Virus record (IMG/VR): IMGVR_UViG_3300013200_000006
Length of the DNA stretch: 64,000 bases
Origin: a virus
Taxonomy: Duplodnaviria; Heunggongvirae; Uroviricota; Caudoviricetes
Reading direction: 5' to 3' (one strand)
In this document: piece by piece, positions 1 to 64,000 of the stretch
Layout: each line of letters begins with the position of its first letter
Position numbering within the stretch: position 1 is the first letter of the stretch
Notes under the pieces: generated by a model
What the model saw: the letters and a program-made list of their open reading frames with translations, nothing else
What the model was told of the DNA's origin: nothing
Database searches by the model: none
Position numbers and translations under genes: made by a program

Positions 1-265
1 GGAGGGGTTGTTGCGTGGGTCTGGTGATGGTGATGCGTTGGATGAGAATTTGACGGTTGCTGCGGATCGTACGTGGGAGCAGGATGTGGCTGAGGAGAAG
101 ATGTTGGTGCGTGTGGATCGTGTGGCGTCTGGTGGCCGTGGGTAGGGTCGGTTTTCGGGGGTGTTGGTTTTAGGGAACGGGTCTAAATTTGCGCGAATGC
201 TTCCGGGTAGGTAGTATTCATTTGTGAAACCACTGCACATTCCCAACCGGAAAGGACCCACTGCC

Positions 266-664
266 ATGACTACACTCACCTCCGCAGTTCACTTCTTCCA
301 AGCCCTCGACCGTTCTCTCCTCTCGATCGGATACAGCGCAGAAATCACTTCTGTTGACTCCTCCGGAGACGGTGTTCGCTTCGTCGTAGAAGTCACCGGC
401 AGCATCGACGCTGACGACGACGTCTACGCCACCGCTGAGCTAACCATCAAGCCCGCAGACGTTCCTAACAAGGCATGGGTATACGACGTGTCCGTGGACT
501 ACTACCCATACACCAAGGATGAGCTTGTCCGCGATATTAATGCCGCGATTCCGGGCAAGATTGGCGATAAGCTAGTTCGCCCGCTCGATGTGGCGCGCGT
601 GCTGGCAAGCCAGTTCAAGGCACTGGGCCTCGATCCTGCAGCAACCATTGAGCAGGTGCTCTAA
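266..664 (+). CDS. hypothetical protein
   Basis: ORF with GGAAAGGA RBS-like motif before ATG at 266 (track ORF 224..664 uses upstream GTG); no recognisable domain. Confidence 0.5.
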   Translation: MTTLTSAVHFFQALDRSLLSIGYSAEITSVDSSGDGVRFVVEVTGSIDADDDVYATAELTIKPADVPNKAWVYDVSVDYYPYTKDELVRDINAAIPGKIGDKLVRPLDVARVLASQFKALGLDPAATIEQVL

Positions 665-769
665 GCCCGCCACGGCGTGTAGGTGCCAGTTGCGTTGTTT
701 GCGGCTGGAACCTATACCTAGCTTCTGTATTTCCTACGCCCTCACCCCAGCCTAGAAAGGCCACGAACC

Positions 770-1066
770 GTGCTCATTCTCTTCACCACCGTCGTAGGCG
801 TCGGCATTATCGTACTGCTTGCTGCTGTAGCTAAATACATAAACACGCACTCTAAATACCGACTCGGACAAGCAAGCGAGATGGAGTTGCGCGAATTCCG
901 AGGTGGTGTTGTCACGACCATCGTGACCATGGTGATTGTCATGGCAGCGATGACGCTCGTCCTGTGGACCACTTCCGATTTCTTTAGCTCCAACAGCCTA
1001 GCGGGCGAGTCCGAAGAAGCAACCACAGCACCCGCTACTTCCGAACCGGCGCAGACCGAAGAATAG
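770..1066 (+). CDS. small hydrophobic membrane protein
   Basis: 98-aa ORF, two hydrophobic segments, acidic C-terminus. Confidence 0.45.
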   Translation: MLILFTTVVGVGIIVLLAAVAKYINTHSKYRLGQASEMELREFRGGVVTTIVTMVIVMAAMTLVLWTTSDFFSSNSLAGESEEATTAPATSEPAQTEE

Positions 1067-1072
1067 AAAGGG

Positions 1073-1381
1073 GTGAGTCACATGAGTATTGGAATCGTCA
1101 TTGTTATTGCACTCTCCCTCCTTGCTTGCCTGGTTGCTATCGGCGTGTTGAATGTAGCAGTGGTGCGATCTTCGCAGACTGCAAGCAGGCACGCACTTGG
1201 CCAAGCCAACGACATTGAGCGAGCACAGGCAGATCACACGGCCATTTTGGTTGCCGTGGGTACGGCTATACTCTTTGCGTTCTTACTGTTCGGTATGCCG
1301 CTGGCTAAGACTCTTGGAGATGGTATGGTTGCAGATCCATCGGAGGAGACACCCACTTCAACCGCTGTTGACGCACACTAG
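1073..1381 (+). CDS. small membrane protein
   Basis: GTG start after GAAAGGGG RBS; hydrophobic N-terminal helices. Confidence 0.45.
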   Translation: MSHMSIGIVIVIALSLLACLVAIGVLNVAVVRSSQTASRHALGQANDIERAQADHTAILVAVGTAILFAFLLFGMPLAKTLGDGMVADPSEETPTSTAVDAH

Positions 1382-1398
1382 GCACGGGCAGACGAGCT

Positions 1399-1809
1399 AT
1401 GGTACTTACCCTGTTTTACATCGCTCTAGCAATTTCTGCAGTCATTATTCTGATAGTAGGTTTCCTGACTGCTCAAACAACACACAGGACACGCACTCAG
1501 GCAGACGAAATCCGCGACGACGCATTTGCTTTAATCGACGAAGTGAACAACGTGCTTAGCAAGGACAGTGTACTGACAGGCCTAATCCGCGCCGGGCAAG
1601 GTGTGCGGGTAGAGTGTGTTCTTTTCCGCATGCAGAATGTTCTTGCGCGGGAATCAGAAACAGTTGGACGTGAGAACAGTCTTAGCGAGCGTGAGATAGA
1701 AGAACTACGCCGGGACGTGAACGAAGCTCGCAGCGAATGGTTTGACCTCTATGATACGGCGTACTTGCGTGGTTTGGTTCCGATGCGCGTTGTAGACAGC
1801 CAGAGCTGA
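1399..1809 (+). CDS. membrane-anchored hypothetical protein
   Basis: N-terminal TM helix then charged coiled-coil-like region. Confidence 0.45.
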   Translation: MVLTLFYIALAISAVIILIVGFLTAQTTHRTRTQADEIRDDAFALIDEVNNVLSKDSVLTGLIRAGQGVRVECVLFRMQNVLARESETVGRENSLSEREIEELRRDVNEARSEWFDLYDTAYLRGLVPMRVVDSQS

Positions 1810-1889
1810 GTCACACCAATTGCGTTAGTCCTTTAAAAGCGGTACCTTATATACAGAAAAGCCAACACACTATATCCAAGGACACTTTT

Positions 1890-2117
1890 ATGACTGATTA
1901 CATCGCTGAACTCACCGATAGTGCCACCACATCGGCTTACGCTCTTGCAGCAACACTCACAGTAGGCCTACTTGTCATTGCCCTGCTTGCTTTCACTGCG
2001 TCACGCAATTGGAAGATTGTAAGCACACTCCTCATCCTCGTAGCAAGTGCATGCTTTGCTCTCTCGCTTGTCTTTGCAGATCCTGTGGTAGACGCTATGA
2101 TCTATCACATCAAGTAG
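1890..2117 (+). CDS. small membrane protein
   Basis: 75-aa ORF, two TM segments. Confidence 0.4.
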   Translation: MTDYIAELTDSATTSAYALAATLTVGLLVIALLAFTASRNWKIVSTLLILVASACFALSLVFADPVVDAMIYHIK

Positions 2118-2145
2118 TATGTAACGTAGAGACAAAGGAGCAAGA

Positions 2146-2539
2146 AGTGTCTATCATTAATAGTCTCGATTGGGACGAGATCAAGGAAACCTATATCCGG
2201 GCCACCGAAAAGAACAACGCAGCGGGCATTATTGTTCACCCGAATGGGGCGCGCGAAGAAACAAACGAGTTTCCTGCCCCTGTAGATGTAAGTCTGTTTT
2301 GCCGTGATGGTCAAGGATCGTGGTTCTATGACGCGCATGAAATCGATGACGAGGAGTTTTGCGACATCGATGGTGCGATGTGTCGTATTGTTTCCAACGG
2401 TGTTAACGTCGGTAAGTATGGGCTCAAGCAGGCCGCGCACATCGTGGGTCTTGATGAAGGAAGCCCTGTATTCCTAGGACTGCATCGTGTTGAGGACGAC
2501 GAGGCTAAGGCCCAGTTTTTCATTTTTCTGGCCGTGTAA
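2146..2539 (+). CDS. hypothetical protein (tandem paralog A)
   Basis: GTG start after GGAG; shares NSLDWDEIKETYIRATEKNNAAGIIVHPNGA / INWDNVLEEYNKATETLSGYGIIVHSDGT similarity with next gene. Confidence 0.5.
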
Positions 2540-2627
2540 GACGCTATGCCGGGCCTTCCGTGTTTAAGGCTCAACGCGTGCTACCCTGTATACAAAGCCT
2601 GTTACACAATGTGAAGGAGACACCCCA

Positions 2628-3002
2628 ATGAGCATCAACTGGGACAACGTACTCGAAGAATACAACAAAGCCACAGAAACCCTCTCCGGCTATGGCATCA
2701 TCGTCCACTCCGACGGCACCATCGAACACTCCGATGAGCCCTTGGGAGAACTAGAATCCGACTGTCTTTACGAAGAAGCAGACGGCACCTGGTCCTACGA
2801 CGGCCAGGCACTATCTGACGGCTACTTCACCTACAACGGTGCTACTTTTCTTGTCATGCACTCCTCCGAGGTCCCTACTGCAGGGTTCTTGCAGGCACAA
2901 TACAATGACCTCGACAGCCCATCAGTATTCTTCGGCGCAAGCATGATCATGGACGACGAGGACTCTGTGAGTGAATGGTTCTTCGCCCGTAAGGCACTAT
3001 AG
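2628..3002 (+). CDS. hypothetical protein (tandem paralog B)
   Basis: GAAGGAGA RBS; paralogous to 2146..2539. Confidence 0.55.
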   Translation: MSINWDNVLEEYNKATETLSGYGIIVHSDGTIEHSDEPLGELESDCLYEEADGTWSYDGQALSDGYFTYNGATFLVMHSSEVPTAGFLQAQYNDLDSPSVFFGASMIMDDEDSVSEWFFARKAL

Positions 3003-3004
3003 CA

Positions 3005-3463
3005 GTGGACGCTTCTTTTGTCCTAGACTCCGTACGGCGCAAGTATCCTACCGCGGCTATTGTTCCGGAACTTACCATCGACGATCTTTACGCGCGTGAG
3101 CAGCCCGGCGCGGATAAGGTGTTTCGTCGGCGTATTGACGGTTTGATGTTTGATGGTGGTCAGCGTACCGCTATTGAGGTTAAGGTTGATCGTCAGGATT
3201 TGTTGCGGAATGAGACTTGGCATAAGACTGCGCCGTGGCGTGCTGTGACGCATAGGTTTGTGTATGTTATGCCTGCGGGGTTGGCGGATTTTTCGGAGTT
3301 TGATGGGCATTGGTATGCGGGTGTGTGGTGGGTGCATGAAGACGGGCGTGTGGAGGTTGTGCGGAAGGCTCGGGTGAATAAGTATCCGGAGCCTTTGCCG
3401 AATAGTGTGGTGACTCGGTTGGCGTATCGTGCTGCTGGGGTGCCTGTCGCGTCGAGTGAGTGA
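3005..3463 (+). CDS. hypothetical protein, possible PD-(D/E)XK nuclease fold
   Basis: RIDGLMFDG...AIEVKVDRQ resembles D...E-x-K nuclease motif; weak. Confidence 0.35.
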   Translation: MDASFVLDSVRRKYPTAAIVPELTIDDLYAREQPGADKVFRRRIDGLMFDGGQRTAIEVKVDRQDLLRNETWHKTAPWRAVTHRFVYVMPAGLADFSEFDGHWYAGVWWVHEDGRVEVVRKARVNKYPEPLPNSVVTRLAYRAAGVPVASSE

Positions 3464-3575
3464 CGTGTGTGGGTGGTGGGGTAATTACTTTTTATACACT
3501 TTTTGTGTATTGACTGTTGCTTTCTTTTGTAGAAGATTGTTGAATTGTAAGTATATTACTGCTATAGTATAGTGT

Positions 3576-4154
3576 ATGAAGTTAAGTCAGTATGCCGAAA
3601 GGAAAGGAATTCATTACCGGACGGCGTGGAATCGTTTTAATCAGGGAAAGATTAAAGGTGCTTACCTGGATGAGACAGGTCATATTGTTGTTCCTGATCC
3701 CGAGGAAGAGCTAAAGCAGAAAGCAGCGTTGTATTCTCGCATGTCTACTCACGGACAGCGAAGTGATTTAGAACGTCAGGAACAGCGGTTGAAAGAGTTC
3801 GCGTCGTCTCGCGGGTTAGAGATAGTCCAGTCAGTGACAGAAGTAGCGTCTGGAGTAAGCGACCAGCGACCAAAGCTAATTAAACTTCTCAGCACCCCTA
3901 CCTGGGGAGTTCTGATCGTTGAGCATAAAGACAGGTTGTCACGTATTAACTTTGGCTGGCTTAAGTACTTCCTGTCATTGCTAGGAAAAGACATCATTGT
4001 TGTAGACAACACGATTGATTCCGACGAAGGAAAAGATGAGGATGTTTTCTCACTTCTTTACTCTTACACCGCAAGCGAGTACGGAAAACGAGGAGCAAAA
4101 CATCGTGCTGAACGAGCCCAACGTGCTTTAGAAGGCCGCAGCGATGACCTCTAA
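3576..4154 (+). CDS. tnpA: IS607-type serine recombinase transposase TnpA (MerR-like HTH + resolvase catalytic domain)
   Basis: N-terminal HTH (LSQYAERKGIHYRTAWNRF) and catalytic YSRMSTHGQ serine motif; 11-nt overlap with tnpB. Confidence 0.75.
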   Translation: MKLSQYAERKGIHYRTAWNRFNQGKIKGAYLDETGHIVVPDPEEELKQKAALYSRMSTHGQRSDLERQEQRLKEFASSRGLEIVQSVTEVASGVSDQRPKLIKLLSTPTWGVLIVEHKDRLSRINFGWLKYFLSLLGKDIIVVDNTIDSDEGKDEDVFSLLYSYTASEYGKRGAKHRAERAQRALEGRSDDL

Positions 4155-5589
4155 AACACACCACCGCAGTGTGGAGTTAAAGCACTGTGCTAATCAGGCA
4201 AAAGTAGACCAGATTGCTGACTTACTTCACTGGTTTTCTTCTGCCTGTACCGTGTGCAAGGAAGAGAAAATCCGCCATCTTAAAACTGGTGGGAGGCTTT
4301 TCAGATTCACCAAGGGCCAGTGGTTGATTGGTAAGCCTGATGTGTTTTCTGCACGGATGTTTAAGTCTGTTGAAAACGTTGTTGATGCAGCTCTTAGATC
4401 TTGGCAGGAAGCCTCCGTTATCGCTGGTAGAAAGATTATCAGCGAGTGGAGAAACCAAGACACTAAATTGAGCGACGATGACTTTATTACACTCTACACG
4501 TTGAACAAATCGAAGCGGTGGTGGGATCCTGAAGCTGAGTTTTCGGAACTTCGGAATGAACTTATCGCGGAGATCTTGCGGAAGAATCCGTTTCCAGTGC
4601 TGGATGGAAAAACTGCCACCCTTAATGAGACCGTATGTAGGATTGTGGAATCCAAATCCACTAAGCAAGAATCCTGGTTAGAAATTAGAGGATTTAAAGG
4701 CGTACCTATCTATATTCCTGTGGAAAAGACTTCCTTCTACAACGAGTCTATGGATCAGGGAAAAGAGTGTAACGTAACTCAGCTTCATCTTGATCGAGAT
4801 GAAAAACTGGTCATTCGCCGTGTGGTTGAGAAAGATAATGCTCCGCTTCGTCAAGAAGGAAAAGACATTGGTATTGATTGGGGATTAAAGAGTCTTGTTG
4901 CTACTTCTGAGGGGCAGCTTTTAGGACTGTCTTTATATCCTTGGTTAAAAGAGCGTGATCAAGAACTTGTAGAACTTACTCGAAGCTTGCAGCGACAGGG
5001 GGTTAGGCCGCGTTCGTCTCGCCGCTTTAGGTCGCTACAACGAAGAATCAGACAGTACGTGAAAAACGAAGTTGGACGCGTACTGAACCGTCTTGCCGAA
5101 CAGGATATTCGCTCAATCACTTGTGAACACTTGGATTTTCGTGGAGGTGGTTTATCACGAAGAACAAGGGTTATTGTGTCTCGTGCTGGTAGAGGTGCTT
5201 TCAAACAGAAGCTTGCAGACTTGACCGAAAATCACGGGATTGAAGTACACGAGGTGAACCCCGCCTACACTTCAAAGCAGTGCTCTGGGTGTGGTCTTGT
5301 TGCTGATAATCAGCGAAAGGGTTCGTCCTTTCAGTGTCTTCACTGTGGTAAGGCTCTTCACGCAGATGTAAACGCCGCGAGAAACATTATTGGCAGACGT
5401 TCTGCCCCTAGTGATGGTTTTCGTTATTGTTCAAAAGAATCAGTCCTTGATTATCTAAATCAGGAGTTCACCTCTTACTGGGGTCAAACTTCTGACTTGA
5501 TTATCAAGCGTTTTAACGCCCGTACAGCTGGGCTTCCAGGAACTGTGAATCACAAGCCTGGTGGGACAAGTTTGTCCATTTCAAAGTGA
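4144..5589 (+). CDS. tnpB: TnpB (OrfB) RNA-guided nuclease family protein
   Basis: RuvC-I GIDWGLKSL, CxxC...CxxC zinc finger (CSGCGLV...CLHCGKALHADVNAARNI) with RuvC-III D. Confidence 0.8.
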   Translation: MTSKTHHRSVELKHCANQAKVDQIADLLHWFSSACTVCKEEKIRHLKTGGRLFRFTKGQWLIGKPDVFSARMFKSVENVVDAALRSWQEASVIAGRKIISEWRNQDTKLSDDDFITLYTLNKSKRWWDPEAEFSELRNELIAEILRKNPFPVLDGKTATLNETVCRIVESKSTKQESWLEIRGFKGVPIYIPVEKTSFYNESMDQGKECNVTQLHLDRDEKLVIRRVVEKDNAPLRQEGKDIGIDWGLKSLVATSEGQLLGLSLYPWLKERDQELVELTRSLQRQGVRPRSSRRFRSLQRRIRQYVKNEVGRVLNRLAEQDIRSITCEHLDFRGGGLSRRTRVIVSRAGRGAFKQKLADLTENHGIEVHEVNPAYTSKQCSGCGLVADNQRKGSSFQCLHCGKALHADVNAARNIIGRRSAPSDGFRYCSKESVLDYLNQEFTSYWGQTSDLIIKRFNARTAGLPGTVNHKPGGTSLSISK

Positions 5590-5764
5590 CACGATTTTCT
5601 GTCGAATCATAAGCTGTGGTGGCCGTGGTCTATTGATCCTCATGCGGTGGAGGTTGTGGCTCGTATTGATGTTGAGTACAAGTAGGTTTTGCGTGTGTGC
5701 CCTCACCGCTGTAACATTGTTTGCGTATAGATTGTAACGACCACACCAAGAAAGAAAAACTCTT

Positions 5765-6151
5765 ATGGCACCTATCGCAAACGCAACACCAATCGTCGAA
5801 TTCGCCTACAACCTTGGCGATGAACTCAACAACTATGGCTACACTGCCCGCATCAACTCACTCTACCAGTACCGCCCTACCAGCGAGCCGTGGACGCTAG
5901 GACTGCTGATTTCTCCACAGCGCTACTCCGGTCAAGGTGCGGATCTACAGGTGGAGATGGAAGAAACCTCCGCGGATGGGAATGTGAGCTGGGTAAGGCT
6001 TGAGAAGTTCGCGCTGTCCCCTGCAGATGACGCGGAAGCACAACAGGCACTGGGCGAGCAGATTGAAAACGCAAGCAAAGACGGATCACGACCCATTTCT
6101 TACGGCGTTTTGGCGCGCATTATTGGCGATGTTCTCGACTCCTTGGCGTAG
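5765..6151 (+). CDS. hypothetical protein
   Basis: 128-aa ORF, no recognisable motif. Confidence 0.45.
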   Translation: MAPIANATPIVEFAYNLGDELNNYGYTARINSLYQYRPTSEPWTLGLLISPQRYSGQGADLQVEMEETSADGNVSWVRLEKFALSPADDAEAQQALGEQIENASKDGSRPISYGVLARIIGDVLDSLA

Positions 6152-6207
6152 CCGCGGGGGTCAGCTGAAGGAGGCTTAGGCAATAGCACTGTAGGCCTCC
6201 CCTGCCG

Positions 6208-6777
6208 TTATTCGGTCAAATCCCGCAACGCATACGCCACATCCCGAAGATCCACCGAACCATATTCACCATCGATCGCAGCAAACTCTTCCGTAGGAGC
6301 CTGAAAAGACGTAGTACGATCAAGACGCTTAGCGACACGCTGCTTAACAAGATCCTTATTCACCGTACTAGGCTTCTGATTAAGGGACTGAATAAACTCA
6401 GTTTCCTGTTTAATGAAACTAGTAGACGTGTAGTTAGTGCCGTAGCGGGACTCTAAAAGCTGACCAATTTTAGTGGTGTCAGCTTTCCATTTCTTTTGCG
6501 AAAATACGCTCAAGTGCGGGCAAATAAGCAGCGCAAGTAGCAGTGCTGTGGCAACAAGTACAGGAGTAACTGTGTGGGTGAGGGTGGAGATAGCCGCGCC
6601 TAGGATAAACGCTAAGATCCCTATTTCAGCGAGGACAAAAATGGTGGGCCTGCTGATGGCGCTGTGTTGAGTGTAGTTGTTGTCGTTGGTGAGGTGCTTG
6701 GTGATGTCGTTGATGAGTTTGTCGCGGTGGGTGGCAAGGATAGTGTGTTGGGTGGTGTTGTCGCGGTTGAGTGGCAT
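6208..6777 (-). CDS. membrane protein
   Basis: central pair of TM helices (IFVLAEIGILAFILGAAISTL...VLVATALLLALLIC). Confidence 0.45.
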   Translation of the reverse strand: MPLNRDNTTQHTILATHRDKLINDITKHLTNDNNYTQHSAISRPTIFVLAEIGILAFILGAAISTLTHTVTPVLVATALLLALLICPHLSVFSQKKWKADTTKIGQLLESRYGTNYTSTSFIKQETEFIQSLNQKPSTVNKDLVKQRVAKRLDRTTSFQAPTEEFAAIDGEYGSVDLRDVAYALRDLTE

Positions 6778-6896
6778 GGGAAAGTCTTTCTAGCACAATT
6801 AGGGGGGTTGTCGGTGCTCTATGGTACTAGAGGGGATAGTGTTGTGGGAGGGTTTTGTGCTAGGTGCGAAAGGGATTTAGGCCACGAAGGAGTACG

Positions 6897-7664
6897 CTAC
6901 TTAATTTTGCGGCGCACTAGTTCGGCAATAAGTAGGAAAACCACCAGGCCAATGATCAAAAACGGTGCGTCGTTTTCGTCCAGGAACTGGTCATCTGAAC
7001 TATTGTGATCGTCTGGGTCACCGGAATTAGGATTACGGTCCTTGTTGAAGTTAGGGGTGCCTTCTTTATTGTTAGCATACGACAAGGTAGTGGGGTGAGT
7101 ATCACCGTTGAGAGTATAAGTTACCTCGTAGCCAGAAGGAGTGAGTGTGGTGGCATCAGGATAGTAGATGGTCATGGCAAAATCGTGTGCGCCGCCTGCG
7201 TTCCTAATGTCGCGTTCCATGTGGGATTGTTGGCCGTGGCGGTTGAGGTAGCTATCTTGCGGGGTGATGTTATAGGCGTTGGAGACTCCACCGAGCGAGT
7301 CTGCAATGACATGGCCTTCGTCGAAGTTGGGTTTGTCGGTGCCGGGTACTTTGGCTTCGTCGTTGCAGTAGCGGTTTTTGCTGGTAATGTCTTCAGTTTC
7401 GTCGTTTTGGGGGATGATTTGTTGTGCGGTGACGGTGATGAGTTGTCCGGTGTTGTTGGTGGTGGCGGTGTAGTTGCGTTGTGGGCCGTAGCCGATGTCG
7501 GTGGTGGCGTTGGGTTCGCGGAGTCCGGCTTTGTTGCAGACCCAGGTTTTGTCGGTGTCTAGGCCGTGTGCGGGGGCTGTGGCGGTGTTGGAGGCTGCGT
7601 GTGCGGTAAGTGGGGTGAGGGTGATGAGGGTGGCGGTGGTGAGTGTGGTGAGTAGTTTTTTCAT
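6897..7664 (-). CDS. secreted, C-terminally membrane-anchored DNA/RNA non-specific endonuclease (Endonuclease_NS_2-like)
   Basis: signal peptide MKKLLTTLTTATLITLTPLTAHA; DEGHVIADSLGG...NITPQ...LNR motif resembling the DRGHL...LGG...N.VPQ...N endonuclease family; C-terminal TM + RRKIK. Confidence 0.55.
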   Translation of the reverse strand: MKKLLTTLTTATLITLTPLTAHAASNTATAPAHGLDTDKTWVCNKAGLREPNATTDIGYGPQRNYTATTNNTGQLITVTAQQIIPQNDETEDITSKNRYCNDEAKVPGTDKPNFDEGHVIADSLGGVSNAYNITPQDSYLNRHGQQSHMERDIRNAGGAHDFAMTIYYPDATTLTPSGYEVTYTLNGDTHPTTLSYANNKEGTPNFNKDRNPNSGDPDDHNSSDDQFLDENDAPFLIIGLVVFLLIAELVRRKIK

Positions 7665-7794
7665 GGTGGTGTGGTGTTGGTTGGTTTTTGTTTGCTGGGT
7701 TTATTGTAGTGGGTTGGTGGGTTGTGGGGCAAATTGTTGTGTTTTTGCTGGGGGCGTGGGTCTAGTATGTTTTTGTTGAAGAGAACTTCCTCAT

Positions 7795-8232
7795 GTGCCT
7801 CGTGGAAGGGGCGAGAAACCTGTGACTGTGGCCCGACTCCTTATTACTGGTTCGCGGTATTTTAACGATGCTGGACTGATGCATGCTGCAATTAGTGATG
7901 CGGTATCGACACTTCGAGGCTTCGGCTTTGCCCACATTGTGCTTGTTCATGGTGGTGCCCACGGTGCTGATATGCTTGCTGCGCACATAGCAAAAAGCAT
8001 GGGCCTTGAAATCGAAGCACACCCGGCGCGATGGGACGTGTATGGGAAGGCAGCAGGTCCTGTGCGCAACAAAGAGATGGTGGAGTTAGGCGCTGATCTG
8101 GTGCTGGCTTTTCCAGTGGGTGAGTCCCGCGGTACGCGTGGATGTATGCAGCTTGCTTGGGAGAAGGGCTGTGCGGTCATCAATGTAACAGAGAGGTGCA
8201 ACGCCGCGTCGGATTTTCTGATAGGGTTTTAA
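7795..8232 (+). CDS. DUF2493 / SLOG-family (YspA-like) protein
   Basis: LITGSRYFND...VHGGAHGADMLAAHIA...HPARWDVYGKAAGPVRNKEMVELGADLVLAFP pattern typical of actinophage DUF2493. Confidence 0.65.
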   Translation: MPRGRGEKPVTVARLLITGSRYFNDAGLMHAAISDAVSTLRGFGFAHIVLVHGGAHGADMLAAHIAKSMGLEIEAHPARWDVYGKAAGPVRNKEMVELGADLVLAFPVGESRGTRGCMQLAWEKGCAVINVTERCNAASDFLIGF

Positions 8233-8269
8233 ATACCGTAATTCTATCTCGTATTTTGAAAGGATCTTC

Positions 8270-9115
8270 ATGCTTACCGTCACCGACAAGGTAGTTGTCC
8301 TCACGAACAGGGTACTCGATATGGACATCGACGCCTCCTGCGGCGCGTTTATCGACCGTGTTCCTGTGGTTACCGCTTTGTGTAGCGAAGTCAACGAAGA
8401 CGCAGACATTTTCCGAATCGATGCATTTGTTAAAGAAGAAAACAAGATGCCTTCTTTTACAGCAAACATTGCTTTTGATGCAGAAGGGGGTACTGTGTCT
8501 TTCACTCAAGCTGGAGTTTTAGCGTTCACGGAGTTCGCTGAGGCTTTGGGCGATTCTGTTCTTGTTTTCGTTACCTGCGGTGAAGACGAGGGGGATACGC
8601 TTCGCACGGGTATGTTTCGCATTAGCGATAAGGGCATTGAGGGCTTTGACGGTGGGGAGGCAGGTCAGCGTTTTGTTGATTTGATGGAGGTGGACGATCC
8701 AGAGGAGGTTGAGTTTTGGGATACGACGGGTGTTCCTTCTCGTGTGTCGGATACGGAGCTGATGGGCAGGATGCGTAAGGATTTATTGCGCCAGGAGGAG
8801 ATTGTTGATGAGGCTGTGGCTACTTTTGCTGATTTGCCGCAGGGTAGTGTGATGTTGTTGGACCAGTCTATCGTGGTGATGAAGTGCTCCCATAGTACGT
8901 CGGAGGAGAAGTTTTTCGAGTATGAGGGGTATGGGTCTGCGAGTGAGTATTGCAATCAGGTGGGGTTGTCGTTGGAGGAGTATGCGCAGTTGCGTGATGA
9001 GGCGCAGGTGGGTAAGTGGGTTGCTACTGACGGGGAGTTTTTGACGAATAATGAGGTGGTTTTGTTGGCTGAGGACAATTTTATGGTAGTTTTTGGACCC
9101 GCTCTTGACAAGTAA
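8270..9115 (+). CDS. hypothetical protein
   Basis: 281-aa acidic ORF with AAAGGATCTTC RBS region. Confidence 0.5.
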   Translation: MLTVTDKVVVLTNRVLDMDIDASCGAFIDRVPVVTALCSEVNEDADIFRIDAFVKEENKMPSFTANIAFDAEGGTVSFTQAGVLAFTEFAEALGDSVLVFVTCGEDEGDTLRTGMFRISDKGIEGFDGGEAGQRFVDLMEVDDPEEVEFWDTTGVPSRVSDTELMGRMRKDLLRQEEIVDEAVATFADLPQGSVMLLDQSIVVMKCSHSTSEEKFFEYEGYGSASEYCNQVGLSLEEYAQLRDEAQVGKWVATDGEFLTNNEVVLLAEDNFMVVFGPALDK

Positions 9116-9146
9116 CGCTTGTTGCGTTATAGTGGTTGGTGTTCAA

Positions 9147-9220
9147 CACCCTTGTAGCCCAAATGGCAGAGGCACTAGATTTAGGTTCTAGACAGTGTGG
9201 GTTCAAGTCCCACCAAGGGT
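9147..9220 (+). tRNA. tRNA with anticodon UAG (Leu codon CUA) but type-I short variable loop
   Basis: cloverleaf folded by eye: acceptor ACCCTTG/CAAGGGT, G18G19, anticodon stem CTAGA/TCTAG, loop TTTAGGT, T-arm GTGGG-TTCAAGT-CCCAC, discriminator A. Confidence 0.7.
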
Positions 9221-9221
9221 A

Positions 9222-9294
9222 TGGGAATGTCGTATAGTGGCTAATACCTCAGCCTTCCAAGCTGAAGACGCGGGTTCGATTCCCGTCATTCCCT
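9222..9294 (+). tRNA. tRNA-Gly (anticodon UCC)
   Basis: acceptor GGGAATG/CATTCCC, D-stem GTAT/ATAC, anticodon loop CTTCCAA, T-loop TTCGATT; starts 1 nt after previous tRNA. Confidence 0.8.
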
Positions 9295-9341
9295 CTCACA
9301 GGCCCTATCTTGTTTGGCTTAAGTTTTGGGGCTTGTGTTTT

Positions 9342-9416
9342 GCCTTCGTGGCGCAATTGGTAGCGCAACGCACTTGTAATGCGTAGGTTGCGGGTTCGAG
9401 TCCCGCCGAAGGCTCC
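9342..9416 (+). tRNA. tRNA-Thr (anticodon UGU), CCA encoded
   Basis: acceptor GCCTTCG/CGAAGGC, anticodon loop CTTGTAA, T-loop TTCGAGT, 3' CCA present. Confidence 0.85.
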
Positions 9417-9448
9417 AAATATTGTGTGTGGGAAACTTGGCTCATAGT

Positions 9449-9490
9449 GCCATCCAAACGTGCCAAGGGTGCCTCACCTTTGAAGAGCGG
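9449..9490 (-). repeat. solo copy of IS200/IS605-like end sequence (inverted relative to copies at 13441 and 15046)
   Basis: CCAAACGTGCCAAGGGTGCCTC...CCTTTGA is reverse complement of 15049-15080. Confidence 0.55.
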
Positions 9491-9522
9491 GGAAGACTTC
9501 AACAGACGTGGAAAGGAAGCCA

Positions 9523-9990
9523 ATGCCTAATCCTGCCTATAACCCCACTTCTTCCGTAAAGTTCTACACCTCCCTGACCAATAATCTCTACCTAAACGGC
9601 TACAATACCGAGCTGTGCAACCTCGAATTTAAACCGGAAGCAGGACACTGGTATCTCACCATTCGGGTGTCTGCGCAGGAGCGCTATCACGGCATTGTGG
9701 CGTTCTTCGTTCTTGGTCTCGCTAATGTATCCACGAGTGGAAACCGCGCGGAGGTGACGCACAGGTTGGTCGAGTTCGGCACCTACACCGGCGACGACCC
9801 TGACTTAAGCGACGATGCACTGTTCGACGCGGGGCTGTACCTCGACAGCGCACTTAATCAATCACGCGCCGAGGAGAACGACACGGTAGGTACGCGTCCA
9901 GGACAATGCGGCGTGCATGATGTGGCAGGTGCTATTACGGGAGCCATGACAGCAGCAGGGTTGCGCACGGGAGTGTGTATAACTGGCTAG
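9523..9990 (+). CDS. hypothetical protein
   Basis: ATG after GGAAAGGAAG RBS (track ORF starts at upstream GTG 9508). Confidence 0.5.
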   Translation: MPNPAYNPTSSVKFYTSLTNNLYLNGYNTELCNLEFKPEAGHWYLTIRVSAQERYHGIVAFFVLGLANVSTSGNRAEVTHRLVEFGTYTGDDPDLSDDALFDAGLYLDSALNQSRAEENDTVGTRPGQCGVHDVAGAITGAMTAAGLRTGVCITG

Positions 9991-10476
9991 ATCAGGAAGG
10001 CGTGAATCCCCTGCCCTTAGCCGCGGAATGGGTGTGGTCGCCGTTTCCGTGCCGGTTGGTGATAACTATGGGGCCCTTGTTTGCTCTTTAAATTGCTGCC
10101 CTTGCAGTATCAGCGTGCGATGCCGTAATCATTTTACATAGTAGTATTCCATATCTTTATAAGAAAATTTTAGGTTTGAACCAGGCACAAGCTCGTTACG
10201 CGCAGCGCCAAACATATTCCTCGCAAGGGTGTGCTATAAGTCTCTCACACACTCTTATAATGCTTTCCTTCTTAGTTTCGCAGTGCGCTAAACCACATCA
10301 ACAGGGACCACTATGCCGCATCTCTCCGCCCTATGTTCAGGAAAATATGTGTTTCCGTTACACAAAATTTAAGAACCATAGTATGCTGACAGTGTCCACA
10401 CGACCGTAAGCGAATAAAATCATTCTTCCACAGCACACACGCCTGTGAAGAAAACCAACACGAAAGGCACAAACAC

Positions 10477-12273
10477 GTGAAAAACACGCGCCACGCACGG
10501 CCACTCGCGCGAATCGCCGCAACCACAGCTATTACAGCCCTCGCCACCACAGGACTCGCAATGCCTGCGGCAAATGCACTCCTGTCTGACAACGTTCACA
10601 ATGTTGCAGGAGGCGGCGTTAATATCCACGCTAATGACACCTGTATCGCTAAAAAGGGCGATAAGGCACATGTAAAATTCGAAGTACAACACCAGCCACT
10701 GGTTCGTTCTTCTGACCACGGAAGGACTGCCAACTCCGGGGTTATTGCTCTTCCCCACAACATGGAAAATGTTTCCATCAAAATTGTAGCCGCTGGCGGC
10801 CCTAATAGTGATAAGGGATACAAAGACGAAAACGGCAAGTCGCACTACGACGAGGGGTACACAACATCTTTTACAAAGTACGACAACCCCATCGAAGTGC
10901 CCATTAAGGACGCGACTGAAGACAACTTTGGTCCTCCCTCTATTGGTGAAGGAGAATACTCCGAGAAGACCTACAAGGAAGGAAAAAACACTTATACTCA
11001 TACTATCCCTGATGAGCAAGAGATGAGGGACGATATAGAAAAACGCGGATCCTTCATGCGCAAGGTTCATCCTTCCAAGAACAGTGAAGACCCAGACCCT
11101 GCTCGTGTTTACGACGGTCCTTTCGGATCTTATGGCGATAACATGTGGTATGGCAATAACATTGAAGACTACGACATCTACGAGTTTGGCAATGGTCTCA
11201 TGCCGCTTTCTTTCGAAATTGAAGGCGACCTTGCTGTAGACAGTGAGGAGACCTTTGTTACTGCCGCTACTTCTAATCTTGGATGGAGTTCGTCTCAAGA
11301 AGGTACTGCTGGGGCCTATGAGCATGGATCTCAGTCCCTTCAGGTATACGCGTGGGCCCGTCCTGGTTTCTTGCCTCCTGCAGTGCCAAAGGATGAAAAC
11401 ATGATTCAGTTCTATAAGGATCATAACTCGGATGACGGTTTGGATATTTCGCCTTCCATTGCTCCGACTAAGGAACTTCCGGGTGATATTAAGTACCGTT
11501 ATATTGGTTCCGATGTTCGACCGTCTTCCCGCGGTGATGCAGGAGCACATTATACTGAGACCTTCACTTTGCACTCTAACCCTGCTGTGACTTATGCTGG
11601 TCAGGTGCATCTTTCTGGTGAAGATGGTGCTGATATTGCTGCGTCGCATGTGACGTTGTGTCCTGCGGAGGAGACTCCAGACACTGATGTGCCAGAGACC
11701 GAAACGCCGGAGACTGAAACTCCAGAGACTGAGGTCCCGAACACCGAGACTCCAGAAACCGAGACGCCAGAGACTGACGTGCCTGAGACTGAGACTCCGG
11801 AGACTGAGGTCCCAAACACGGATACCCCAGAAACCGAGACCCCGGAAACTGAGACCCCAGAGACTGAGACTCCAGAAACCGAGACACCGGAGACTGAGAC
11901 TCCAGAAACTGAAACACCGGAAACTGAGACACCGGAGACTGAGACACCGGAGACTGAGACTCCAGAGACTGAGGTCCCAAACACCGAGACTCCGGAGACT
12001 GACGTGCCAGAAACGGAGACTGAGACTCCAGAGACCGAGGCCCCGGAAACTGAGACTCCGAACACGGATACCCCAGACACCGAGACCCCGGAGACTGACA
12101 CTCCGAACACGGACACCTCAGAAACCGACACTCCTGCCCCCGCCCCAAGCAACGATGGGGGCACTGGGTCCAGGACGTTGGCATCTACTGGTGCTAGTGT
12201 GATTGGTATTGGTGTTGTGGCACTGGTACTGATTGGTGCTGGTATTTTCTTGTCTCGTCGTAAGAAGGACTAG
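10477..12273 (+). CDS. sortase-anchored (LAxTG) cell-surface protein with (E-T-P-E-T)n repeats
   Basis: signal peptide MKNTRHARPLARIAATTAITALATTGLAMPAANA; ~30 ETPET/EVPNT repeats; C-terminal LASTG + hydrophobic segment + RRKKD sorting signal. Confidence 0.75.
   Translation: MKNTRHARPLARIAATTAITALATTGLAMPAANALLSDNVHNVAGGGVNIHANDTCIAKKGDKAHVKFEVQHQPLVRSSDHGRTANSGVIALPHNMENVSIKIVAAGGPNSDKGYKDENGKSHYDEGYTTSFTKYDNPIEVPIKDATEDNFGPPSIGEGEYSEKTYKEGKNTYTHTIPDEQEMRDDIEKRGSFMRKVHPSKNSEDPDPARVYDGPFGSYGDNMWYGNNIEDYDIYEFGNGLMPLSFEIEGDLAVDSEETFVTAATSNLGWSSSQEGTAGAYEHGSQSLQVYAWARPGFLPPAVPKDENMIQFYKDHNSDDGLDISPSIAPTKELPGDIKYRYIGSDVRPSSRGDAGAHYTETFTLHSNPAVTYAGQVHLSGEDGADIAASHVTLCPAEETPDTDVPETETPETETPETEVPNTETPETETPETDVPETETPETEVPNTDTPETETPETETPETETPETETPETETPETETPETETPETETPETETPETEVPNTETPETDVPETETETPETEAPETETPNTDTPDTETPETDTPNTDTSETDTPAPAPSNDGGTGSRTLASTGASVIGIGVVALVLIGAGIFLSRRKKD
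11677..12135 (+). repeat. 15-bp tandem coding repeat (gagactccagaaacc-like) encoding ETPET units
   Basis: periodic 15-nt units visible in sequence; also generates artefactual antisense ORFs. Confidence 0.8.
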
Positions 12274-12290
12274 TAGACACTAGGTGGCAT

Positions 12291-12340
12291 AGCCCGCGGT
12301 TGCAATTGTTTTGTGACCGCGGGTTTTGTTGTGTTCTATG
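12291..12340 (+). terminator. Rho-independent terminator
   Basis: CCCGCGGTTGC...GACCGCGGG stem followed by TTTTGTTGTG. Confidence 0.55.
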
Positions 12341-12403
12341 TTGAAACCAATACGCTAAATCTGTTATGCTAGGTGGTAGCATAAGACCCAACCTAGGAAC
12401 CCT

Positions 12404-13042
12404 ATGACCATACCTATTTTCCACCACACCTTTGACCCCACAGGAGTCTCACTCACCTACGACTCCGGCTGGGTAATACTCTCGCTGGTCATTGCCGCCA
12501 TTGTTACTGTCTCCATCTTTGTGCCTATCGTGGAAAAGATAGAAAAAACACTGAAGAAGAACCCTCCCAAAAGTGTGGTCGAATTTGTGTCCTGCACACT
12601 GCTAGGAATCACGGTATTGGTAGTGGCACTAGCTGTGGTTGGCCTACTGGCATTTTTCGTTCCACTGTATCTCGCCGACAAAACCAACACCACATTTTTC
12701 ACCCGACCCATGGTCACTTCTGAAGATATAAACGGTGCCGCATACCTTGACCATGAGCAGTCCTTCGTCGAAAAGTATTCCAATGAGATCTCCGACGCCG
12801 TAGACCGCAATGAGCCCCTTAAGCAGTACACAATTGCCGACTCCCAACTCAACAACCCCACGTCCATTTTGTGCGGTGGAACAAGCCTCGATGAGGTCCA
12901 GGCCGATAAGGGCAAATCCACGGTGACTCTTGTGCCGCACATTGAATTCGATGCTGACAATGCGGAACTAAAAATCGACAACCCGAGCGACGAAGGCATC
13001 AGCACCTACTTCTGGGTCGAAGAAAAAGAATCCGAAAACTAA
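12404..13042 (+). CDS. membrane protein
   Basis: two TM helices then soluble acidic domain. Confidence 0.45.
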   Translation: MTIPIFHHTFDPTGVSLTYDSGWVILSLVIAAIVTVSIFVPIVEKIEKTLKKNPPKSVVEFVSCTLLGITVLVVALAVVGLLAFFVPLYLADKTNTTFFTRPMVTSEDINGAAYLDHEQSFVEKYSNEISDAVDRNEPLKQYTIADSQLNNPTSILCGGTSLDEVQADKGKSTVTLVPHIEFDADNAELKIDNPSDEGISTYFWVEEKESEN

Positions 13043-13090
13043 ACCCCACATTACCCACCCTTCTACACACAAAGAAAGTACAATCACACT

Positions 13091-13435
13091 ATGAGCACTG
13101 ACTACTCCACCACCATGTACCGAATCTGCCAAACCATCAACAACCACCACAAAAACCTCCCCCACATTGAGCCCACCGAAGCGATCAACAACCTCCACGA
13201 AGACCCCAGCTTCAAAAACACCATCCGCCAAGCACTCATCAACACCAACCCCAAAATCAAACACGCCTACCAGGTACACGACAACTACGCCCCAGTACAA
13301 AACACACCACTAGCCGTCCTAAGCCCCGCCCACGGTGAAGATACACGTAACAGCATTGAGCTAGTAGAGACTCTCGAAGCAATTATCCGAGAAGCATTCC
13401 TAGACGAAGCCTGGGCACACGGCCTAGACATTTGA
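13091..13435 (+). CDS. hypothetical protein
   Basis: 114-aa ORF. Confidence 0.45.
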   Translation: MSTDYSTTMYRICQTINNHHKNLPHIEPTEAINNLHEDPSFKNTIRQALINTNPKIKHAYQVHDNYAPVQNTPLAVLSPAHGEDTRNSIELVETLEAIIREAFLDEAWAHGLDI

Positions 13436-13440
13436 AGTCC

Positions 13441-15080
13441 TCCCCATACCTTAAAGGCGGGGATTCCTGTCTCTAGCGAGTTGCTAGGACATGCGGTTTA
13501 CGGATCGTTGAACTACGCTGGCTCGTGGTTAAACCACGAGGATCAGACTGATAAGTTCTCACCGAGGGGTGCTTCCCACCCCAGAAGTTAGTGATTTCTT
13601 CTTTATGATCACGTAACGCTCTCTCAAGAATATTGATCGCAGCATTGTGATCAGCGTTGTCACTGTAACCACACTTTTTGCACAAGAACACCGCTTGGCT
13701 CTCACGGTTTTCTTGAGACACGTGACCACAAGATGAACAACGACGGGAAGTGTTTCGAGGATCAACCTCGATAATTTGTCCACCAGAAAGACGAGCCTTG
13801 TACTGCAAGAACTCACCAAACTGTGCTAAAGCAGAGAGACGAAGTTTGTGATTTAGTGCTCGCTTCGCACTTTGACCATTAGGCAGAAACTCCCCAGGAT
13901 TATGAGGATCTACCTTAGCTTTAGCCCTTTTCGACATTCCTGCCAAGTTGAGTTTCTCAATAGCAATAATGTCGTTTTCTTCTACCAAGCGACGAGAAAC
14001 CTTGTGCTGAACATCTTGAACGACACGAGAGATCTTCGCCTTGGTTTTAGCGATCTCTTTGTCACGCCGCTGCGAGGATTTACTGTTCTTCCCAGCTTTC
14101 TTCGCAGCGTGGTAACTATCAAATCCTAGATCCTCAGCTGATCTCTCTTGGCTTCGCTGAAGACGACGAACTTTATTATCCAAAGACGTGATCGTGTCCC
14201 AGGGAAGATTCTCAAAACCACCCTGACTATCAGCAGACATATGGACAACTCCACGATCAATACCAACAGCAGATCCTTGTCCTCGCTGTTCACGAGGGGT
14301 TACAGCCAGTGGCTCGTTGACAAAGACCAACTGCTTTTTCGTCCAGTTGACCTGAACGGAGGTGTAGGGGCGAATATCTTGGGAAAGACGAACATGAATC
14401 CGAATAACAAATCGCTGTCCCTTATCACCAGGATTTTTCTTTCCCTTGGGGTTCATTCCGGTAATGGACACAATTCCAGTACGGCGACCGACTTTCTCAA
14501 AACGAGCATTGCGTCCACTGTTAAACCAGCACACAAAAGTGTGGTCGTGTTTCTTGTATGACTTAAACTTAGGCATTTTTCCTGGATTTCGGCCAGATTC
14601 TTTGAGTGTTTTGCGTCGTTTTATAGAAGCAAACCATTCTTTGGCTTCGATCTGTTCTGGGCTTTGCAAAACAAGTGAAGGAACAGCCTTGAGAAAGCTA
14701 TGCTCTTCACGTGCCTGTTTATCCGTTGTTTCAACGACGGTGTCCCCCAGCGGGACTAGTACTTTGTCTTTGCCATACTTTTTACGCTGAGATCTGTGAT
14801 CGTTGAATCGTTTTCGCCAGGCAGAACACAGCCATTCTATGACCTGATTAGGGCTTCTAGAAAAGATAGGCTGTGATGAATCATTGTCACGGTCACCAAG
14901 ATACGGTGTAGCACCTTTAATGCTCACCTTGGTAATCTTGACAACTTGACTCATGTCTTTAACTCTACCATATGATTTATGTTAGTGGCAAGGGTGTTGT
15001 TAAATGGCTTTAGAGCTGTGAAATATCCTTAGAGTGCCAATTCCTCCCCACACCTCAAAGGCGGAGGCACCCTTGGCACG
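13441..15080 (-). mobile_element. IS200/IS605-family TnpB-only element (IS1341-like)
   Basis: tnpB flanked by similar direct subterminal sequences TCCTCCCCAYACCTYAAAGGCGG at 13441-13466 and 15046-15072. Confidence 0.6.
13473..14954 (-). CDS. tnpB: TnpB (OrfB) RNA-guided nuclease family protein
   Basis: RuvC-I GIDRGVVHM, zinc finger CSSCGHV...CKKCGYSDNADHNAAINI. Confidence 0.8.
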   Translation of the reverse strand: MSQVVKITKVSIKGATPYLGDRDNDSSQPIFSRSPNQVIEWLCSAWRKRFNDHRSQRKKYGKDKVLVPLGDTVVETTDKQAREEHSFLKAVPSLVLQSPEQIEAKEWFASIKRRKTLKESGRNPGKMPKFKSYKKHDHTFVCWFNSGRNARFEKVGRRTGIVSITGMNPKGKKNPGDKGQRFVIRIHVRLSQDIRPYTSVQVNWTKKQLVFVNEPLAVTPREQRGQGSAVGIDRGVVHMSADSQGGFENLPWDTITSLDNKVRRLQRSQERSAEDLGFDSYHAAKKAGKNSKSSQRRDKEIAKTKAKISRVVQDVQHKVSRRLVEENDIIAIEKLNLAGMSKRAKAKVDPHNPGEFLPNGQSAKRALNHKLRLSALAQFGEFLQYKARLSGGQIIEVDPRNTSRRCSSCGHVSQENRESQAVFLCKKCGYSDNADHNAAINILERALRDHKEEITNFWGGKHPSVRTYQSDPRGLTTSQRSSTIRKPHVLATR

Positions 15081-15095
15081 TTTGGTGGGACTAGC

Positions 15096-15431
15096 ATGGG
15101 AGAAGATACTATGGTTTTGGAACTGGATACACAGTTAGAGAAACACTACGACCATCTCATATGGTTTGCAGGAGTAGTCCGCGGCTGCGCAGACAAGGAC
15201 ACTCTTGGCGATGGCACGCCTTTGAAAGAGCTGACAGAATTCACCTGGTACATTGATGGTGAAGACAAGCTCATTGTTTCGCAAAACTTGTTTGCAGGAC
15301 AGGCTGGTACAGTTGAATTCGTTGACGATACCGTAGTTGTTGTGTGCAGCAGCTGGGGTGGTAGTCGACAAAAGGAACTGCCTGCAGATGTAGCTGAGCA
15401 GCTTTTCCGCGGCCAAGTCACAAACACATAG
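15096..15431 (+). CDS. hypothetical protein (tandem paralog)
   Basis: shares LGDGTPLKELTEFTWYIDGEDKLIV / LDDGTELKNLAQAWWVDEETGKKVV with next ORF. Confidence 0.5.
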   Translation: MGEDTMVLELDTQLEKHYDHLIWFAGVVRGCADKDTLGDGTPLKELTEFTWYIDGEDKLIVSQNLFAGQAGTVEFVDDTVVVVCSSWGGSRQKELPADVAEQLFRGQVTNT

Positions 15432-15444
15432 TAAAGGAAAAATC

Positions 15445-15780
15445 ATGGCTGATAGTGATACACAAGAACTTATCGACCAAGAGCTCAAAAATTTCGCAGA
15501 ACTTCTCAACACGTTTGCGGATATGCTCAATGACGGTGACGAGGACCCCGTCCTTGATGACGGCACCGAGCTAAAAAACTTGGCACAAGCATGGTGGGTT
15601 GATGAAGAGACCGGAAAGAAGGTTGTGCATTTCCACGATAATCTCAGCCCGACTACGCTCATCCTTTCTCACTATGGCATTAATGGTGCGATGCTGACGT
15701 CCACTCTGGGCAGTGGCAGTGGCAGTATTCTTTTGTCTGATAAGATTTCTGAGGCGCTGGCTCGCTACTACTTTAAGTAG
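15445..15780 (+). CDS. hypothetical protein (tandem paralog)
   Basis: AAAGGAAAAATC RBS then ATG; paralog of 15096..15431. Confidence 0.55.
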   Translation: MADSDTQELIDQELKNFAELLNTFADMLNDGDEDPVLDDGTELKNLAQAWWVDEETGKKVVHFHDNLSPTTLILSHYGINGAMLTSTLGSGSGSILLSDKISEALARYYFK

Positions 15781-15792
15781 TGCGGTAAAGGT

Positions 15793-15840
15793 AGAGCCCC
15801 AAGGTTTCCTGATATAGGAGTCCTTGGGGCTCTATTTTGT
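15793..15840. terminator. bidirectional Rho-independent terminator
   Basis: AGAGCCCCAAGG...CCTTGGGGCTCT hairpin with ATTTTGTG, between convergent genes. Confidence 0.6.
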
Positions 15841-15848
15841 GCGCGCAG

Positions 15849-16301
15849 CTACTTTTCCTGCAAAAACTTCTCCGTATCCTCAACAGCTTCAAGAATCACG
15901 TGTGCTACTTCCACACCCGTGGAGTCAAGAGCAATGAACTTACGCACAGCTTGAGAAACCTTAAACGATAAAGTGTCCTCAATATTCACATCTTTTTTAG
16001 GATCCCGATCCCGCTCGATAAACTTACCGAGTTCATTTTCAAAAAAGACAAACACATCAGATACAGCCCTGCTTTCCATATTGAAAGCAAAATGGATGAT
16101 AACAGCAGTATCCTTTTGAAAAACATACTCCAAATATGCAGTCGTATGCTCTTGTCCTGCCCCAGAGAAAACGACTTTAGTGTCAGTGTTGTGGTAGACG
16201 GTGTTAACGAAATGGGTGTGAAATTCGAAGGCGTAGATGAGGTCTTTGGCAGGGAATTCTCGGAGTGTACCATTTTCGTTGGCGATTCGGTCAATTTGCA
16301 T
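15849..16301 (-). CDS. hypothetical protein
   Basis: 150-aa ORF. Confidence 0.45.
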   Translation of the reverse strand: MQIDRIANENGTLREFPAKDLIYAFEFHTHFVNTVYHNTDTKVVFSGAGQEHTTAYLEYVFQKDTAVIIHFAFNMESRAVSDVFVFFENELGKFIERDRDPKKDVNIEDTLSFKVSQAVRKFIALDSTGVEVAHVILEAVEDTEKFLQEK

Positions 16302-16312
16302 GGGTTTCTCCT

Positions 16313-16690
16313 TTAGGCGTTGCTATAGGGCGCAAAAGCGTCCTGGATAGCTTTGCCAACCTCAAACCCGTCAGCCTGGATACTGATGTTTCGGCGAATA
16401 GTGCGGGTGATGTTCAACGACGGGGTACCTTCCCAGTCCTCGTGTTCTTTTTTGATTTGGGCCTGGACATCGGGGTCGAAGAAGACTTGCACATCTGTCA
16501 CCATGTCCTTTTCCAGGTCGAAGGTGATTTGGAGGTGCCCGTCAAAGGTGGGGTCGGAAAAGTGCATTTCCAGATCTTCGTCATAAGCGCCAGCGCTAAG
16601 CAGCTTAGGAGCGGGCTTTTTGCCGTAGGATTTGATGAACTGTTCGTAGAATTTGAATGCAGCTTCGAGGCTGTAGGTGGGGTGGTGCAT
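16313..16690 (-). CDS. hypothetical protein
   Basis: likely start at MHHPTYSL after AAAGGA RBS. Confidence 0.45.
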   Translation of the reverse strand: MHHPTYSLEAAFKFYEQFIKSYGKKPAPKLLSAGAYDEDLEMHFSDPTFDGHLQITFDLEKDMVTDVQVFFDPDVQAQIKKEHEDWEGTPSLNITRTIRRNISIQADGFEVGKAIQDAFAPYSNA

Positions 16691-16862
16691 TGTGAGGGTC
16701 CTTTGGTTGTGGGGAAGGTGGGGCCGCGGCATACGGGCCATGAAGCGAAACCTGTATGCCGCGGCATGGTTTCAAGTATAGCATGCGTGCAGGGTGTGTG
16801 CATCTCCTCCAGGGCGGCATGAGAAAACCCCGTCCGGTGTGTTGGGCGGGGCTGTGGAGGGG

Positions 16863-17099
16863 TTAGTCTTCTGCGAGCTTGTAGCGTCTGCCGGTTAAGG
16901 TAAGGTTTTTCGGGAGTGCCTGGACTAGGAACGTTTCTCCTTCCCTGTTGAACACGCACCTGATTTTGCCGTCATATGTTTCCTGAAGTAAGGTGACAAG
17001 CCCGTAGTCGGGGTGTTCTGCTTCGGCAAGGTAATGCTCGTCAGCGTTCCAGGGGGTGTCGGCCAGGGTGTTAGACATGATGGTCTCCTTTTTAAGCAT
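16863..17099 (-). CDS. hypothetical small protein
   Basis: 78-aa ORF overlapping start of next gene by 8 nt. Confidence 0.4.
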   Translation of the reverse strand: MLKKETIMSNTLADTPWNADEHYLAEAEHPDYGLVTLLQETYDGKIRCVFNREGETFLVQALPKNLTLTGRRYKLAED

Positions 17100-17556
17100 A
17101 CTTAGGTGTAGTGGTGGAGTCGATGTCCCAGGTTCCTGCGTGTGCGTATTCAGCAGTGAGCATGATCATTCGGTCGATAAGAACGGTGATAAATCGCTTT
17201 GCCTCACTGGTCTCCCAGTTGCTTGCTTCACACGACTGATAGTTGTAGCAATGTGCGGCGGAGATGATTTCAAATGGGGTCCATTTGGTGTGCTTAGGCA
17301 AAGAGTGCTCGTAGGCAAATTCTTCGTTGTTGCTGTAGCGTTCGTTGACGGATCGGAGGTTTGCTTCGCGGAGCATGTGTCCGAATTCTTCGGCGTTGGT
17401 GTCGGTGACTTCTCGGTAGTCTCCGTCGGGGGTGTAGTAGCGTACGTTGCTGTCAAGGGCGCGGTTGACGGGGGTATTGAGATTGAGTTTTTCGGGGTGG
17501 GTGGCGGCGAAGAGAAGGACGTTGAGGTGTTCGTTGCTGAGGGTGAAGCAGGACAT
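17092..17556 (-). CDS. hypothetical protein
   Basis: 154-aa ORF. Confidence 0.45.
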   Translation of the reverse strand: MSCFTLSNEHLNVLLFAATHPEKLNLNTPVNRALDSNVRYYTPDGDYREVTDTNAEEFGHMLREANLRSVNERYSNNEEFAYEHSLPKHTKWTPFEIISAAHCYNYQSCEASNWETSEAKRFITVLIDRMIMLTAEYAHAGTWDIDSTTTPKYA

Positions 17557-17679
17557 GGTGTGTGCTTTCTGTTGCCGGTTTATGCTTACAGGGTGTTAGT
17601 ATACTTGAGCGGGTCACAAAACACAAACCACACAAAAAGCCCCAGCCAAAAGCCAGGGCACAAGACTTAAAGAACGCGC

Positions 17680-17883
17680 TTAAAGCTCCTCAAACTCACC
17701 ATTATCATCATAACGGCCCAAAGCCTCCGCACGGTCAGAATCCTCGATATAGTCAACATCAACGTCAACATCAGTGTAGCCCACACCGGACATGTAGTTT
17801 TCTACTGCCTCCTCCAAGGTCTCACCATCAGCAGTGACCTCAACAGTGCCATCAATCGGCAAACGGAACATGTAACGAGTCAT
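17680..17883 (-). CDS. small acidic protein, paralog family member 1
   Basis: MTRYMFRLPIDGTVEVTADGETLEEAVENYM; one of three tandem ~67-aa paralogs. Confidence 0.55.
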   Translation of the reverse strand: MTRYMFRLPIDGTVEVTADGETLEEAVENYMSGVGYTDVDVDVDYIEDSDRAEALGRYDDNGEFEEL

Positions 17884-17910
17884 TAATTTTCTCCTTCGAA
17901 TCAGGACGGG

Positions 17911-18114
17911 TTAGAGTGCAACAAAGTTGCCGTTATCAGTGTAGCCGATACCCACTACTTCGTTGGTATCAATGGTGTAGTCAAGGTACTCTTTGGCAAC
18001 TCCCTCATCATTCATATAGTTTTCCACAGCATCATCAAGGGACTCGCCATCAGCATGCACTTCAACAAGGCTGTCAGCGCTGTCAATAGGGGCGCGGAAG
18101 ATATAACGTGGCAC
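17911..18114 (-). CDS. small acidic protein, paralog family member 2
   Basis: MPRYIFRAPIDS..VEVHADGESLDDAVENYM. Confidence 0.55.
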   Translation of the reverse strand: MPRYIFRAPIDSADSLVEVHADGESLDDAVENYMNDEGVAKEYLDYTIDTNEVVGIGYTDNGNFVAL

Positions 18115-18132
18115 GGGACTTTCTCCTTTAAA

Positions 18133-18333
18133 TCAGTGGCGGATTAGGGGCGTGCAACAGTCATCAACACAGTCGATACCGACCACATCGCCAGCGATAA
18201 TAGTGTAATCGGGATAGTCTTCTGCGTTCCCCACACCATTCATGTAGTTTTTCACAGCGTCATCAAGCGATTCGCCGTCAGCGTGGACTTCAACCATGCC
18301 TTCAATGGGGGCGCGGAAAACAAAGTGGGCCAT
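18133..18333 (-). CDS. small acidic protein, paralog family member 3
   Basis: MAHFVFRAPIEGMVEVHADGESLDDAVKNYM. Confidence 0.55.
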   Translation of the reverse strand: MAHFVFRAPIEGMVEVHADGESLDDAVKNYMNGVGNAEDYPDYTIIAGDVVGIDCVDDCCTPLIRH

Positions 18334-18418
18334 AAGGGTTCTCCTTTAGTGTAGTAGGTTCCGTATTCAGACTATCATGCCTTGGTCTGGCACAGACACT
18401 CTCGCGCCGGGTTCAGGC

Positions 18419-19165
18419 TCATACCCGCGGGCAAATCCACAGGTACGTCGCATCATCAAATCCACCGCTACCCCCGGCAAACCGCGCACCAAGACCCTCA
18501 CGCGCCAGCTTCGGCCAGCCATCACTGTGGAGAACCAACTCCGGATCGGGGGACTGCACTACAATCTCCTCCACCGCCAGAGGACTAGTCATACCGTACT
18601 GCACAACCGGATACCCGCCTGATGCATTCGCCATGGCACGAGTCTTGCGGTACACATCACGCCGAGCTGAGTCGAAACCGTCACCGGGGGTAAGCCCTGC
18701 AACGTCTGACTGATTACGTGCCTCAAATTGTGCAAACACCGGCTCTGACAAAGCCCCGTCTACTACTACTACGCCGGTGCTGTCTCTGACCTGCCAGGCA
18801 ACATCGGCGGACTGGATTAGGCGAACCTGCGTATCAGACACGTGTGCCAGAACCATCGCCGCGCTTGGCGGTTCCCACGGGTTTCGTAGGTCGAGTGGGC
18901 CGACACGGCGGGTTGCTTGCATGACTGCTTCGTGTAGGAGTTCACGCAAGTCCACCTTATCGTCTGCGTCTGCGGCCAAACTATGCAACGCGGCGGTAAT
19001 ATGTGCGGTGAACGAGGCAACCACGCCACCATCGTCACTGGAGTTATCAGGCACGAGAGACGTGGCACCGTCAATAACCCAGGCGAAGCTGCCTTGTGTC
19101 CCTGAGCTGTCCTCGTAATACGGCTTGGTGCCTTGAATGTGTAAGTTCTGTATGACGTTTAGCAT
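18419..19165 (-). CDS. hypothetical protein, possible PP2C-like (PPM) phosphatase fold
   Basis: FAWVIDGATS and LVLHSDGWPK resemble PPM motifs; weak. Confidence 0.3.
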   Translation of the reverse strand: MLNVIQNLHIQGTKPYYEDSSGTQGSFAWVIDGATSLVPDNSSDDGGVVASFTAHITAALHSLAADADDKVDLRELLHEAVMQATRRVGPLDLRNPWEPPSAAMVLAHVSDTQVRLIQSADVAWQVRDSTGVVVVDGALSEPVFAQFEARNQSDVAGLTPGDGFDSARRDVYRKTRAMANASGGYPVVQYGMTSPLAVEEIVVQSPDPELVLHSDGWPKLAREGLGARFAGGSGGFDDATYLWICPRV

Positions 19166-19393
19166 GCTTTTCCCTTCTATTGTTTTCCGACTTCAGTATA
19201 GATGGACTCCTTCGCTCTCACGGGTAGGATTTCAATGAAGTATTGAACGAAACCCTTGATATGGAGTTTGGTCCTGAAACGTGGATAAAAAAGGGGGGGA
19301 GTAACAGTTTAACAGTTGCGTCCTTGGCGTGTAGTAGGCTAAGGTAGAAGACAAGGTGGATGAAAACTCCATAGTTGCCCCATAAACCTGCTG

Positions 19394-19669
19394 TTCGTGA
19401 AGTCTTTTCCCCGCACACGCGGGGTTGTTCCCCGCACCATCGAAAGCGGCCTCACCGGCGAAACCTTTTCCCCGCACACGCGGGGTTGTTCCCATACTTG
19501 TTAATGTGTTCGATTGAGTGACGGACTATTCCCCGCATACGCGGGGTTGTTCCCAGCTCAGCGGCGGTGATCCCATAGCCGGTCGCCTTTTCCCCGCTCC
19601 TGCGGGGTTGTTCCCCTTGGGCGCAGCCGTAGCCACTCCCAATGTCAGAGTATTTCCCACATACGCGGG
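19394..19669 (+). CRISPR. orphan mini-CRISPR array, 4 full repeats + degenerate terminal repeat, type I-E-like 29-nt repeat CTTTTCCCCGCACACGCGGGGTTGTTCCC
   Basis: repeats at 19394-19422, 19455-19483, 19515-19543, 19577-19605, degenerate 19641-19669; spacers 32, 31, 33, 35 nt; CCCCGC-NNNN-GCGGGG stem-loop like Cas6e substrates; AT-rich candidate leader 19200-19393; no cas genes in window. Confidence 0.8.
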
Positions 19670-19677
19670 GTCGCCCT

Positions 19678-22302
19678 CTAAATCACACCCGCATCCATGG
19701 CAGCACGAGCAATCTTATTCCCCAACGCCGCGCGAGTGGTCCGCCACTGTGTGTAGTACTGGTCGTAAAGTTCGTTGTCTACGCGGTCGCGGCCAAAGAC
19801 CATAGCATTGATCTGTGCCCAGCCTGCGTCCCAGGTTTGTACCTGGAATCGTGGGGTTACCGTGTCAAAGGTGGAGCGCTTGGCAAATGAGGCTTCGATG
19901 ATTTCCCACGCGAGGTCGAGTAGTGCGCGGGCCTTGGTGGAGATGTTTTCGTTGTGGTCGGTAAGCCAGCGGTGTACTAGCCGGTCGTTTTCTCCTATTG
20001 CGTCGGCTTCGATGGTGCGGTTGCGGTGCTGTTGGGCAAGTTCCACTATCTTGTTGTGGTCGAAGGGGAAGAACTCGTTAACCACGCGATAGGTTTGTCC
20101 ATTGTACTCATAGTCACGCAGACTGGTCTGTTTCGATTGCCGGTCGAACAGCGAATACACCATGCAATCCGTGATGAACTCATCGGTGAGCAGAGACTCA
20201 GGAGGCCGGGTGAAAACATCCTTATCCCGCACCCACAGCAACTTTTGTTGCGCGACAACTTCCTGCACCGAGCGGCGAGTACTGAACGTGACAGCGGCGC
20301 GTTCTAAGTTGTCTGAGGTTACTGTATACCCTCCCGCGTTACCGAAAATCATTGAGTACATTCCAGTATAACCGTCGGCATATTGTACGTTGGAACTATG
20401 AGCGTGCAGCCCTCCTACCCACCCAGACCATGCGGACGGACGTTGCTTGGAAGTTGGCTCATCGTACCCATTCTTTGTCATAAGAGCACAGGGGTCTTTG
20501 CTGTCACTTGGCTTAATGTCTCTGAACCAGGAACTTAAATCTTCTCCTTTGGGTACGGACTTGGACTCCCACGTGGTGAGTTCCTTAATCTCAAGTGCCG
20601 AATCAGACCTCAACACGTCGTACTTGAACTCCCGTTGGTTCGTTCCACCAATCTCGAAGTGCGAGAACACAATCCCCCACGTGGAACTGGTTCCAGAGAA
20701 CTCGCCTGCGTTCATCATAAACCCGTCGTGATAAGTGAACTCAGAAGTCAGTTCGTCCACGAATTTGCCGAAGTTTGGGCTAGTCAAAACCGTTTTGTTG
20801 AAGAAGAAGCAAATGTGGAAGTTAGCGGTGTAGCCGAATACCTTGGCTAACTCCTTCGTACGCCAGATGAACTGGGTATAGAGTTCCCACTTCGCCTTAT
20901 TAAGACCTTCCATTAGATCCCCAACTGCGGTGTTTGAAATGGTTGTCTTTCTCCCCTCGGCTTTGGTTCCATTTCCATGCTGCCCATACGGCGGATTGGC
21001 GAAGAATACGATCGGCTTGTTTGCGGCGAGTGCTTCCACCAGCCCCAGCAGCATTTTGAGTTTCCCGGCGCGGGCTAGTTCCAGTGCTTTGTCCGCGGTC
21101 ATGTCGTCCTCGTGGAGCACCATGTCGTCGTTCAAGAAATCATACTGGAACTTGGTGGCTTCCGGGTTGTAGTCGGCGGCAATGTCTAGTTCTTCTTGGA
21201 ACAGGGTGGAGCAGTACAGTTCCTTGAATCGGTAGTCGCGGGTGAGGTTCAGGGTGCCGCAGGCCGGGTCAACGACCACGTAGTTGTCTTTCCAGTTATC
21301 GCCCAGTGCGTCCTCAATGTACTCGTGAGCCTTATCCACCCACCGCGGCGGTGTCCAAAAATCACCAGTAAAACGTCGGTCAGTTTCTTCAATTAAAGTG
21401 TCAGCCACCTCAGTCAGCGACTTCAACTCCACCAACGTATAGTCACCCACCACGTACTGCGACCAGAATTGCTCAAAACGATACGTATCCAGGGTCAGGT
21501 GCTTGTCGCCTACAACAAGCGTGTTTGGCTTTTTGGGGTGAGCGTAAATGTCACTGTTGCCGCGGAGAATGTCAATAAAGAGGGAAATCTCGTCTTTGTT
21601 CTTCAGCCCCGTAGCATCGGTGCCGAGTACTTCCATTTTGAAGCGAGTAAATACATGATCCATGGACTCTTTGTTGATAGGTACACGCAGTGGTTTGGTG
21701 CGCTGCCCCATGGCGTCGACGGCCCATAGGAACATGTTGGGGTCGAAGCCTGCTTGGATGTCGTGGACGTAGACGTGGTGGAGGTTGGAGTCTTGGATGA
21801 GGTCTGCAAGCAGTGTGGCGTCTTGATGCATGGTGGATGCGGAGTAGTTGTGCCACGGGTAGGTGTCGTTGGTGGTGTATTTGTCGAGTTTGTTGGCGGG
21901 CATGGCGAAGATTTCGTCGGTGTCGCAGATGACGACGACGGAGGGTGTGCGTGCTCCGGTGGTGGGGAGGTTGCGGAGGTACCAGCAGACTTGGGCGTAG
22001 ACTGTGGCGCGGTCTTTTTTGTTTGCGGAGAGGTTGAGGTCACGTTTTGCTTCGACGAGGAGTGCGTAGGGTGTGGTGGTGTCGGTGATTTCGATGTAGC
22101 CGTCGGTGTTGTTGCGGTAGTCGTGGGTGATGGTGGCTTCGGGGTGGATTTTTTTGAGTCCGGTGGTCAGGAGGGTGTTGACGGCGCTTTCGACGGCTTT
22201 TTCTACGTCGCCGGTGTGGTGGGCGTGGGCGAGGGTTTCGATGAAGTGGTCGGTTTGGGTTTGGGTGAGGATTTGGTGGTGTGTGGGGGCGTAGGTGGGC
22301 AT
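19678..22302 (-). CDS. MmeI-family Type IIL/IIG restriction-modification fusion enzyme (PD-ExK endonuclease + gamma-class N6-adenine methyltransferase + TRD)
   Basis: N-terminal GYIEITD...ALLVEAKRDL matches MmeI endonuclease motif (GFVDLFW...LLIEMKSRGKDL); motif I VVVDPACGT; motif IV FFANPPYG; 874 aa comparable to MmeI. Confidence 0.7.
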   Translation of the reverse strand: MPTYAPTHHQILTQTQTDHFIETLAHAHHTGDVEKAVESAVNTLLTTGLKKIHPEATITHDYRNNTDGYIEITDTTTPYALLVEAKRDLNLSANKKDRATVYAQVCWYLRNLPTTGARTPSVVVICDTDEIFAMPANKLDKYTTNDTYPWHNYSASTMHQDATLLADLIQDSNLHHVYVHDIQAGFDPNMFLWAVDAMGQRTKPLRVPINKESMDHVFTRFKMEVLGTDATGLKNKDEISLFIDILRGNSDIYAHPKKPNTLVVGDKHLTLDTYRFEQFWSQYVVGDYTLVELKSLTEVADTLIEETDRRFTGDFWTPPRWVDKAHEYIEDALGDNWKDNYVVVDPACGTLNLTRDYRFKELYCSTLFQEELDIAADYNPEATKFQYDFLNDDMVLHEDDMTADKALELARAGKLKMLLGLVEALAANKPIVFFANPPYGQHGNGTKAEGRKTTISNTAVGDLMEGLNKAKWELYTQFIWRTKELAKVFGYTANFHICFFFNKTVLTSPNFGKFVDELTSEFTYHDGFMMNAGEFSGTSSTWGIVFSHFEIGGTNQREFKYDVLRSDSALEIKELTTWESKSVPKGEDLSSWFRDIKPSDSKDPCALMTKNGYDEPTSKQRPSAWSGWVGGLHAHSSNVQYADGYTGMYSMIFGNAGGYTVTSDNLERAAVTFSTRRSVQEVVAQQKLLWVRDKDVFTRPPESLLTDEFITDCMVYSLFDRQSKQTSLRDYEYNGQTYRVVNEFFPFDHNKIVELAQQHRNRTIEADAIGENDRLVHRWLTDHNENISTKARALLDLAWEIIEASFAKRSTFDTVTPRFQVQTWDAGWAQINAMVFGRDRVDNELYDQYYTQWRTTRAALGNKIARAAMDAGVI

Positions 22303-22396
22303 GGTTTTCTTTCTTTTTAGGGGTTGTTTCTGGGTTTAGTGTAGCATGGTTTTTGATACGTAGAAAAATATACGCGCAAAGTTTTTAGGGAATAAA

Positions 22397-23755
22397 ATGC
22401 TCGAAAAGTTTATCAACAAACTCACCACACCCACCTATCCTGCCAACAAACCCATGTTCTACCCCGGCTACATCAAACGCACAGACGGCCTCGATGTAGA
22501 CAACACTCTTACCCAACTTAACGCTAACTACGCCACCAACCCTGACCACATCCATGGCACTTTCCACCGGCTTGCCTCCATCAGTGATCTCGAACCCATA
22601 CTCTACAATCACTGCACCAACAACCCCACCTCCATAGGAAACTGGCTCCCACCCCTGCTCAAAGCACACCGCGGGCTTAACAACCCTGCCCTCCATATCC
22701 CAGCAACACGCACCATCCGCCTTGATCACGAGCTTGCCCAGTACCTGCGCGTTGAATTCGCAGATACCAACACACTTAGCCAACGTATCCTCGATGCTTA
22801 TCTTTTCAACGAACTAAAACTCGACGATACTGATTACTTCATCAAAACCGGCACCTTCTCCGGCAAATTCCAATTCGCCAACGCCCACTGCACAGAACCA
22901 GACGAAATCGGACAATACTTCCACGTCATCAACAACTTCGCCATGTCCGTCGGTGCCGGAGAAACCACCGACCTCGCCATACGCGACTACGTTCCCGACA
23001 CTCGCCAAAGTGCGCCCACAATTTACAACGGGATGCCACTGCGCTGCGAATACCGTCTCTTCATCGACTTTGGCGACAATACAGAGGCACAAAACTATAC
23101 CGAACCCACCCGGCGCGCGGCGTATGCCCATAAGTTCGCTGACCCGCACAAGCCTGACGACAACTGTCCCGCCCACATTATGGGAATTACGCATTATTGG
23201 CACCGCAGAGTTATGCGGCAACACTTCGCCATGCTCAACAACCCCGAATTTGCCGGATACAGCGGCATTAACCCCAAGGACGCTGCCACCTACCGCGCAT
23301 ACGAATCCGAGCTTGACGCCCAATTTGACCAGCATCTAGACAGTGTGCGCGCCGGGGTGGAAGAGTTGCTGCCCGGAATGTATGCGGAGGGTTTTCGCGG
23401 CCAGTGGAGTGTGGACGTTATGGTGAACGCTGCTGATACGGGGGAGGTTGTGTTGTACCTGATTGATATGGCGCTGATGTGCGAGTCTGCGTTGTCTGAT
23501 GAGCTTGATACTGTTGATGAGTTGCGTTATGTGCCGGTGGAGGATATTCGCGCCGCGGCAGGGCGTAAGGTTCTGTGGTATGCCCCGGCTCCGGATTTTG
23601 TGCCGGGCAGTGTTGTCGATGGGCACGGTGTGGCGCACGAGTTTGTGCAAGGAAGTGCCGAAAAGGCGTTGCGGTGGGGTGTTGAGAAAAATCTTTTGTC
23701 TACGGACGGGTCGTCGGTGCCGTTTTTGGAGACGTTGCCTAGGTCTGCGGATTAG
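22397..23755 (+). CDS. hypothetical protein, possible ATP-grasp-like nucleotide-binding loop
   Basis: FIKTGTFSGKF resembles ATP-grasp phosphate loop; otherwise unrecognised; divergent from RM gene. Confidence 0.3.
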   Translation: MLEKFINKLTTPTYPANKPMFYPGYIKRTDGLDVDNTLTQLNANYATNPDHIHGTFHRLASISDLEPILYNHCTNNPTSIGNWLPPLLKAHRGLNNPALHIPATRTIRLDHELAQYLRVEFADTNTLSQRILDAYLFNELKLDDTDYFIKTGTFSGKFQFANAHCTEPDEIGQYFHVINNFAMSVGAGETTDLAIRDYVPDTRQSAPTIYNGMPLRCEYRLFIDFGDNTEAQNYTEPTRRAAYAHKFADPHKPDDNCPAHIMGITHYWHRRVMRQHFAMLNNPEFAGYSGINPKDAATYRAYESELDAQFDQHLDSVRAGVEELLPGMYAEGFRGQWSVDVMVNAADTGEVVLYLIDMALMCESALSDELDTVDELRYVPVEDIRAAAGRKVLWYAPAPDFVPGSVVDGHGVAHEFVQGSAEKALRWGVEKNLLSTDGSSVPFLETLPRSAD

Positions 23756-24033
23756 TGCTGGTTAATAGGTGTTTCTTTGGTCACTAGGCGGCATACGATT
23801 TTGTCGTGGGCAGTCGTGTTTTCATGATTGTTGAGGTCTTCAATAGTTGGGTACCACTTGTCCGCTAAACGGTACTCATTGTCAACCCAACGCGATACAC
23901 AATACTCGTACTCCATGCCCGCAACCAACTCAAGAAGATCATCCACAGTCGCTAAACATGGCTCCGCGTCTGGGAATTCTTCCAAAAGTTCGATCAGGTC
24001 ACGGGCGGATTGTGGGGTAATGGGAAAATCCAC
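23752..24033 (-). CDS. hypothetical small protein
   Basis: 93-aa ORF. Confidence 0.4.
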   Translation of the reverse strand: MDFPITPQSARDLIELLEEFPDAEPCLATVDDLLELVAGMEYEYCVSRWVDNEYRLADKWYPTIEDLNNHENTTAHDKIVCRLVTKETPINQH

Positions 24034-24044
24034 AACAAACTCCT

Positions 24045-24341
24045 CTAGCGATCCAGGTATTCTGCAGCCGCGGCAAGGAACGACAATCCAATATCCCGAG
24101 CGTCCTGCGGGGAATGCGTGGATGTGTGGCCGTCAAAAGTGGATACGATACCTCCGCTCAAAGCCGGGCGAATCTCAACCCCGTCTTTCGGCTCCCACAC
24201 CGGCTCAAGCTCATTATCATTACTTGGGGCCGGAATGTCCTGTTCAATCAGACCCTCACGATCCAGGGCGTTAAACAACATGTCCGGGTGGGAATCCCAG
24301 TATTCGTCAATGATCTGCTCTACACGACTGCGTGCGTCCAT
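24045..24341 (-). CDS. hypothetical small acidic protein
   Basis: 98-aa ORF. Confidence 0.4.
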   Translation of the reverse strand: MDARSRVEQIIDEYWDSHPDMLFNALDREGLIEQDIPAPSNDNELEPVWEPKDGVEIRPALSGGIVSTFDGHTSTHSPQDARDIGLSFLAAAAEYLDR

Positions 24342-24354
24342 GACCAGTTTTTCT

Positions 24355-24663
24355 TTAATCTAGTTCTTCAAACAACGGGGCCAGGGCGGTGATGTAGCGG
24401 ATCTCTAGCTCCGTAGAGCTATGCACATCCTCAAACTCAAAACACGCGCCCTCGGTGACACCAAAACCTACAAAGCCCTGGTGCAAAGCGTCTTCGATAC
24501 TGTCAAAGCGGCCTTCTTCCACGTCCGCTAACACCAGTTGAAAATCAGTAACCTGGGTTACGGCAATGCAATCTGTAGGCTGCGCCGAACCCTGAAGATC
24601 AGCAACCTGGCTGCGAATATCCTGCGTCGAATCAAGATCAAAAATTTCCATGACCCGAACCAT
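24355..24663 (-). CDS. hypothetical small acidic protein
   Basis: 102-aa ORF. Confidence 0.4.
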   Translation of the reverse strand: MVRVMEIFDLDSTQDIRSQVADLQGSAQPTDCIAVTQVTDFQLVLADVEEGRFDSIEDALHQGFVGFGVTEGACFEFEDVHSSTELEIRYITALAPLFEELD

Positions 24664-24705
24664 AGCACACCAAAAACGCCCACCCCACCTGCTATACTTT
24701 AACTT

Positions 24706-25362
24706 ATGGCAGAAATCGACATCGTATACGAAGCACTCACCAACTGGAAACCATACTCCGGCTTTGAAGGACTAGCACAAGCCCTCGACGACGCTGAAGC
24801 AGACTACGGACTCGAAGGCGACAACCCCCGAATCCCCGTCTGGGTCGCGCCCTTCCAGGCTGAAAACCTTAACCGCGAAGGCGGAGACGGGTATGAATAC
24901 TTCTACAATGACGGCGAAGTAGAAAACGATAACACCTTCTACAAGACACTCACTTGGCTATGCGAAACTCAAGGCTACACACTCAATGACCTGGAAGACG
25001 ACAACAAAGTCAACAATTCACCCTTCCTGCGCTCCCTCACCAACGAGCTTGCAGTAGGGGCCATCAATGGTGTGCTCATCCTTCACGGAAACATCAACTA
25101 CCAAGACCTCACCGACCTCGCCCACAACAACCTCACACTCCACGCACCCGCAGGCATTACTGTAGGCGCATTTGACCCCACATTTGGCGGCGGTTCCTTG
25201 CTAGGTATTGAGCTAGAAAAGGGCGTAGACGTGCCACTTGACCTGTCCCAGTACATATCAGAGATTGTCTACAGTGGTCAAACCCGCTCCAGCTACGGCT
25301 ACTCCGTCAGCGACGTGTACGGCACAAACCCGTCCGACTTGTCCGACTTCAGTATCAAGTAG
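24706..25362 (+). CDS. hypothetical protein
   Basis: 218-aa acidic ORF. Confidence 0.5.
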   Translation: MAEIDIVYEALTNWKPYSGFEGLAQALDDAEADYGLEGDNPRIPVWVAPFQAENLNREGGDGYEYFYNDGEVENDNTFYKTLTWLCETQGYTLNDLEDDNKVNNSPFLRSLTNELAVGAINGVLILHGNINYQDLTDLAHNNLTLHAPAGITVGAFDPTFGGGSLLGIELEKGVDVPLDLSQYISEIVYSGQTRSSYGYSVSDVYGTNPSDLSDFSIK

Positions 25363-25376
25363 AAAGAACATACCAT

Positions 25377-26297
25377 ATGCTATCAGCAGGAATTATTGTC
25401 CTGATTCTCATTATTATCGGCATTCTCGTCATCCTTGACGGGTTCGTCATTGTCCGCACCCGAGAAGCCGCCATCATTGAGCGCCTCGGCAAATTCAATC
25501 ACATTGCTCACGCGGGCCTAAACTTCAAAATCCCAATCATTGACCGCGTACGCGACAAAATTGATCTGCGCGTTCGCCAGTTGGACGTCATGGTCGAAAC
25601 CAAAACGAAGGATAACGTCTTTGTTCAGATCCCCGTCGCCGTCCAATACGAAGTAGTCCAAGGACGCGAGCGCGAAGCCTACTACACACTGTCCGAGCCG
25701 GAAGAGCAGATCGTGGCCTATGTACAAGACAATGTGCGCACATCTGTGGCAACCATGGACTTGGATGAGTCGTTTGCGTCGAAGGACACGATCGCAAAGT
25801 ATGTGGCTGAATCATTGCGCGATAACATGGAGTCTTACGGTTGGAACTTCGTCAACACGCTCGTGACCGATATTCGCCCTGATTCTCGCGTGCGCGAGTC
25901 CATGAACTCCATTAACGCCGCCCAGCGTGAACGTGAAGCTGCTATTGCGCAGGCTGAGGCAGAGAAGATTCGCGTGGTTAAGGAAGCTGAGGGTGCTGCT
26001 GAGGCGAAGAAGCTTGCGGGTCGTGGTGTTGCGGATCAGCGTAAGGAGATTGTTGAGGGTATTGCTCAGCAGTTTGAGTTGCTTCGTGCTGCGGGTGTGA
26101 AGGAGAATCCGGAGTCGTTGATGTTGGTGTCGCAGTATTTGGATGCGATGGTTGATGTGGCGGATAAGTCGCAAGGTAGTGTGATGTTTATGCCGTCTAA
26201 TCCGCAGGGTATGAATGGTTTGTTTGATGGTATGCGGGATGCGTTGTTGTCTGCGGGTCAGGTGCAATCACATTCCGTGCCTACAGTCAACAAGTAA
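25377..26297 (+). CDS. SPFH/band-7 (stomatin/prohibitin-like) membrane protein
   Basis: N-terminal TM, then VIVRTREAAIIERLGKFNHIAHAGLNFKIPIIDRV SPFH core and Ala/Glu-rich coiled coil. Confidence 0.7.
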   Translation: MLSAGIIVLILIIIGILVILDGFVIVRTREAAIIERLGKFNHIAHAGLNFKIPIIDRVRDKIDLRVRQLDVMVETKTKDNVFVQIPVAVQYEVVQGREREAYYTLSEPEEQIVAYVQDNVRTSVATMDLDESFASKDTIAKYVAESLRDNMESYGWNFVNTLVTDIRPDSRVRESMNSINAAQREREAAIAQAEAEKIRVVKEAEGAAEAKKLAGRGVADQRKEIVEGIAQQFELLRAAGVKENPESLMLVSQYLDAMVDVADKSQGSVMFMPSNPQGMNGLFDGMRDALLSAGQVQSHSVPTVNK

Positions 26298-26422
26298 CCG
26301 TTTTTGATCAGTTAGTACCCGTGGCCTGGTAATAGGCTGCGGGTGCTTTTTCTGTTTAAGCAGGGGCTCGTGCTATAGACTAGGGTGTGAAAACCTGCGC
26401 ACAAAGGGAAAGGAACAGGACC

Positions 26423-26743
26423 GTGTCTGATGCCACGTATGTACAAAAGGTTGCCGAGAAAACAACCGACCAGGATGCACGTCTGGTACAAGAAACACTT
26501 GGCCGGGCCACCGCCGCGGTGGAATCGGGGAAAACCTTTCAGGATACGACAATCCCGATTGAGGTTGATCTGATTGACCGGGGCGCAGATACTCCTACTA
26601 CTCGACTGTGCTTGGTTGCGGTGCATTCTTGTTTCGAGGGTTGGGATTCTACTATCGAGTTTTTCTTAGATCGGGAGTACGACAGTGTGCAGGAAGGTCA
26701 AGAGGCTTTGATAGACTGGGTGCTACAAGGCAATTGGCTTTAA
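26423..26743 (+). CDS. hypothetical protein
   Basis: GTG after AAAGGGAAAGGA (track ORF starts at upstream ATG 26387). Confidence 0.45.
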   Translation: MSDATYVQKVAEKTTDQDARLVQETLGRATAAVESGKTFQDTTIPIEVDLIDRGADTPTTRLCLVAVHSCFEGWDSTIEFFLDREYDSVQEGQEALIDWVLQGNWL

Positions 26744-26771
26744 GCTGCGAAAATATACAGAAGGAGTTACT

Positions 26772-26924
26772 GTGGCTTTAGTTCGTGTGACAGAAAAGAT
26801 TGTGTACGAGATCGGTATCCCTGATTCTGTGCCTTCTGATGAGTGGGAGTCGTATTGGGCTGATCAGGAAAATGTTGACCAGTTCGTTGTTGCGGTAGAA
26901 GACCGTAGTCTAGAGGAGGCATAG
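26772..26924 (+). CDS. small acidic protein (50 aa), paralog family
   Basis: AAGGAG RBS + GTG; VALVRVTEKIVYEIGIPDSVPSDEWESYW; below track length cut-off. Confidence 0.45.
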   Translation: MALVRVTEKIVYEIGIPDSVPSDEWESYWADQENVDQFVVAVEDRSLEEA

Positions 26925-26931
26925 CTCGCCC

Positions 26932-27093
26932 ATGACTAGGATCGGCATTGTTGAACAGGTTGTCTACGAAATCGACGTCCCTGACGATCTTCCGCGCGAC
27001 GAGTGGGAAGAGTTTTGGGGGAATGTAGAGGACCCAGAGAACTACATTGTTGACGTAGCAGGCCAGGACATTGAAGAGATCTCAGGGTATTAG
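26932..27093 (+). CDS. small acidic protein (53 aa), paralog of previous
   Basis: GAGGAGG RBS; MTRIGIVEQVVYEIDVPDDLPRDEWEEFW. Confidence 0.45.
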   Translation: MTRIGIVEQVVYEIDVPDDLPRDEWEEFWGNVEDPENYIVDVAGQDIEEISGY

Positions 27094-27095
27094 TC

Positions 27096-27284
27096 ATGCC
27101 GATTTTTGAGAGGGAATTCGATTTTGACGTGTGGGGTATCGCCAGCGTGGAGGCGGATTCTGCAGAGGAGGCTGAGGAGCTGATTCGCAAGGCTTTGGGC
27201 GCGGTTCCTACTGTTGATAGTAGCGACGGGGTGCGGATTCGGGGTGTGCAGTGTGTGGGTGTGTTGTTTAATCTGGATGATTAA
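27096..27284 (+). CDS. small acidic protein (62 aa)
   Basis: MPIFEREFDFDVWGIASVEADSAEEAEELIRKALG; resembles 17680-18333 family core. Confidence 0.5.
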   Translation: MPIFEREFDFDVWGIASVEADSAEEAEELIRKALGAVPTVDSSDGVRIRGVQCVGVLFNLDD

Positions 27285-27316
27285 CTCTTATTATCTTTAA
27301 TTAAGGAGAATTAATA

Positions 27317-27490
27317 TGGCAATTTTTGAAAAATAATTCACCTTCGAAGTACGCGGCACCGCCCGCATCGAAGCTAACTCCGCTGACGAGGCAGCAGAAA
27401 TCATCGAGTCCTCCATGGGTGCTGCCCCCGTAGTCGAAGACGGCACAGACATTGACGTAAATAACGTTGAAGTTGAGGGGTCTTTCTGAG
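27317..27490 (+). pseudogene. paralog of 27096..27284 interrupted by in-frame TAA at codon 7
   Basis: TTAAGGAGAATTAAT-ATG strong RBS; MAIFEK-TAA-FTFEVRGTARIEANSADEAAEIIESSMG; TAA (27335-27337) aligns with GAA in paralog. Confidence 0.5.
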
Positions 27491-27537
27491 ATCTAGAAGA
27501 CTAGTTGTCCTATCAGCACTGTATCGTGTACACTGAT

Positions 27538-27686
27538 AGGCGGAAGGCCCAGTGAGCGGATACTTCTTATTGGTTAAGAAAAAATCGCCGCTCCGTTTTC
27601 CTTCCACTGACTTGAGACTTCTCCTCGAAGTGAATGTGGCTTTTACTTTCCTCTTCACCCATTCACTTCGGGGAGTTTTTGTTTAG
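27538..27686 (+). ncRNA. candidate structured small RNA A with promoter and intrinsic terminator
   Basis: TTGTCC-18-TACACT promoter-like (27506-27535) overlapping palindrome CCTATCAG...CTGATAGG; nested helices GGAAGG/CCTTCC and GAGCGG/CCGCTC; 16-bp terminator stem 27622-27676 + U-tract. Confidence 0.4.
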
Positions 27687-28002
27687 CGTATTTGGTCCGT
27701 AATCCAACAAGAAGCGATTAATACAAGAAAAGGCCAACAGGCGCTTTCGTCCTGCTGACCTTTTCAACTCATGACAAGGGAACCTGTCCTTGCCTTCTCC
27801 GTCTCTTACCCTACATGATTTTTGAGTTAAAGGCCAAATGTGTGTCTGGCTCAGCGTGTCGCTGGGGATCAATGTATGCTCCCAAAGCGTATATTATGCG
27901 AGAACCTACAGGTCAGGATCTAGAATTCCTCGTTTCCGGCCACACTTTTTAATCCTTAACCTTGCATTTGACACGCTTATTGTGTGTACTGTAAGGTAAA
28001 AG

Positions 28003-28080
28003 AAGTGAAAGGCCCATTGGGCGGATACTTCTGATTTGGAAATATCTGACAAGCCCGCCCATATTTCCTTTCACCCCCTT
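28003..28080 (+). ncRNA. candidate structured small RNA B, paralog of RNA A
   Basis: TTGACA-18-TAAGGT promoter-like (27968-27997); helices GTGAAAGG/CCTTTCAC and GGGCGG/CCGCCC; shares GGCCCAnTGnGCGGATACTTCT with RNA A with compensatory changes. Confidence 0.4.
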
Positions 28081-28352
28081 TAGGTTATAGGCTTTAAGTT
28101 AAGTTGTATTTTTCTTTGAAAAGGTGTAACCTGGTGAACATCAAGCCGCAAGGCAAATAAGCTCTGGCCCTCAGTTGAACTGGGGGCTATCTTTTTTATG
28201 ACAATGGGGAGTTTTTAAACAACGCTCGGCCTACCCACGGCTATCTGACCTTGATGACCCCCCCCATCGCCCGCGTAGATTTCGCTAAACCCCACCACAC
28301 CTGATACACTAAAACCGTCAGGCCTATTTTCCCCGACCAAAGGACAAAAACC

Positions 28353-30476
28353 ATGAACAACATCACCGCCCAGCTACGCAACAACATCATCACCATCCCC
28401 TCCCTCACCCACCCCGCAGACACCACCCTCTGCGACGCCACCGCCGCAAACCTTCTCACCTACGGCATCCTCATCGACCCCGAAAAGCTCCGCGGCGCAA
28501 GCACAACCTTCCTCACCAACCTCAACACCGCAGCCCGCAAACTCCGCGGCGCAGACCGCACCTGGGACACGTTCTACCCCAACTTCCCCAAGGGTGTGCA
28601 AGAAACCGATGAACTCACCCTCATCATCCAGCAGCTCGCCCACTACTGGACCCACGGACACTACACCCCGCAAGAACCAGACAACAAGCGCGACGAACTA
28701 CCCCTAGAAGAAATGCTCACCGGGGCCACCCGCGTCGACGTCCTCCGCGACCCCACAGACGCACCCGACATCATTGCCCGACGCATCAACCACCCCACCG
28801 CACTTCCTGCACAGGACGCAGAGTACTTTGCCGAGCTTACTTCCTTGATCACCAAGGACGACATCATCACCATTGGCAATGCTACCCGGCGCGCACGGTT
28901 CAAGGAGAATGTGGGGTTGTGGCATGCGGCTGTGGCATGTCAGCCTGTAGTCGAGGACCTGGATTTTGTGGTAGATCTTATCAACACTGTCGATTCGGCA
29001 GATGTGCTGCTGCGCCTTATTCTAGCGCTGTATGTTTACCCGCAGGACGTGGACGATGTGGAAGAAACCGCGGACAAGATCGCACGCTTCAAAACCCTGG
29101 ACCGCGGCACCAAAACCCGCCCCATCCCTCGACGAGTGCGCCGCGCTATTGTTAACCGCCTACCGCACACGGTACACAATAAGCACTTCCCAGCAGACGC
29201 ACTCCTTATGCGCGCCGGGTTGTGGAAGCGAGTACTGTCTTCTATCCATGCCTTCGACTACGCCCGTGACGAGCAGGTTAAGTACCTCCTGGATAGTCTT
29301 TTTGGCAACAATGACTACACTTCACTCAACGCTTTGGCAGATCAAGGACTCCAAGATTCTGCTACCACTCGCATGGCTGTTGACGCTCTCGCACTCTACG
29401 CGCCGGGGCGTTTGATGCGTAACGTAGTAGCGTTTTCGGTTAATGATTTTGCTGCTACTGTAGCTGCAGTTTCCGAGTGTGCAGATAAGGTGGCTGTAAC
29501 AACCCTGGTTTCTGCGGTCAACGCTGTGCGCTCTGCTGCGTCTGGTGGTCAGCGTTATCGCCGTATTGCTGGCGGTTCTACTGCTTTGGTAGAAGATGAG
29601 GTGCGGTTGTCTGGCACTCAGGCACAAGAGTTGGAGGAGTGCATCGTCACTCGCGGTATTCGACCGTCCTTAGCGAAAACCCCGTTGCCTGATAGCCCTG
29701 TGGGTGTCCGCGGCGGTGAGGTTGCTGTGCCGTTGTCGGTTGTTGGCCGTTCTGCTACGAAGACGGATCGTCGTCGTATGGTGCAGGGTGAGCGTATGAT
29801 GCTTCCTGGTTCAGGTGGTGTGGTGCGGTTCTTTATGCACTGGTATGACTGTGAAGACTCGTATGGTGGCACGGATCTGGATTTGGGTCTTGTGCTGCTT
29901 GACGAGGACATGCAGGTTATTGAGACGTGGGATTATGCGGACGTGCATAGTTCTTCTCATGGCACGAATGAGACTGTGACGTTTTCTGGTGACTCCATAC
30001 AGGCTCCGCGTCCTGATGGTGCATCGGAGTTTTTCGATGTGGATATGGCGAAGTTGGTGCAGAAGTATCCTACGGCGCGGTATATGGTGGAGAATGTTCG
30101 TGTGTATTCGGGTGCGTCGAGTATTTCTGCTGTGGATAATTATTGTGGTGTGATGCGTCGTGACAAGGCTATGTCGGGTGAGGTGTTTGATGCTCGTACT
30201 GTGGTTTCGGGTGCGTGTGCGTCTACGGGGTCGAAGTTTGTGGTGTTGTTGGCTGTTGATGTGGTAACAGGTGAGTTGGTGTGGTTGGATACGGAGACTG
30301 GTTCGACGGAGTTGTGTGGTCGTGCGGCGACGGATGGTGAGGCGACGGGGTTGGCTGTTGGTGAGGTTTTGGGTGGGTCTCGGGTGAGTGTGGGTGAGTT
30401 GCTTGGTTGGTGGTCTGGTGGTCGGGTGGATGAGTCTGTGGGTGTTGATTGGGATATGGTGTTTGGCTTGTTGTAG
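28353..30476 (+). CDS. large protein with C-terminal TerD-like domain
   Basis: C-terminal ~190 aa: TDLDLGLVLLDEDMQVIE...TVTFSGDSIQAPRPDGASEFFDVDMAKL...VYSGAS matches TerD pattern (lDlDlsalllD...hsGDnltGeg...); N-terminal 480 aa unrecognised; AAAGGACAAAAACC RBS. Confidence 0.55.
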   Translation: MNNITAQLRNNIITIPSLTHPADTTLCDATAANLLTYGILIDPEKLRGASTTFLTNLNTAARKLRGADRTWDTFYPNFPKGVQETDELTLIIQQLAHYWTHGHYTPQEPDNKRDELPLEEMLTGATRVDVLRDPTDAPDIIARRINHPTALPAQDAEYFAELTSLITKDDIITIGNATRRARFKENVGLWHAAVACQPVVEDLDFVVDLINTVDSADVLLRLILALYVYPQDVDDVEETADKIARFKTLDRGTKTRPIPRRVRRAIVNRLPHTVHNKHFPADALLMRAGLWKRVLSSIHAFDYARDEQVKYLLDSLFGNNDYTSLNALADQGLQDSATTRMAVDALALYAPGRLMRNVVAFSVNDFAATVAAVSECADKVAVTTLVSAVNAVRSAASGGQRYRRIAGGSTALVEDEVRLSGTQAQELEECIVTRGIRPSLAKTPLPDSPVGVRGGEVAVPLSVVGRSATKTDRRRMVQGERMMLPGSGGVVRFFMHWYDCEDSYGGTDLDLGLVLLDEDMQVIETWDYADVHSSSHGTNETVTFSGDSIQAPRPDGASEFFDVDMAKLVQKYPTARYMVENVRVYSGASSISAVDNYCGVMRRDKAMSGEVFDARTVVSGACASTGSKFVVLLAVDVVTGELVWLDTETGSTELCGRAATDGEATGLAVGEVLGGSRVSVGELLGWWSGGRVDESVGVDWDMVFGLL

Positions 30477-30489
30477 CGGCATAGAGAAG

Positions 30490-30530
30490 AGACGGTACTT
30501 GAGGGCCGTTGCCCTTGGGTGCCGTCTCTT
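30490..30530. terminator. bidirectional Rho-independent terminator
   Basis: GAGACGGTAC...GTGCCGTCTC stem then TTTTTGTTGTG. Confidence 0.55.
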
Positions 30531-30550
30531 TTTGTTGTGTGACGAGAGGG

Positions 30551-30808
30551 TTATTCGACTCTGTGCCAAGTAACGTGTTCGGCGAAGAACTCGTCTAGTT
30601 GTTTGTCGCTGCTGATGTGCCCGTTGGCGAAAAGTTTGAGTTGGTTTGTGGGTCCCAGGACCTGAGATAGGAAGAAGTGTTCCTTGTCTTGGGGGTCATG
30701 GAGTTCGAGAACGTAGTTGCCGTCGATAACGCCTATGCGAAGATAGCGCGCGTCGTTGAATTCGTACTCGTGTGCGGGTTCTTCGATGAAGGTAACTGGG
30801 TACGTCAT
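30551..30808 (-). CDS. hypothetical small protein
   Basis: 85-aa ORF. Confidence 0.4.
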   Translation of the reverse strand: MTYPVTFIEEPAHEYEFNDARYLRIGVIDGNYVLELHDPQDKEHFFLSQVLGPTNQLKLFANGHISSDKQLDEFFAEHVTWHRVE

Positions 30809-30811
30809 AGG

Positions 30812-31513
30812 CTACTGTGTACTGACCTCTGCCATAGTGGTCTGCACAACACTGGATTCTTGGTCGAACGTGTGGCCTGGCAGATAATCAGTCGCGGTTG
30901 CAGACCAAATAGGGTGGTCAAAGGGAAAAGCTATGGTCTCGGCGTAGTTTCCTTGCTCAATGTGTTCAATGCTGGAGACAGTGTGCATTGAGGAGATACT
31001 AGGGTTATGTGGGGAAACAAGGTCATGCCAATTAATGGTGGGCGTGTGCTTGCGGCCTTCTGGCAATAGAGGGTAGAGAAGCTGCGAAGGTGCCTTGTCG
31101 CCTAATGATCGGCACGTGTGCGCAAGCATAGAAGTCTCGTCAAGAAGCACTGGGTCGTCGGTGAGGAGAAAAATGCTGCCTGATGCAGGCATGTCCTCGG
31201 TGCCGAAGTTGTAGTGAATGAAGTTCACAGTGGTCTCGTTGTTTGTGACCGTGAAATAGTCCAGCAGCCCAGGCGTCTCCTCTGCAGGTTCAAGGCTATA
31301 GCACGGGTAGTGCGATAGAGCTTTGTGCAGAGCATCTGCATACCACTGCCGCGTGTTTTCAACACAAGTTGACAGGAGTTGAAGCGCGGCGCTGGGGGTG
31401 TGCTGGAAGTCGATCTCGTGTGGGTCGCGCCGGGTAAAAAGTGCGGAAACAGCGCGAGTTTCTTCTGGGGCAACGTAGGCGCGGTGTCGGACGAAAGTGT
31501 ACTGGGTGGTCAT
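30812..31513 (-). CDS. hypothetical protein
   Basis: 233-aa ORF. Confidence 0.45.
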   Translation of the reverse strand: MTTQYTFVRHRAYVAPEETRAVSALFTRRDPHEIDFQHTPSAALQLLSTCVENTRQWYADALHKALSHYPCYSLEPAEETPGLLDYFTVTNNETTVNFIHYNFGTEDMPASGSIFLLTDDPVLLDETSMLAHTCRSLGDKAPSQLLYPLLPEGRKHTPTINWHDLVSPHNPSISSMHTVSSIEHIEQGNYAETIAFPFDHPIWSATATDYLPGHTFDQESSVVQTTMAEVSTQ

Positions 31514-31559
31514 GGGCTCCTCTTACTTGGTTTCTAGCACAATGCAGGTGCGGTGGTAT

Positions 31560-32420
31560 CTACTTCTTACGCATATCTACAAGCGGCGCCGCGCTCGAAC
31601 CCTCGATACAGCCCACAGGGGCGGCACCGACCTTTTCGGCGGCCTCGATGCAGCGCTGGGACAGCACCTCGTCAGATAGCGACTTGCGCATAATCTCGTT
31701 GGCTTCGGCGATTTCCTTGGCGGTCTTCTTGGACTGCTCCGCCGCACGGGTATTAGCTACCTCGGATTGCAGCTGATCAATCTTGCGCTGGGTGTCCTCG
31801 TCGTAGTTGATAATCGGCAGGGCTACGCTGCGTACTTCGACTGCTCCGCCCATGCGCTTTTGCATGTCCTCTTTGATGTCGTCGGCGAACTCGTTGAGGT
31901 CAATTCCGCCCTCGGCAATCGCGTCTGCATCGAGCGGGTTGTAGCTGGCGAGCACAGCGTTGACGCTGGCGCGGAACTCGCGGTCAACCAGGTCGTTGTG
32001 GATACGCTCGAACTCGCGGTAGTCCAGGTACATCTGTTCCGCGTCCTCTTCGCGCAGCTGCCACTGGATCGACGCGTCGGCCTTGGCTTCGGACTGGTTG
32101 GCGAGACGAACCCCGATGGCGCTATCGCCGGTATAGCGGTTGGTTTGCAGCGACGCGTCCATCTTCTCGACCTCTTCCCACGGCTTCACCAGGTGCAGGC
32201 CGTTGGACAGGGTGCCGGTGGGCTTGCCGAATGCGGTGACCACGCCGACGGTACGTGCGGGAACAGCCACGGTGCTTGTGGCTACGATCATGACAATGCC
32301 TAGTAAAAGCACGCCGCCACCTGCCGCGCGAGTGGAGACTGCCATGCGTGGGGATACGGCGACGATTAATCCTGCCACGACGAAAATCGCCGCTAGAATG
32401 AGCATGAAAATTTCGAACAT
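31560..32420 (-). CDS. SPFH/band-7-like membrane protein
   Basis: two N-terminal TM helices; GVVTAFGKPTGTLSNGLHLVKPWEEVEKMDASLQT SPFH-like core; C-terminal coiled coil. Confidence 0.55.
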   Translation of the reverse strand: MFEIFMLILAAIFVVAGLIVAVSPRMAVSTRAAGGGVLLLGIVMIVATSTVAVPARTVGVVTAFGKPTGTLSNGLHLVKPWEEVEKMDASLQTNRYTGDSAIGVRLANQSEAKADASIQWQLREEDAEQMYLDYREFERIHNDLVDREFRASVNAVLASYNPLDADAIAEGGIDLNEFADDIKEDMQKRMGGAVEVRSVALPIINYDEDTQRKIDQLQSEVANTRAAEQSKKTAKEIAEANEIMRKSLSDEVLSQRCIEAAEKVGAAPVGCIEGSSAAPLVDMRKK

Positions 32421-32717
32421 ATGGTTTGTCCTTTCGTGTTAGATACTATTTCAGTAGCAGAATACTACGTAATGAACTGTAGTTCCCACTGGTACTAGTT
32501 GAAGTCCTCTCCACAGCTAAAGCTGAGGGGCTTCCTTGATACGTTGGGTGATGTAGGTGCGGTGGCGGGTGAGTTGGTATTGCGTCATGTTTTTAGTGTA
32601 TCAGGGTGGCTCTACTTTTGTACAATAAAAACCAGTATTTAATAATCGTGTTTAGTTTTGAAAAGTTGACCACAATCAACTACACTAAAAAACAACCAAC
32701 AACAAAAAGGAGACACC

Positions 32718-33146
32718 ATGGACCCCCACACCCTCAACCTCGCCTACCGAATCACCACAACCCACAACCCCATCCACCCCGACACCCTCAACACCACCAT
32801 CTACCTCACCAACATCATCGAAAAAATCACCACCGGCACCCTCGCCACCCCCACCACCTTCTACCCACACGACAACACACTAAAAACCCAAGAAATCAAC
32901 ACCCTCACCGTCTACAACAACCACATCACCACCAACTCCTTCCGCCCCTACTTCATCGTGCCACCCACCCACTTAGACGACAGCATCGACTTAGCAACCG
33001 CAGCCATCGGCACCCTCGCCGTCCAGGAACTAAACGCCACCATTGCTAACACCCCACCCTATATTCATGCCATGGAGCAAGGAACTACCATTAACCTCGA
33101 CGAAGCGGCAGAATATTATACCCAACTGTGGAACCCAAGCGTTTAG
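32718..33146 (+). CDS. hypothetical protein
   Basis: AAAAGGAGACACC RBS + ATG. Confidence 0.5.
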   Translation: MDPHTLNLAYRITTTHNPIHPDTLNTTIYLTNIIEKITTGTLATPTTFYPHDNTLKTQEINTLTVYNNHITTNSFRPYFIVPPTHLDDSIDLATAAIGTLAVQELNATIANTPPYIHAMEQGTTINLDEAAEYYTQLWNPSV

Positions 33147-33158
33147 GAAAGGGCACCC

Positions 33159-33473
33159 ATGTACGACACATTTATTATCAATACCGTCTCCGGAAAAACG
33201 TACCAGCATATCCTTGATCCTGCCGTTTTTGAAAACAAGGTCGTTATCAAAGACACAACATACATCTGCATTGTAGGGGCGAGAGAAGTATTCGATTCCT
33301 TAGTATCCGACGTCTGCGACGAAACAGGTCTTCAATATGGGCAGGTAAAACCCTATGACGCCTCCCGGTGGATATACTTCTGTCCTGGCGTCTATCTTAA
33401 TGCCCACACTGTTGAATCAGTCGTGCGTACAAATATGGAGAGCATAGAGTACAAGCAACTTCGAAGCCACTAG
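33159..33473 (+). CDS. hypothetical protein
   Basis: 104-aa ORF, GGAAAGGGCACCC RBS. Confidence 0.5.
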   Translation: MYDTFIINTVSGKTYQHILDPAVFENKVVIKDTTYICIVGAREVFDSLVSDVCDETGLQYGQVKPYDASRWIYFCPGVYLNAHTVESVVRTNMESIEYKQLRSH

Positions 33474-33490
33474 CCCGGCGCGGGCATATA

Positions 33491-33540
33491 AAACCGGCCC
33501 CTAGAAGACAAAAACCAAAACTTCTAGAGGCCGGTTTACC
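33491..33540 (+). terminator. Rho-independent terminator hairpin
   Basis: AAACCGGCCCCTAGAAG...CTTCTAGAGGCCGGTTT perfect inverted repeat. Confidence 0.6.
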
Positions 33541-33652
33541 TATTCCCTACGGAACGAGGACCCTAACCCTCGCCCCACAGTTAGTCTACACGACACGTCT
33601 TGTTTTGTGGTTGTAATATGCGGGAAAGATAGCAGATTATTTACATGAAGAA

Positions 33653-33690
33653 AACCCCCGGTATTTGTGTTCCAATACCGGGGGAGAACA
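33653..33690 (-). terminator. Rho-independent terminator for minus-strand transcription
   Basis: CCCCCGGTATT-tgtgttcc-AATACCGGGGG stem; U-tract on minus strand. Confidence 0.55.
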
Positions 33691-33802
33691 GGTTTTAAAA
33701 CTCGAAAAATGCATCAAATGCTATTCTCGGAAGTGGCGCGTGGCACGTATTTCAGAGCTGCTACCACCATCAAGTATATAGCATGCGTTCTAGGGTGGTC
33801 AA

Positions 33803-34264
33803 CTAGAGGTTCTCAAACGACATATCCTCTGCAATATCATCAGGATCTAGAACAGGGTTTTCGGCCTGAACCGCCTTGTCCCACGCTGATCCCTTAATTT
33901 TTGTTGCCTCACAAACTTCTAGTGTTGATAGGTTGCGCGTTTTCTCCCAGACGCGAAGCAAAGCTACGTTTAGCTCAACGTCCTGGGACTTATCAGGCAC
34001 AAATACTTTGCCAGAAGCAGTTTGGCAGTAACGGGTGATTCGGCCCTGGAGGTTGTCAGAGAATTGATTAGCAAGAGAGTGAAGTGCAGGTCCGTGTTCC
34101 CAAGTGCAATAAGGCTCGCCGATGAGTTCTCTGCCTGTATTTTTCTGATAATGCGTTTCAATAAGGAATATGATGCGCTGCAACTTCGCCAGGTTTAACG
34201 GACTATTGTTCCTAAAAGAAAGCTTCAGCACACTGTTAGCAATGTGCGTCGAAAAATATGCCAT
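33803..34264 (-). CDS. Panacea-domain (DUF4065, GepA/SocA-like) protein, candidate antitoxin
   Basis: MAYFSTHIANSVLKLSFRNNSPLNLAKLQRIIFLIETHYQKNTGRELIGEPYCTWEHGPALHS matches DUF4065 N-terminal pattern. Confidence 0.5.
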   Translation of the reverse strand: MAYFSTHIANSVLKLSFRNNSPLNLAKLQRIIFLIETHYQKNTGRELIGEPYCTWEHGPALHSLANQFSDNLQGRITRYCQTASGKVFVPDKSQDVELNVALLRVWEKTRNLSTLEVCEATKIKGSAWDKAVQAENPVLDPDDIAEDMSFENL

Positions 34265-34322
34265 GAAACGCCTTCTCTACAAAAGAGGGCCGAGAAACTC
34301 ATATCCCGGCCCAACCTCATGG

Positions 34323-35399
34323 CTAATTATTCTCGTAGAACCAGCTCGGAAGATTCCGCGGCTCGTCATCAGAACTGGAGCTGCTATTACCATTCGACCG
34401 CGGGGACTTCGTTACAGTAGTCGTCTCTGTCGTAGTCTGAGCCTCAGCGTCAGCAACGTCCTTTTCTAGCTGCTTAATGCGATCATCCTTGTCCTTGACC
34501 CAGCCATCGCGTTCAGCAACCTTGCCTTCAGCGTCTTGTACTCGTCGGTTAAGGTCGTCTACCTGCTTTTGAAGATCCTCGGCACTGTCACCAGAATCTG
34601 AGGCATCCTTGTTAGCCTGGTCTCGTTCTTTTACGAGTTTGTCTACTTCGTTTTGTAGTTCGGTGACCTTTTGCTGGTTTTCTTCGTTTTCGTCTTCAGC
34701 AGCCCTGTGGAAAGGGGACCCGAGGGCGAGCAAAAGAATGGAAATGAGGGCCAGTATGCCAGTAGCGATAGCGAGGGCAGTGGACTTTTTGGAAGTGGAG
34801 TCGAGTTTTTCCTGGTTTGTGTCCAGGTCGTCTTCTACTTCTTTTAGTCGAGTGGTAAGTTCCCGATTGTCTGCCTCTGCGGCGCGTAGCTTGTCTTTGG
34901 CGACGTCAAGAGAGGTGATGTTGCGGTTTCCGTCGGGGGAATAGTCTTCGTAGGTGGTGTTTCCGGGGAAGATTTGTTGCGGGGTATCTGGGTGGGTGTC
35001 TACGGGTGGGATGTTGGGGTCGGTGTTGTAGGAGTGGAAGACTTCGGTGGGTTGTTCTTCAGAGCGGTCGTAGTCGCGGTTGTAGTTGTTGCGTTCATGG
35101 CCGCGGTCAAAGTCACGGCGGTCTCCTCGGCGGGGGTCGTTGTTGAATTCACGGTCATCATAAGGGTCGTAGCTGTTGTCTGCCCGGTATTCTTGTTCGC
35201 TGCGGTTGGTGTAGTTGTCGTCGCGGGAATAGCGGCGTGCGTTCCCCTGTGCTGGGCTGTTTTGTCCATCGTCCATGTTTTTGCGGGGTCCGTAGGTTTG
35301 GCGGTATACGTCATTGAGTTGATCGTATTTTCCATTATCATTCGGGTAGGTCATGGTGCTGATGTTCCTTCTGGGGTTATTTGTTGTTTGTGCCAACAC
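34323..35399 (-). CDS. disordered N/D/R/Y-rich + coiled-coil protein with one central TM helix
   Basis: low-complexity N-terminus, TM ALAIATGILALISILLLALG, long coiled coils. Confidence 0.45.
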   Translation of the reverse strand: MLAQTTNNPRRNISTMTYPNDNGKYDQLNDVYRQTYGPRKNMDDGQNSPAQGNARRYSRDDNYTNRSEQEYRADNSYDPYDDREFNNDPRRGDRRDFDRGHERNNYNRDYDRSEEQPTEVFHSYNTDPNIPPVDTHPDTPQQIFPGNTTYEDYSPDGNRNITSLDVAKDKLRAAEADNRELTTRLKEVEDDLDTNQEKLDSTSKKSTALAIATGILALISILLLALGSPFHRAAEDENEENQQKVTELQNEVDKLVKERDQANKDASDSGDSAEDLQKQVDDLNRRVQDAEGKVAERDGWVKDKDDRIKQLEKDVADAEAQTTTETTTVTKSPRSNGNSSSSSDDEPRNLPSWFYENN

Positions 35400-35479
35400 T
35401 AGCAGGGTCTGGCGGTTGGCTCCAATTTTTCCTTAAAACGAGTATATTTTAGCATATTTAAATCTGATACCATGCACCC

Positions 35480-36178
35480 ATGGACTTTAACTACGCCCCA
35501 GAACTCATACCCAACAACCTACCTCCAGCAGACAAACGATACGCCCGACACGAACTCTTCCGCGCATTCCCCTGGGCAGTCTGGAACTCCAGCGCACTAG
35601 AAGGCTACAACTTCACCCTCAGCGAAGTAGAAACCATCATTAACGGCTACGCGCCCGGAAACTATCCTACTGACCACATCGATGACGTCCGCGGTATTGC
35701 CGCAGGATGGAAAACAGCCCTACAAGCCATGGATCAAGGGGAAGAAGCAGACGAAAATCTTGCCCGACAAATCAACTACGCGATAACACAAAAAACCAGC
35801 CTCGCGCCGGGCCAATTCCGCGGTGAATCTGCAGACATTCATGGCGATGGGGGTAACGTGCGTACACCGCGAGGTTTGTATGTTGCACCACGCCCCGAAG
35901 AGATTAAACCTCTGTGGGACGATTTTGTTATTGATGACCCGGTGCAGCGTAGTTTTTTGCGCATCCCTTTTCTTGCTCGTCTGCAGCCTTTTTGGGACGG
36001 AAACAAACGCACAGCACTTATGCTCTCCGCAGTAGACCTTATCAACAATGGTATGCCCCCGCTGATTGTGGAAAAACACAACTTCGACAAATGGCACGAC
36101 GCACTCACCTTCCTATTTATCGACAACAACGCCGATCCGGTCCTCGAAGTGCTCTCCGGCTCTGTCCTTAGAATCTAA
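35480..36178 (+). CDS. Fic/Doc family protein with variant motif QPFWDGNKRTA
   Basis: Fic/Doc core motif HxFx(D/N)GN(G/K)R present with His replaced by Gln and Doc-like NKR. Confidence 0.55.
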   Translation: MDFNYAPELIPNNLPPADKRYARHELFRAFPWAVWNSSALEGYNFTLSEVETIINGYAPGNYPTDHIDDVRGIAAGWKTALQAMDQGEEADENLARQINYAITQKTSLAPGQFRGESADIHGDGGNVRTPRGLYVAPRPEEIKPLWDDFVIDDPVQRSFLRIPFLARLQPFWDGNKRTALMLSAVDLINNGMPPLIVEKHNFDKWHDALTFLFIDNNADPVLEVLSGSVLRI

Positions 36179-36213
36179 ACAAAACCAGGCCCCTAACTGC
36201 TACACTATTTGCC

Positions 36214-36666
36214 ATGGACAACTACCAAAAATACGCCGAGCAGTACAACCTCAACCACGAATACTTCAAAGAATTCGCCCAAGCCTTTGTCTCGACCGCA
36301 GCGAGCGAACACTACGTCTCCTACGATGTTGATGAAGACCCTGTTCTCGTTGGTGACCTAGAATGGGAAGCGCCTGACATTGGTGAAGGAATCGACGAAA
36401 ACGACGCCATTGCTGCGATCGAAGAACACGACACCACATTCAACACACTTGCCGTATTTTTCCGCGACTACCAGCACGTCATGGACACTAAAGGCATCTC
36501 CTACCCCGAGTTCGCGTCAGCACTTTACTGGGACCTGGAATGTGGAGAAGACCAGCTAGAACAGCTCATTGGCGGTGAAGAAGGCCAAAAAATCTCCGCC
36601 CATGCTAATGATGCCGGATGGTGCGATTACTTCTATATTGATCACGGAACTCTTGCCCTAGATTAA
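36214..36666 (+). CDS. hypothetical acidic protein
   Basis: 150-aa ORF. Confidence 0.45.
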   Translation: MDNYQKYAEQYNLNHEYFKEFAQAFVSTAASEHYVSYDVDEDPVLVGDLEWEAPDIGEGIDENDAIAAIEEHDTTFNTLAVFFRDYQHVMDTKGISYPEFASALYWDLECGEDQLEQLIGGEEGQKISAHANDAGWCDYFYIDHGTLALD

Positions 36667-36773
36667 AAACAGCACGCACGCGGCGAAGATTTTCCAACTA
36701 ATAACAAAACCTGTGCTACAGTTACCTCATCGTTACAAAACCGTTTGACCCACAACGTGCGCGAAAGACAACA

Positions 36774-37487
36774 ATGATCAAGAAAAAATTCCTACTACCC
36801 TCCGCTCTAGCCGTCACAGCCCTCACCGGCGCAATCGTCGTACCAACCTCACTCGCACAACCCCAAGACACCCCCACCGAATCCCACGCCCCCGAAAACC
36901 CCGGCGCGGACAAGGATGAGGATAAGGAGTCTGTGGAGAATACTGCGAAGAAGTCCACGGCGATCATTGCCCGTGTGCGAGCCACTATCCCCCAGCCGGA
37001 TAAGGTAGAGCGTCTCAACTTGGATAGGTTCCGTGTTTCTGACCCGCAGCCTGCCCCGGAGCCGGTAATCCCGCAGGAGACTGAAGAGGTTGTTGAGGAC
37101 ACGGAGTCGTCCGTGCCGCAGCCGGAGTTTAACGTGCCAGTTACTGACTACGGCAATGATGTTGTTGCCGCGGCCATGTCACGTATTGGTGCGCCGTATG
37201 TGTATGGTGCCACGGGCCCGGATTCTTTTGACTGTTCAGGTCTTGTGCAGTGGTCGTATGCTCAGGTAGGAAAGTCTGTGCCGCGTGTGTCTGATGCGCA
37301 GATTTGGGGTGGTACTCCAGTATCACTAGAGGAGCTGCAGCCGGGCGATGTGGTGGGATATTCTGGTGGTGGTCACGTGGGTATTTATATTGGTGATGGT
37401 CAGGTGGTTCATGCACCGACTTCTGGTCAGACGGTAACAGTGATGGGGTTGCATGATATGCCGGTTGTGGGGGCTTCGCGCTACTAG
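36774..37487 (+). CDS. secreted NlpC/P60 family peptidoglycan endopeptidase
   Basis: signal peptide MIKKKFLLPSALAVTALTGAIVVPTSLA; catalytic DCSGLV...GGHVGIYIGDG...H. Confidence 0.8.
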   Translation: MIKKKFLLPSALAVTALTGAIVVPTSLAQPQDTPTESHAPENPGADKDEDKESVENTAKKSTAIIARVRATIPQPDKVERLNLDRFRVSDPQPAPEPVIPQETEEVVEDTESSVPQPEFNVPVTDYGNDVVAAAMSRIGAPYVYGATGPDSFDCSGLVQWSYAQVGKSVPRVSDAQIWGGTPVSLEELQPGDVVGYSGGGHVGIYIGDGQVVHAPTSGQTVTVMGLHDMPVVGASRY

Positions 37488-37501
37488 GAAGTGTGGGTTT
37501 G

Positions 37502-37545
37502 TGTCCGCCGTTACCTTGTTGGGTGCGGCGGTTTTTCTTTTGTGT
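37502..37545 (+). terminator. Rho-independent terminator
   Basis: GTCCGCCGTTACC...GGTGCGGCGG stem then TTTTTCTTTTG. Confidence 0.6.
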
Positions 37546-37604
37546 GGGTGTGCTGGTGCTAAACTTCTTGGGGTAATTGAAAACTTTTTGGGAAGGAAGC
37601 AATC

Positions 37605-37874
37605 ATGAGCGATTACGTTACCTCTATGCGTGAGCATGATTCAGTAGAGGAAGCGATTGAAAAGTCTTTCGCGCCTGGCTATGAGGTTTTGTATGTTGGT
37701 GGGTCTGATGAAGAGGATAAGTATTGGGCGGTTGCAGAGTATGACGGCGACCGCGCTGTCTACGAATACCAGGTAGAAGCTTTTGGCGGGGAGTATCATT
37801 TTCAGTCTATCCCCGTAAATCCTGATACGCCTTGCACCCACAGCCCTGAAATCAACCAACTCCTCAACAATTAA
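37605..37874 (+). CDS. hypothetical small protein
   Basis: GGAAGGAAGCAATC RBS + ATG. Confidence 0.45.
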   Translation: MSDYVTSMREHDSVEEAIEKSFAPGYEVLYVGGSDEEDKYWAVAEYDGDRAVYEYQVEAFGGEYHFQSIPVNPDTPCTHSPEINQLLNN

Positions 37875-37915
37875 CCTCCCTTAACCCCTAAAACCCTAGG
37901 AAGGAGACCTACCAC

Positions 37916-39517
37916 GTGGCTAGGCAACGACGACACAACGCCCAACCTGTAGACAAGCCCACACGCGAAGAAAAGAAACAAAAATCCACCCACCTTAAAC
38001 GCACCGTCATTCTTGTTCTGTTTATTGTTCTTGTTGTTATTCTCACCGCCGCGGTAGGTCTCTACGGTATCCGAGCGTTTCTTGGCACAGCACAAAGCTC
38101 TACTACTGTCAGCCTTGATACTGACGTTGATGACGAGTACAAGGTTGGTTCCGGTACACAGGACTCTGACAACAAGGGAAAAGGTCCGAAAGATGGGGCT
38201 ATAGATTATCTGCTTGTGGGTGCGGATAGTCGTGTGGACATGCAGGGAAACCCCTTATCTCCGGAGATGGCTGAAAAGCTGCGCGCCGGGGATGTTGATA
38301 CCACAAACACGGATGTGATTATGGTTCTGCGTGTTGCTGCGGACGGGTCGCAGGCCTCGGCGGTGTCTATTCCGCGTGATACGTATATTAGTGACCGTCA
38401 GTTTGGTAACACGAAGATCAATGGTGTCTATGGCATGCACCAGGCGGATAAATTGTCTGAGTTGGGCAAGGATAATGCTGATGCGCAAAAACAGGCTGCG
38501 GACGCGGGTAGGCAGGGTCTTACTGAGGCTGTTGCAAACCTGACGGGTGTGACTGTGGATCATTATGTAGAAGTTGGTCTTGTGGGTTTTTCTCTGTTCA
38601 CAGACGCTGTCGGCGGGGTTGACGTGTGCCTAAATAACGCCACCGAAGACCCAATGACTGGGGCGTCGTTTCCTGCGGGTCAGCAGACTCTTGACGGTGC
38701 GCAAGCGTTGTCTTTTGTGCGTCAACGCTACGGGCTTGCTAATGGTGACTTGGACAGGGTGAAGCGTCAGCAAACGTATTTGACATCGATGGGTAAAAAA
38801 CTTCTTTCTGCGGGTACATTAGCGAACCCGAAGAAGTTAAAGGGGTTGTTAGATGCGGTAGAGCAGTCTGTTGCGATTGACGATAATCTTAATCTTACTG
38901 AGGCCGCAACCACCTTATCGAAAATTGACCCCAGTAACATCACGTTCGAAACCATCCCCGTTATCACCATCGCCGGACAAGGAGACCACGGCGAATCCGT
39001 CGTCGAAGTAGACACCCCCACCGTCCAAAACTTCTTCGCCGCCCGCGCCGGATCTACCACACCCGATACCCCCCGAACAGACAACCACGTCGACCCCCGC
39101 GGCGAAAAACTCCCCGAAGACATGGCTGTTATCGAATCCGTGCCATCCGCCCGAGTATTCTCCGTTGGCACTGACGAAGCCCCGGCGCGCGATGCTGCGA
39201 AACGACTCACTGACGACGGTATCGTAGTCACAGATGTGGCTATGGCACCATCAAAGTGGTCTTCATCAGGCGGCCAGGTACTAGTGCGCTCGGCTACAAA
39301 ATCCGCGCAGCACATCGGTGATCTTCTAGGTCTACCAGTTGTAGAGCAGCGATCCTTACCAGAAGGTACTGTAGTTGCTCTTGTTGGTGCCCCGTCGTCC
39401 GAGGTTCCTGCAGGCGAATTAGACTCTAGTGAAGCAGAAGAATTTGTGCCCTCTGCCCCACCTGTACAGTCCTCAGAAGCCACCAATGTAGAACAAGGAG
39501 CAGTGTGCGTTAATTAA
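37916..39517 (+). CDS. LytR-CpsA-Psr (LCP) family cell-envelope phosphotransferase with LytR_C-like tail
   Basis: N-terminal TM; LLVGADSR, MVLRV...SIPRDTY, ALSFVRQRY LCP signatures. Confidence 0.8.
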   Translation: MARQRRHNAQPVDKPTREEKKQKSTHLKRTVILVLFIVLVVILTAAVGLYGIRAFLGTAQSSTTVSLDTDVDDEYKVGSGTQDSDNKGKGPKDGAIDYLLVGADSRVDMQGNPLSPEMAEKLRAGDVDTTNTDVIMVLRVAADGSQASAVSIPRDTYISDRQFGNTKINGVYGMHQADKLSELGKDNADAQKQAADAGRQGLTEAVANLTGVTVDHYVEVGLVGFSLFTDAVGGVDVCLNNATEDPMTGASFPAGQQTLDGAQALSFVRQRYGLANGDLDRVKRQQTYLTSMGKKLLSAGTLANPKKLKGLLDAVEQSVAIDDNLNLTEAATTLSKIDPSNITFETIPVITIAGQGDHGESVVEVDTPTVQNFFAARAGSTTPDTPRTDNHVDPRGEKLPEDMAVIESVPSARVFSVGTDEAPARDAAKRLTDDGIVVTDVAMAPSKWSSSGGQVLVRSATKSAQHIGDLLGLPVVEQRSLPEGTVVALVGAPSSEVPAGELDSSEAEEFVPSAPPVQSSEATNVEQGAVCVN

Positions 39518-40367
39518 TCTCACACGCATCGAGCACGTCTTGTACTAGCTGATCAGCGTCCGCGTCGGGGGTGGTTTTTGAATCAGCAAGTGCCCACATG
39601 GTTGTGGCAATTTGCTGGGGGAATCCTTCAGGGTTTGACGATGTGGGAGAGAGTTGGGCGACGAAGTTTTGGGGCGTTCCACTCGGGCCCACAACGTCAA
39701 GATACCTGGCGTACAGTCCATAGATTTCGTCACGAGTATAGACCTTAATACCACGTTCCTGGATCTCTTCTGGGGTCCACACGTCACCCTCGTAGGATTG
39801 CCTCAACTCTGGGTGATGATAAATCGCGGCGGATCGGCCCTCAACAGTGGTGGTGACATACGTGATCCATGCCTCCGCATAGTCTGCCTTGGTCCCTTGT
39901 TCGACACCCTCTGCCGCCATGATCATAATAGGATCAAGGTTTTCTTGACCTTGGGTGGTGCATTTGTCCACAAAGTCGTAGAGTTGGTTTCCCTGACTGT
40001 CCGAGCGCAGTTCCCCAATGGCTTCTTGCTGCTCTTTGTCCATAATACGATCTGGCATAAGCCACGAGGGTATATTCGACGCGGCGTTTCCTATCCACGA
40101 TGTTGCTACTGCTCCTGCGGGGGCAAGAACACTGACAGCACCAAATATCAGGAAAACTACTACAGCTACAATGCCTACTGTTTTCCACCCGCCTAGAGCA
40201 AGAAATACTTTCCTACCAATTTTGCGGGCAATGTTTTTCGCTGCAGAAGAGCCCTTCTTTATAGCGGGAGCTCCCTTAGTATTATCTACCGCGCCGCGCG
40301 TATTATCTTGGGCCCCGCGGGTAGTATCTTTTGACTCGGGGGATAGTTTTTTAGCAAGCCACGACAC
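39510..40367 (-). CDS. membrane protein
   Basis: TM VGIVAVVVFLIFGAVSVLAPAGAV; GTG start placed just after upstream lipoprotein stop to avoid a 139-nt overlap. Confidence 0.4.
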   Translation of the reverse strand: MSWLAKKLSPESKDTTRGAQDNTRGAVDNTKGAPAIKKGSSAAKNIARKIGRKVFLALGGWKTVGIVAVVVFLIFGAVSVLAPAGAVATSWIGNAASNIPSWLMPDRIMDKEQQEAIGELRSDSQGNQLYDFVDKCTTQGQENLDPIMIMAAEGVEQGTKADYAEAWITYVTTTVEGRSAAIYHHPELRQSYEGDVWTPEEIQERGIKVYTRDEIYGLYARYLDVVGPSGTPQNFVAQLSPTSSNPEGFPQQIATTMWALADSKTTPDADADQLVQDVLDACEIN

Positions 40368-40378
40368 GAAAAAGTCCT

Positions 40379-41002
40379 CTACAACTGTAGGTTTTTGATA
40401 ACTTCTTCTGCTACTGTAGCAGGCTTGATGGTTTGCTCTTGGTTGGATAGCACTGTCACAGCTACGGGGCCTTTTTGTACCGAATATACTGACCCCACAC
40501 CACCTTCGTTGTTCCAACTGCCGCGGCCACCGTCCCAGCCTTCAGGCTTCATAGCGGGGCTTGTCCATTCGATGGGGGCGTAGTGGTTGACGGTAGTGAT
40601 AGCGTCTTCTTTTGTGGGAAGGTGGCGCACAATGACCTGGAGCTGCGGCTGGTCGGGGTAGGACCAGAAAACGCAGGCGGGGGTGTCAAATCGTGTGTCT
40701 AGGCCAACTCCTAAAACTTTTTGTCCGTTAGTGTCTGCGACCCAGTCAGTGTTGAGATAAGGGCATTCGTCCCATGCGTCTTTGGGTGGGATAATGGCAC
40801 CTTCTTCGGGGATAAGACCTCCGTCTGGCTGTGGCATTGTTGCGGCAGTGTCAGCCGGGCTATCTTCTGCGTCAGGATCATTGGTTTCTGACTCAATAAA
40901 ATCAGGGCCTTTGTGCAAATGATCAAAATAGCTGGTGGAGCAGCCAGTAAGGGTTACTGACAGTACTACACACGCGGCGGTAAGAGTGGTTTTTGTGCGC
41001 AT
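40379..41002 (-). CDS. lipoprotein
   Basis: MRTKTTLTAACVVLSVTLTGCS lipobox; start 13 nt downstream of polymerase stop. Confidence 0.55.
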   Translation of the reverse strand: MRTKTTLTAACVVLSVTLTGCSTSYFDHLHKGPDFIESETNDPDAEDSPADTAATMPQPDGGLIPEEGAIIPPKDAWDECPYLNTDWVADTNGQKVLGVGLDTRFDTPACVFWSYPDQPQLQVIVRHLPTKEDAITTVNHYAPIEWTSPAMKPEGWDGGRGSWNNEGGVGSVYSVQKGPVAVTVLSNQEQTIKPATVAEEVIKNLQL

Positions 41003-41015
41003 AATGTCCTGGTCC

Positions 41016-42986
41016 TTAAACATACATCCAATGATCGCCCATGAAGTTAGCATCCGAGCCGAGAAAAACTTCACGGCCCGCAGCAGCATTAAGCCAGTCT
41101 GGTGGGGTGACCATAATTTCTTGGATTTCTTTTTCTGCCTCCGAGTCTACAACAAGCTCGTCGTGGATAGCGAGAATGATTGCGTCATCGAGTCCTGCTT
41201 TGTGGATATTGTTGATTGTTTCCGACAGCATGGAGTATGCGGTTCCTTGCACAATGTAGTTCATAGCACGGTAGCCAACATATGGGTCGGTATCCCAGGG
41301 CCTGTTGTTGTCGGGGAAGTTTTCTGGCACGGTCAAGCCCCTACCGTCAACGGTGCGGATAAAGCCTTGTTTACCCGCGGTGTTTTTAACCCGGTTAAGG
41401 AAATCAACGGTGGGTTGCATGGCGGAGTTGTACTGGTTTTTAATGTTTGTGGCCTCTTCCAAGGACACGCCCAGGTTGGAGGCGAGCAGTGCTTTTCCTT
41501 GCCCGTACATATTCGCCAGCACCACTGTTTTTGCTTTTTTGCGGCCTGGGTGGTCTTTGGCTTCTTTTTCGCTAAGTTCCTGTGGGATAAGGCCTGCGAT
41601 TTTAGCGGAAGGGATGTACAGGTCACCGCCCTTGTTGAAGTCAACAAGGTAGTCAAAATCATGCGCTACGTTGGTTAGCACAACAGGCTCAATGGACGAC
41701 CAGTCAATAGACGTCCAGGATCGGCCCGGATCAGCGTGCAAAATAGGCCGAGCACGATCCGGGAATTGCTGAAGCTCAGGGTAGCGATAAGACATGCGGC
41801 CTGTGGCGTGAGCTCCGAGTACACCTACCTCGGGGTGGACTCTGCCGGTGACGTTTGCCATGGCAATGATTTTGTCCAGGTAGGTGAGGATTTTGTCGTG
41901 CTCTTTAAGGTCGGTGGCAAGTTTGATAAGTGGGTGGCCGAGTTTTTTGGTTTCCTTTTTCGACGCGGACAGTAGTCCTGATGCGGTGATCGGCCAGTCG
42001 GAGGGCAAACGGTCAGTGTAGTGTAGGTAGTTGATTACTTCCTGGGTGATTTTACCTGGTGAGGAGTCTAGGCCGAGGTCTTCAAAGACGGACATTTTTT
42101 CGTCCTTTGACTTTTCAAACTCGGCGCGGAAAGAATGTGCGTAGTCCAAGTCAGCATAGATACCAATAGCGGATCGGCGCATCATAACGTGGTTGGTGGT
42201 TTGTTCACGTTGGATAAGGCGACGGATCTGGTCAGCGGGGTTTCCGGTAAACCCGGCAGATGGTGCGCGGTAGGCGAAGTCAAGTTGCTGGGTAAACACC
42301 GTATTGTACAGGGGGCGTAAAAGCCTTAGTGTGGCGACAGTATCGGCCATGGCACCTGCCCGGTAGACGGGGTCAATGACGGTGGAGTTGCGGAAGCCCA
42401 TGTCTGCTTTGGTGTATTTTTCGCCAGTCATCTCGTCTACTGCGGTTTCGTACCCCATGACTGCGAACGAGTCGGCGATTTTGCTGTTGATTTCTGGGAA
42501 GTTACAGAACTGGGTGGACAAAGTATCCAGGTCTCGACCGCCTTTTTGGGCAGTGTTATACATGCGGGCAAGAACAAGGGTGTCCCAAATTTTGTAGATA
42601 TGGTCCAGTTCCATCAAACGGTTCTGGTACAGGCCAGGAACGTCGTAGGGGGCGTTGTGGAGGACGAGGATTCCTGCGGCGTCAATAAGCGTAATGATTG
42701 CTTCGCGCTGGCCGGGGTTTCTAGGGTCAAGGAATACGTTGATGGTGCGGTTGTTTTCGTCCCACGCGGCGGTCACACAGCGGATGAAGAATTTTTCCAG
42801 GCCTTTGGTTTCAATATCGATGGCAACGGTAAGACCTACGGGTGGGTCTTGTTCTATTTTGTGTGCCGCATCTTGGGCAATGTAGCAGTGTGCTTGGGTG
42901 GTGGGGTTGTAGTAGGTGTCGCTGTCTGCCCCGAATGTGGAGTGAGGGAGGGTGAGGGTTCTTTCGGGAATGGGGAGGTGCGGCAT
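41016..42986 (-). CDS. family A DNA polymerase (PolA-like) with 3'-5' exonuclease domain
   Basis: N-terminal exonuclease motifs (VAIDIETKG, LVLHNAPYD); polymerase motifs DYLVDF, RKKAKTVVLANMYGQG, ILAIHDELVVD. Confidence 0.8.
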   Translation of the reverse strand: MPHLPIPERTLTLPHSTFGADSDTYYNPTTQAHCYIAQDAAHKIEQDPPVGLTVAIDIETKGLEKFFIRCVTAAWDENNRTINVFLDPRNPGQREAIITLIDAAGILVLHNAPYDVPGLYQNRLMELDHIYKIWDTLVLARMYNTAQKGGRDLDTLSTQFCNFPEINSKIADSFAVMGYETAVDEMTGEKYTKADMGFRNSTVIDPVYRAGAMADTVATLRLLRPLYNTVFTQQLDFAYRAPSAGFTGNPADQIRRLIQREQTTNHVMMRRSAIGIYADLDYAHSFRAEFEKSKDEKMSVFEDLGLDSSPGKITQEVINYLHYTDRLPSDWPITASGLLSASKKETKKLGHPLIKLATDLKEHDKILTYLDKIIAMANVTGRVHPEVGVLGAHATGRMSYRYPELQQFPDRARPILHADPGRSWTSIDWSSIEPVVLTNVAHDFDYLVDFNKGGDLYIPSAKIAGLIPQELSEKEAKDHPGRKKAKTVVLANMYGQGKALLASNLGVSLEEATNIKNQYNSAMQPTVDFLNRVKNTAGKQGFIRTVDGRGLTVPENFPDNNRPWDTDPYVGYRAMNYIVQGTAYSMLSETINNIHKAGLDDAIILAIHDELVVDSEAEKEIQEIMVTPPDWLNAAAGREVFLGSDANFMGDHWMYV

Positions 42987-43071
42987 GGGTTGTGTGCCCT
43001 CCTTGGGTTGGTTGTTGGTTTTTGTAATAGGGCTCTATTCTAGGGCGTGTGCGGCGGGTTTGGCAAATTGG

Positions 43072-43473
43072 TTAGTCGCTGTAGTTGACGGTGTAGTTGC
43101 CTGTGGGTTGTTGTTGAACGTCGAAAATGAGGCAATAGTAGTGGCCGGGCATGGGTGTGGTGTAGAAGTGTGCGGGTAGTTCTTCTGGGGTGATGTCGTT
43201 GAAGTAGTCGAGGGTGTGGAGTTTTTCGGCGGCCAGGAAGGCAGCAATGCTGATGGTGTCGCGGACTGACGTAAAGCCACGTGCTTCGTAGGCAGCGTCG
43301 AGGGAGCCGTCATACTCTTCTACTTCTAGCCCATTATCAGCGTCTAGGAACGCGGATTTAAGCGCAGGGTCTGCATCTGGGTACAGGTTAGCAAGGCACA
43401 CGTTTTTGCCTGATTCTTGTGCGGTGTTTACAACGTGGCGGATAGTGTCGTCGTCATACAGTGTGTAGTCCAT
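43072..43473 (-). CDS. hypothetical protein
   Basis: 133-aa ORF. Confidence 0.45.
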   Translation of the reverse strand: MDYTLYDDDTIRHVVNTAQESGKNVCLANLYPDADPALKSAFLDADNGLEVEEYDGSLDAAYEARGFTSVRDTISIAAFLAAEKLHTLDYFNDITPEELPAHFYTTPMPGHYYCLIFDVQQQPTGNYTVNYSD

Positions 43474-43486
43474 GGTTCCTAGTGTA

Positions 43487-43942
43487 CTAGAAATCCGGCT
43501 CTTTACCCCGCGGCCAGGACCCTAACCAGTCGGGCACGTCTTTGCCTGCGGAGTAGACAATGTAGACCCCAACTTTGGGAAAATCTTCATTGGGATAAAT
43601 CTCAGCCATGTTTACTTGGCATACTTGACCGTCATCAAAATACGCGACGCCGGTTAACCCATCGAGTGTGGCGCGTAATTGCTTATCAATATCGGGCAGG
43701 GTGGTAACAAACGGGGTGTATGTTTTTGGTGCGTTGGCCTTAGCTTTGCGCACAAAAATAATAACGAGGCTGATGGGGCCTTTTTGTGGCCGGATACCCG
43801 CGGCTAGTGCCGACATTTTCACTGCTTGGCGGTAGGGTTTGACTCGCGCGCTGGATTCACGTAGCACAGTTTTGGGTTTCTTTGACGGGTCTTTAGGTCG
43901 GGTTGTAAACGCTGTTTTGGAGCCTTGGGGTGCTGCTTGCAT
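43487..43942 (-). CDS. rusA: RusA-family Holliday junction resolvase
   Basis: PDIDKQLRATLDGLTGVAYFDDGQV matches RusA D-x-DN..K...DAL...DD motif; start chosen at MQAAPQGS. Confidence 0.6.
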   Translation of the reverse strand: MQAAPQGSKTAFTTRPKDPSKKPKTVLRESSARVKPYRQAVKMSALAAGIRPQKGPISLVIIFVRKAKANAPKTYTPFVTTLPDIDKQLRATLDGLTGVAYFDDGQVCQVNMAEIYPNEDFPKVGVYIVYSAGKDVPDWLGSWPRGKEPDF

Positions 43943-44052
43943 AGGCACATAAAACTGTTTTTTCAACGAAGCGGCTCCGTTCGCACATAGTTCTTGAATG
44001 CTGTATTCTTCTAAGCATAGCAATCCGCAGTCAACCAGAAAGAAAAAATCCT

Positions 44053-44757
44053 ATGTCTATCCCCCGCCTCCTGTGCTCCTTCGACCTTGAGACCACAGGT
44101 GTTGATGTCACTACTGATCGTGTTGTCACCGCAGCATGCCTCGATATTGACACTGAATCCAACAGTCAGACCCTGCACACGTGGCTGGCTGATCCTGGGG
44201 TTGAAATCCCCACCGAAGCCTCCGACGTGCATGGTATTACTACTGACATTGCGCGCCGGGACGGTGAGGATCACGATAAGGTCATTGAAGAGGTCATTGC
44301 CCACATTTACGACTCGTGGAAGCAGGGCGCGGCTTTGGTGGTCTATAACGCCGCCTATGACCTGTCTATGCTGCATGTCCTCTCCCACGGTGCGTTCAAC
44401 ATTCATGGGCCTGTCATTGACCCATACATCATTGACCGAGGTGTGGAGCCGTATCGTCGTGGTAAGCGCAAGTTGGTGAATTTGTGTGAGGCTTATGGTG
44501 TTGAGTTTAACGAGTCTGAGGCTCACGCCGCTGACTATGACTGTTTGAAGGCTGCGGAGTTGGCGCAGCAGCAGTTGGATGGTCGTGAGTTTTCTGGCGG
44601 GGTGCCGTCTGAGGATATGCGTGCGCTGTATATGCAGCAGGTGGGGTGGTATCGGGATTGGTTTGTTGGGTTTAAGGAGTGGATGGCCTCTCAGGGCCGT
44701 TCTATTGATGGTGATGAGGTGTGGCCGATTCAGCGTCGCGCGCAGGAGGCAATTTAG
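44053..44757 (+). CDS. DnaQ-like (DEDDh) 3'-5' exonuclease
   Basis: Exo I LCSFDLETTG, Exo II VVYNAAYDLSML, Exo III HAADYDCLKAAE. Confidence 0.75.
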   Translation: MSIPRLLCSFDLETTGVDVTTDRVVTAACLDIDTESNSQTLHTWLADPGVEIPTEASDVHGITTDIARRDGEDHDKVIEEVIAHIYDSWKQGAALVVYNAAYDLSMLHVLSHGAFNIHGPVIDPYIIDRGVEPYRRGKRKLVNLCEAYGVEFNESEAHAADYDCLKAAELAQQQLDGREFSGGVPSEDMRALYMQQVGWYRDWFVGFKEWMASQGRSIDGDEVWPIQRRAQEAI

Positions 44758-44758
44758 A

Positions 44759-45046
44759 ATGCCAGCGCGGGTCTATCCTCGGTTTCCAGTGTCGTTGCGC
44801 CGCCCTTCTGTCCGGTATGGGGCAAAAATCTCTTTGGAGGGTGTGGAGTATCGGGGTCGTGGGGCTACGCCGCGGGAGGCTTTTGAGTCTGCTGCTGCGA
44901 TGGCGGAGATTTTTGATGGCATTGTGTTTAGGGGCGAGGTTGCGCAGCCGCGGAATCCTATTGTTGAAGACGCGAGGGCTGTAGGCATCGTGGTGAAAGC
45001 GGCGGCGAAGCGTGTGGTTTCAGTGTTGAAGAAGGGGAAGCAATGA
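44759..45046 (+). CDS. hypothetical small basic protein
   Basis: ATG immediately after exonuclease stop; track shows longer overlapping form 44579..45046. Confidence 0.4.
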   Translation: MPARVYPRFPVSLRRPSVRYGAKISLEGVEYRGRGATPREAFESAAAMAEIFDGIVFRGEVAQPRNPIVEDARAVGIVVKAAAKRVVSVLKKGKQ

Positions 45047-45360
45047 AGTCTCGGCAAGAATACAGGCATGTTGCGCGCCGGGCTTTGGAGTCGGATAAGA
45101 AGTTTTTGGCACGAAATTATGGCGACAAAGTTAAATACGTGATCAATTTCTCCGAGAAAGGCCACTTGGTATCTCGGCAGTATATTTGGGTTGAGGATCT
45201 CTCCGAGCCGGGCGAGACGTTGGTGGTACTGGAAAGTTTCTATAATGGCCGCAGTTTTCACAACCCACCATCACCCGTGTTCAAGGCATGCAAGAAAGCA
45301 ATTGAGCGTCTTTTAGCCGAAGAAGGCGACGAGAATCAGGATTCTGGCGCACCTATTTGA
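45043..45360 (+). CDS. hypothetical protein
   Basis: 105-aa ORF overlapping previous stop by 4 nt. Confidence 0.45.
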   Translation: MKSRQEYRHVARRALESDKKFLARNYGDKVKYVINFSEKGHLVSRQYIWVEDLSEPGETLVVLESFYNGRSFHNPPSPVFKACKKAIERLLAEEGDENQDSGAPI

Positions 45361-45696
45361 GGTCGATACCAGGTGTGGAGTCCATGCACTCAAACACCTG
45401 GTCGTAGCCGTCTGTACGAGAGGTAAGCGGCTCCATGTTTGTGCGCGCTATAACCCCGGATACGAGTGTGGCGCGCATAATGTCTACAAAACGCTGCGGG
45501 TCTGTGGTGTGCTCTACTGTGTCGTGGTACTCGGGGGTGAAAAAGCTTGTATCGCCGTAAACAACGCGGGGGAAGACTTCTTCGGTTTCTACATCGGAAA
45601 CTGTGTCACCTAGGTAGATGCTGGCGGTGATCACAGTATCGTGGGGTGTGACGGTGATAATGAATGAGTCCACTGAAATCCTCCTAGGTATATAAG

Positions 45697-45769
45697 CTCC
45701 CTCAACTGGGTTCGAACCAGTGACCCTTCGATTAACAGTCGAATGCTCTGCCAACTGAGCTATGAGGGA
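45697..45769 (-). tRNA. tRNA-Asn (anticodon GUU)
   Basis: reverse complement folds: acceptor TCCCTCA/TGAGGGA, D-stem GCTC/GAGC, anticodon loop CTGTTAA, T-loop TTCGAAC. Confidence 0.8.
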
Positions 45770-45836
45770 TTATGCAGCCCGGCGCGGTGAGGTTGCTATG
45801 AGGTACGCGCCGGGCACAGGGGTTAGTATATCAGGT

Positions 45837-46838
45837 TTAGGACATGCTGTGCAATTCTTGAGGTATGTGCATGCGGGTGTCGCGCATAAAGTCCTCTATT
45901 TCCCACCCCCAGGGGCGTGTTTTGGCGAAGTCGTCTACTGCTGATGTGACTCCTACAGCCCAATAATTATTGTCACTATCCATGGCAAAAATAGGCCCTC
46001 CAGAGTCACCGCGGTCAGAAAGGCCCCAGAACCTAAAGCTACCGTTGTTAGTGTCAATAATATTTCCGCAGGAGAATCCAGTAGTCCTTCCCAGGTGACA
46101 TACGGTAAGTCCTTTGTCCATTGCTTTTTGTGCGGACATGACTCCTTTAAATGTTGTTCCGGCTACAGGTAGTGTGGCCGATACCCATGCTGGGTTGGTG
46201 ATTTTGATAAGCCCTGTATCGTCTCCTGCGATGAAGGTTTCCTTGTCGTCTTGGTAGCGCACACGGGTGTCTGTCATGTGGCCTATGATTTCGTACCTAT
46301 TTGAGTTTTGTTCGTAGATGGCGAATGTATCTCCTCTTTTTCCGCAGTGCCCTGCTGTGAGGATATAGAGCTCATTGTTCGCATTTGACACAATGTATCC
46401 AGCGCTGCAGAAGTATCCATGGGTAAGGTTTTTGATTTCCGCGCCGGGGAATATGCTGTGGGGTTTTTGGAGTTGGGGGAGCCAGTCGACGGAGTTGTGG
46501 TAGGTCATTCCTTCGGGGGTTTTTGTTGAGGTTTTGTTGTAGGTGGTGTCTTTGATTGTGCCGGTGGCGTATCCCTTTTTGTAGGTGCAGTCGATGGTGG
46601 CTCGGTGTTGGTTGGAGTCGTGGTCGGTGTAGGTGAAGGGGATGGTGGCGGTGCCGTGTATTTTGGCGGCGGTGTTGTCGAGCGTTGCGGTTGGGGGTAG
46701 CCCTTTGTTGGTGAGGTGTTGGTTTACGTAGTTGGTGCAGGCGAGTGTCATGGAGTCGGTGAGTTGGGTGGGCAGCGTGCAGCTGGTGGCGAGGAGTGTG
46801 AGGGCTGTGAGGAGTAGGGTGGTGAGTTTTTTGTTCAT
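45837..46838 (-). CDS. secreted trypsin-like (S1) serine protease, probable lipoprotein
   Basis: signal/lipobox LLATSC; active-site TAGHCG (His), GDSGGPIF (Ser). Confidence 0.7.
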   Translation of the reverse strand: MNKKLTTLLLTALTLLATSCTLPTQLTDSMTLACTNYVNQHLTNKGLPPTATLDNTAAKIHGTATIPFTYTDHDSNQHRATIDCTYKKGYATGTIKDTTYNKTSTKTPEGMTYHNSVDWLPQLQKPHSIFPGAEIKNLTHGYFCSAGYIVSNANNELYILTAGHCGKRGDTFAIYEQNSNRYEIIGHMTDTRVRYQDDKETFIAGDDTGLIKITNPAWVSATLPVAGTTFKGVMSAQKAMDKGLTVCHLGRTTGFSCGNIIDTNNGSFRFWGLSDRGDSGGPIFAMDSDNNYWAVGVTSAVDDFAKTRPWGWEIEDFMRDTRMHIPQELHSMS

Positions 46839-46919
46839 GTTTTTGGGGTGGTTTGGTGGTGTTTGTTGTTAGAGTTGTGGTGTTAGCTTTTGTCCAGTTA
46901 TAAGAATTGAAGATTCAAT

Positions 46920-48350
46920 ATGTTTAAAAAAATTGCCGCTTCTAGTATAGCAACACTTCTTGTCGCAACGCCACACGCAGCCTTCGCCCAAGAAGCACAA
47001 CCTGTCAAAGTAGGCGACCATCTAGTTCTCAAACTTGAGGACGGAAAAACCCACCTATGCTCACCCGGCCTACTCGTCGGCAATGTACTGCTTACCGCAG
47101 GGCACTGTGGACCTGCAGGAACCCCGGTGTTTGATGAAAACGATAATCAACTCGGAACACTAGAATACTTCCCTGACAACCCCTATGACAAGGAAAGCAC
47201 TGCTGCTAACGATAAGGGCTATGTCAAGCTCAATGTTCCTACTTCACGCGAGGGCGGGCCTGTAGATCCTAAAGACCTAGAACCGTATTACGGCCCGATT
47301 GATAAGGACAACGATGAGGTCTGCGCCTGGAGCACTATGGCAAATGAAGAGCGGTGCGGCAAGATTGTGGGTATGTACCCTGGCAGCATTGATTATGACT
47401 TCACCATGATTAAGGGCGACTCGGGCACTGCTGTCTATATTAAGGGCAAGGGAACGATCGCTACTCATGGTGTGTCGAACCACGAAAATGGTACCGCGTA
47501 TGGTTCTTTGCTTCCGGCTATGTATGTAATCAATGATGTGACGAAGCCGGAGGATTTGCCTTCGCCAGAGGATCCGGACGCGCCTGCAGAGGAGAACCCG
47601 GACGCGCCTGCAGAGGAGAACCCGGACGCGCCTGTAGAGGACAATCCTGATGCTCCTGCAGAAGACACTCCGGACGCACCCGCAGATAATGGTTCCGAAA
47701 ACCCAGATGCGCCTGCAGAGAACAGCCCGAATGCACCTGTAGAAGAAAATCCTGACTCTTCGATAGGAGAAAACCCAGAGGATCCTGCAGATAAATCCGA
47801 GAACCCAGACACGGCAGAAGAAAACCCGGAGGACACTACAGACAACAGTCCAGAAGGCCCTGCAGATAATAATTCTGAGGGTCCAGACGCCCCGGTAGAC
47901 AACGAGCCGACAGACACTACTTCTGAGAACCCCGAAGCACCTGCGGAAGAAACCACAGACACTACCGCAGAAAACACAGAGACACCCACAGAGGGCACTA
48001 CAGACAACACTGCCGAAAACACTAAGGCACCTGTAGAAGAAAGCCCCGCTGAGCCTACCGACACCCAAGAAACACCCATCACACAAAACCCCGCACCTAC
48101 CAGCAAACCCCGCACCACACTAGACCCACAAAAAGTCTACGAACAACGCGTCCAGCCACCAGCACCGGACGCTGAAAACAACTACGCGGTAGGAACCCCC
48201 GAACAACAAACGCCTGACAACACAGGCGAAAGCAACACCCAACGCGCACTCGCATCCACAGGCGCTAACGTGCTCCTTATCGCAGGTATCGCCGCACTAC
48301 TGCTCTGTGTCGGTATTGTCATCGTACTGTTCCGCAAAAACCGCCACTAA
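46920..48350 (+). CDS. sortase-anchored (LAxTG) trypsin-like S1 protease with Pro/Glu-rich PDAPAEEN repeats
   Basis: signal peptide; TAGHCG and GDSGTAVY catalytic motifs; C-terminal LASTG + TM + RKNRH. Confidence 0.7.
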   Translation: MFKKIAASSIATLLVATPHAAFAQEAQPVKVGDHLVLKLEDGKTHLCSPGLLVGNVLLTAGHCGPAGTPVFDENDNQLGTLEYFPDNPYDKESTAANDKGYVKLNVPTSREGGPVDPKDLEPYYGPIDKDNDEVCAWSTMANEERCGKIVGMYPGSIDYDFTMIKGDSGTAVYIKGKGTIATHGVSNHENGTAYGSLLPAMYVINDVTKPEDLPSPEDPDAPAEENPDAPAEENPDAPVEDNPDAPAEDTPDAPADNGSENPDAPAENSPNAPVEENPDSSIGENPEDPADKSENPDTAEENPEDTTDNSPEGPADNNSEGPDAPVDNEPTDTTSENPEAPAEETTDTTAENTETPTEGTTDNTAENTKAPVEESPAEPTDTQETPITQNPAPTSKPRTTLDPQKVYEQRVQPPAPDAENNYAVGTPEQQTPDNTGESNTQRALASTGANVLLIAGIAALLLCVGIVIVLFRKNRH

Positions 48351-49027
48351 TATCCGCGGTACTTAGGATACCGCGATTGATAGAACGTATCGAGGCCGAC
48401 ACCGTTGGAGTACACGTTGTGTCGAGCCTCGATATAGTTTATTGCTGCCGAGGCTTGTGCTACTGGGTCGTAGATAGCATCAGATGTCCCCGGCTGGTGG
48501 TATTGGGCGAAGGTATCTGGCACAAGTTGTAACCAGCCGCGGGAAGCATGGTACTTAAACCCGTCGCTCATTTCTTTACCGTGATAGTTCTTATCCCACG
48601 TGTTAACCGCATTAGGGGCAGAGGTGGATTCGTTTTCACCAATGAGGGTAAGTACCTGCGTCCATTTTTCTCGCAGCTCGGAGTCCTCAATACCACGAAT
48701 ATCGAGTGCCTCGTTGATGACGTTTTCCATGTCTTCTGCCGACAGTGAACCCTTTTCTGGCATGGTGAAGTCAATGTCTTCTTTGTTTAACCACTGGGTA
48801 GCGGTTTCATCACCTACGAGCGGGGTGGAGTAGTCTCCGTGGTAGAAGTTGCCTACCTCTGTGGCCCTAGGACGCTGGTCAATGTCTGCGATCAGGTCAG
48901 CAATGCTTGGGGTGTGTGAAATGGTGGGGTAGTCGCCGCGGGCATGAAGGCTTGTCAGTGGTGTGTTGGCGGTAACAGCTTGGGTGACTGATTCTGCCGC
49001 GGCGGTGATGGTGTCAAGGATGGACAA
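48347..49027 (-). CDS. lytic transglycosylase (SLT-domain) like protein
   Basis: ENESTSAP...RGWLQLVPDTFAQY...AINYI resembles SLT catalytic E-S and GLMQ..P.T motifs. Confidence 0.45.
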   Translation of the reverse strand: MSILDTITAAAESVTQAVTANTPLTSLHARGDYPTISHTPSIADLIADIDQRPRATEVGNFYHGDYSTPLVGDETATQWLNKEDIDFTMPEKGSLSAEDMENVINEALDIRGIEDSELREKWTQVLTLIGENESTSAPNAVNTWDKNYHGKEMSDGFKYHASRGWLQLVPDTFAQYHQPGTSDAIYDPVAQASAAINYIEARHNVYSNGVGLDTFYQSRYPKYRGY

Positions 49028-49093
49028 AGGTTTCTCCCTAGTTGGTTTTTGGTTCTTTTGTGCAGTGTATCAGCCTGTGCGGGTTTTGTGGGG

Positions 49094-49564
49094 TTAGTGT
49101 GCTGGGGTGAGGTGGAGTGCTGCTGCGATGGTGTCGATGTGGTTGATGTAGAAGTCTTCGAAGGAGAGGGTGTTGTTGTCGTAGGTGTAGTAGCTGATGT
49201 GGGTTTGCCAGGCGTTGTTGAGGGGTCGGAAGGTGATGTTGTGGTCATCGATGGTGTTGGGGGCGTTGAAGCGTTGGAGTTCTTGGTGGATGAATGCTCG
49301 GGTTGTGGTGGCGTGTTGTCCAGTGGTGAGTTCTTGGGTGACGTCGTTGGGGGCAGGTGTGTTGTGGGTGGCGATGATGTTGATGAGGAGTGCGGGGCCT
49401 CCGGTGAGTGCGTCGGATTTGGTGTGTGGTGTGGGTGCGAGGTTGATGGTGAGGTTGTTGTATCCGGTGTCGTTGTTGGTGTAGGTGTTGGGTAGGTGGG
49501 TGTTTTCGAAGCCGGTGAAGGGGTAGTTTCCGTGGGTGGTGACGAGTTGGGTGAGGGTGGTCAT
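49094..49564 (-). CDS. hypothetical protein
   Basis: 156-aa ORF. Confidence 0.45.
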   Translation of the reverse strand: MTTLTQLVTTHGNYPFTGFENTHLPNTYTNNDTGYNNLTINLAPTPHTKSDALTGGPALLINIIATHNTPAPNDVTQELTTGQHATTTRAFIHQELQRFNAPNTIDDHNITFRPLNNAWQTHISYYTYDNNTLSFEDFYINHIDTIAAALHLTPAH

Positions 49565-49702
49565 TGTGTGTCCTTTGGTGTTGACTGTTTTGTTTTTAGT
49601 TTACCATACGGGTTTATTTAATGCTAATTGCATTGCAACATTTAGTATGGTGTAATAGAATAACCAACGTACATCACACCACTAGACAAGGAGTCCGCTA
49701 CC

Positions 49703-50119
49703 ATGACCATCAAAAACCTTCGCGTCGCCTTCGCACACGCCTTCAACGCCGCCGTCCTACAAGGAGACGCTAACAAGGGCGACAAAAAAGACATCCGCCA
49801 CGCACGCGTAGCCCGCACCAGGTTCGACAAAATCTGCGACGATACCCCAGACCTTGACCCACAACTACGCGACCAGCTTGCCACCGCCATCTCCAACGCC
49901 GACACCGACAAAATCATGGTTATCGTCGACACCTACGGCGGGGGAGAACACCCCATCGTGCAGTACATCAAGGAAACAAACACCGAGATTGCCGAACTGA
50001 AACAAAAACTCGACGAACTAGAGTCCCACCGTGACGCACTCATTGACCAAGCCCGATACAGGGGCCTTTCAGAAGAACGCATTGCAGAAGTAGCACATGC
50101 AACAAACGAGTCACAATAG
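49703..50119 (+). CDS. hypothetical protein
   Basis: CAAGGAGTCC RBS + ATG. Confidence 0.5.
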   Translation: MTIKNLRVAFAHAFNAAVLQGDANKGDKKDIRHARVARTRFDKICDDTPDLDPQLRDQLATAISNADTDKIMVIVDTYGGGEHPIVQYIKETNTEIAELKQKLDELESHRDALIDQARYRGLSEERIAEVAHATNESQ

Positions 50120-50140
50120 CCACTCGGCCCTATTCACGAC

Positions 50141-50437
50141 CTAGGACAATGCCTCAATGCGGGCCACTACTAACTCGCCTTCAACCAAACCTGTTAACTC
50201 TATAATGTTCTGATCGCATGCCGCATACTGCACAGTATCCTCACCGACAACACTCCGGTGCGAAAACTCACCCTCAGCCTCAATAATCTTCTCAACGCAC
50301 ACATCAATAGCCTCATCCATAGACTCCGGCCCGTTCAAATCAACAGCGAACACCTCCTCCGGGGCGGAAACAAACCAGTACTCCGCGGCAAAATCAAACA
50401 ACTCGTTCAAGCCTGAAAAATCCTCAATATTCGACAT
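50141..50437 (-). CDS. hypothetical small acidic protein
   Basis: 98-aa ORF. Confidence 0.4.
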   Translation of the reverse strand: MSNIEDFSGLNELFDFAAEYWFVSAPEEVFAVDLNGPESMDEAIDVCVEKIIEAEGEFSHRSVVGEDTVQYAACDQNIIELTGLVEGELVVARIEALS

Positions 50438-50440
50438 TTT

Positions 50441-50701
50441 TTATACGTTTCCATGCGCAGCCAAATTCAGCACCATGGCAGCTACCTCACCAGTACTGTG
50501 CCCGGGACGCGACACAGCCAAAACATACTTAGACTCCACGTCCATGATCAAGACATTACCCTCGTCATCCTGCTCAAGAAGCAAGGAGCCATAGTGCGCC
50601 ACATCAATAGTCTCAATCTGCACAGTATGCTGCCCAAACGTTGCATCTTCCACCAGACCCCAATTTTCAAGAGTCTCAACAACAGCGTCCAAAGAAATCA
50701 T
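50441..50701 (-). CDS. hypothetical small protein
   Basis: 86-aa ORF, 3-nt spacing to next. Confidence 0.4.
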   Translation of the reverse strand: MISLDAVVETLENWGLVEDATFGQHTVQIETIDVAHYGSLLLEQDDEGNVLIMDVESKYVLAVSRPGHSTGEVAAMVLNLAAHGNV

Positions 50702-50749
50702 CAGCTCTAACCTTCCATACTAGAAAATACTCATCGCTATACTATCAGC

Positions 50750-50965
50750 ATGATCGAAAAACACATCAACATACTCGAAGACCATATCATCGCTGCCCTC
50801 GGCCCGTCTGCCGCACGCTACGACATCTCCGGTCTCGTCACCGACCTCGTAGACCACATTGACTCCCACGAAGGCTGGGCAGACGACGAAACCTACAACC
50901 CGGAACTCCTCCACGTCCTGGGCCCCTTTGACGAAATCAAAGAAAACTACCGGATTATTGCCTAG
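50750..50965 (+). CDS. hypothetical small acidic protein
   Basis: 71-aa ORF. Confidence 0.4.
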   Translation: MIEKHINILEDHIIAALGPSAARYDISGLVTDLVDHIDSHEGWADDETYNPELLHVLGPFDEIKENYRIIA

Positions 50966-50983
50966 AAAGGTACACTGACTCCC

Positions 50984-51583
50984 ATGGCATTCAACAATAA
51001 ACTCCCCCAACTCGCACAAGAATACCTTGTCGACGAAAACGGCACCATCACCTTTGACGACAACCTTGTTTCCATTCTCAGCGCCTCCAGCCACTTTGCT
51101 GAAATCTGGTCGGAAAACAACGACGATCGTGCTATCCCCGTCAACGTCTCCCGATCCGCTGACTTCATGGAACAAATGCACTCCATCGCCCACACCCTCT
51201 TCGACGTATTCTCCCCTGCCCTGCCGCACTTTAGCTCGGAGACCATCTACGAGGCCTGCCGCTTCGGTATTGCACTGTCACTGCCCATCGACGACGACAC
51301 CCTAGAAAACAGGTCCGCCCACTACACCTACCTCAAGGGTTCCACCACTGAAGACTTCAACGACTTCACCGATGACGTCAACGCCAGTATCCAAGCCGCG
51401 GGACTGTCTTTGGAAGACGACGATACCCAAACACAGCGTGCAGTAACCTACCTGTCCGCGTGCGCTGCAAATGATCGCCGCCACAATAATGAAACAGGTT
51501 CAGGTCGCGCGTTCCGCCACGCATGGGACGAGATGGAACGCTACATGGGCGGCTATTTTGCCCGCTACGGAACCTTAACTTAA
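50984..51583 (+). CDS. hypothetical protein
   Basis: 199-aa ORF. Confidence 0.45.
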   Translation: MAFNNKLPQLAQEYLVDENGTITFDDNLVSILSASSHFAEIWSENNDDRAIPVNVSRSADFMEQMHSIAHTLFDVFSPALPHFSSETIYEACRFGIALSLPIDDDTLENRSAHYTYLKGSTTEDFNDFTDDVNASIQAAGLSLEDDDTQTQRAVTYLSACAANDRRHNNETGSGRAFRHAWDEMERYMGGYFARYGTLT

Positions 51584-51861
51584 AAGAGCGTTGCAGTTGC
51601 GGCGTTAAAGCTCTTTACCTGCTCACGTTCCCCATCGAGCACACCATACACAGGGGTGTCCATAAGCTGCTCTGGTACACCAGCCAGGGCAGTTTTTATT
51701 GTTGCCACGTCCAGCGGCTCATGCTCATGGCAGGAATGCAGCTCGATACTGCTGTTATCACGAGCAACACGCACCCCAGTGATAAACCCATAATCGTAGC
51801 GCAGGTACAACATTCCCGGCACGGTTTCAAGATCGTGGATAAGTTCAGATATAGTGACCAT
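51580..51861 (-). CDS. hypothetical small protein
   Basis: 93-aa ORF. Confidence 0.4.
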   Translation of the reverse strand: MVTISELIHDLETVPGMLYLRYDYGFITGVRVARDNSSIELHSCHEHEPLDVATIKTALAGVPEQLMDTPVYGVLDGEREQVKSFNAATATLF

Positions 51862-51863
51862 GA

Positions 51864-52334
51864 TTAAAAACTCCTTGCAGCAGCAGCGTTAGATTCGTCT
51901 TTTTCTTGCAGTTTTAACACTAGCTGATACGCCTCGGGGGCAGTATCAGGTTGGGCAAATAGATTGTTGATGTTGTTTTTGAACTCCGTGGGATCGTCTA
52001 CCTTTGTGGTAAACCCTGCCACAACCCGCTCGTAGCGCACGGTGTAGATGAAGTAAAACAGGGCCACTGAAAACACCAGTGAGGGCATTGCAAGGAGAGC
52101 AAGCCCCGCGGTTGTGGTAGTTGCCGCCATGGCTATTAAGGAACCTGCAGATAAAATACCTGTAATCCACAACAAGGGTGTCATGTGGAAAAACTCGCTG
52201 GTATGCCGGTACGTGTTATAACGTTTCCACCACGGGGAAGTTTTATCCCAGCGTCGGTCTACTAGGTAGAAGGTAGCAAGGCCATCGCGTTCGGGTCCTT
52301 CATCGAGGTAAAAGTAGGTTGCGGGTGTGCGCAT
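51864..52334 (-). CDS. membrane protein (two TM helices)
   Basis: ITGILSAGSLIAMAATTTTAGLALLAMPSLVFSVALFYFIY. Confidence 0.45.
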   Translation of the reverse strand: MRTPATYFYLDEGPERDGLATFYLVDRRWDKTSPWWKRYNTYRHTSEFFHMTPLLWITGILSAGSLIAMAATTTTAGLALLAMPSLVFSVALFYFIYTVRYERVVAGFTTKVDDPTEFKNNINNLFAQPDTAPEAYQLVLKLQEKDESNAAAARSF

Positions 52335-52356
52335 TATGGGTTCTTTCTGTAGGCGT

Positions 52357-53238
52357 CTAGGATTTTAGTCGGAAAACTTTCCACCTGCCGTCAGGGTCTT
52401 TTTCTACCTTACCATCTGCGCGGAAGTCCTTTTCTACTGGCTTGATGTGGTCTCCGTTTCCAGGCTCTAGTGACCAGGAGGCACGCGGTGCGGTAAAGTC
52501 TATGAGGTGTTTTTTGTCTTCGCTGAGTTTAGCGTGGAAGTCGTCTGCGACAAGTAGGTCGTTTTGGGCTTTGACCTCTTGTTTACCCTTAACAGGCTCC
52601 ATGAGGTAGGTGTCGGGGTAGATGTTTTGGATTTCGTCTGATGCATTGACTAGTACCCAGCCGGGCAGAGGTACGGGGGTTTCGATTATGTCGGCGAGGA
52701 TATTGTCTGTGTTGCGGACGAAAAGTAGACCTTTAATGACATAGGTGTCGGTTGTTTTGCCATTAAAAGTAATCGTGCCAGAACCAATCTGCCGATCCGT
52801 AGACCACACAGTATCAAAATCAATACGAGAATCCCCATGCGAGGTAAAACCCTTCGTATGAACAACCGGCACCTTATAGGTCTCTAAAACCTTATCGTAG
52901 AGTTTCGCACCCGTATCAATAGCAGGAACTTCGGGCGGTTTCGGTGCCGCAGGAGAATCTTCTAACTCCGGGATTTCTTCTTCACCAGCTTCAGGCGCAG
53001 GTGCCTCCTCTTCTTTGTTGTTAAGGTCCTCACCAGCGTTTTCGTCACGAGCCTGAGTTGTTTCCCCACCGCCTGGGATAAGCCCTGTAATACGATCCTT
53101 GTTGACAAAAAGTGCCGCCAGAATCACCAGAATCAAAAACGGCACAACAATAAACTTAATGACCTTCTCCAGGTTAAAAGACCGTGCCTCGGCTCGTTTA
53201 CCGGAGGAGAAACTATCTTCTGAAGTAATAAGCGGCAC
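52357..53238 (-). CDS. membrane-anchored extracytoplasmic protein
   Basis: N-terminal TM FIVVPFLILVILAALFV then acidic Pro/Glu linker and beta-rich domain. Confidence 0.45.
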   Translation of the reverse strand: MPLITSEDSFSSGKRAEARSFNLEKVIKFIVVPFLILVILAALFVNKDRITGLIPGGGETTQARDENAGEDLNNKEEEAPAPEAGEEEIPELEDSPAAPKPPEVPAIDTGAKLYDKVLETYKVPVVHTKGFTSHGDSRIDFDTVWSTDRQIGSGTITFNGKTTDTYVIKGLLFVRNTDNILADIIETPVPLPGWVLVNASDEIQNIYPDTYLMEPVKGKQEVKAQNDLLVADDFHAKLSEDKKHLIDFTAPRASWSLEPGNGDHIKPVEKDFRADGKVEKDPDGRWKVFRLKS

Positions 53239-53348
53239 GGGTATTCGTGTCCTTTCTTTTCATCACAGAGAGAGGATTTTCGGGAAGGCTAACTACAAAG
53301 CATTGTATACTTGACTCATTAATTTTGGGAAAGGAGTTTGGGTTTTCC

Positions 53349-53729
53349 GTGGCTTTACACAAAAAATCCTGGGCAGTGCTGCCTTTTATCGTACTCATCT
53401 TATGCTGGGCAGCAGCCGCCACATCTCCCAAAGCCGCTAACCTACTTGTCGAAACCGGGTTTCTAACCCCACAATCCTCCGCACTTTTCGACCTGCCCGG
53501 CGCGCATGGTGCAGGACTCGGGGTGTTTAATGTTCTGCTTTATGTCGGTGTCATGTTCGTTGTGGGCCCTATCTGGTCAGTGGCTACGTCATTGGACTAT
53601 GTGTGGGATTCTGATTTTCATGATGATAACGAGGCCCCAGTCGCTGAGCCCACCGCGCCAAGGGTGCGTAAGAGCGCGGATAAGGGCAAAAAGGATCAGG
53701 GCAGTAAGTTTGCCGACTTAGATGAATAA
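53349..53729 (+). CDS. small membrane protein
   Basis: GAAAGGAG then GTG; three hydrophobic segments; start uncertain (track 53247). Confidence 0.35.
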   Translation: MALHKKSWAVLPFIVLILCWAAAATSPKAANLLVETGFLTPQSSALFDLPGAHGAGLGVFNVLLYVGVMFVVGPIWSVATSLDYVWDSDFHDDNEAPVAEPTAPRVRKSADKGKKDQGSKFADLDE

Positions 53730-53791
53730 TCAGGGTTTTTGTTTTCTAGGTGTTGTGCGGGGCGGTTGATAGAATATAGGCAGCTGACAGG

Positions 53792-54148
53792 TTGGAGGAT
53801 TTTATGGCTATTTCTTTTAGTGAAAGCGAAGTGCGCTCAATCCATCAGACGTTAGAAGAGTCTGCAGATCGTTTGAAGAAGGTTATTTCGCAGATGGAGT
53901 CTTTATCAAGCAAGTTTGATGAAAAAGACGTGTCTGTGCTGGACCCTAAGTGGGGGCATACGGTCACAGGCAATACTTTCCGGCGTCGTGACGAGGTGCT
54001 GAAGGTGATGAAGATAGTGCAAAATGATCTTGCGTCTTTGTCCAAAAACAATGGTGAATTGTCCGAGATTGTTAAAGACTTTGTAGCTAAGAATAAAGAA
54101 AACACCGAAAATACTCTTGCCTCTCTCGACTCTATGAAGGAGAAATAA
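53792..54148 (+). CDS. hypothetical helical protein
   Basis: 118-aa ORF, GGAGGATTTT RBS. Confidence 0.45.
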   Translation: MEDFMAISFSESEVRSIHQTLEESADRLKKVISQMESLSSKFDEKDVSVLDPKWGHTVTGNTFRRRDEVLKVMKIVQNDLASLSKNNGELSEIVKDFVAKNKENTENTLASLDSMKEK

Positions 54149-54151
54149 CCC

Positions 54152-54757
54152 ATGCCTACCATTAAACTTTCCGATGAAGAAATGCTCGCTATGGCTAAAA
54201 AGCTCAACTCTTTAAAAGGTGAGCTTGATAAAAAGGCCATGGAATTGTCAAAGGTCCAGGACGTTTTTGACGATAATGTCATTGAAGAAGACTGGTGCCC
54301 GGAGCTTCGAGATGTGCAGAAGAAGATTGCTGAGGCGGGCAAAGATCGGCTTATTGATACTAAGTACGAGTTACTGCATACTGCGGATCGTGTAGATCAT
54401 TTTGGTCGGTCTATTATGGACTTCTTGGCGGAGTTTGCTGATCTTAAAGACGAGACGTATAAGGCTTTGCAGCTGGGTAATGCGGATATTGGATTTAGGA
54501 TTAGTCAGTTGGAGCCGGATGCGAAAAGTGATGATGCGGATAGGTACCGCAAAGGTGGGGATCATTTTCAAGAAAGTTTTGTGACAGACGGTCTAGAGGC
54601 TGACGATGAGGATGAAAAGAAGGAGTCGACTGTGGGCACTCCAAGCAGTGACGAGACCCCGAAGGAAGAGGATAAGAAGTCTGAATCTTCCGACAATGAT
54701 CAGGGGCCGCATATTATGACTAAGGAAGAAGTTGCGGAATTTAGGCGAGGAGAATAG
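54152..54757 (+). CDS. hypothetical protein with acidic low-complexity tail
   Basis: 201-aa ORF starting 4 nt after previous stop. Confidence 0.45.
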   Translation: MPTIKLSDEEMLAMAKKLNSLKGELDKKAMELSKVQDVFDDNVIEEDWCPELRDVQKKIAEAGKDRLIDTKYELLHTADRVDHFGRSIMDFLAEFADLKDETYKALQLGNADIGFRISQLEPDAKSDDADRYRKGGDHFQESFVTDGLEADDEDEKKESTVGTPSSDETPKEEDKKSESSDNDQGPHIMTKEEVAEFRRGE

Positions 54758-54767
54758 GAGTTTTTAA

Positions 54768-55265
54768 ATGACTAACCCATTGGCACATAATGAAGGACAA
54801 TCTTCCAACGACTCTTCTTTAGCAGACGCACTAGGCGGATCATCCCTTGGCGACGCCATGAAATCTTCTGGTGGACTAAGCGACATGCTTAGCTCTGCCG
54901 GTGGTGGTTTCGGCAGCGGACTAGGATCCAGGGAAACCGTTATTGTCAACACAGACAACATCCGAGACTTCATTTCCCAGTACAAAAAGGCCGCAGAACG
55001 CTGGGAAAACGTAGCCCAATCCGTCCAAGCCATTCTCGACGCCTACGACGAAGACGCAAAAACTTACACCGCCACAGGCGGAGCGATGCCCATTACTGAC
55101 GAAACACGCAAAATCCTGTACGAAAAGCTGGAAAAAGTAGTCAAATCCTGCCACGAGTTCGGCGTGTCCGTAGAACAGGACTGTGCTGGACTAGAAATGC
55201 TGGCACAAGCCCACGATGAAAACGCAGCCCAAGCCAGCCAAGCAGCAGAAAACTCTTCCTCTTAA
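54768..55265 (+). CDS. hypothetical protein with Gly/Ser-rich N-terminus
   Basis: 165-aa ORF. Confidence 0.45.
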   Translation: MTNPLAHNEGQSSNDSSLADALGGSSLGDAMKSSGGLSDMLSSAGGGFGSGLGSRETVIVNTDNIRDFISQYKKAAERWENVAQSVQAILDAYDEDAKTYTATGGAMPITDETRKILYEKLEKVVKSCHEFGVSVEQDCAGLEMLAQAHDENAAQASQAAENSSS

Positions 55266-55289
55266 GCCCAAAAAGCACACCCAACAAAC

Positions 55290-55330
55290 CGGGCACTGAA
55301 ACTATTGTTTTCGGTGCCCGTTTTTGTGCT
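55290..55330 (+). terminator. Rho-independent terminator
   Basis: CCGGGCACTGAAA...TTTTCGGTGCCCG stem then TTTTTG. Confidence 0.6.
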
Positions 55331-55525
55331 TTCAACGGCACATTCCCTAAATTTTGACACCCACAACCACACACGGTATAGTCTCAATCAGTCGCCTACA
55401 CAAGGCGGCAACGTGGAACATTATTACGCGTGCTCCACGGCCCATAATACGGGTTCGCAGGGTGCGGACTTCAATCCCTGTGCTACATTGCGTACTACAC
55501 ACTAGAAAGTGGGATTTAACCTATA

Positions 55526-56682
55526 TGACCACGCCAAATCTTCAAAACCCTTTCCTGGTCAACCAAACTGACCCTCTGCCAACCAACACTGTGCCACAGG
55601 CAGAAGAACACGACCCCAAGGAACCGAAGGCCACTAAGATCTTTGGAATCCCTTTGCCCGACCAGTCCGGCCCAGAGCGTACCTACCGCTACGACAAGGG
55701 CGGCTACTCGCTTACCGACCCGGCAAAGAACACGAAGTCCAGCACTAAGGTAACTTTGCTGCTCGACTCCACCCTGTCTAATGGCCTCAACGACATTCGC
55801 GGACTCGCAAAGATCTCCTCCCGAGACATGCTGCGCTCTGTCGTTAACGATCCTTCCTACCTGCAGTCGCTGGAGACTTCTTCCCCCGACGACATGGTTG
55901 AAGACATTGCTGACACCTACCAGAGCCGCGGTGTTGCAGGACGCGCAGCAGAAGTAGCTGAGGCTATCACCGCTTGGATTAACGCCTATGACTACCACGG
56001 CGTTGAAATTGCGGAAATGCCGGAACAGATTCAGCCGTATGTTAAGGCCTACGACATTGTTTTGCGCAAGTACCGACTGACTTTCAACGAGAATCTGACG
56101 AATCGTCTTATCACCCGAGCTGGTGAGGACGGTGTCACCCCCGAAGACGGCCAGTACACGGTATCTAATACTTATCGCGTCTATACCGGGCCGGATGGTG
56201 AAACAATTAGTCTGCACCTGACTACATCGCCGCACTGGGAGCGTCGTCTACCTGGTTTTGCTGCTAATGCTGGTTTCGCGTCTCAGTCGCATCGTATTTT
56301 GGGCAAGGGTGCTAAGTCCGGTTGGGCAGAAAAGGACTTGTCTGATGCTAAGTGGCAGGACGCTAAGTTTGGTGTCCTTGTGCTGCCTCGTACGTTGGAC
56401 GAGAGTGGCCGATCTAATGGTCATATTGTTGGCCTGGACAAGAGCCAATGCCAGGATATGGCGGACGTGGCTAAGACTTTGTACAACGTTAATCAGGCGC
56501 ATGCCGATAAGGTTGTGGACAATAAGCTCATCTCTGGTGTTAATCCGGCTATTTTGGAAGAGCTGGATAAGACCAACGACTGGGTTGAGATGGCTGCGTT
56601 GTGGGAGAAGCATAAGGATATTTGGGTAGACGAGTACACCACGTATGGTCAGGATCGTTTGCGTAATCTGGCTTCTCAGTAA
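55526..56682 (+). CDS. hypothetical protein
   Basis: ATG at 55526 after AAGTGGGA; track lists longer 55354 form. Confidence 0.45.
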
Positions 56683-56738
56683 TTTTGTCTTTTGAATCAT
56701 TTTCCAATTTCCACTTTTTCTAGAAAGGTTTAACTTTC

Positions 56739-57752
56739 ATGTCTAATCAGAACATCAGCTCCGAAAATCCGTTTGCTTCCCAGGCAGGTTTTGATCCGAC
56801 TGCGGCACCACAGCAGCAGGGTCAGTCTCAGCAGCAGGATCCGTGGTCTCAGGCTCAGCCGCAGCAGGATCAGTCTCAGCAGTCTGGTGGTCAGGATCCG
56901 TGGTCTCAGGCTCAGCAGGGCCAGGATCAGCAGGCTCAGCCGCAGCAGGATCAGGCTCCACAGTCTGATAATCAGGCTCCGCAGTTCCAGTCCCCACAGT
57001 CTCAGCAGGAGCAGCAGAATGGTCAGGGTGGTTTCCAGGGCCAGCAGCCGGATAATCAGGCTCCACAGTTCTTGTCTCCGCAGGATCAGGGCCAGCAGAA
57101 TCAGGGTGGTTTCCAGAATCAGCAGAATGGATTCCAGAACCAGGGCGGTTTCCAGGGCCAGCAGAATGGGTTCCAGCAGAATCAGGGCGGTTTCCAGAAC
57201 CAGGGCGGTTTCCAGGGCCAGCAGAATCAGGGTGGTTTCCAGAATCAGCAGAACGGTTTCCAGAACCAGGGCGGATTCCAGGGTCAGCCGCAGCAGCAGC
57301 AGGCGGGTGAGACCATCACCGCCAGCGGCCCCGCAGTTGTTGACCTCAACAACCCGGACCAGTACATGTACCAGGCAAACCAGGACCGAGGCGACATCCG
57401 CAAGGAAGGCGACGCTATCCTCCTCATGGTGCCTACCAAGATTGAGTATGACGTACCCTCCAAGTACGGCAACGGCAGCGACACTTACAACCGCTGTGTC
57501 CTCGACTTCCTAGTTGTCACCGGCCCCAACCAGGGCACCGTGTACCGCGATTCCATGAACTTCAACTCCTACATCATTTACTCCATGCAGGATGCGTTGA
57601 AGCGTAACATCCCGATCGTGGGCAAGGTTCAGAAGAAGCCTACCAAGAAGGCTCCGAATGGTGCATGGATGGTTGAAACCGTTGAGGATAAGAATATCTG
57701 GCATCAGGCAGTCCAGATGGGCATTCAGGCTGGCCTCCTCCGCGGCGCTTAA
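56739..57752 (+). CDS. protein with Gln/Gly-rich low-complexity N-terminal repeats (QGGFQNQ)n and a C-terminal globular domain
   Basis: ~190-aa repeat region then ordered C-terminal 140 aa. Confidence 0.5.
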   Translation: MSNQNISSENPFASQAGFDPTAAPQQQGQSQQQDPWSQAQPQQDQSQQSGGQDPWSQAQQGQDQQAQPQQDQAPQSDNQAPQFQSPQSQQEQQNGQGGFQGQQPDNQAPQFLSPQDQGQQNQGGFQNQQNGFQNQGGFQGQQNGFQQNQGGFQNQGGFQGQQNQGGFQNQQNGFQNQGGFQGQPQQQQAGETITASGPAVVDLNNPDQYMYQANQDRGDIRKEGDAILLMVPTKIEYDVPSKYGNGSDTYNRCVLDFLVVTGPNQGTVYRDSMNFNSYIIYSMQDALKRNIPIVGKVQKKPTKKAPNGAWMVETVEDKNIWHQAVQMGIQAGLLRGA

Positions 57753-57764
57753 ATAACCCCTCGT

Positions 57765-57815
57765 AACAAACCCCCTTGTGTTCTCTAATACGAGAGCTCA
57801 AGGGGGATTGTTTTT
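57765..57815. terminator. bidirectional Rho-independent terminator
   Basis: CCCCCTTG...CAAGGGGG stem then ATTGTTTTTG. Confidence 0.6.
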
Positions 57816-57821
57816 GTATCA

Positions 57822-58748
57822 TCAATTCATACGACGAATAGCACCTTCACGAATACGTGACATCTGATCCGCAATACTCGACACAGTAGCCGGAGCAACA
57901 TACACCGACTCCTCACCTTCAAAATTATTACGATACCCCGACAACACCATACCTATCTCATACAAAAACTCCACCTCAAACCGCATGGACGAAATCTTAC
58001 CCGGCGCGGGGGAGAAAAGAACATTAGTGTGCGCCAACTTCTCGACTGACAACAGTTTCGAATAACGCTCAATCATATCCGTTGGAACCTTCTCCTGTGC
58101 CATCAACTGACGCAACTTCCGCATCGCCTTCGACGCATCAGAATCCGCACGAACCAACGACTGTGGCATAGACTCAAACACACTCATCGGCACCATCACA
58201 GGCTTAAACTTACCCGCAGGCCACGACCCCGTCGGATTAATCACATTCAGCAATTCTTCCGCACAATCCTGCAGCATCCCGCCATCAGACCCCTCGCGCC
58301 GGGTGACTACAATACTGTCTCCGGCACGCATAGCAACTGTCACCCCACCGGCATGGCGAGTAATTTGCCAAAAAACACGCGGCACGTCAACCAAAGATGC
58401 TGCAACACCCCAGTCAATGAGTTCCTGGTCAAGTTCCACTTCAATGGGTTCTTTTTCATTAATGAGCAGCAAAGTCCCCCAGAAACTGTACTTATAGTGG
58501 GTAACACCTTCAAAAAGGGCCCGCGCTTGCTCAGTGATCTCACCGTTACTGTCAATTACAGACCATTGACGAAGCTCTTGTTCTACTACTGCGGTGCGGT
58601 CAGTGGGTTCTGCAGGTGCGATGGGGCCGAGGCATGTGGGCATCTCTAGTTGGTTTCGGCCAATGAGCCAGGAGTAGTGGTCGGGGCCGAATTGGTTTTC
58701 AGGGTAGGTCATAAAGCGCGGGGTTCCTTCCAAGCCGTTGAAAGACAA
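57822..58748 (-). CDS. hypothetical protein
   Basis: 308-aa ORF. Confidence 0.45.
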   Translation of the reverse strand: MSFNGLEGTPRFMTYPENQFGPDHYSWLIGRNQLEMPTCLGPIAPAEPTDRTAVVEQELRQWSVIDSNGEITEQARALFEGVTHYKYSFWGTLLLINEKEPIEVELDQELIDWGVAASLVDVPRVFWQITRHAGGVTVAMRAGDSIVVTRREGSDGGMLQDCAEELLNVINPTGSWPAGKFKPVMVPMSVFESMPQSLVRADSDASKAMRKLRQLMAQEKVPTDMIERYSKLLSVEKLAHTNVLFSPAPGKISSMRFEVEFLYEIGMVLSGYRNNFEGEESVYVAPATVSSIADQMSRIREGAIRRMN

Positions 58749-58904
58749 GACGTTTTAACCATACCGCATGGGCCAATGAAGAATACGGAACAAAAGGCAG
58801 AAAGAATTGTTTTTCCCAAACGGTTTTTAGGATTTGCCAAGTGCCCGGCGCGGACATACAATATTGACGTATCCCGATAGTACAGAAAAGGACTACACCC
58901 ACCT

Positions 58905-60029
58905 ATGACTACTACATTCAACCCTAGCAACAAGCACTTCACCGCCATCCGCTCAGCGAACAAGCAGGAATGGAAGCAACAGCGACTTTTCGTACTCACC
59001 GCCACTTCCGCGGCAAAACTCTACCTGCGCCCCACCCCCGCCACCTACCGCGACATCATTGATGATAAGCGCAACCCCAAGGAACTAGGACGCTCCAAGG
59101 CTTTTGACCACGGCCATGAGCGCGAGCCGGAAATCATCAAGATCACCGCGGAAAAACTTGGCCTTAACCTGCTACAAAACGAGCAACTCTGGGTCAACGC
59201 CAAGGATACCCGCTTCGGTGCCACCCCCGACGGCATGGGGTATAAGAGCGTCCTCGATGAGAAGAAGGGCGAAGAAGTCCCCACCTTTGACGGCACCCTT
59301 GTTGAGTGTAAGACCAGCAACACCCGCTTTGGTGGTAAGTCCTTTGAGGATATGGAGCGCCGCCCGTTCCGCTATTTCGAAAAGGATGACAATGGTGACT
59401 ACATTGAAACCACCACCGGCGAGAAGTTCGATGGTGAAATCCCCGGAATCTACTACGGCCAGATGCTGTGGCAGCGTGTCGTTGCTGGTGGTAACGTGCG
59501 CAACCAGTCCAATGTGACGTACTACTGCATGGAAACCCATGAGGATTTCGACCCGAACACGTACGAAATCTCCGTACTGAAAGTGGAATTCACCAAGGAC
59601 GAAATCAACGACATCATCGGCGAAGCAGAAGACTTCTTCAACTCCGACACTGATTTCCAAGAAGCCCAGGAAGAACTCGACAAATACATCGAAATCGTAG
59701 GCCGCGCCGCCGCATTCAAAAAGCACTACGAAGCTGAAGAAGAAAAAGCAAAGAACAAGATCCGCGAACTTACTGGCGCAGGATACGCGGAGCAAGCATA
59801 CGGCTCCGTACAAGGTAAAATCACCGCTTCGTACGAATACCGCAAGACACTGGATAAGGAAAAGGTCGAAAAGCTGCACCCCGGCCTTCTAGACGAATGC
59901 ACCTACTTGAAGGAATCCAGCAGGCCAACGTTGCGGATCACCCCGTCGAAGGACCTGAAGAAGAAAATCGCAGATGATATTAATGCCCAGCTAGGCATCA
60001 ACCCTGATAAGAAAACCGAAGTGAAGTAG
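58905..60029 (+). CDS. YqaJ-like (lambda-exonuclease-type PD-(D/E)XK) recombination exonuclease with C-terminal extension
   Basis: GATPDGMGY...GTLVECKTSN catalytic region; AAAGGACTACACCC RBS. Confidence 0.6.
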   Translation: MTTTFNPSNKHFTAIRSANKQEWKQQRLFVLTATSAAKLYLRPTPATYRDIIDDKRNPKELGRSKAFDHGHEREPEIIKITAEKLGLNLLQNEQLWVNAKDTRFGATPDGMGYKSVLDEKKGEEVPTFDGTLVECKTSNTRFGGKSFEDMERRPFRYFEKDDNGDYIETTTGEKFDGEIPGIYYGQMLWQRVVAGGNVRNQSNVTYYCMETHEDFDPNTYEISVLKVEFTKDEINDIIGEAEDFFNSDTDFQEAQEELDKYIEIVGRAAAFKKHYEAEEEKAKNKIRELTGAGYAEQAYGSVQGKITASYEYRKTLDKEKVEKLHPGLLDECTYLKESSRPTLRITPSKDLKKKIADDINAQLGINPDKKTEVK

Positions 60030-60131
60030 GTTTGTGCGGGCTAAGTACCTCATGTTATGGTGCTTAGCCCGCTTAGTCTGCCCCCGTAAAAGTCTTCTTT
60101 ACTTGTAAGCACAAAAGGACAAAAATCCCCC

Positions 60132-60728
60132 ATGGCACAAACACCTTCAACAGCCCCTATCGTTGACATCACCGGCTACATCCCCGCCCGTGTTGTATCC
60201 CGAGTTGAGTTGCACAGAATCGTTGACCGCATTGAGCGATCTTGCACGGATGAGTGGCTACGTTGGTCGTCTTGTTTTGGTAAAAACTCAGACCTTTTCT
60301 GCGCTCGCGGCTACACGTCCCAGCAAACACCTCACCCCAAGGCGGAGGATATTTGCTCCATGTGCCCGGTAAAACAAATGTGTGCCCAGGAGGCATTAGA
60401 TCACTTAGACGACCACGCCTACAGTGTTATGGGCGGAGTATCTTTGCCCTACACGCCTGCTAAGTCCGCCCGCACACTACGTGAACTAGATGCTGCGTCT
60501 GGCCCAGATAAGGATCGTCGGCGCAAGATTGTGTGGCATGTGTGCATGTCTCTGGCTGCGTTGGAGAAGCGTCAGTTTAATACTCGCTCTGCATGGACAA
60601 TTGTCTCGACTGCGGCTAACTGGTTTATTTTTAACCGTGTTTGTGTTGAGCTGGGTCTAAAAGCACCGAAAAGCCCGTTTATTACTGCTAGTGTGGGATG
60701 TAAGACTCGTCCCAACGCAATGGTATAG
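60132..60728 (+). CDS. WhiB-like (Wbl) Fe-S transcription factor with C-terminal extension
   Basis: four Cys incl. CSMCPVKQMC (CxxCPVxxxC) plus upstream Cys. Confidence 0.65.
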   Translation: MAQTPSTAPIVDITGYIPARVVSRVELHRIVDRIERSCTDEWLRWSSCFGKNSDLFCARGYTSQQTPHPKAEDICSMCPVKQMCAQEALDHLDDHAYSVMGGVSLPYTPAKSARTLRELDAASGPDKDRRRKIVWHVCMSLAALEKRQFNTRSAWTIVSTAANWFIFNRVCVELGLKAPKSPFITASVGCKTRPNAMV

Positions 60729-60740
60729 GAGCAAAAGATT

Positions 60741-61160
60741 ATGGTGACACGTTTATTGGTGCGCACTGAGACGGCGGAATGGACTTCGCAGATTTTTAGC
60801 CGCCGCGGCGATGAAACAGCAAAAGAATTGGGTCGTATTGTAACCCGCCATGTAGAAAACACCCCTTTGCCGTCTACGGGTAAGCCTATGTCGTTTGACT
60901 CGCCTATTAAAGCCCCTCTGACCATGGTGCCGATTCGTGTGGAGGCAACGCAGGCTAATCGTGAGTTGTATGAGATCCCGGAGGGTGATACGGCGGCTAC
61001 GATTGCTCTTATGACATTGGGTCTTGTCATGGCTGAGGAGTATGATGAGGATGATGTTGCTTTTGTGATGGATTCTTTGGCTGATGAGCCGGAGATGTCG
61101 AAGTATCATGGTGTGGGGTGGAAGTATTTTGACCCTCGTACTGATATTCCGCAGGATTAA
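60741..61160 (+). CDS. hypothetical protein
   Basis: 139-aa ORF. Confidence 0.45.
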   Translation: MVTRLLVRTETAEWTSQIFSRRGDETAKELGRIVTRHVENTPLPSTGKPMSFDSPIKAPLTMVPIRVEATQANRELYEIPEGDTAATIALMTLGLVMAEEYDEDDVAFVMDSLADEPEMSKYHGVGWKYFDPRTDIPQD

Positions 61161-61169
61161 GGAGAAGGA

Positions 61170-61526
61170 ATGTATTTTTCTGAGTATATTAATGAGACTA
61201 GGCAGAATGTTCTTGATGCGTTTGCTAATATGCCGCAGCTAGTCAATGAGGACGAGGATTATATTTATAACGTGCTCCTCGAAGATGATTCTGTGACAGG
61301 TAATGGTTCTGGGTCGTATACTGGTAGTGCGCAGGAGGCTCGGGAGAACATTATTGATTGTATGTTCGAGTCTGATCCTATGTCTAGGCTGGAAGAGACT
61401 GGGTTTACTTTGTCCTCGATTGCTGATAATGGCCCAGAGGGTCTAGATGTGCTTTTCCGTTGCAAGGCACTAGAGACGTTGGATATGGAAGAGCTGGTTG
61501 AGGAGTTTAAGTCCCAGAACTCTTAA
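61170..61526 (+). CDS. hypothetical acidic protein
   Basis: AAGGAGAAGGA RBS. Confidence 0.5.
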   Translation: MYFSEYINETRQNVLDAFANMPQLVNEDEDYIYNVLLEDDSVTGNGSGSYTGSAQEARENIIDCMFESDPMSRLEETGFTLSSIADNGPEGLDVLFRCKALETLDMEELVEEFKSQNS

Positions 61527-61594
61527 ACCTTTTTGTTCTTGTGCCTCGGACATTGCCCAATGTTCGGGGCTTTTCGCTTGTACAAGGAGAAACC

Positions 61595-62137
61595 ATGACT
61601 GCTGGCCGACAGGCTATTAGCACCACTAAAAATTGGTGTACGCCCCCACACATTATCGACTCAGTAAAAGAAGTTTTTGGTGGGACAATTGAGCTTGATC
61701 CCTGCTCGAACAGAGACTCAACCGTTGATGCTGACATCGAATACTGTTTGCCACACACCGACGGTCTCAAAGAACCCTGGGACGCGGCCACGATCTTCGT
61801 CAACCCGCCCTACGGCACCGACATGACAACCGGCACGAAAATCCTCAACTGGTTCGAAAAAATCAGCACCGCGGCACACAACGGTTCCGAAGTCATCGCG
61901 CTTGTACCTGTAGCAACAAATACGCGACACTGGAAAGAACATGTATTTCCTGTGGCACAAGCTATTTGTTTCCTTGCCGACTCCAGATTCAAATTCTATC
62001 TCAACGGAAAACAAGACCCTAAAGGAGCACCCATGGCGTGTGCCCTAATCTACTACGGAGATAGATGGGGAAGTTTCGCGGACGAATTCAAACAATACGG
62101 CACAGTTGTACCCCTTATTGACGCCGAATTCAACTAG
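61595..62137 (+). CDS. phage-type DNA N6-adenine methyltransferase (Dam, PF05869-like)
   Basis: WCTPPHIIDSVKEVFGGTIELDPCS and FVNPPYG motifs; CAAGGAGAAACC RBS before ATG 61595. Confidence 0.65.
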   Translation: MTAGRQAISTTKNWCTPPHIIDSVKEVFGGTIELDPCSNRDSTVDADIEYCLPHTDGLKEPWDAATIFVNPPYGTDMTTGTKILNWFEKISTAAHNGSEVIALVPVATNTRHWKEHVFPVAQAICFLADSRFKFYLNGKQDPKGAPMACALIYYGDRWGSFADEFKQYGTVVPLIDAEFN

Positions 62138-62202
62138 CCCGGCGCGCCAAGACCGCAAAAAACATTCCCCACGCTACCCACATACCGAGTAGTATATAGT
62201 CC

Positions 62203-64000
62203 ATGTTTAGCCTCTCACCCCGCAACCTGAAACTTCTTAGCGTCGCCTTTTTTTGGATAGCTCTCGGAGCTGCCATCTGCGGGGCCTCTTATGCCCTCTA
62301 CCGCATTACTACACCCATTGCGGGCACGTCTTATACCACCCCACAAGTAATACTGCGTGCCCTTGTGCCCTTTATTGTTGCAGCACTATGCGGCGTTGTA
62401 TCTAAACTTCTCTACACCGCACAGCCTGACGATAATTATCTTGCGGACATGACCCGAAGTCCCGAGCCCTCGCGTGACATGGAGCCCGCGGTCGCTGACG
62501 AGTATGTAGAAACCTCTCCGCAGCCAGAACCGCCCGCACCACAAGAACCACCCGAGCAACAAGAAACCGAAGAAGACGATGATGAAGAATTCGTCATCGA
62601 TGACACCATGCTTGCTGTACGCAAACAAAAAGCACTCACCCCACGCGACCAAAAATCCCCCCTCGTCCAACGCGTCCAACGAGTCATCCTTCAATCCTAC
62701 AAAGACAAAGCCGTCTTTATGAGCAAAGAAAGCAAATACCCCGAAGACGACCCCAACGCTATCGACCCCGTTGAAATTGTCGTCGCTTCCAGTCGCGCCG
62801 GTGGATTCACAGACGACAAACTCGTAGAAAAAGTCTTCGCCTCTGTCACAAAATCCATCCCCAAAGGCAAAGTCCTATGGTCCATGACAGAAAAAATCGA
62901 CGAAGACCGACTCGTATTCTCCAAGAAAAAACCATTCCCCAAAATGGTCTTCCCTGACCTGCCCGATCATGTTGTCACCAGCACCGACGAAGCCTTCGAC
63001 GATTATGAAAAAATGCGCTTTACCGTTGGCGTAGACGCATTCGGAAACAAAATCCAAATCAACCCCAAAAAGAGCCCCCATGGCCTCGTTGTAGGCGGCA
63101 CCGGCTCTGGTAAATCAGTATTCACCCTCGGCCTTATCGAAGACCTACGCGCCCGCGGGTGGGAAATCGTCATTGTTGACGGCAAACGCACAGACTACAT
63201 CTCTCTCATTAAAGAAAACAACGTCGTTGCTGTCGGCTCCAAAATTGAAGACTGGGTACGCATCGCCCAATTCGTGGAAGAACAAATGGACGCCCGCTAT
63301 GAATTGTCCAAGCGGCGACAAAAGCAAGGCATTGAGCCGAGATTCCCCGCCCCGCCCATGTTATTCCTCCTTGACGAATTCGGCTCCGTTGTCCGCGAGA
63401 TCAAGGGCCGCTACGGCAAACCAGGACTCGATGTATTCAATAATATACTCAAAAACATTGCTGCGAAGGCACGACAAGCAAAAATCCACATGGTTATCGC
63501 CACCCAGGACGTATACAAAAACACATTCGACGGTGACCTTAAAGCCAACCTCAGCTTCATCGTGTCCTTGGGACAGGCTTCTACACGCACCCTCTCGGAC
63601 TCGTTTTCTAACGAAACACGCCCCAAAGCTATCCGCATCGGCCAGTCCATTCAGGAAGAAGATAAAGGCCGCGGCATCATTGAGATCGGAACTGACGAAG
63701 GTAAATCCGTGGTCGAGTTCCAAACCTATTATGCCTACTCGCCCGGCATGCCCCCAGAAACATCCGGCCCTGCCGCGAAACCGTGGGCAGAATACAAAGA
63801 AAAAATCTCCGACAATATCCCTGTACTCTATGACCGCATGTGGTACGAGGAGCCTGAACCCGATGAACTTGCAGCCCTTGATGATATTGAGGTACTTAAA
63901 AACTACCCGTTTGTTCCTTTGTCCAAAAAGGGCAAGCCCATTGAGTCACGACGGACCTATGACGTGTTAGACGACGACTATATCGGCAACCGAGTCACAT
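62203..64000 (+). CDS. FtsK/SpoIIIE-family DNA translocase ATPase (partial, continues past window end)
   Basis: manual translation of frame 1: two N-terminal TM helices, acidic linker, Walker A GGTGSGKS, Walker B LFLLDEFGS, ATQ motif; no stop before 64000. Confidence 0.75.
   Translation, partial: MFSLSPRNLKLLSVAFFWIALGAAICGASYALYRITTPIAGTSYTTPQVILRALVPFIVAALCGVVSKLLYTAQPDDNYLADMTRSPEPSRDMEPAVADEYVETSPQPEPPAPQEPPEQQETEEDDDEEFVIDDTMLAVRKQKALTPRDQKSPLVQRVQRVILQSYKDKAVFMSKESKYPEDDPNAIDPVEIVVASSRAGGFTDDKLVEKVFASVTKSIPKGKVLWSMTEKIDEDRLVFSKKKPFPKMVFPDLPDHVVTSTDEAFDDYEKMRFTVGVDAFGNKIQINPKKSPHGLVVGGTGSGKSVFTLGLIEDLRARGWEIVIVDGKRTDYISLIKENNVVAVGSKIEDWVRIAQFVEEQMDARYELSKRRQKQGIEPRFPAPPMLFLLDEFGSVVREIKGRYGKPGLDVFNNILKNIAAKARQAKIHMVIATQDVYKNTFDGDLKANLSFIVSLGQASTRTLSDSFSNETRPKAIRIGQSIQEEDKGRGIIEIGTDEGKSVVEFQTYYAYSPGMPPETSGPAAKPWAEYKEKISDNIPVLYDRMWYEEPEPDELAALDDIEVLKNYPFVPLSKKGKPIESRRTYDVLDDDYIGNRVT

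What the first reader, a model, noticed from the sequence alone, without database searches (positions are those of the whole stretch)
9147..9416. Tightly packed tRNA trio containing a type-I tRNA with a Leu anticodon (UAG)
The first tRNA folds into a canonical cloverleaf with G18G19, T-loop TTCAAGT, G37 and discriminator A73. All of these are compatible with leucine identity, and its anticodon loop TTTAGGT gives anticodon UAG. However, it has a 5-nt variable loop, whereas bacterial tRNA-Leu are type II with a long extra arm. It is separated from tRNA-Gly(UCC) by a single nucleotide, which implies co-transcription and RNase P/Z processing. Possible explanations are a phage tRNA that decodes CUA with an atypical identity, a mischarged or decoy tRNA, or a tRNA-derived regulatory element.
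Basis: seen in the sequence. Interest (0 to 1): 0.55.

Follow-up and report, generated by a model that had tools for sequence, protein, structure and literature searches.

The report
Short-armed phage leucine tRNA, ordinary kind
The odd-looking leucine tRNA without the usual long extra arm is real, but it belongs to a widespread family of short-armed leucine tRNAs found in actinobacteria and many phages. It most likely helps this probable Corynebacterium phage read a codon that its host rarely uses.

Summary
A promoter-driven cluster encodes tRNA-Leu(UAG) at 9148-9221 (74 nt, 5-nt variable loop), then, after one nucleotide, tRNA-Gly(UCC), then tRNA-Thr(UGU).

The premise that bacterial tRNA-Leu is always type II is too broad:
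- The same scaffold (D arm UAGCCCAAYUGGYAGAGGCA, 5-nt variable loop, A73, U48) occurs in hundreds of phage records and in at least 66 IMG/VR contigs.
- It is a chromosomal gene in many Actinomycetota. It also forms the native tRNA-Leu(UAA) and tRNA-Leu(CAA) of Mycobacterium tuberculosis and M. smegmatis.
- Streptomyces coelicolor LeuRS has been shown to charge such a type I tRNA-Leu.

Evidence that it is a working leucine tRNA:
- With the anticodon left free, 100 of 100 viral tRNAs on this scaffold carry leucine anticodons.
- Across 86 distinct family members the cloverleaf covaries strongly, with 99.2% of cells paired.
- All E. coli LeuRS identity elements are present, and the long arm is not one of them.
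- Related phages keep the trio 98.6-100% identical while the neighbouring gene is 86% identical.

CUA, GGA and ACA are 2-6 times more frequent in the window than in two Corynebacterium chromosome samples. This fits codon supplementation.

Verdict: a genuine tRNA-Leu and a new member of a known kind, of low to moderate interest.

The parts
9105..9133 (+). Sigma-70-type promoter TTGACA-17 nt-TATAGT. The inferred transcription start is about 7 nt downstream, giving a leader of only about 7 nt before tRNA-Leu.
   Evidence: Promoter scan: 11 of 12 consensus matches, with 0.6 sites expected from shuffles. The stretch from promoter to tRNA start is 42/43 identical in sister phages, while sequence upstream of the -35 hexamer diverges. 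Function is inferred, not shown.
9148..9221 (+). tRNA-Leu(UAG), type I: 74 nt, 5-nt variable loop ACAGU, A73, no encoded CCA.
   Evidence: ARAGORN; Rfam 58.1 bits; the MFE fold is the cloverleaf. With the anticodon masked, an isotype HMM gives Leu type I 64.9 and 57.0 bits, with His next at 32.6. It aligns to E. coli leuW with a single gap in the variable arm and to M. tuberculosis type I Leu-4 and Leu-1. Family covariation is strong.
9222..9222 (+). Single-nucleotide spacer (T) between A73 of tRNA-Leu and G1 of tRNA-Gly.
   Evidence: Sequence and ARAGORN coordinates. The spacer is invariant in sister phages. Spacings of 0-8 nt to a neighbouring tRNA are common for this family in other phages.
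9223..9295 (+). tRNA-Gly(UCC). The discriminator U73 is at 9294; ARAGORN adds one further C.
   Evidence: ARAGORN; Rfam 67.7 bits over 9223-9294; best isotype HMM is Gly at 49.8 bits; 73/73 identical in sister phages.
9296..9341 (+). 46-nt spacer between tRNA-Gly and tRNA-Thr. No feature was found in it.
   Evidence: No tRNA or Rfam hit. It is 91% identical in sister phages, less conserved than the tRNAs.
9342..9417 (+). tRNA-Thr(UGU) with an encoded CCA at 9415-9417.
   Evidence: ARAGORN; Rfam 74.5 bits; 75/76 identical in sister phages.

Best explanation
The gene at 9148-9221 is a functional phage tRNA-Leu(UAG). It belongs to the 'type I tRNA-Leu' class, a leucine tRNA scaffold in which the long variable arm is replaced by a 5-nt loop. 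This class is native to Actinomycetota and widespread in phage tRNA clusters.

Inferred mechanism: the three tRNAs are transcribed as one precursor from the promoter at 9105-9133. RNase P cuts at each 5' end. Its cut before tRNA-Gly leaves tRNA-Leu with a 1-nt trailer, which is trimmed, and the host CCA-adding enzyme then supplies CCA. Host LeuRS charges the tRNA with leucine through A73 and the D-loop/T-loop/15-48 core, not through the anticodon or the extra arm. TrmD would make m1G37 at the G36-G37 context. The tRNA then reads CUA, and by wobble perhaps other CUN codons, as leucine.

Together with tRNA-Gly(UCC) and tRNA-Thr(UGU), it supplies decoders for A-ending codons. These codons are common in this 51% G+C phage and rare in its probable high-G+C Corynebacterium host.

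Shown here: the gene, the fold, family membership, the restriction of the scaffold to Leu anticodons, conservation, and the codon-use contrast. Inferred: transcription, processing, leucylation and the benefit to the phage.
For: 1. It is a real tRNA with only one sensible fold.
2. It has a leucine body. It aligns with E. coli leuW (type II, UAG) with a single 8-nt gap confined to the variable arm. D-loop architecture (AAnUGGYAGA), anticodon arm and T loop UUCAAGU are shared. A T5-like phage tRNA-Leu(UAG) with a 9-nt variable region is intermediate, and T5 itself has a 13-nt region.
3. Its D arm matches, at every base but position 16 (A here, U there), that of the chromosomal type I tRNA-Leu(UAA) of M. 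tuberculosis and M. smegmatis. The type I tRNA-Leu(CAA) of both species has a close variant of that arm (supplement of PMC11541572).
4. With the anticodon masked, it scores 57.0 bits on a model built only from type I Leu with other anticodons, against 32.6 bits or less for every other isotype.
5. The scaffold is tied to leucine decoding. An IMG/VR scan with the anticodon left free gave 100 distinct tRNAs: UAA 57, CAA 25, UAG 12, GAG 3, CAG 2, AAG 1, and no non-Leu anticodon. The result was the same within all fetched loci.
6. Across 86 distinct type I Leu(UAG) sequences, 99.2% of cells are paired and 15 of 20 pairs have double changes. The covariation score is 0.774 against 0.198 for shuffles and 0.18 or less for slid controls. 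A73 is invariant and U48 nearly so, although neither was in the search pattern.
7. All E. coli LeuRS determinants listed by Giege and Eriani are present: A73, A15-U48, G18G19, A20a and the D/T tertiary pairs. That review states that the long arm and the anticodon are not required (PMC9976931). S. coelicolor LeuRS leucylates a type I tRNA-Leu (PMC6614811).
8. The arm loss is specific to Leu. In the same phage loci tRNA-Ser stays at 83-95 nt and tRNA-Tyr at 79-89 nt.
9. Selection in this lineage is visible. tRNA-Leu is 73/74, Gly 73/73 and Thr 75/76 identical in sister phages, against 85.9% for the adjacent ORF and 53% downstream.
10. Host and codon use agree. Every named cellular homologue of the window's LCP protein is from Corynebacterium. 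CTA is 12% of Leu codons in the window against 2-4% in two Corynebacterium chromosome samples; GGA is 19% against 6%, and ACA 19% against 6-9%.
Against: - No expression, processing or aminoacylation data exist for this gene.
- The host species is not identified. The Corynebacterium samples used for codon usage are only the nearest named relatives of one phage gene.
- E. coli LeuRS failed to charge the S. coelicolor type I tRNA-Leu(CAA) in vitro (PMC6614811). Not every bacterial LeuRS accepts every type I tRNA-Leu, and Corynebacterium LeuRS has not been tested.
- In mycobacteria the native UAG isoacceptor is type II. The phage gene is therefore not simply a copy of a host UAG gene, if Corynebacterium resembles Mycobacterium in this.
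- An HMM of type II Leu with the arm deleted did not discriminate: 23 bits for this tRNA and 30 bits for the window's tRNA-Thr.
- tRNAscan-SE isotype models could not be run.
- Much of the invariance in alignment A2 was imposed by the search pattern.
Confidence: 0.83

Rival explanations
1. Counter-defence tRNA. The phage carries its own tRNA-Leu(UAG), and perhaps tRNA-Gly and tRNA-Thr, to replace host tRNAs that are inactivated by tRNA-targeting immunity or toxin-antitoxin systems. On this view the short variable loop is itself adaptive, because it removes the handle that some toxins use to select long-armed tRNAs. This is compatible with the tRNA being a normal leucine tRNA; it differs only in why the phage keeps it.
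For: Phage tRNAs that escape anticodon nucleases, PARIS and retron effectors are documented (papers listed; discussion quoted). [quoted passage not shown] The toxSAS FaRel2 specifically targets tRNA-Gly and tRNA-Thr, the other two members of this trio (bioRxiv 10.1101/2024.07.05.602228). Mycobacterial native tRNA-Leu(UAG) is type II whereas this one is type I. Phage tRNA-Leu is short in phages of many host phyla, while Ser and Tyr keep their arms.
Against: No defence system is known that targets tRNA-Leu(UAG) through its long arm. MenT3 does not prefer tRNA-Leu. Type I tRNA-Leu is native and essential in the host's order, so no special selective story is needed. The codon-use contrast already explains all three tRNAs. 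Ser and Tyr keep their arms for a simpler reason: their synthetases need them and LeuRS does not. Nothing was tested directly.
Confidence: 0.12
2. Atypical identity or recoding. Lacking the long arm, the tRNA is charged by a synthetase other than LeuRS, so CUA is partly or wholly read as another amino acid in phage-infected cells. The parallel is yeast mitochondrial tRNA-Thr(UAG).
For: It is a type I body with a Leu anticodon, which is unusual by textbook rules. A recent review still states that tRNA-Leu carries a long arm everywhere except in animal mitochondria (PMC9976931). E. coli LeuRS did not charge one type I tRNA-Leu.
Against: The scaffold carries only the six Leu anticodons in 100 of 100 viral examples. 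In mycobacteria it is the only scaffold listed for the CAA and UAA anticodons (UUG and UUA codons), so it must accept leucine there. S. coelicolor LeuRS leucylates it. A73, A15-U48, G18G19 and A20a are all present. The base pair at 3:70 is C-G, not the G:U that AlaRS needs. There is no long arm or G73 for SerRS. The anticodon loop has 7 nt, not the 8 of yeast mt tRNA-Thr1 (PMC4756836 abstract). Most other synthetases read anticodon bases, which here spell Leu (PMC9976931). CUA is used at 12% of Leu codons throughout the window, with no sign of avoidance.
Confidence: 0.02
3. A non-translational tRNA-like element: a decoy, a regulatory RNA, a processing signal, an integration-site remnant or a decaying pseudogene.
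For: It lacks an encoded CCA and has A1-U72 instead of the usual G1-C72. It sits between two TnpB transposon genes in a mobile-element-rich region.
Against: All cloverleaf stems are intact, and the conserved tertiary nucleotides U8, A14, G18G19, U33, U54-A58 and C56 are present. The gene is 98.6% identical in sister phages where neighbouring DNA is 53-86% identical, and its single change is R57-to-R57. The family shows compensatory changes in three stems. A near-consensus promoter lies immediately upstream. Mycobacterial type I tRNA-Leu genes also lack an encoded CCA, being 74-bp genes. A1-U72 occurs in 6 of the 86 family members. No integrase was found next to it.
Confidence: 0.03

Closest known systems
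Type I tRNA-Leu of Actinomycetota: Streptomyces coelicolor tRNA-Leu(CAA) (Fan et al. 2019, PMC6614811), and M. tuberculosis / M. smegmatis tRNA-Leu(CAA) and tRNA-Leu(UAA) (sequences in the supplement of PMC11541572)
   Same: 74-nt body, 5-nt variable loop, A73, no encoded CCA. The D arm is the same as in the mycobacterial UAA tRNA except at position 16 (UAGCCCAAUUGGCAGAGGCA there, A16 here), and the mycobacterial CAA tRNA has a close variant of it. For S. coelicolor, leucylation by the single cellular LeuRS has been shown experimentally.
   Different: The anticodon here is UAG, whereas in mycobacteria the UAG isoacceptor is type II. The gene is phage-borne, in a three-tRNA operon. The acceptor stem starts A1-U72.
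Short tRNA-Leu genes of cultured phages, all annotated simply as tRNA-Leu: Pectobacterium phage DU_PP_V (T5-like), Bacillus phage P59, Rhodococcus phage Francesca, Synechococcus phage S-CRM01, Salmonella phage beppo
   Same: The same type I scaffold. In DU_PP_V the D arm plus anticodon arm are 97% identical to the window. They sit in tight tRNA clusters, often 0-8 nt from a neighbour.
   Different: The hosts belong to different phyla. The acceptor and T stems differ, with compensatory changes. Many of these genes encode CCA. The window phage has no close relative among sequenced phages.
Canonical bacterial type II tRNA-Leu(UAG), E. coli leuW
   Same: The anticodon arm is nearly identical (CACYAGAUUUAGGUUCURG). 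It shares the T loop UUCAAGU, the D-loop size and G18G19 position, A73 and C2-G71.
   Different: leuW has a 13-nt variable arm with a stem, and a D stem GCG.../...CGC rather than GCC.../...GGC. The window tRNA has only ACAGU.
Animal mitochondrial type I tRNA-Leu
   Same: A leucine tRNA without the long arm, recognised through A73 and A14 (PMC9976931).
   Different: The mitochondrial tRNAs are degenerate, A/U-rich and charged by a dedicated mitochondrial LeuRS. No specific sequence similarity was tested or is claimed.
Dimeric and multimeric tRNA precursors of phage T4 (from general knowledge, not checked here)
   Same: Adjacent phage tRNAs separated by very few nucleotides, co-transcribed, cut by RNase P. 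Members that lack an encoded CCA are completed by host enzymes.
   Different: A different phage group and different tRNAs. T4 tRNA-Leu is type II (from memory).
Yeast mitochondrial tRNA-Thr1(UAG), which reassigns CUN to threonine (PMC4756836)
   Same: A type I tRNA with anticodon UAG.
   Different: That tRNA has an enlarged anticodon loop and is charged by a specialised ThrRS. The window tRNA has a normal 7-nt loop and a leucine-specific body.

Membership tests
tRNA (Rfam RF00005) | Score above the family gathering threshold, with a full-length cloverleaf match | tested here: met
   58.1 bits against a threshold of 29, model positions 1-71 of 71, E = 7.5e-12. ARAGORN calls it a tRNA. The MFE fold is the cloverleaf.
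tRNA (Rfam RF00005) | Helices supported by compensatory substitutions among homologues | tested here: met
   86 distinct homologues: 99.2% of cells paired; 15 of 20 pairs have changes on both sides; covariation score 0.774, against 0.198 for shuffles and 0.18 or less for slid controls. The three D-stem pairs never vary because the search pattern fixed them.
Type II (class II) tRNA | Variable region longer than 10 nt that forms a stem-loop | tested here: not met
   The variable loop is ACAGU, 5 nt. Relative to E. coli leuW there is an 8-nt gap.
Leucine identity set for bacterial LeuRS (E. coli / Aquifex rules, PMC9976931) | Discriminator A73 | tested here: met
   A at 9221. It is invariant in 86 of 86 family members although it was not part of the search pattern.
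Leucine identity set for bacterial LeuRS (E. coli / Aquifex rules, PMC9976931) | Core tertiary elements: U8-A14, Levitt pair A15-U48, G18G19 position, A20a, G18-U55, G19-C56, U54-A58 | tested here: met
   All of these nucleotides are present in the sequence. U48 is at least 90% conserved in the family without having been imposed. The D-loop motif is found in 88% of type I Leu, 50% of type II Leu and 17% or less of every other isotype. The three-dimensional pairing itself was not tested.
Leucine identity set for bacterial LeuRS (E. coli / Aquifex rules, PMC9976931) | Actual aminoacylation with leucine by the host LeuRS | not testable with these tools
   This needs biochemistry. There is a positive precedent in S. 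coelicolor LeuRS, and a negative one in E. coli LeuRS acting on the Streptomyces type I tRNA.
Actinobacterial/phage type I tRNA-Leu scaffold | D arm UAGCCCAAnnGGYAGAGGCA combined with a 4-6 nt variable loop and the T loop GUUCRAnUC | tested here: met
   The window matches the pattern that retrieves 66 viral contigs and 75 genome contigs. Apart from position 16, its D arm is the same as that of the M. tuberculosis/M. smegmatis type I tRNA-Leu(UAA).
Actinobacterial/phage type I tRNA-Leu scaffold | The scaffold carries only leucine anticodons | tested here: met
   With the anticodon left free, 100 distinct viral tRNAs gave UAA 57, CAA 25, UAG 12, GAG 3, CAG 2, AAG 1, and none that is non-Leu. The result was the same in all fetched loci.
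Alanine identity (AlaRS) | G3:U70 wobble pair | tested here: not met
   Positions 3:70 are C-G (acceptor ACCCUUG/CAAGGGU).
Serine identity (SerRS) | Long variable arm and G73 | tested here: not met
   5-nt loop and A73. C2-G71, an anti-determinant against SerRS in E. coli tRNA-Leu, is present.
CUN-to-Thr reassigning tRNA-Thr1(UAG) of yeast mitochondria | Enlarged anticodon loop | tested here: not met
   The anticodon loop is the standard 7 nt, UUUAGGU. The contrast comes from the PMC4756836 abstract.
Codon-supplementing phage tRNA | The cognate codon is more frequent in the phage than in the host | tested here: inconclusive
   CTA is 12% of Leu codons in the window against 2-4% in two Corynebacterium chromosome samples. 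GGA (19% against 6%) and ACA (19% against 6-9%) follow the same pattern. However, the host species is only inferred, genes were called crudely, and host tRNA supply is unknown.

The most novel reading that the evidence does not exclude
Loss of the long arm in phage tRNA-Leu may be an adaptation rather than a neutral simplification. Across phages of Actinomycetota, Proteobacteria, Firmicutes and Cyanobacteria, tRNA-Leu of every anticodon is short, while tRNA-Ser and tRNA-Tyr keep their arms. A short-armed tRNA-Leu could escape defence or toxin-antitoxin enzymes that pick out long-armed tRNAs, such as MenT/AbiEii-type nucleotidyltransferases or Schlafen-like nucleases. It could also serve as a 'universal' leucine tRNA that many hosts' LeuRS will charge. 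In that case the window's Leu-Gly-Thr operon would be a counter-defence cassette; Gly and Thr are the targets of the toxSAS FaRel2.
Probability: 0.1. Interest if true: 0.6.

Novelty: new member of a known kind. Interest (0 to 1): 0.25.

Why it matters
For this window it matters little. The gene is a normal part of a phage's translation toolkit and should be annotated tRNA-Leu(UAG).

The wider pattern seen along the way is more useful. Short-armed leucine tRNAs are common in phages and in Actinomycetota, yet reviews still describe tRNA-Leu as long-armed everywhere except in animal mitochondria. Only one paper in the searched library discusses 'type I tRNA-Leu', and it does not mention phages.

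The pattern affects three things. It bears on isotype-based quality filters in tRNA annotation. It bears on ideas about how LeuRS recognises its substrates, since E. coli LeuRS reportedly rejects one such tRNA although relatives of coliphage T5 encode them. It also bears on whether the long arm is a liability in phage-host conflict.

Tried and rejected
- Alternative fold or anticodon: rejected. ARAGORN, Rfam and the MFE fold all agree.
- Antisense Rfam hits to 'Plastid-ycf2 5UTR' at 33 and 24.8 bits (gathering score 65.7): these are mirror images of the tRNAs and were dismissed.
- Close relatives of the window: none among sequenced phages or in IMG/VR, using the PolA and upstream-ORF proteins. 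Relatives were found only through the protein database and the contig look-up.
- An HMM built from type II tRNA-Leu with the arm deleted did not discriminate: 23 bits for this tRNA and 30 bits for the window's tRNA-Thr. I dropped it as evidence.
- blastn of the tRNA against plasmids gave only weak hits from mixed taxa and said nothing about the host.
- Literature searches for phage type I tRNA-Leu, plus reading the phage-tRNA papers, found no description of the phenomenon in phages. Absence from this open-access library does not prove it is undescribed.
- Bacterial Schlafen nucleases as a long-arm-reading defence: the paper gives no such evidence for bacteria.
- tRNAscan-SE isotype models were not available, so an HMM surrogate was used instead.
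Full report
**1. What is in the sequence**

ARAGORN finds three tRNA genes on the + strand: tRNA-Leu(UAG) at 9148-9221, tRNA-Gly(UCC) at 9223-9295 and tRNA-Thr(UGU) at 9342-9417. A fourth gene, tRNA-Asn(GUU), lies far away at 45696-45769 on the - strand.

The Rfam tRNA model scores the trio at 58.1, 67.7 and 74.5 bits against a gathering score of 29. The minimum-free-energy fold of the 74-mer is the cloverleaf, so no competing fold would give another anticodon.

Read from the sequence, the Leu gene has these features:
- a 7-bp acceptor stem, starting A1-U72;
- a 3-bp D stem with a C13·A22 mismatch, and G18G19 in a 10-nt D loop;
- a 5-bp anticodon stem and the loop UUUAGGU (U33, anticodon UAG, G37);
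- a 5-nt variable loop, ACAGU;
- a 5-bp T stem, the T loop UUCAAGU and the discriminator A73;
- no encoded CCA.

A single T (9222) separates it from tRNA-Gly. A near-consensus sigma-70-type promoter (TTGACA-17-TATAGT, 11 of 12 matches) lies at 9105-9133. No terminator-like site occurs within 8800-9800.

**2. What the surrounding element is**

The window looks like part of a large, poorly characterised phage. It encodes:
- a family A DNA polymerase, about 40% identical to those of Gordonia, Nocardia and Corynebacterium phages;
- RecE-like and YqaJ-like exonucleases and two SPFH-domain proteins;
- two TnpB genes and an LCP (LytR-CpsA-Psr) protein.

It has no close relative among sequenced phages or in IMG/VR. 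The same contig does occur in public metagenome assemblies.

Every named cellular homologue of the LCP protein is from Corynebacterium, at 40-58% identity. The TnpB is closest to copies in Bifidobacterium and Mycobacterium replicons. I infer an actinobacterial host, most likely Corynebacterium. The window has about 51% G+C, whereas two Corynebacterium chromosome samples have 62-63%.

**3. The tRNA is not an oddity but a member of a large family**

- A sensitive blastn of the 74-mer against 50,697 phage records hit 264 records. Of the 60 top-ranked rows shown, 51 lie under a feature annotated tRNA-Leu; the other nine carry no annotation there.
- ARAGORN on sample loci showed short tRNA-Leu genes in unrelated phages. 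These are Pectobacterium phage DU_PP_V (UAG, 5-nt variable loop, D arm plus anticodon arm 97% identical to the window), Bacillus phage P59 (UAG and UAA), Synechococcus phage S-CRM01 (CAA), Rhodococcus phage Francesca (UAG) and Salmonella phage beppo (UAA, plus UAG with a 9-nt variable region).
- A strict pattern for the scaffold with a UAG anticodon matched 66 IMG/VR contigs.
- The same pattern matched 75 contigs from one-genome-per-species bacterial genomes. Most of these are solitary chromosomal genes in high-G+C Actinomycetota, including Pseudonocardiaceae, Nocardia, Herbidospora and Actinophytocola. The rest lie in tRNA arrays of various phyla.
- The supplement of a M. tuberculosis tRNA study lists the native tRNA-Leu(CAA) and tRNA-Leu(UAA) of M. 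tuberculosis and M. smegmatis as 74-nt type I genes. The UAA tRNA has the D arm UAGCCCAAUUGGCAGAGGCA, which the window tRNA matches except at position 16; the CAA tRNA has a close variant of it. The UAG, CAG and GAG isoacceptors of those species are type II (PMC11541572).
- Fan et al. showed that the single LeuRS of Streptomyces coelicolor leucylates its type I tRNA-Leu(CAA) (PMC6614811).

**4. It has a leucine body, not a generic type I body**

- Aligned with E. coli leuW (type II, UAG), the window tRNA differs by one 8-nt gap confined to the variable arm. The anticodon arm, T loop and D-loop architecture are shared. The beppo tRNA is an intermediate, and T5 itself has a 13-nt variable region. 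Arm length is therefore labile within one phage group.
- With anticodons masked, profile HMMs gave 64.9 bits for type I Leu(UAG) and 57.0 bits for type I Leu with other anticodons, which is an independent set. The next isotype, His, scored 32.6 bits.
- The D-arm motif is present in 88% of type I Leu, 50% of type II Leu and 17% or less of any other isotype.
- The most direct test was to rescan IMG/VR with the anticodon left free. The 100 distinct tRNAs recovered carried UAA (57), CAA (25), UAG (12), GAG (3), CAG (2) and AAG (1). These are the six leucine anticodons and nothing else.
- The same holds among about 960 distinct tRNAs in all the loci I fetched.

**5. It is under selection as a tRNA**

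Among 86 distinct type I Leu(UAG) sequences, 99.2% of helix cells form standard pairs. Fifteen of 20 pairs show changes on both sides. The covariation score is 0.774, against 0.198 for shuffles and 0.18 or less when partners are slid.

A73 is invariant and U48 nearly invariant, although neither was part of the search pattern. The D arm's invariance, by contrast, was imposed by the pattern and proves nothing.

In sister phages whose neighbouring gene is 84-93% identical in protein, the whole cassette is retained:
- tRNA-Leu 73/74 identical, with its single change at R57 in the T loop;
- tRNA-Gly 73/73 and tRNA-Thr 75/76 identical;
- promoter to tRNA start 42/43 identical;
- upstream ORF DNA 85.9% identical, and the 300 nt downstream 53% identical.

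**6. Why LeuRS should accept it**

According to the identity review of Giege and Eriani, E. coli leucine identity rests on A73, the A15-U48 Levitt pair, G18G19, A20a and the D/T-loop tertiary pairs. The anticodon and the long arm are dispensable, and minimal tRNA-Leu lacking both remains a substrate (PMC9976931). All of these elements are present here.

By contrast, the same review and treat the long arm as a recognition element for SerRS. This fits my observation that in the same phage loci tRNA-Ser (83-95 nt, with two short exceptions) and tRNA-Tyr (79-89 nt) keep their arms, while tRNA-Leu of every anticodon is mostly 74-80 nt.

One caution applies. E. coli LeuRS did not charge the Streptomyces type I tRNA-Leu(CAA) in vitro, so acceptance depends on the enzyme. 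For a host in the Mycobacteriales, where two essential isoacceptors are type I in Mycobacterium, acceptance is the natural expectation. It remains untested.

**7. What it is for**

All three tRNAs of the operon have U34 and read A-ending codons. In 80 crudely called ORFs of the window, CTA is 12% of Leu codons, GGA 19% of Gly codons and ACA 19% of Thr codons. In two Corynebacterium chromosomal samples the figures are 2-4%, 6% and 6-9%.

This is the classic signature of codon supplementation by a phage whose G+C content is lower than its host's. It is suggestive rather than decisive, because the host species is not known.

A counter-defence role cannot be excluded and is not mutually exclusive. 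Toxins that read the long variable loop exist in mycobacteria, for example MenT3. The toxSAS FaRel2 targets exactly tRNA-Gly and tRNA-Thr. No system is known that would make a short-armed tRNA-Leu(UAG) advantageous.

**8. Processing (inferred)**

The promoter should start transcription about 7 nt upstream of tRNA-Leu. RNase P cleavage at the 5' end of tRNA-Gly would leave a 1-nt trailer on tRNA-Leu. Because CCA is not encoded, trimming and CCA addition by host enzymes are required. The same is true of the 74-bp mycobacterial type I tRNA-Leu genes. tRNA-Thr encodes its own CCA. Spacings of 0-8 nt between this tRNA-Leu and a neighbour are common in other phages.

**9. Rivals**

- Atypical identity or sense-codon recoding is contradicted by the restriction to Leu anticodons, the identity elements, the absence of G3:U70, of a long arm and of G73, the normal 7-nt anticodon loop, and the ordinary use of CUA.
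- A decoy, regulatory element or pseudogene is contradicted by covariation, purifying selection and the promoter.

**10. Novelty and verdict**

The gene is a new member of a known kind. Type I tRNA-Leu has been characterised biochemically in Streptomyces. It is present in mycobacterial tRNA sets and is routinely annotated as tRNA-Leu in phage genomes.

What appears under-described is the breadth of the phenomenon in phages and its restriction to leucine. In the searched library only one paper uses the term 'type I tRNA-Leu', and it does not mention phages. That wider pattern deserves a systematic survey. This single locus is of low to moderate interest.

Noticed in passing
L001-L071 and L162-L250 (phage loci); for example L002 4000-4154, L005 539-615, L001 1494-1570: In phages of many host phyla, tRNA-Leu of every anticodon is mostly 74-80 nt with a 5-nt variable loop, while tRNA-Ser and tRNA-Tyr in the same clusters keep their long arms. 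The hosts include Enterobacteria, Bacillus, cyanobacteria, Actinomycetota and Xanthomonas. This set includes a T5-like phage of Pectobacterium, although E. coli LeuRS is reported not to charge a Streptomyces type I tRNA-Leu. No paper describing this for phages was found.
   Followed up: partly
L072-L146 (genome contigs); for example L074, L126, L094, L104: Type I tRNA-Leu(UAG) is a solitary chromosomal gene in many high-G+C Actinomycetota, including Pseudonocardiaceae, Herbidospora, Actinophytocola and Lentzea. In Nocardia it sits in a conserved small array, Trp-(Arg)-Leu(UAG)-Arg-Gln. In mycobacteria, by contrast, the type I isoacceptors are CAA and UAA and the UAG isoacceptor is type II. Which isoacceptor is short therefore varies between actinobacterial lineages.
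   Followed up: partly
window 9223-9295 and 9342-9417: The two companions of tRNA-Leu, tRNA-Gly and tRNA-Thr, are exactly the two tRNA species reported as targets of the antiphage toxSAS FaRel2 (bioRxiv 10.1101/2024.07.05.602228). This may be coincidence. The acceptor-stem determinants were not compared.
   Followed up: no
window 4144-5589 (+) and 13473-14954 (-): Two TnpB / Cas12f-like (OrfB_IS605 plus TNB domain) genes flank the tRNA region in opposite orientation. The closest plasmid-borne relatives are in Bifidobacterium longum megaplasmids (48%) and a Mycobacterium plasmid (41%). No TnpA or guide RNA was looked for.
   Followed up: no
window 37916-39517 (+): The phage encodes an LCP (LytR-CpsA-Psr) cell-wall glycopolymer ligase homologue. 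Related metagenomic versions (53-64% identical) lack the C-terminal LytR_C domain that the Corynebacterium chromosomal homologues have. A cell-envelope enzyme in a phage is unusual and might modify the host surface.
   Followed up: partly
window 25377-26297 (+) and 31560-32420 (-): There are two SPFH/Band 7 domain proteins (PHROG 200, 'lipoprotein') in one phage region. Their function there is unknown.
   Followed up: no
window 45696-45769 (-): A fourth, solitary tRNA, tRNA-Asn(GUU), lies far from the trio. AAC use is 70% of Asn codons in the window against 68-83% in the Corynebacterium samples. Codon supplementation therefore does not obviously explain it.
   Followed up: partly
L156 (ends at 3982), L159 (ends at 3981), L157, L158: Several independent short-read assemblies of sister phages break inside tRNA-Gly, about 135 nt after the upstream ORF. 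This suggests a repeat or a strain-variable junction there, for example similarity to a host tRNA-Gly or variable cargo downstream. Sequence downstream of tRNA-Thr is only 53% identical between relatives.
   Followed up: no
L151 3285-3645, 4809-4980, 5839-6084 (phage T5 record): The T5 GenBank record annotates several 'tRNA-like stable RNAs with unknown functions' interspersed with its tRNA genes. It also notes that T5 tRNA-Leu(UAG) becomes an amber suppressor when its anticodon is changed.
   Followed up: no
window 6897-7664 (-) and 7495-7779 (+) region, by homology with L152 1639-2931: The genes just upstream of the tRNA operon in sister phages carry Endonuclea_NS_2 and YAcAr domains. They were not examined in the window itself.
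   Followed up: no

Follow-up and report, generated by a model that had tools for sequence, protein, structure and literature searches.

What does a short CRISPR array do in a phage-like element when no cas genes lie beside it and its neighbour is a gene of restriction-modification type? The array sits in a window of 64,000 nucleotides (the whole stretch of DNA that was analysed), which represents a new phage-like element of actinobacteria, known from metagenomes of human skin. The explanation that best accounts for the data, and a probable one, is that a large actinobacterial phage-like skin element uses a working type I-E array against related rivals.

Array anatomy

The CRISPR array is real. 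Four repeats of 29 nt span 19404–19615 on the plus strand, a decayed fifth follows at 19650–19678, and successive units start 61, 61, 61 and 63 nt apart, leaving spacers of 32, 32, 32 and 34 nt instead of the 31–35 nt given in a preliminary description of the locus. The features of the array and its leader side are:

18419–19165 (−): 248-aa gene, on the leader side of the array
19166–19403 (+): leader, 238 nt, the intergenic region between the array and the divergently transcribed 248-aa gene
19361–19403 (+): leader-proximal motif, TGAAAACTCCATAGTTGCCCCATAAACCTGCTGTTCGTGAAGT, conserved in relatives
19404–19432 (+): repeat 1, CTTTTCCCCGCACACGCGGGGTTGTTCCC, hairpin −12.3 kcal/mol
19433–19464 (+): spacer S1, 32 nt
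19465–19493 (+): repeat 2, identical to repeat 1, CTTTTCCCCGCACACGCGGGGTTGTTCCC
19494–19525 (+): spacer S2, 32 nt, 37.5% GC
19526–19554 (+): repeat 3, CTATTCCCCGCATACGCGGGGTTGTTCCC
19555–19586 (+): spacer S3, 32 nt
19587–19615 (+): repeat 4, CTTTTCCCCGCTCCTGCGGGGTTGTTCCC, loop TCCT, stem intact
19616–19649 (+): spacer S4, 34 nt, the trailer-end anchor spacer, common to all arrays at this site
19650–19678 (+): degenerate terminal repeat, GTATTTCCCACATACGCGGGGTCGCCCTC, its last base overlapping the stop codon of the 874-aa gene

The 24-nt repeat core occurs four times in the window against 0.01 occurrences expected from shuffles. Type I-E arrays combine repeats of about 29 nt with spacers of about 32–33 nt to give a 61-nt period, and Cas6e substrates have a 5 + 16 + 8 nt geometry in which a stable hairpin is followed by an 8-nt 3′ tail. 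Repeats 1–4 all fold into a 5-nt tail, a 6-bp stem with a 4-nt loop, and an 8-nt tail, .....((((((....))))))........, with energies of −12.3 to −12.9 kcal/mol (z −2.9 to −4.1). Coordinates, shuffles and folding therefore agree with the initial claim of four 29-nt repeats bearing an I-E hairpin and an 8-nt handle. The observation that repeat 4 differs in its loop only, with the stem kept, also stands, and it extends to all repeat copies of the window and its relatives, in which loops vary and stems are conserved. Repeat geometry, period and the AAN PAM obtained from protospacers (see below) all fit, and the array is genuinely of type I-E. No CRISPR-DR family in Rfam was found for the array, either at the gathering threshold or at E-values up to 10. 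An 18-nt direct repeat in the window (D2) proved to be a chance match.

The fifth repeat gives no hairpin on folding, and S4 is probably not matured because the repeat 3′ of it cannot form one. The placement of the fifth repeat distal to an AT-rich leader was correctly described, the leader having a GC content of 44.5% against 51.3% for the window. The leader-proximal motif is near-identical in three array-bearing relatives (L052, L089 and L098) and is recognisably kept in the leaders that follow cas6e in two cas-bearing relatives (L173 and L171). A consensus scan of the leader detected no sigma-70 consensus promoter, which counts against a working array.

The element and its cas content

Genes for replication and recombination, four tRNAs, WhiB and tail- and lysin-like PHROG matches are the grounds for regarding the element as viral; exonucleases, RusA and a PolA about 40% identical to actinophage PolI are also among its phage-like content. 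Hallmarks of mycolata suggest a host resembling Corynebacterium. The 64-kb window showed no capsid, portal or terminase gene, a point that weighs against the preferred explanation. The element was absent from IMG/VR and INPHARED as searched: megablast of positions 17000–24000 and tblastn of the 874-aa protein gave no match among INPHARED phages, and neither the repeat core nor any of the four spacers had an exact match in IMG/VR. When the whole array was compared with INPHARED by blastn, only two unannotated gut 'Bacteriophage sp.' records were returned, with I-E-like repeats and chance-level spacer matches. No earlier description of skin or Corynebacterium phages with I-E arrays was found in the literature searched.

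The reported lack of cas genes in the 64 kb is upheld. Searches by tblastn with six phage Cas proteins found no I-E cas homologue in the window, and Pfam, NCBIfam and PHROG scans found no Cas family besides TnpB, for which the window has two genes. No cas operon adjoins the array within the window, and the left 5.6 kb of the source contig is likewise free of cas genes. The label 'orphan' is apt within these limits but not beyond them, since paired coverage in three samples suggests a genome of at least 120 kb, and cas genes could therefore sit outside the window. A 73.5-kb contig was considered as a complete genome on the ground that two assemblies start at the same place. It was rejected because that start adjoins a repeated TnpB element, a relative's contig reaches 106 kb, and coverage pairs link a second contig.

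Variation of the array among relatives

The trailer spacer S4 is common to the window, L052, L089 and L098 at the same genomic site, whereas leader-proximal spacers differ between lineages; the L098 array, for example, is the L089 array with one extra leader-end spacer. The array evidently turns over, because relatives have a common trailer spacer and different leader ends. L052 has S2 at 32/32 identity and, on the far side of a 1-kb insertion in its array, S3 as well; an internal deletion makes the array of the window the shorter of the two. The window and L052 have identical copies of S1 and S2 despite a 13% nucleotide difference in the neighbouring gene, which indicates mosaic recombination rather than recent acquisition and counts against the best explanation. 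In L053 and L090 the site is empty, and positions 19211–19673, comprising most of the leader and the array, form a clean indel relative to these array-less relatives.

Exact copies of the 24-nt repeat core are found in about 50 genome loci, nearly all from Streptomyces and allies, nine of which have I-E cas homologues in the fetched stretch (mostly cse2, cas7, cas5 and cas6e, at 24–51% identity). The identity of the 3′ 24 nt of the window repeat to chromosomal Streptomyces I-E repeats would suit an array that is a piece of a bacterial chromosomal array, gained by recombination and irrelevant to the biology of the element, or else an assembly chimera. This idea is barely credible, however. Independent assemblies made from different samples (NODE_11, JGI Ga0118317_100010, L052, L089 and L098) all have the array at one site, which largely refutes the idea. 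Moreover, the AT-rich 5′ end of the repeat (CTTTT) is specific to this element family, and the longest match between the window and any spacer of 50 fetched repeat-core loci is about 15 nt.

Spacer targets

The targets of the array lead to the gene at its trailer end, for which three features are relevant:

19678–22302 (−): 874-aa ORF, a type IIG/IIL-like nuclease-methyltransferase fusion, stop codon at 19678–19680
19678–21100 (−): hypervariable 3′ half of the 874-aa gene, 51–76% nucleotide identity to L053
19988–20019 (−): own site homologous to the S1 protospacer, with the first 12 nt and the AAC flank kept

The stop codon overlaps the last base of the degenerate repeat, so that the array abuts the gene; the 9-nt gap described previously does not exist. 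The first 600 nt of the gene are 97–100% identical to L053 at the nucleotide level, and the homologues of the S1 and L052 spacer 4 protospacers both lie in the hypervariable half. S1 matches the 873-aa gene of array-less L053 at 31 of 32 positions with a 5′ AAC flank, and matches L089, L090, L092 and L098 at 26 of 32; shuffled spacers reach at most 22 matches. In the window's own copy the remaining 20 nt have diverged, giving 12 mismatches in all, and the array therefore does not target its own genome. Because S1 matches the gene of closely related, array-less elements beside an AAC PAM, and not the element's own copy, the array is aimed at competitors, as had been proposed. The accompanying view that two unrelated functions are packed together here must be given up: the array and the 874-aa gene are not chance neighbours, because the spacer targets rival alleles of that very gene.

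The same pattern recurs in the relatives. Spacer 4 of L052 matches the 874-aa-type gene of L089 at 30 of 31 positions, again with an AAC flank, and the corresponding site in the two array bearers has 15–16 mismatches. A spacer of the L089 and L098 arrays matches the start region of the window's 248-aa gene at 24/24 nt, with its seed end mismatched, and cas-bearing relatives have spacers against TnpB elements of the kind present in window-type elements. An AAN flank (AAC, AAG or AAT) accompanies all six good protospacers in the element family. Type I-E systems use a 5′ AAG-type PAM on the protospacer, and the last base of the repeat is derived from it; in all four cases checked, the preceding repeat ends in the PAM −1 base, as in E. 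coli I-E adaptation.

S1 is the only one of the four spacers with an identified target, which counts against the working-array explanation. S2 had no target above the shuffled background in INPHARED, IMG/VR or 607 kb of family DNA, and S3 and S4 had none in the same collections. The concern that spacers might be copies of adjacent sequence can be set aside, as no match of a window spacer to the window itself exceeds 12 nt.

These comparisons bear on whether the array is instead a decaying remnant, in which an ancestor's full phage-type I-E locus (cas6e, leader and array) would have lost its cas genes, the non-functional stub persisting until deleted as in L053 and L090. Homology of the leader to the cas6e-adjacent leaders of L173 and L171, the internal deletion relative to L052, the existence of array-less relatives and the cas-less window are all compatible with such decay. 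The degenerate terminal repeat could be added to this list, but a degenerate last repeat is a normal feature of active arrays. Repeats 1–4, moreover, have perfect stems and the leader-proximal motif is conserved; alleles now present in rivals are matched, with correct PAMs, by S1 and L052 spacer 4, whose carriers have immune alleles; and spacer content at the leader end varies by lineage. A remnant is thus an unlikely, though not far-fetched, description of the array.

Source of the Cas proteins

The CTTTTCCCCGC....GCGGGGTTGTTCC repeat found in the window also borders cas3-cse1-cse2-cas7-cas5-cas6e operons in L057/L168, L171 and L173. These phage-borne I-E operons have neither cas1 nor cas2, because of which spacer gain is unexplained, a further point against the best explanation. 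The phage Cas7e proteins form a clade with 43–46% identity to the nearest bacterial Cas7e. The preliminary description had assigned the array to the Cascade-Cas3 of the host. The host is no more than one candidate, since the identical repeat and a homologous leader adjoin cas6e in the operons of relatives; in the one Corynebacterium chromosomal I-E system that was read, that of Corynebacterium breve (L175), the repeat handle differs at two of eight positions, which likewise counts against the preferred explanation. Candidate sources of Cas proteins for the array are the host, another part of the element's own genome, and a related element, and cas-less elements may parasitise the Cascade of cas-bearing relatives with the identical repeat.

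An alternative is that the array is an RNA decoy, a Racr-like anti-CRISPR whose repeat transcripts would soak up Cas6e and Cascade subunits of the host or of cas-bearing rivals and so protect the element from I-E interference. Phage-borne repeat units without cas genes can act in this way, including against type I-E (PMC10651486), and the spacers of cas-bearing relatives against TnpB elements of the kind in window-type elements also speak for a decoy. Racrs, however, are solitary repeat units (PMC10651486), whereas the window has four repeats at a canonical 61-nt period, 32-nt spacers and a leader, and the PAM-consistent protospacer in rivals and the lineage-specific spacer sets have the look of a guide-producing array. 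A decoy is therefore very improbable as the account of this locus. Decoy and guide-producing roles are not mutually exclusive.

Proposed mechanism

In a working array, transcripts would start at the leader and run in the direction of the 874-aa gene's end, and cleavage by Cas6e after each hairpin would yield crRNAs for S1, S2 and S3. These would load into a type I-E Cascade, with Cas3 recruited to DNA that has a protospacer beside a 5′-AAN PAM. The Cas proteins must act in trans, because they are not encoded in the window. The targets would be closely related rival elements. S1 would recognise the common allele of the 874-aa gene's hypervariable half, and a diverged, immune allele would protect the element that carries the array. 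Co-infecting relatives would be excluded as a result, or the bearer would gain an advantage over them.

An extension of this scheme, which we consider rather unlikely, is that the leader-array and the diverged 874-aa allele are linked in a single selfish cassette that acts as a CRISPR-guided marker-exclusion or homing device. When two elements co-infect a cell, a crRNA would direct cleavage of the rival's allele right beside its empty site, and recombinational repair from the array-bearing genome would copy the immune allele and the array into the rival. If true, this would account for the clustering of the identified protospacers in array-flanking genes, for the concentration of divergence in the 3′ half of the 874-aa gene when the genomes are otherwise 97–99% identical, for the occurrence of identical S1 and S2 copies in mosaic backgrounds, and for the inteins in the same gene.

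Relation to known systems

Virus-borne mini-arrays in inter-viral conflict are already documented for the Sulfolobales viruses SPV1 and SPV2 (Medvedeva et al. 2019, PMC6858448), and mini-arrays of phages and prophages are attributed to Faure et al. 2019, as cited in PMC6858448. The window array is a clear new example of such virus-against-virus arrays and no new kind of system. As in SPV1/SPV2, a short cas-less array with a leader lies in an intergenic region of the virus; relatives have arrays at the same position with different spacers; spacers match close relatives, often in genes near the array, and the carrier itself has a mutated locus. The reading in both cases is heterotypic superinfection exclusion. 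The window differs in being bacterial (actinobacterial, from human skin) and of type I-E, in contrast to the archaeal, type I-A/I-D-like SPV arrays. It has four spacers against one or two, with one target identified, and a repeat and leader that correspond to those of phage-borne I-E cas operons in relatives and to no demonstrated host array.

Huge phages also contain compact arrays, as well as CRISPR-Cas systems that are incomplete (Al-Shayeb et al. 2020, PMC7162821); some of their cas-less arrays have the host's repeats, and spacers target core genes of competing phages. That paper emphasises a type I-C variant and systems of types II and V, and the text consulted does not describe a skin actinophage lineage in which a canonical I-E operon, running from cas3 to cas6e, occurs alongside array-only relatives. 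Chromosomal I-E loci of Actinomycetota (Streptomyces L004–L050 and C. breve L175) share with the window the 29-nt repeat, the 61-nt period, the CCCCGC-N4-GCGGGG hairpin, the 8-nt handle and the variable, PAM-derived last repeat base. The chromosomal loci that were read have long arrays, in L175 together with cas1 and cas2, whereas the window repeat has the CTTTT 5′ end.

In the human skin microbiome, the family thus offers a clean bacterial counterpart to archaeal SPV1/SPV2. A single element family includes members with a full I-E interference operon minus the adaptation module, array-only members and members with neither, and the spacers of these members are aimed at one another's alleles and at one another's TnpB elements. 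Several questions become testable on concrete sequences: where cas-less viral arrays obtain Cas proteins, how spacers are gained without cas1 and cas2, and why the spacers of viral mini-arrays so often match relatives' genes beside the array. These elements are also a source of a compact, diverged I-E Cascade and of a type IIG/IIL-like enzyme family.

The neighbouring enzyme

The 874-aa protein had been called an MmeI-family restriction-modification fusion. Judged by its motifs and top fold matches, it resembles a single-chain type IIG/IIL enzyme, and to this extent the designation is supported; membership of the MmeI family is not borne out by the curated domain models. The Pfam models MmeI, Eco57I and N6_Mtase gave no significant match, setting the protein apart from type IIL/IIG enzymes such as DrdV (7LO5), BpuSI (3S1S) and the MmeI family; only DUF7149 was touched, at 20 bits against a cut-off of 27. 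Searches of NCBIfam, PHROGs and PDB sequences found no match, and sequence and profile searches of the PDB with an alignment of close relatives were empty. Of 23 distant homologues, a single one reaches N6_Mtase, at E = 2e-4, and profile matches of the protein were obtained to HsdM (3UFB, E = 9e-4) and DrdV (7LO5, E = 1e-3).

At the motif level, all 26 close and 23 distant homologues keep the PD-ExK residues D67, E84 and K86. Motifs of gamma-class N6-adenine methyltransferases are present as GDFWTP (X), DPACGT (motif I) and NPPYG (motif IV, NPPY), and residues D345, G349, N436 and P438 are invariant across homologues. In a structure model of mediocre quality (pLDDT 62 overall), DrdV and BpuSI are the best fold matches; the N-terminal domain, modelled at pLDDT 80–90, matches restriction nuclease folds. 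Instead of a sporadic add-on, the 874-aa gene is a conserved gene of the element family, intein-prone and sometimes present as two paralogues. This uncharacterised type of enzyme is widespread in phages and plasmids.

Array architecture and repeat class

Positions 19404-19615 contain four direct repeats of 29 nt, each starting 61 nt after the one before, and a degenerate fifth lies downstream.

19650-19678, + strand: degenerate fifth repeat, hairpin lost

The window contains four copies of the 24-nt core CCCCGC-N4-GCGGGGTTGTTCCC, where 0.01 would be expected. At -12.3 to -12.9 kcal/mol, each of repeats 1-4 forms a hairpin with a 6-bp G+C stem and a 4-nt loop, flanked by tails of 5 nt on the 5' side and 8 nt on the 3' side, and the loop is the sole difference between repeats 4 and 1. 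The preliminary description of four hairpin-forming 29-nt repeats, a degenerate fifth, and a loop-only change in repeat 4 is thus borne out, but its spacer range of 31-35 nt is not; S1-S4 measure 32, 32, 32, and 34 nt. Upstream, the 238-nt leader region (19166-19403; 44.5% GC versus 51.3% in the window) is common to the array and a divergently transcribed 248-aa gene. At the other end, an 874-aa ORF (19678-22302, - strand) converges on the array. Its stop codon includes the final base of the degenerate repeat, where a 9-nt gap had been proposed.

The E. coli type I-E repeat reads GAGTT-CCCCGC-GCCA-GCGGGG-ATAAACCG, and comparison with it identifies the 5 + 16 + 8 layout of the window repeat (+ strand) as that of type I-E. 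The 5' handle expected on the window crRNAs is UUGUUCCC. In the genome collection, ~50 loci have exact copies of the repeat core; almost all are arrays with a 61-nt period from Streptomyces, Kitasatospora, Actinokineospora, or Actinacidiphila. Within the stretches fetched, 9 of these ~50 loci encode I-E cas homologues, mostly cse2, cas7, cas5, and cas6e, at 24-51% identity. The nearest chromosomal repeat, CTGCTCCCCGCACACGCGGGGTTGTTCCC from Streptomyces sp. PT12, is equal at 27 of 29 positions; no Rfam family matches the repeat.

Cas genes in the window and its relatives

Searches of the window with six proteins of a phage-borne I-E operon gave zero matches, and family scans of the 64 kb found, TnpB aside, no Cas protein. 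Compact interference operons are present in three relatives, each with cas3, cse1, cse2, cas7, cas5, and cas6e:

L168, 5145-12372: I-E interference operon
L171, 5224-12342: I-E interference operon
L173, 107-4684: I-E interference operon

In L057/L168 (GC 59%), the operon lies ~4 kb from a homologue of the 874-aa gene (65% identical) and is accompanied by five arrays with the repeat CTTTTCCCCGC....GCGGGGTTGTTCC[CGT], which in L057 spread across 20 kb around it. In L171 (GC 51.4%) and L173 (GC 54%), a leader and an array come immediately after the same six genes. No cas1 or cas2 was found near any of these operons. The leader motif of the window array is TGAAAACTC.ATAGT, and the leaders next to cas6e in L173 and L171 recognisably keep the final ~45 nt of the window leader (TGAAAACTCCATAGTT...CTGCTGTTCGTGAAGT). 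Phage Cas7 proteins group in a separate clade of ~25 clusters (61-100% identity); their closest bacterial counterparts, Cas7e proteins of Corynebacterium breve, C. pacaense, and Amycolatopsis, are only 43-46% identical. The chromosomal locus of C. breve includes cas1, cas2, and a long array with the repeat GTGTTCCCCGCGCGAGCGGGGATGATCCN, equal to the window repeat in the stem but different at 2 of 8 handle positions. Because repeat and leader are kept beside the relatives' operons, the phage Cas7 clade is diverged, and the C. breve handle is mismatched, the window array is assigned on sequence grounds to a phage-lineage I-E system. The earlier interpretation is partly supported. It stands as to a competitor-directed I-E array, but host Cascade-Cas3 becomes one of three candidate sources of Cas proteins, alongside the remainder of the element's own genome and a related element in the same cell.

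The same DNA is recorded as ENA ERZ1030898 NODE_11 (73,568 nt) and JGI 3300013443 Ga0118317_100010 (73,540 nt), and this 73.5-kb contig is part of a larger genome. One relative's contig reaches 106 kb, and two paralogues of the 874-aa gene occur on one 95-kb contig. In three samples, the coverage of the window-type contig nearly equals that of a second one, which encodes a 62-66% paralogue of the 874-aa gene (31.2/32.4, 34.2/33.3, and 14.0/14.6, read from the contig names of ERZ1030898 NODE_11/NODE_21, ERZ1036872 NODE-288/NODE-159, and ERZ1031113 NODE-54/NODE-148). This pairing suggests that both contigs, each with one of two 874-aa paralogues, come from a single genome of 120 kb or more. The array was first described as an orphan, which holds for the 64 kb; the part of the genome beyond them could carry cas genes.

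Spacer targets

In L053, a relative that has no array, the 873-aa gene agrees with S1 at 31 of 32 positions and has AAC directly on the 5' side; in four other relatives the agreement is 26 of 32. Shuffled S1 controls, compared with the same 607 kb, never exceed 22 matches. The window's own homologous site (19988-20019) retains just the AAC and the first 12 nt. The proposal that the array acts against competitors is supported by this match and by the divergence of the element's own copy. Spacer 4 of L052, an array-bearing relative, matches the same gene in L089 at 30 of 31 positions, again with AAC, and has 15-16 mismatches there in both array bearers. Array spacers of the cas-bearing L054/L057 match a TnpB gene and the ends of a TnpB element in window-type relatives, with AAG or AAT flanks. 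Every one of the six good protospacers in the family is flanked by AAN, and in the four checkable cases the protospacer-adjacent base is the same as the final base of the repeat before the spacer, a hallmark of I-E spacer integration in E. coli. For S2, S3, and S4, searches of INPHARED, IMG/VR, and the fetched family DNA gave no target.

A functional array for inter-element targeting is the probable reading. Solitary phage repeats can serve as RNA anti-CRISPRs (Camara-Wilpert et al. 2023, PMC10651486), but the window array has canonical spacers and real targets, which place it outside that class and make an RNA decoy very improbable.

Virus-borne mini-arrays are a known kind, of which the window array is a further example. 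The viruses SPV1 and SPV2 carry cas-less, leader-bearing mini-arrays at the same position, whose spacers target each other at sites near the arrays and whose self sites are mutated (Medvedeva et al. 2019, PMC6858448). Faure et al. 2019, as cited in PMC6858448, describe phage mini-array spacers that match adjacent genes of close relatives. Al-Shayeb et al. 2020 (PMC7162821) reported that Cas1, Cas2, and Cas4 are missing from most phage CRISPR systems, that cas-less phage arrays may share host repeats, and that phage spacers aim at competitors. The present case is set apart by its canonical I-E subtype, its habitat, its host group, allele-specific targeting of the hypervariable gene that borders the array, and the occurrence in one family of three states: full interference operon, array only, and neither.

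Separately, spacer 4 of the array in another relative, L106, weakly matches the 3' end of L057 cas7 (22576-22607; 26/32, GAT flank), a possible vestige of attack on the CRISPR-Cas genes of a rival.

Array turnover and divergence of the locus

The window, L052, L089, and L098 carry the array at one site, and in all four it ends with trailer spacer S4 and the degenerate repeat. The other spacers of L089 and L098 differ from those of the window, and L098 has one more than L089, at the leader end. The L052 array (in an 85%-identity relative) runs S1, S2, three further spacers, a 1-kb insertion, S3, and S4.

L052, 8807-9846: insertion inside the array, between repeats, with ORFs of 174 and 166 aa

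Neither ORF has a Pfam or PHROG match; this cargo may represent a module for anti-defence or mobility. In L053 and L090, a gap of 57 nt takes the place of the array, and window positions 19211-19673 form a clean indel relative to both. That the array is a decaying remnant appears unlikely, and a passenger or an artefact scarcely credible.

Over the 874-aa and 452-aa genes, the window and L052 are only 86.8% identical, compared with 98.7% on the left side of the array and 97.5% past position 24044. Against L053, the 874-aa gene is 97-100% identical in its first 600 nt, falling to 51-76% in the array-side 3' half, which contains the protospacers of both S1 and L052 spacer 4. This hypervariable half could be a specificity domain.

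The 874-aa protein

The invariant residues of the protein (D67, E84, K86; D345, G349, N436-P-P-Y439) correspond to a predicted PD-ExK motif followed by gamma-class N6-adenine methyltransferase motifs, a combination that makes it a putative type IIG/IIL-like fusion enzyme. The preliminary assignment to restriction-modification thus survives as type IIG/IIL-like nuclease-methyltransferase motifs, and no MmeI Pfam model matches the protein. The protein collection holds 890 homologues, and the 120 listed are 48-98% identical, on contigs of up to 221 kb. Among the matches listed, four (P0004, P0025, P0033, and P0105; 1221-1381 aa) contain a LAGLIDADG intein (PF14528), so that the gene is a landing site for homing elements too. 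Distant homologues (~30% identity) occur in IMG/VR phages of up to 321 kb and in plasmids of Lactobacillus, Ligilactobacillus, Bacillus, Fluviibacter, and Acinetobacter; all annotated plasmid copies are called hypothetical. At 25-45% identity, the family reaches low-GC skin contigs (L100, L101, L104; GC 37%), diverse IMG/VR phages, and plasmids both small (9-16 kb) and mega (matches H27-H41). Judged by its motifs and distribution, this is a widespread, uncharacterised family of predicted nuclease-methyltransferases of mobile elements.

The element and its host

Deposited phages include no near match to the window. Its family-A DNA polymerase is ~40% identical to enzymes of Gordonia, Nocardia, Corynebacterium, and Mycobacterium phages, and its gene content includes exonucleases, RusA, Dam, WhiB, PHROG matches to NlpC/P60, SLT, and tail-like proteins, an LCP-family protein, two TnpB genes, and four tRNAs:

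9148-9417, + strand: tRNA cluster (Leu, Gly, Thr)
45696-45769, - strand: separate tRNA-Asn

The relatives' assemblies are labelled human skin metagenome, and one relative has a cutinase gene; such esterases (LysB) are typical of phages infecting mycolic-acid hosts. Together with the actinophage-like polymerase, these features mark the window as a large actinobacterial phage-like element of skin, whose host is probably Corynebacterium-like. Neither a capsid nor a terminase gene turned up in the window, so its phage nature is an inference.

Neighbouring mobile elements and gene sets

3576-5589, + strand: serine resolvase (192 aa), then directly a TnpB-like gene (481 aa)
13473-14954, - strand: TnpB, 493 aa (NF040570, 174 bits)
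25377-26297, + strand: SPFH/Band_7 gene
28353-30476, + strand: 707-aa protein resembling the MXAN_6230/SCO0854 RING-domain family (NF041916, E 4e-36, below cut-off)
31560-32420, - strand: SPFH/Band_7 gene

The segment holding the 493-aa TnpB is missing from L052, L053, L089, and L098, which marks it as a recent insertion. Its element ends, near 13438-13470 and 15039-15075, are hairpin-like (TCCTCCCCA.ACCT.AAAGGCGG.G). An L054/L057 spacer matches such ends in L062, L064, L099, and L093 at 28-29 of 32 positions, with AAG or AAT PAMs, and those of the window only imperfectly. The resolvase and TnpB-like pair looks like an IS607-type element. The left end of the source contig (L059, 806-1951) holds a third TnpB, and these repeated elements probably break assemblies. 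The two SPFH/Band_7 genes flank the 707-aa gene, and this set is kept in relatives, where it adjoins the 874-aa gene.
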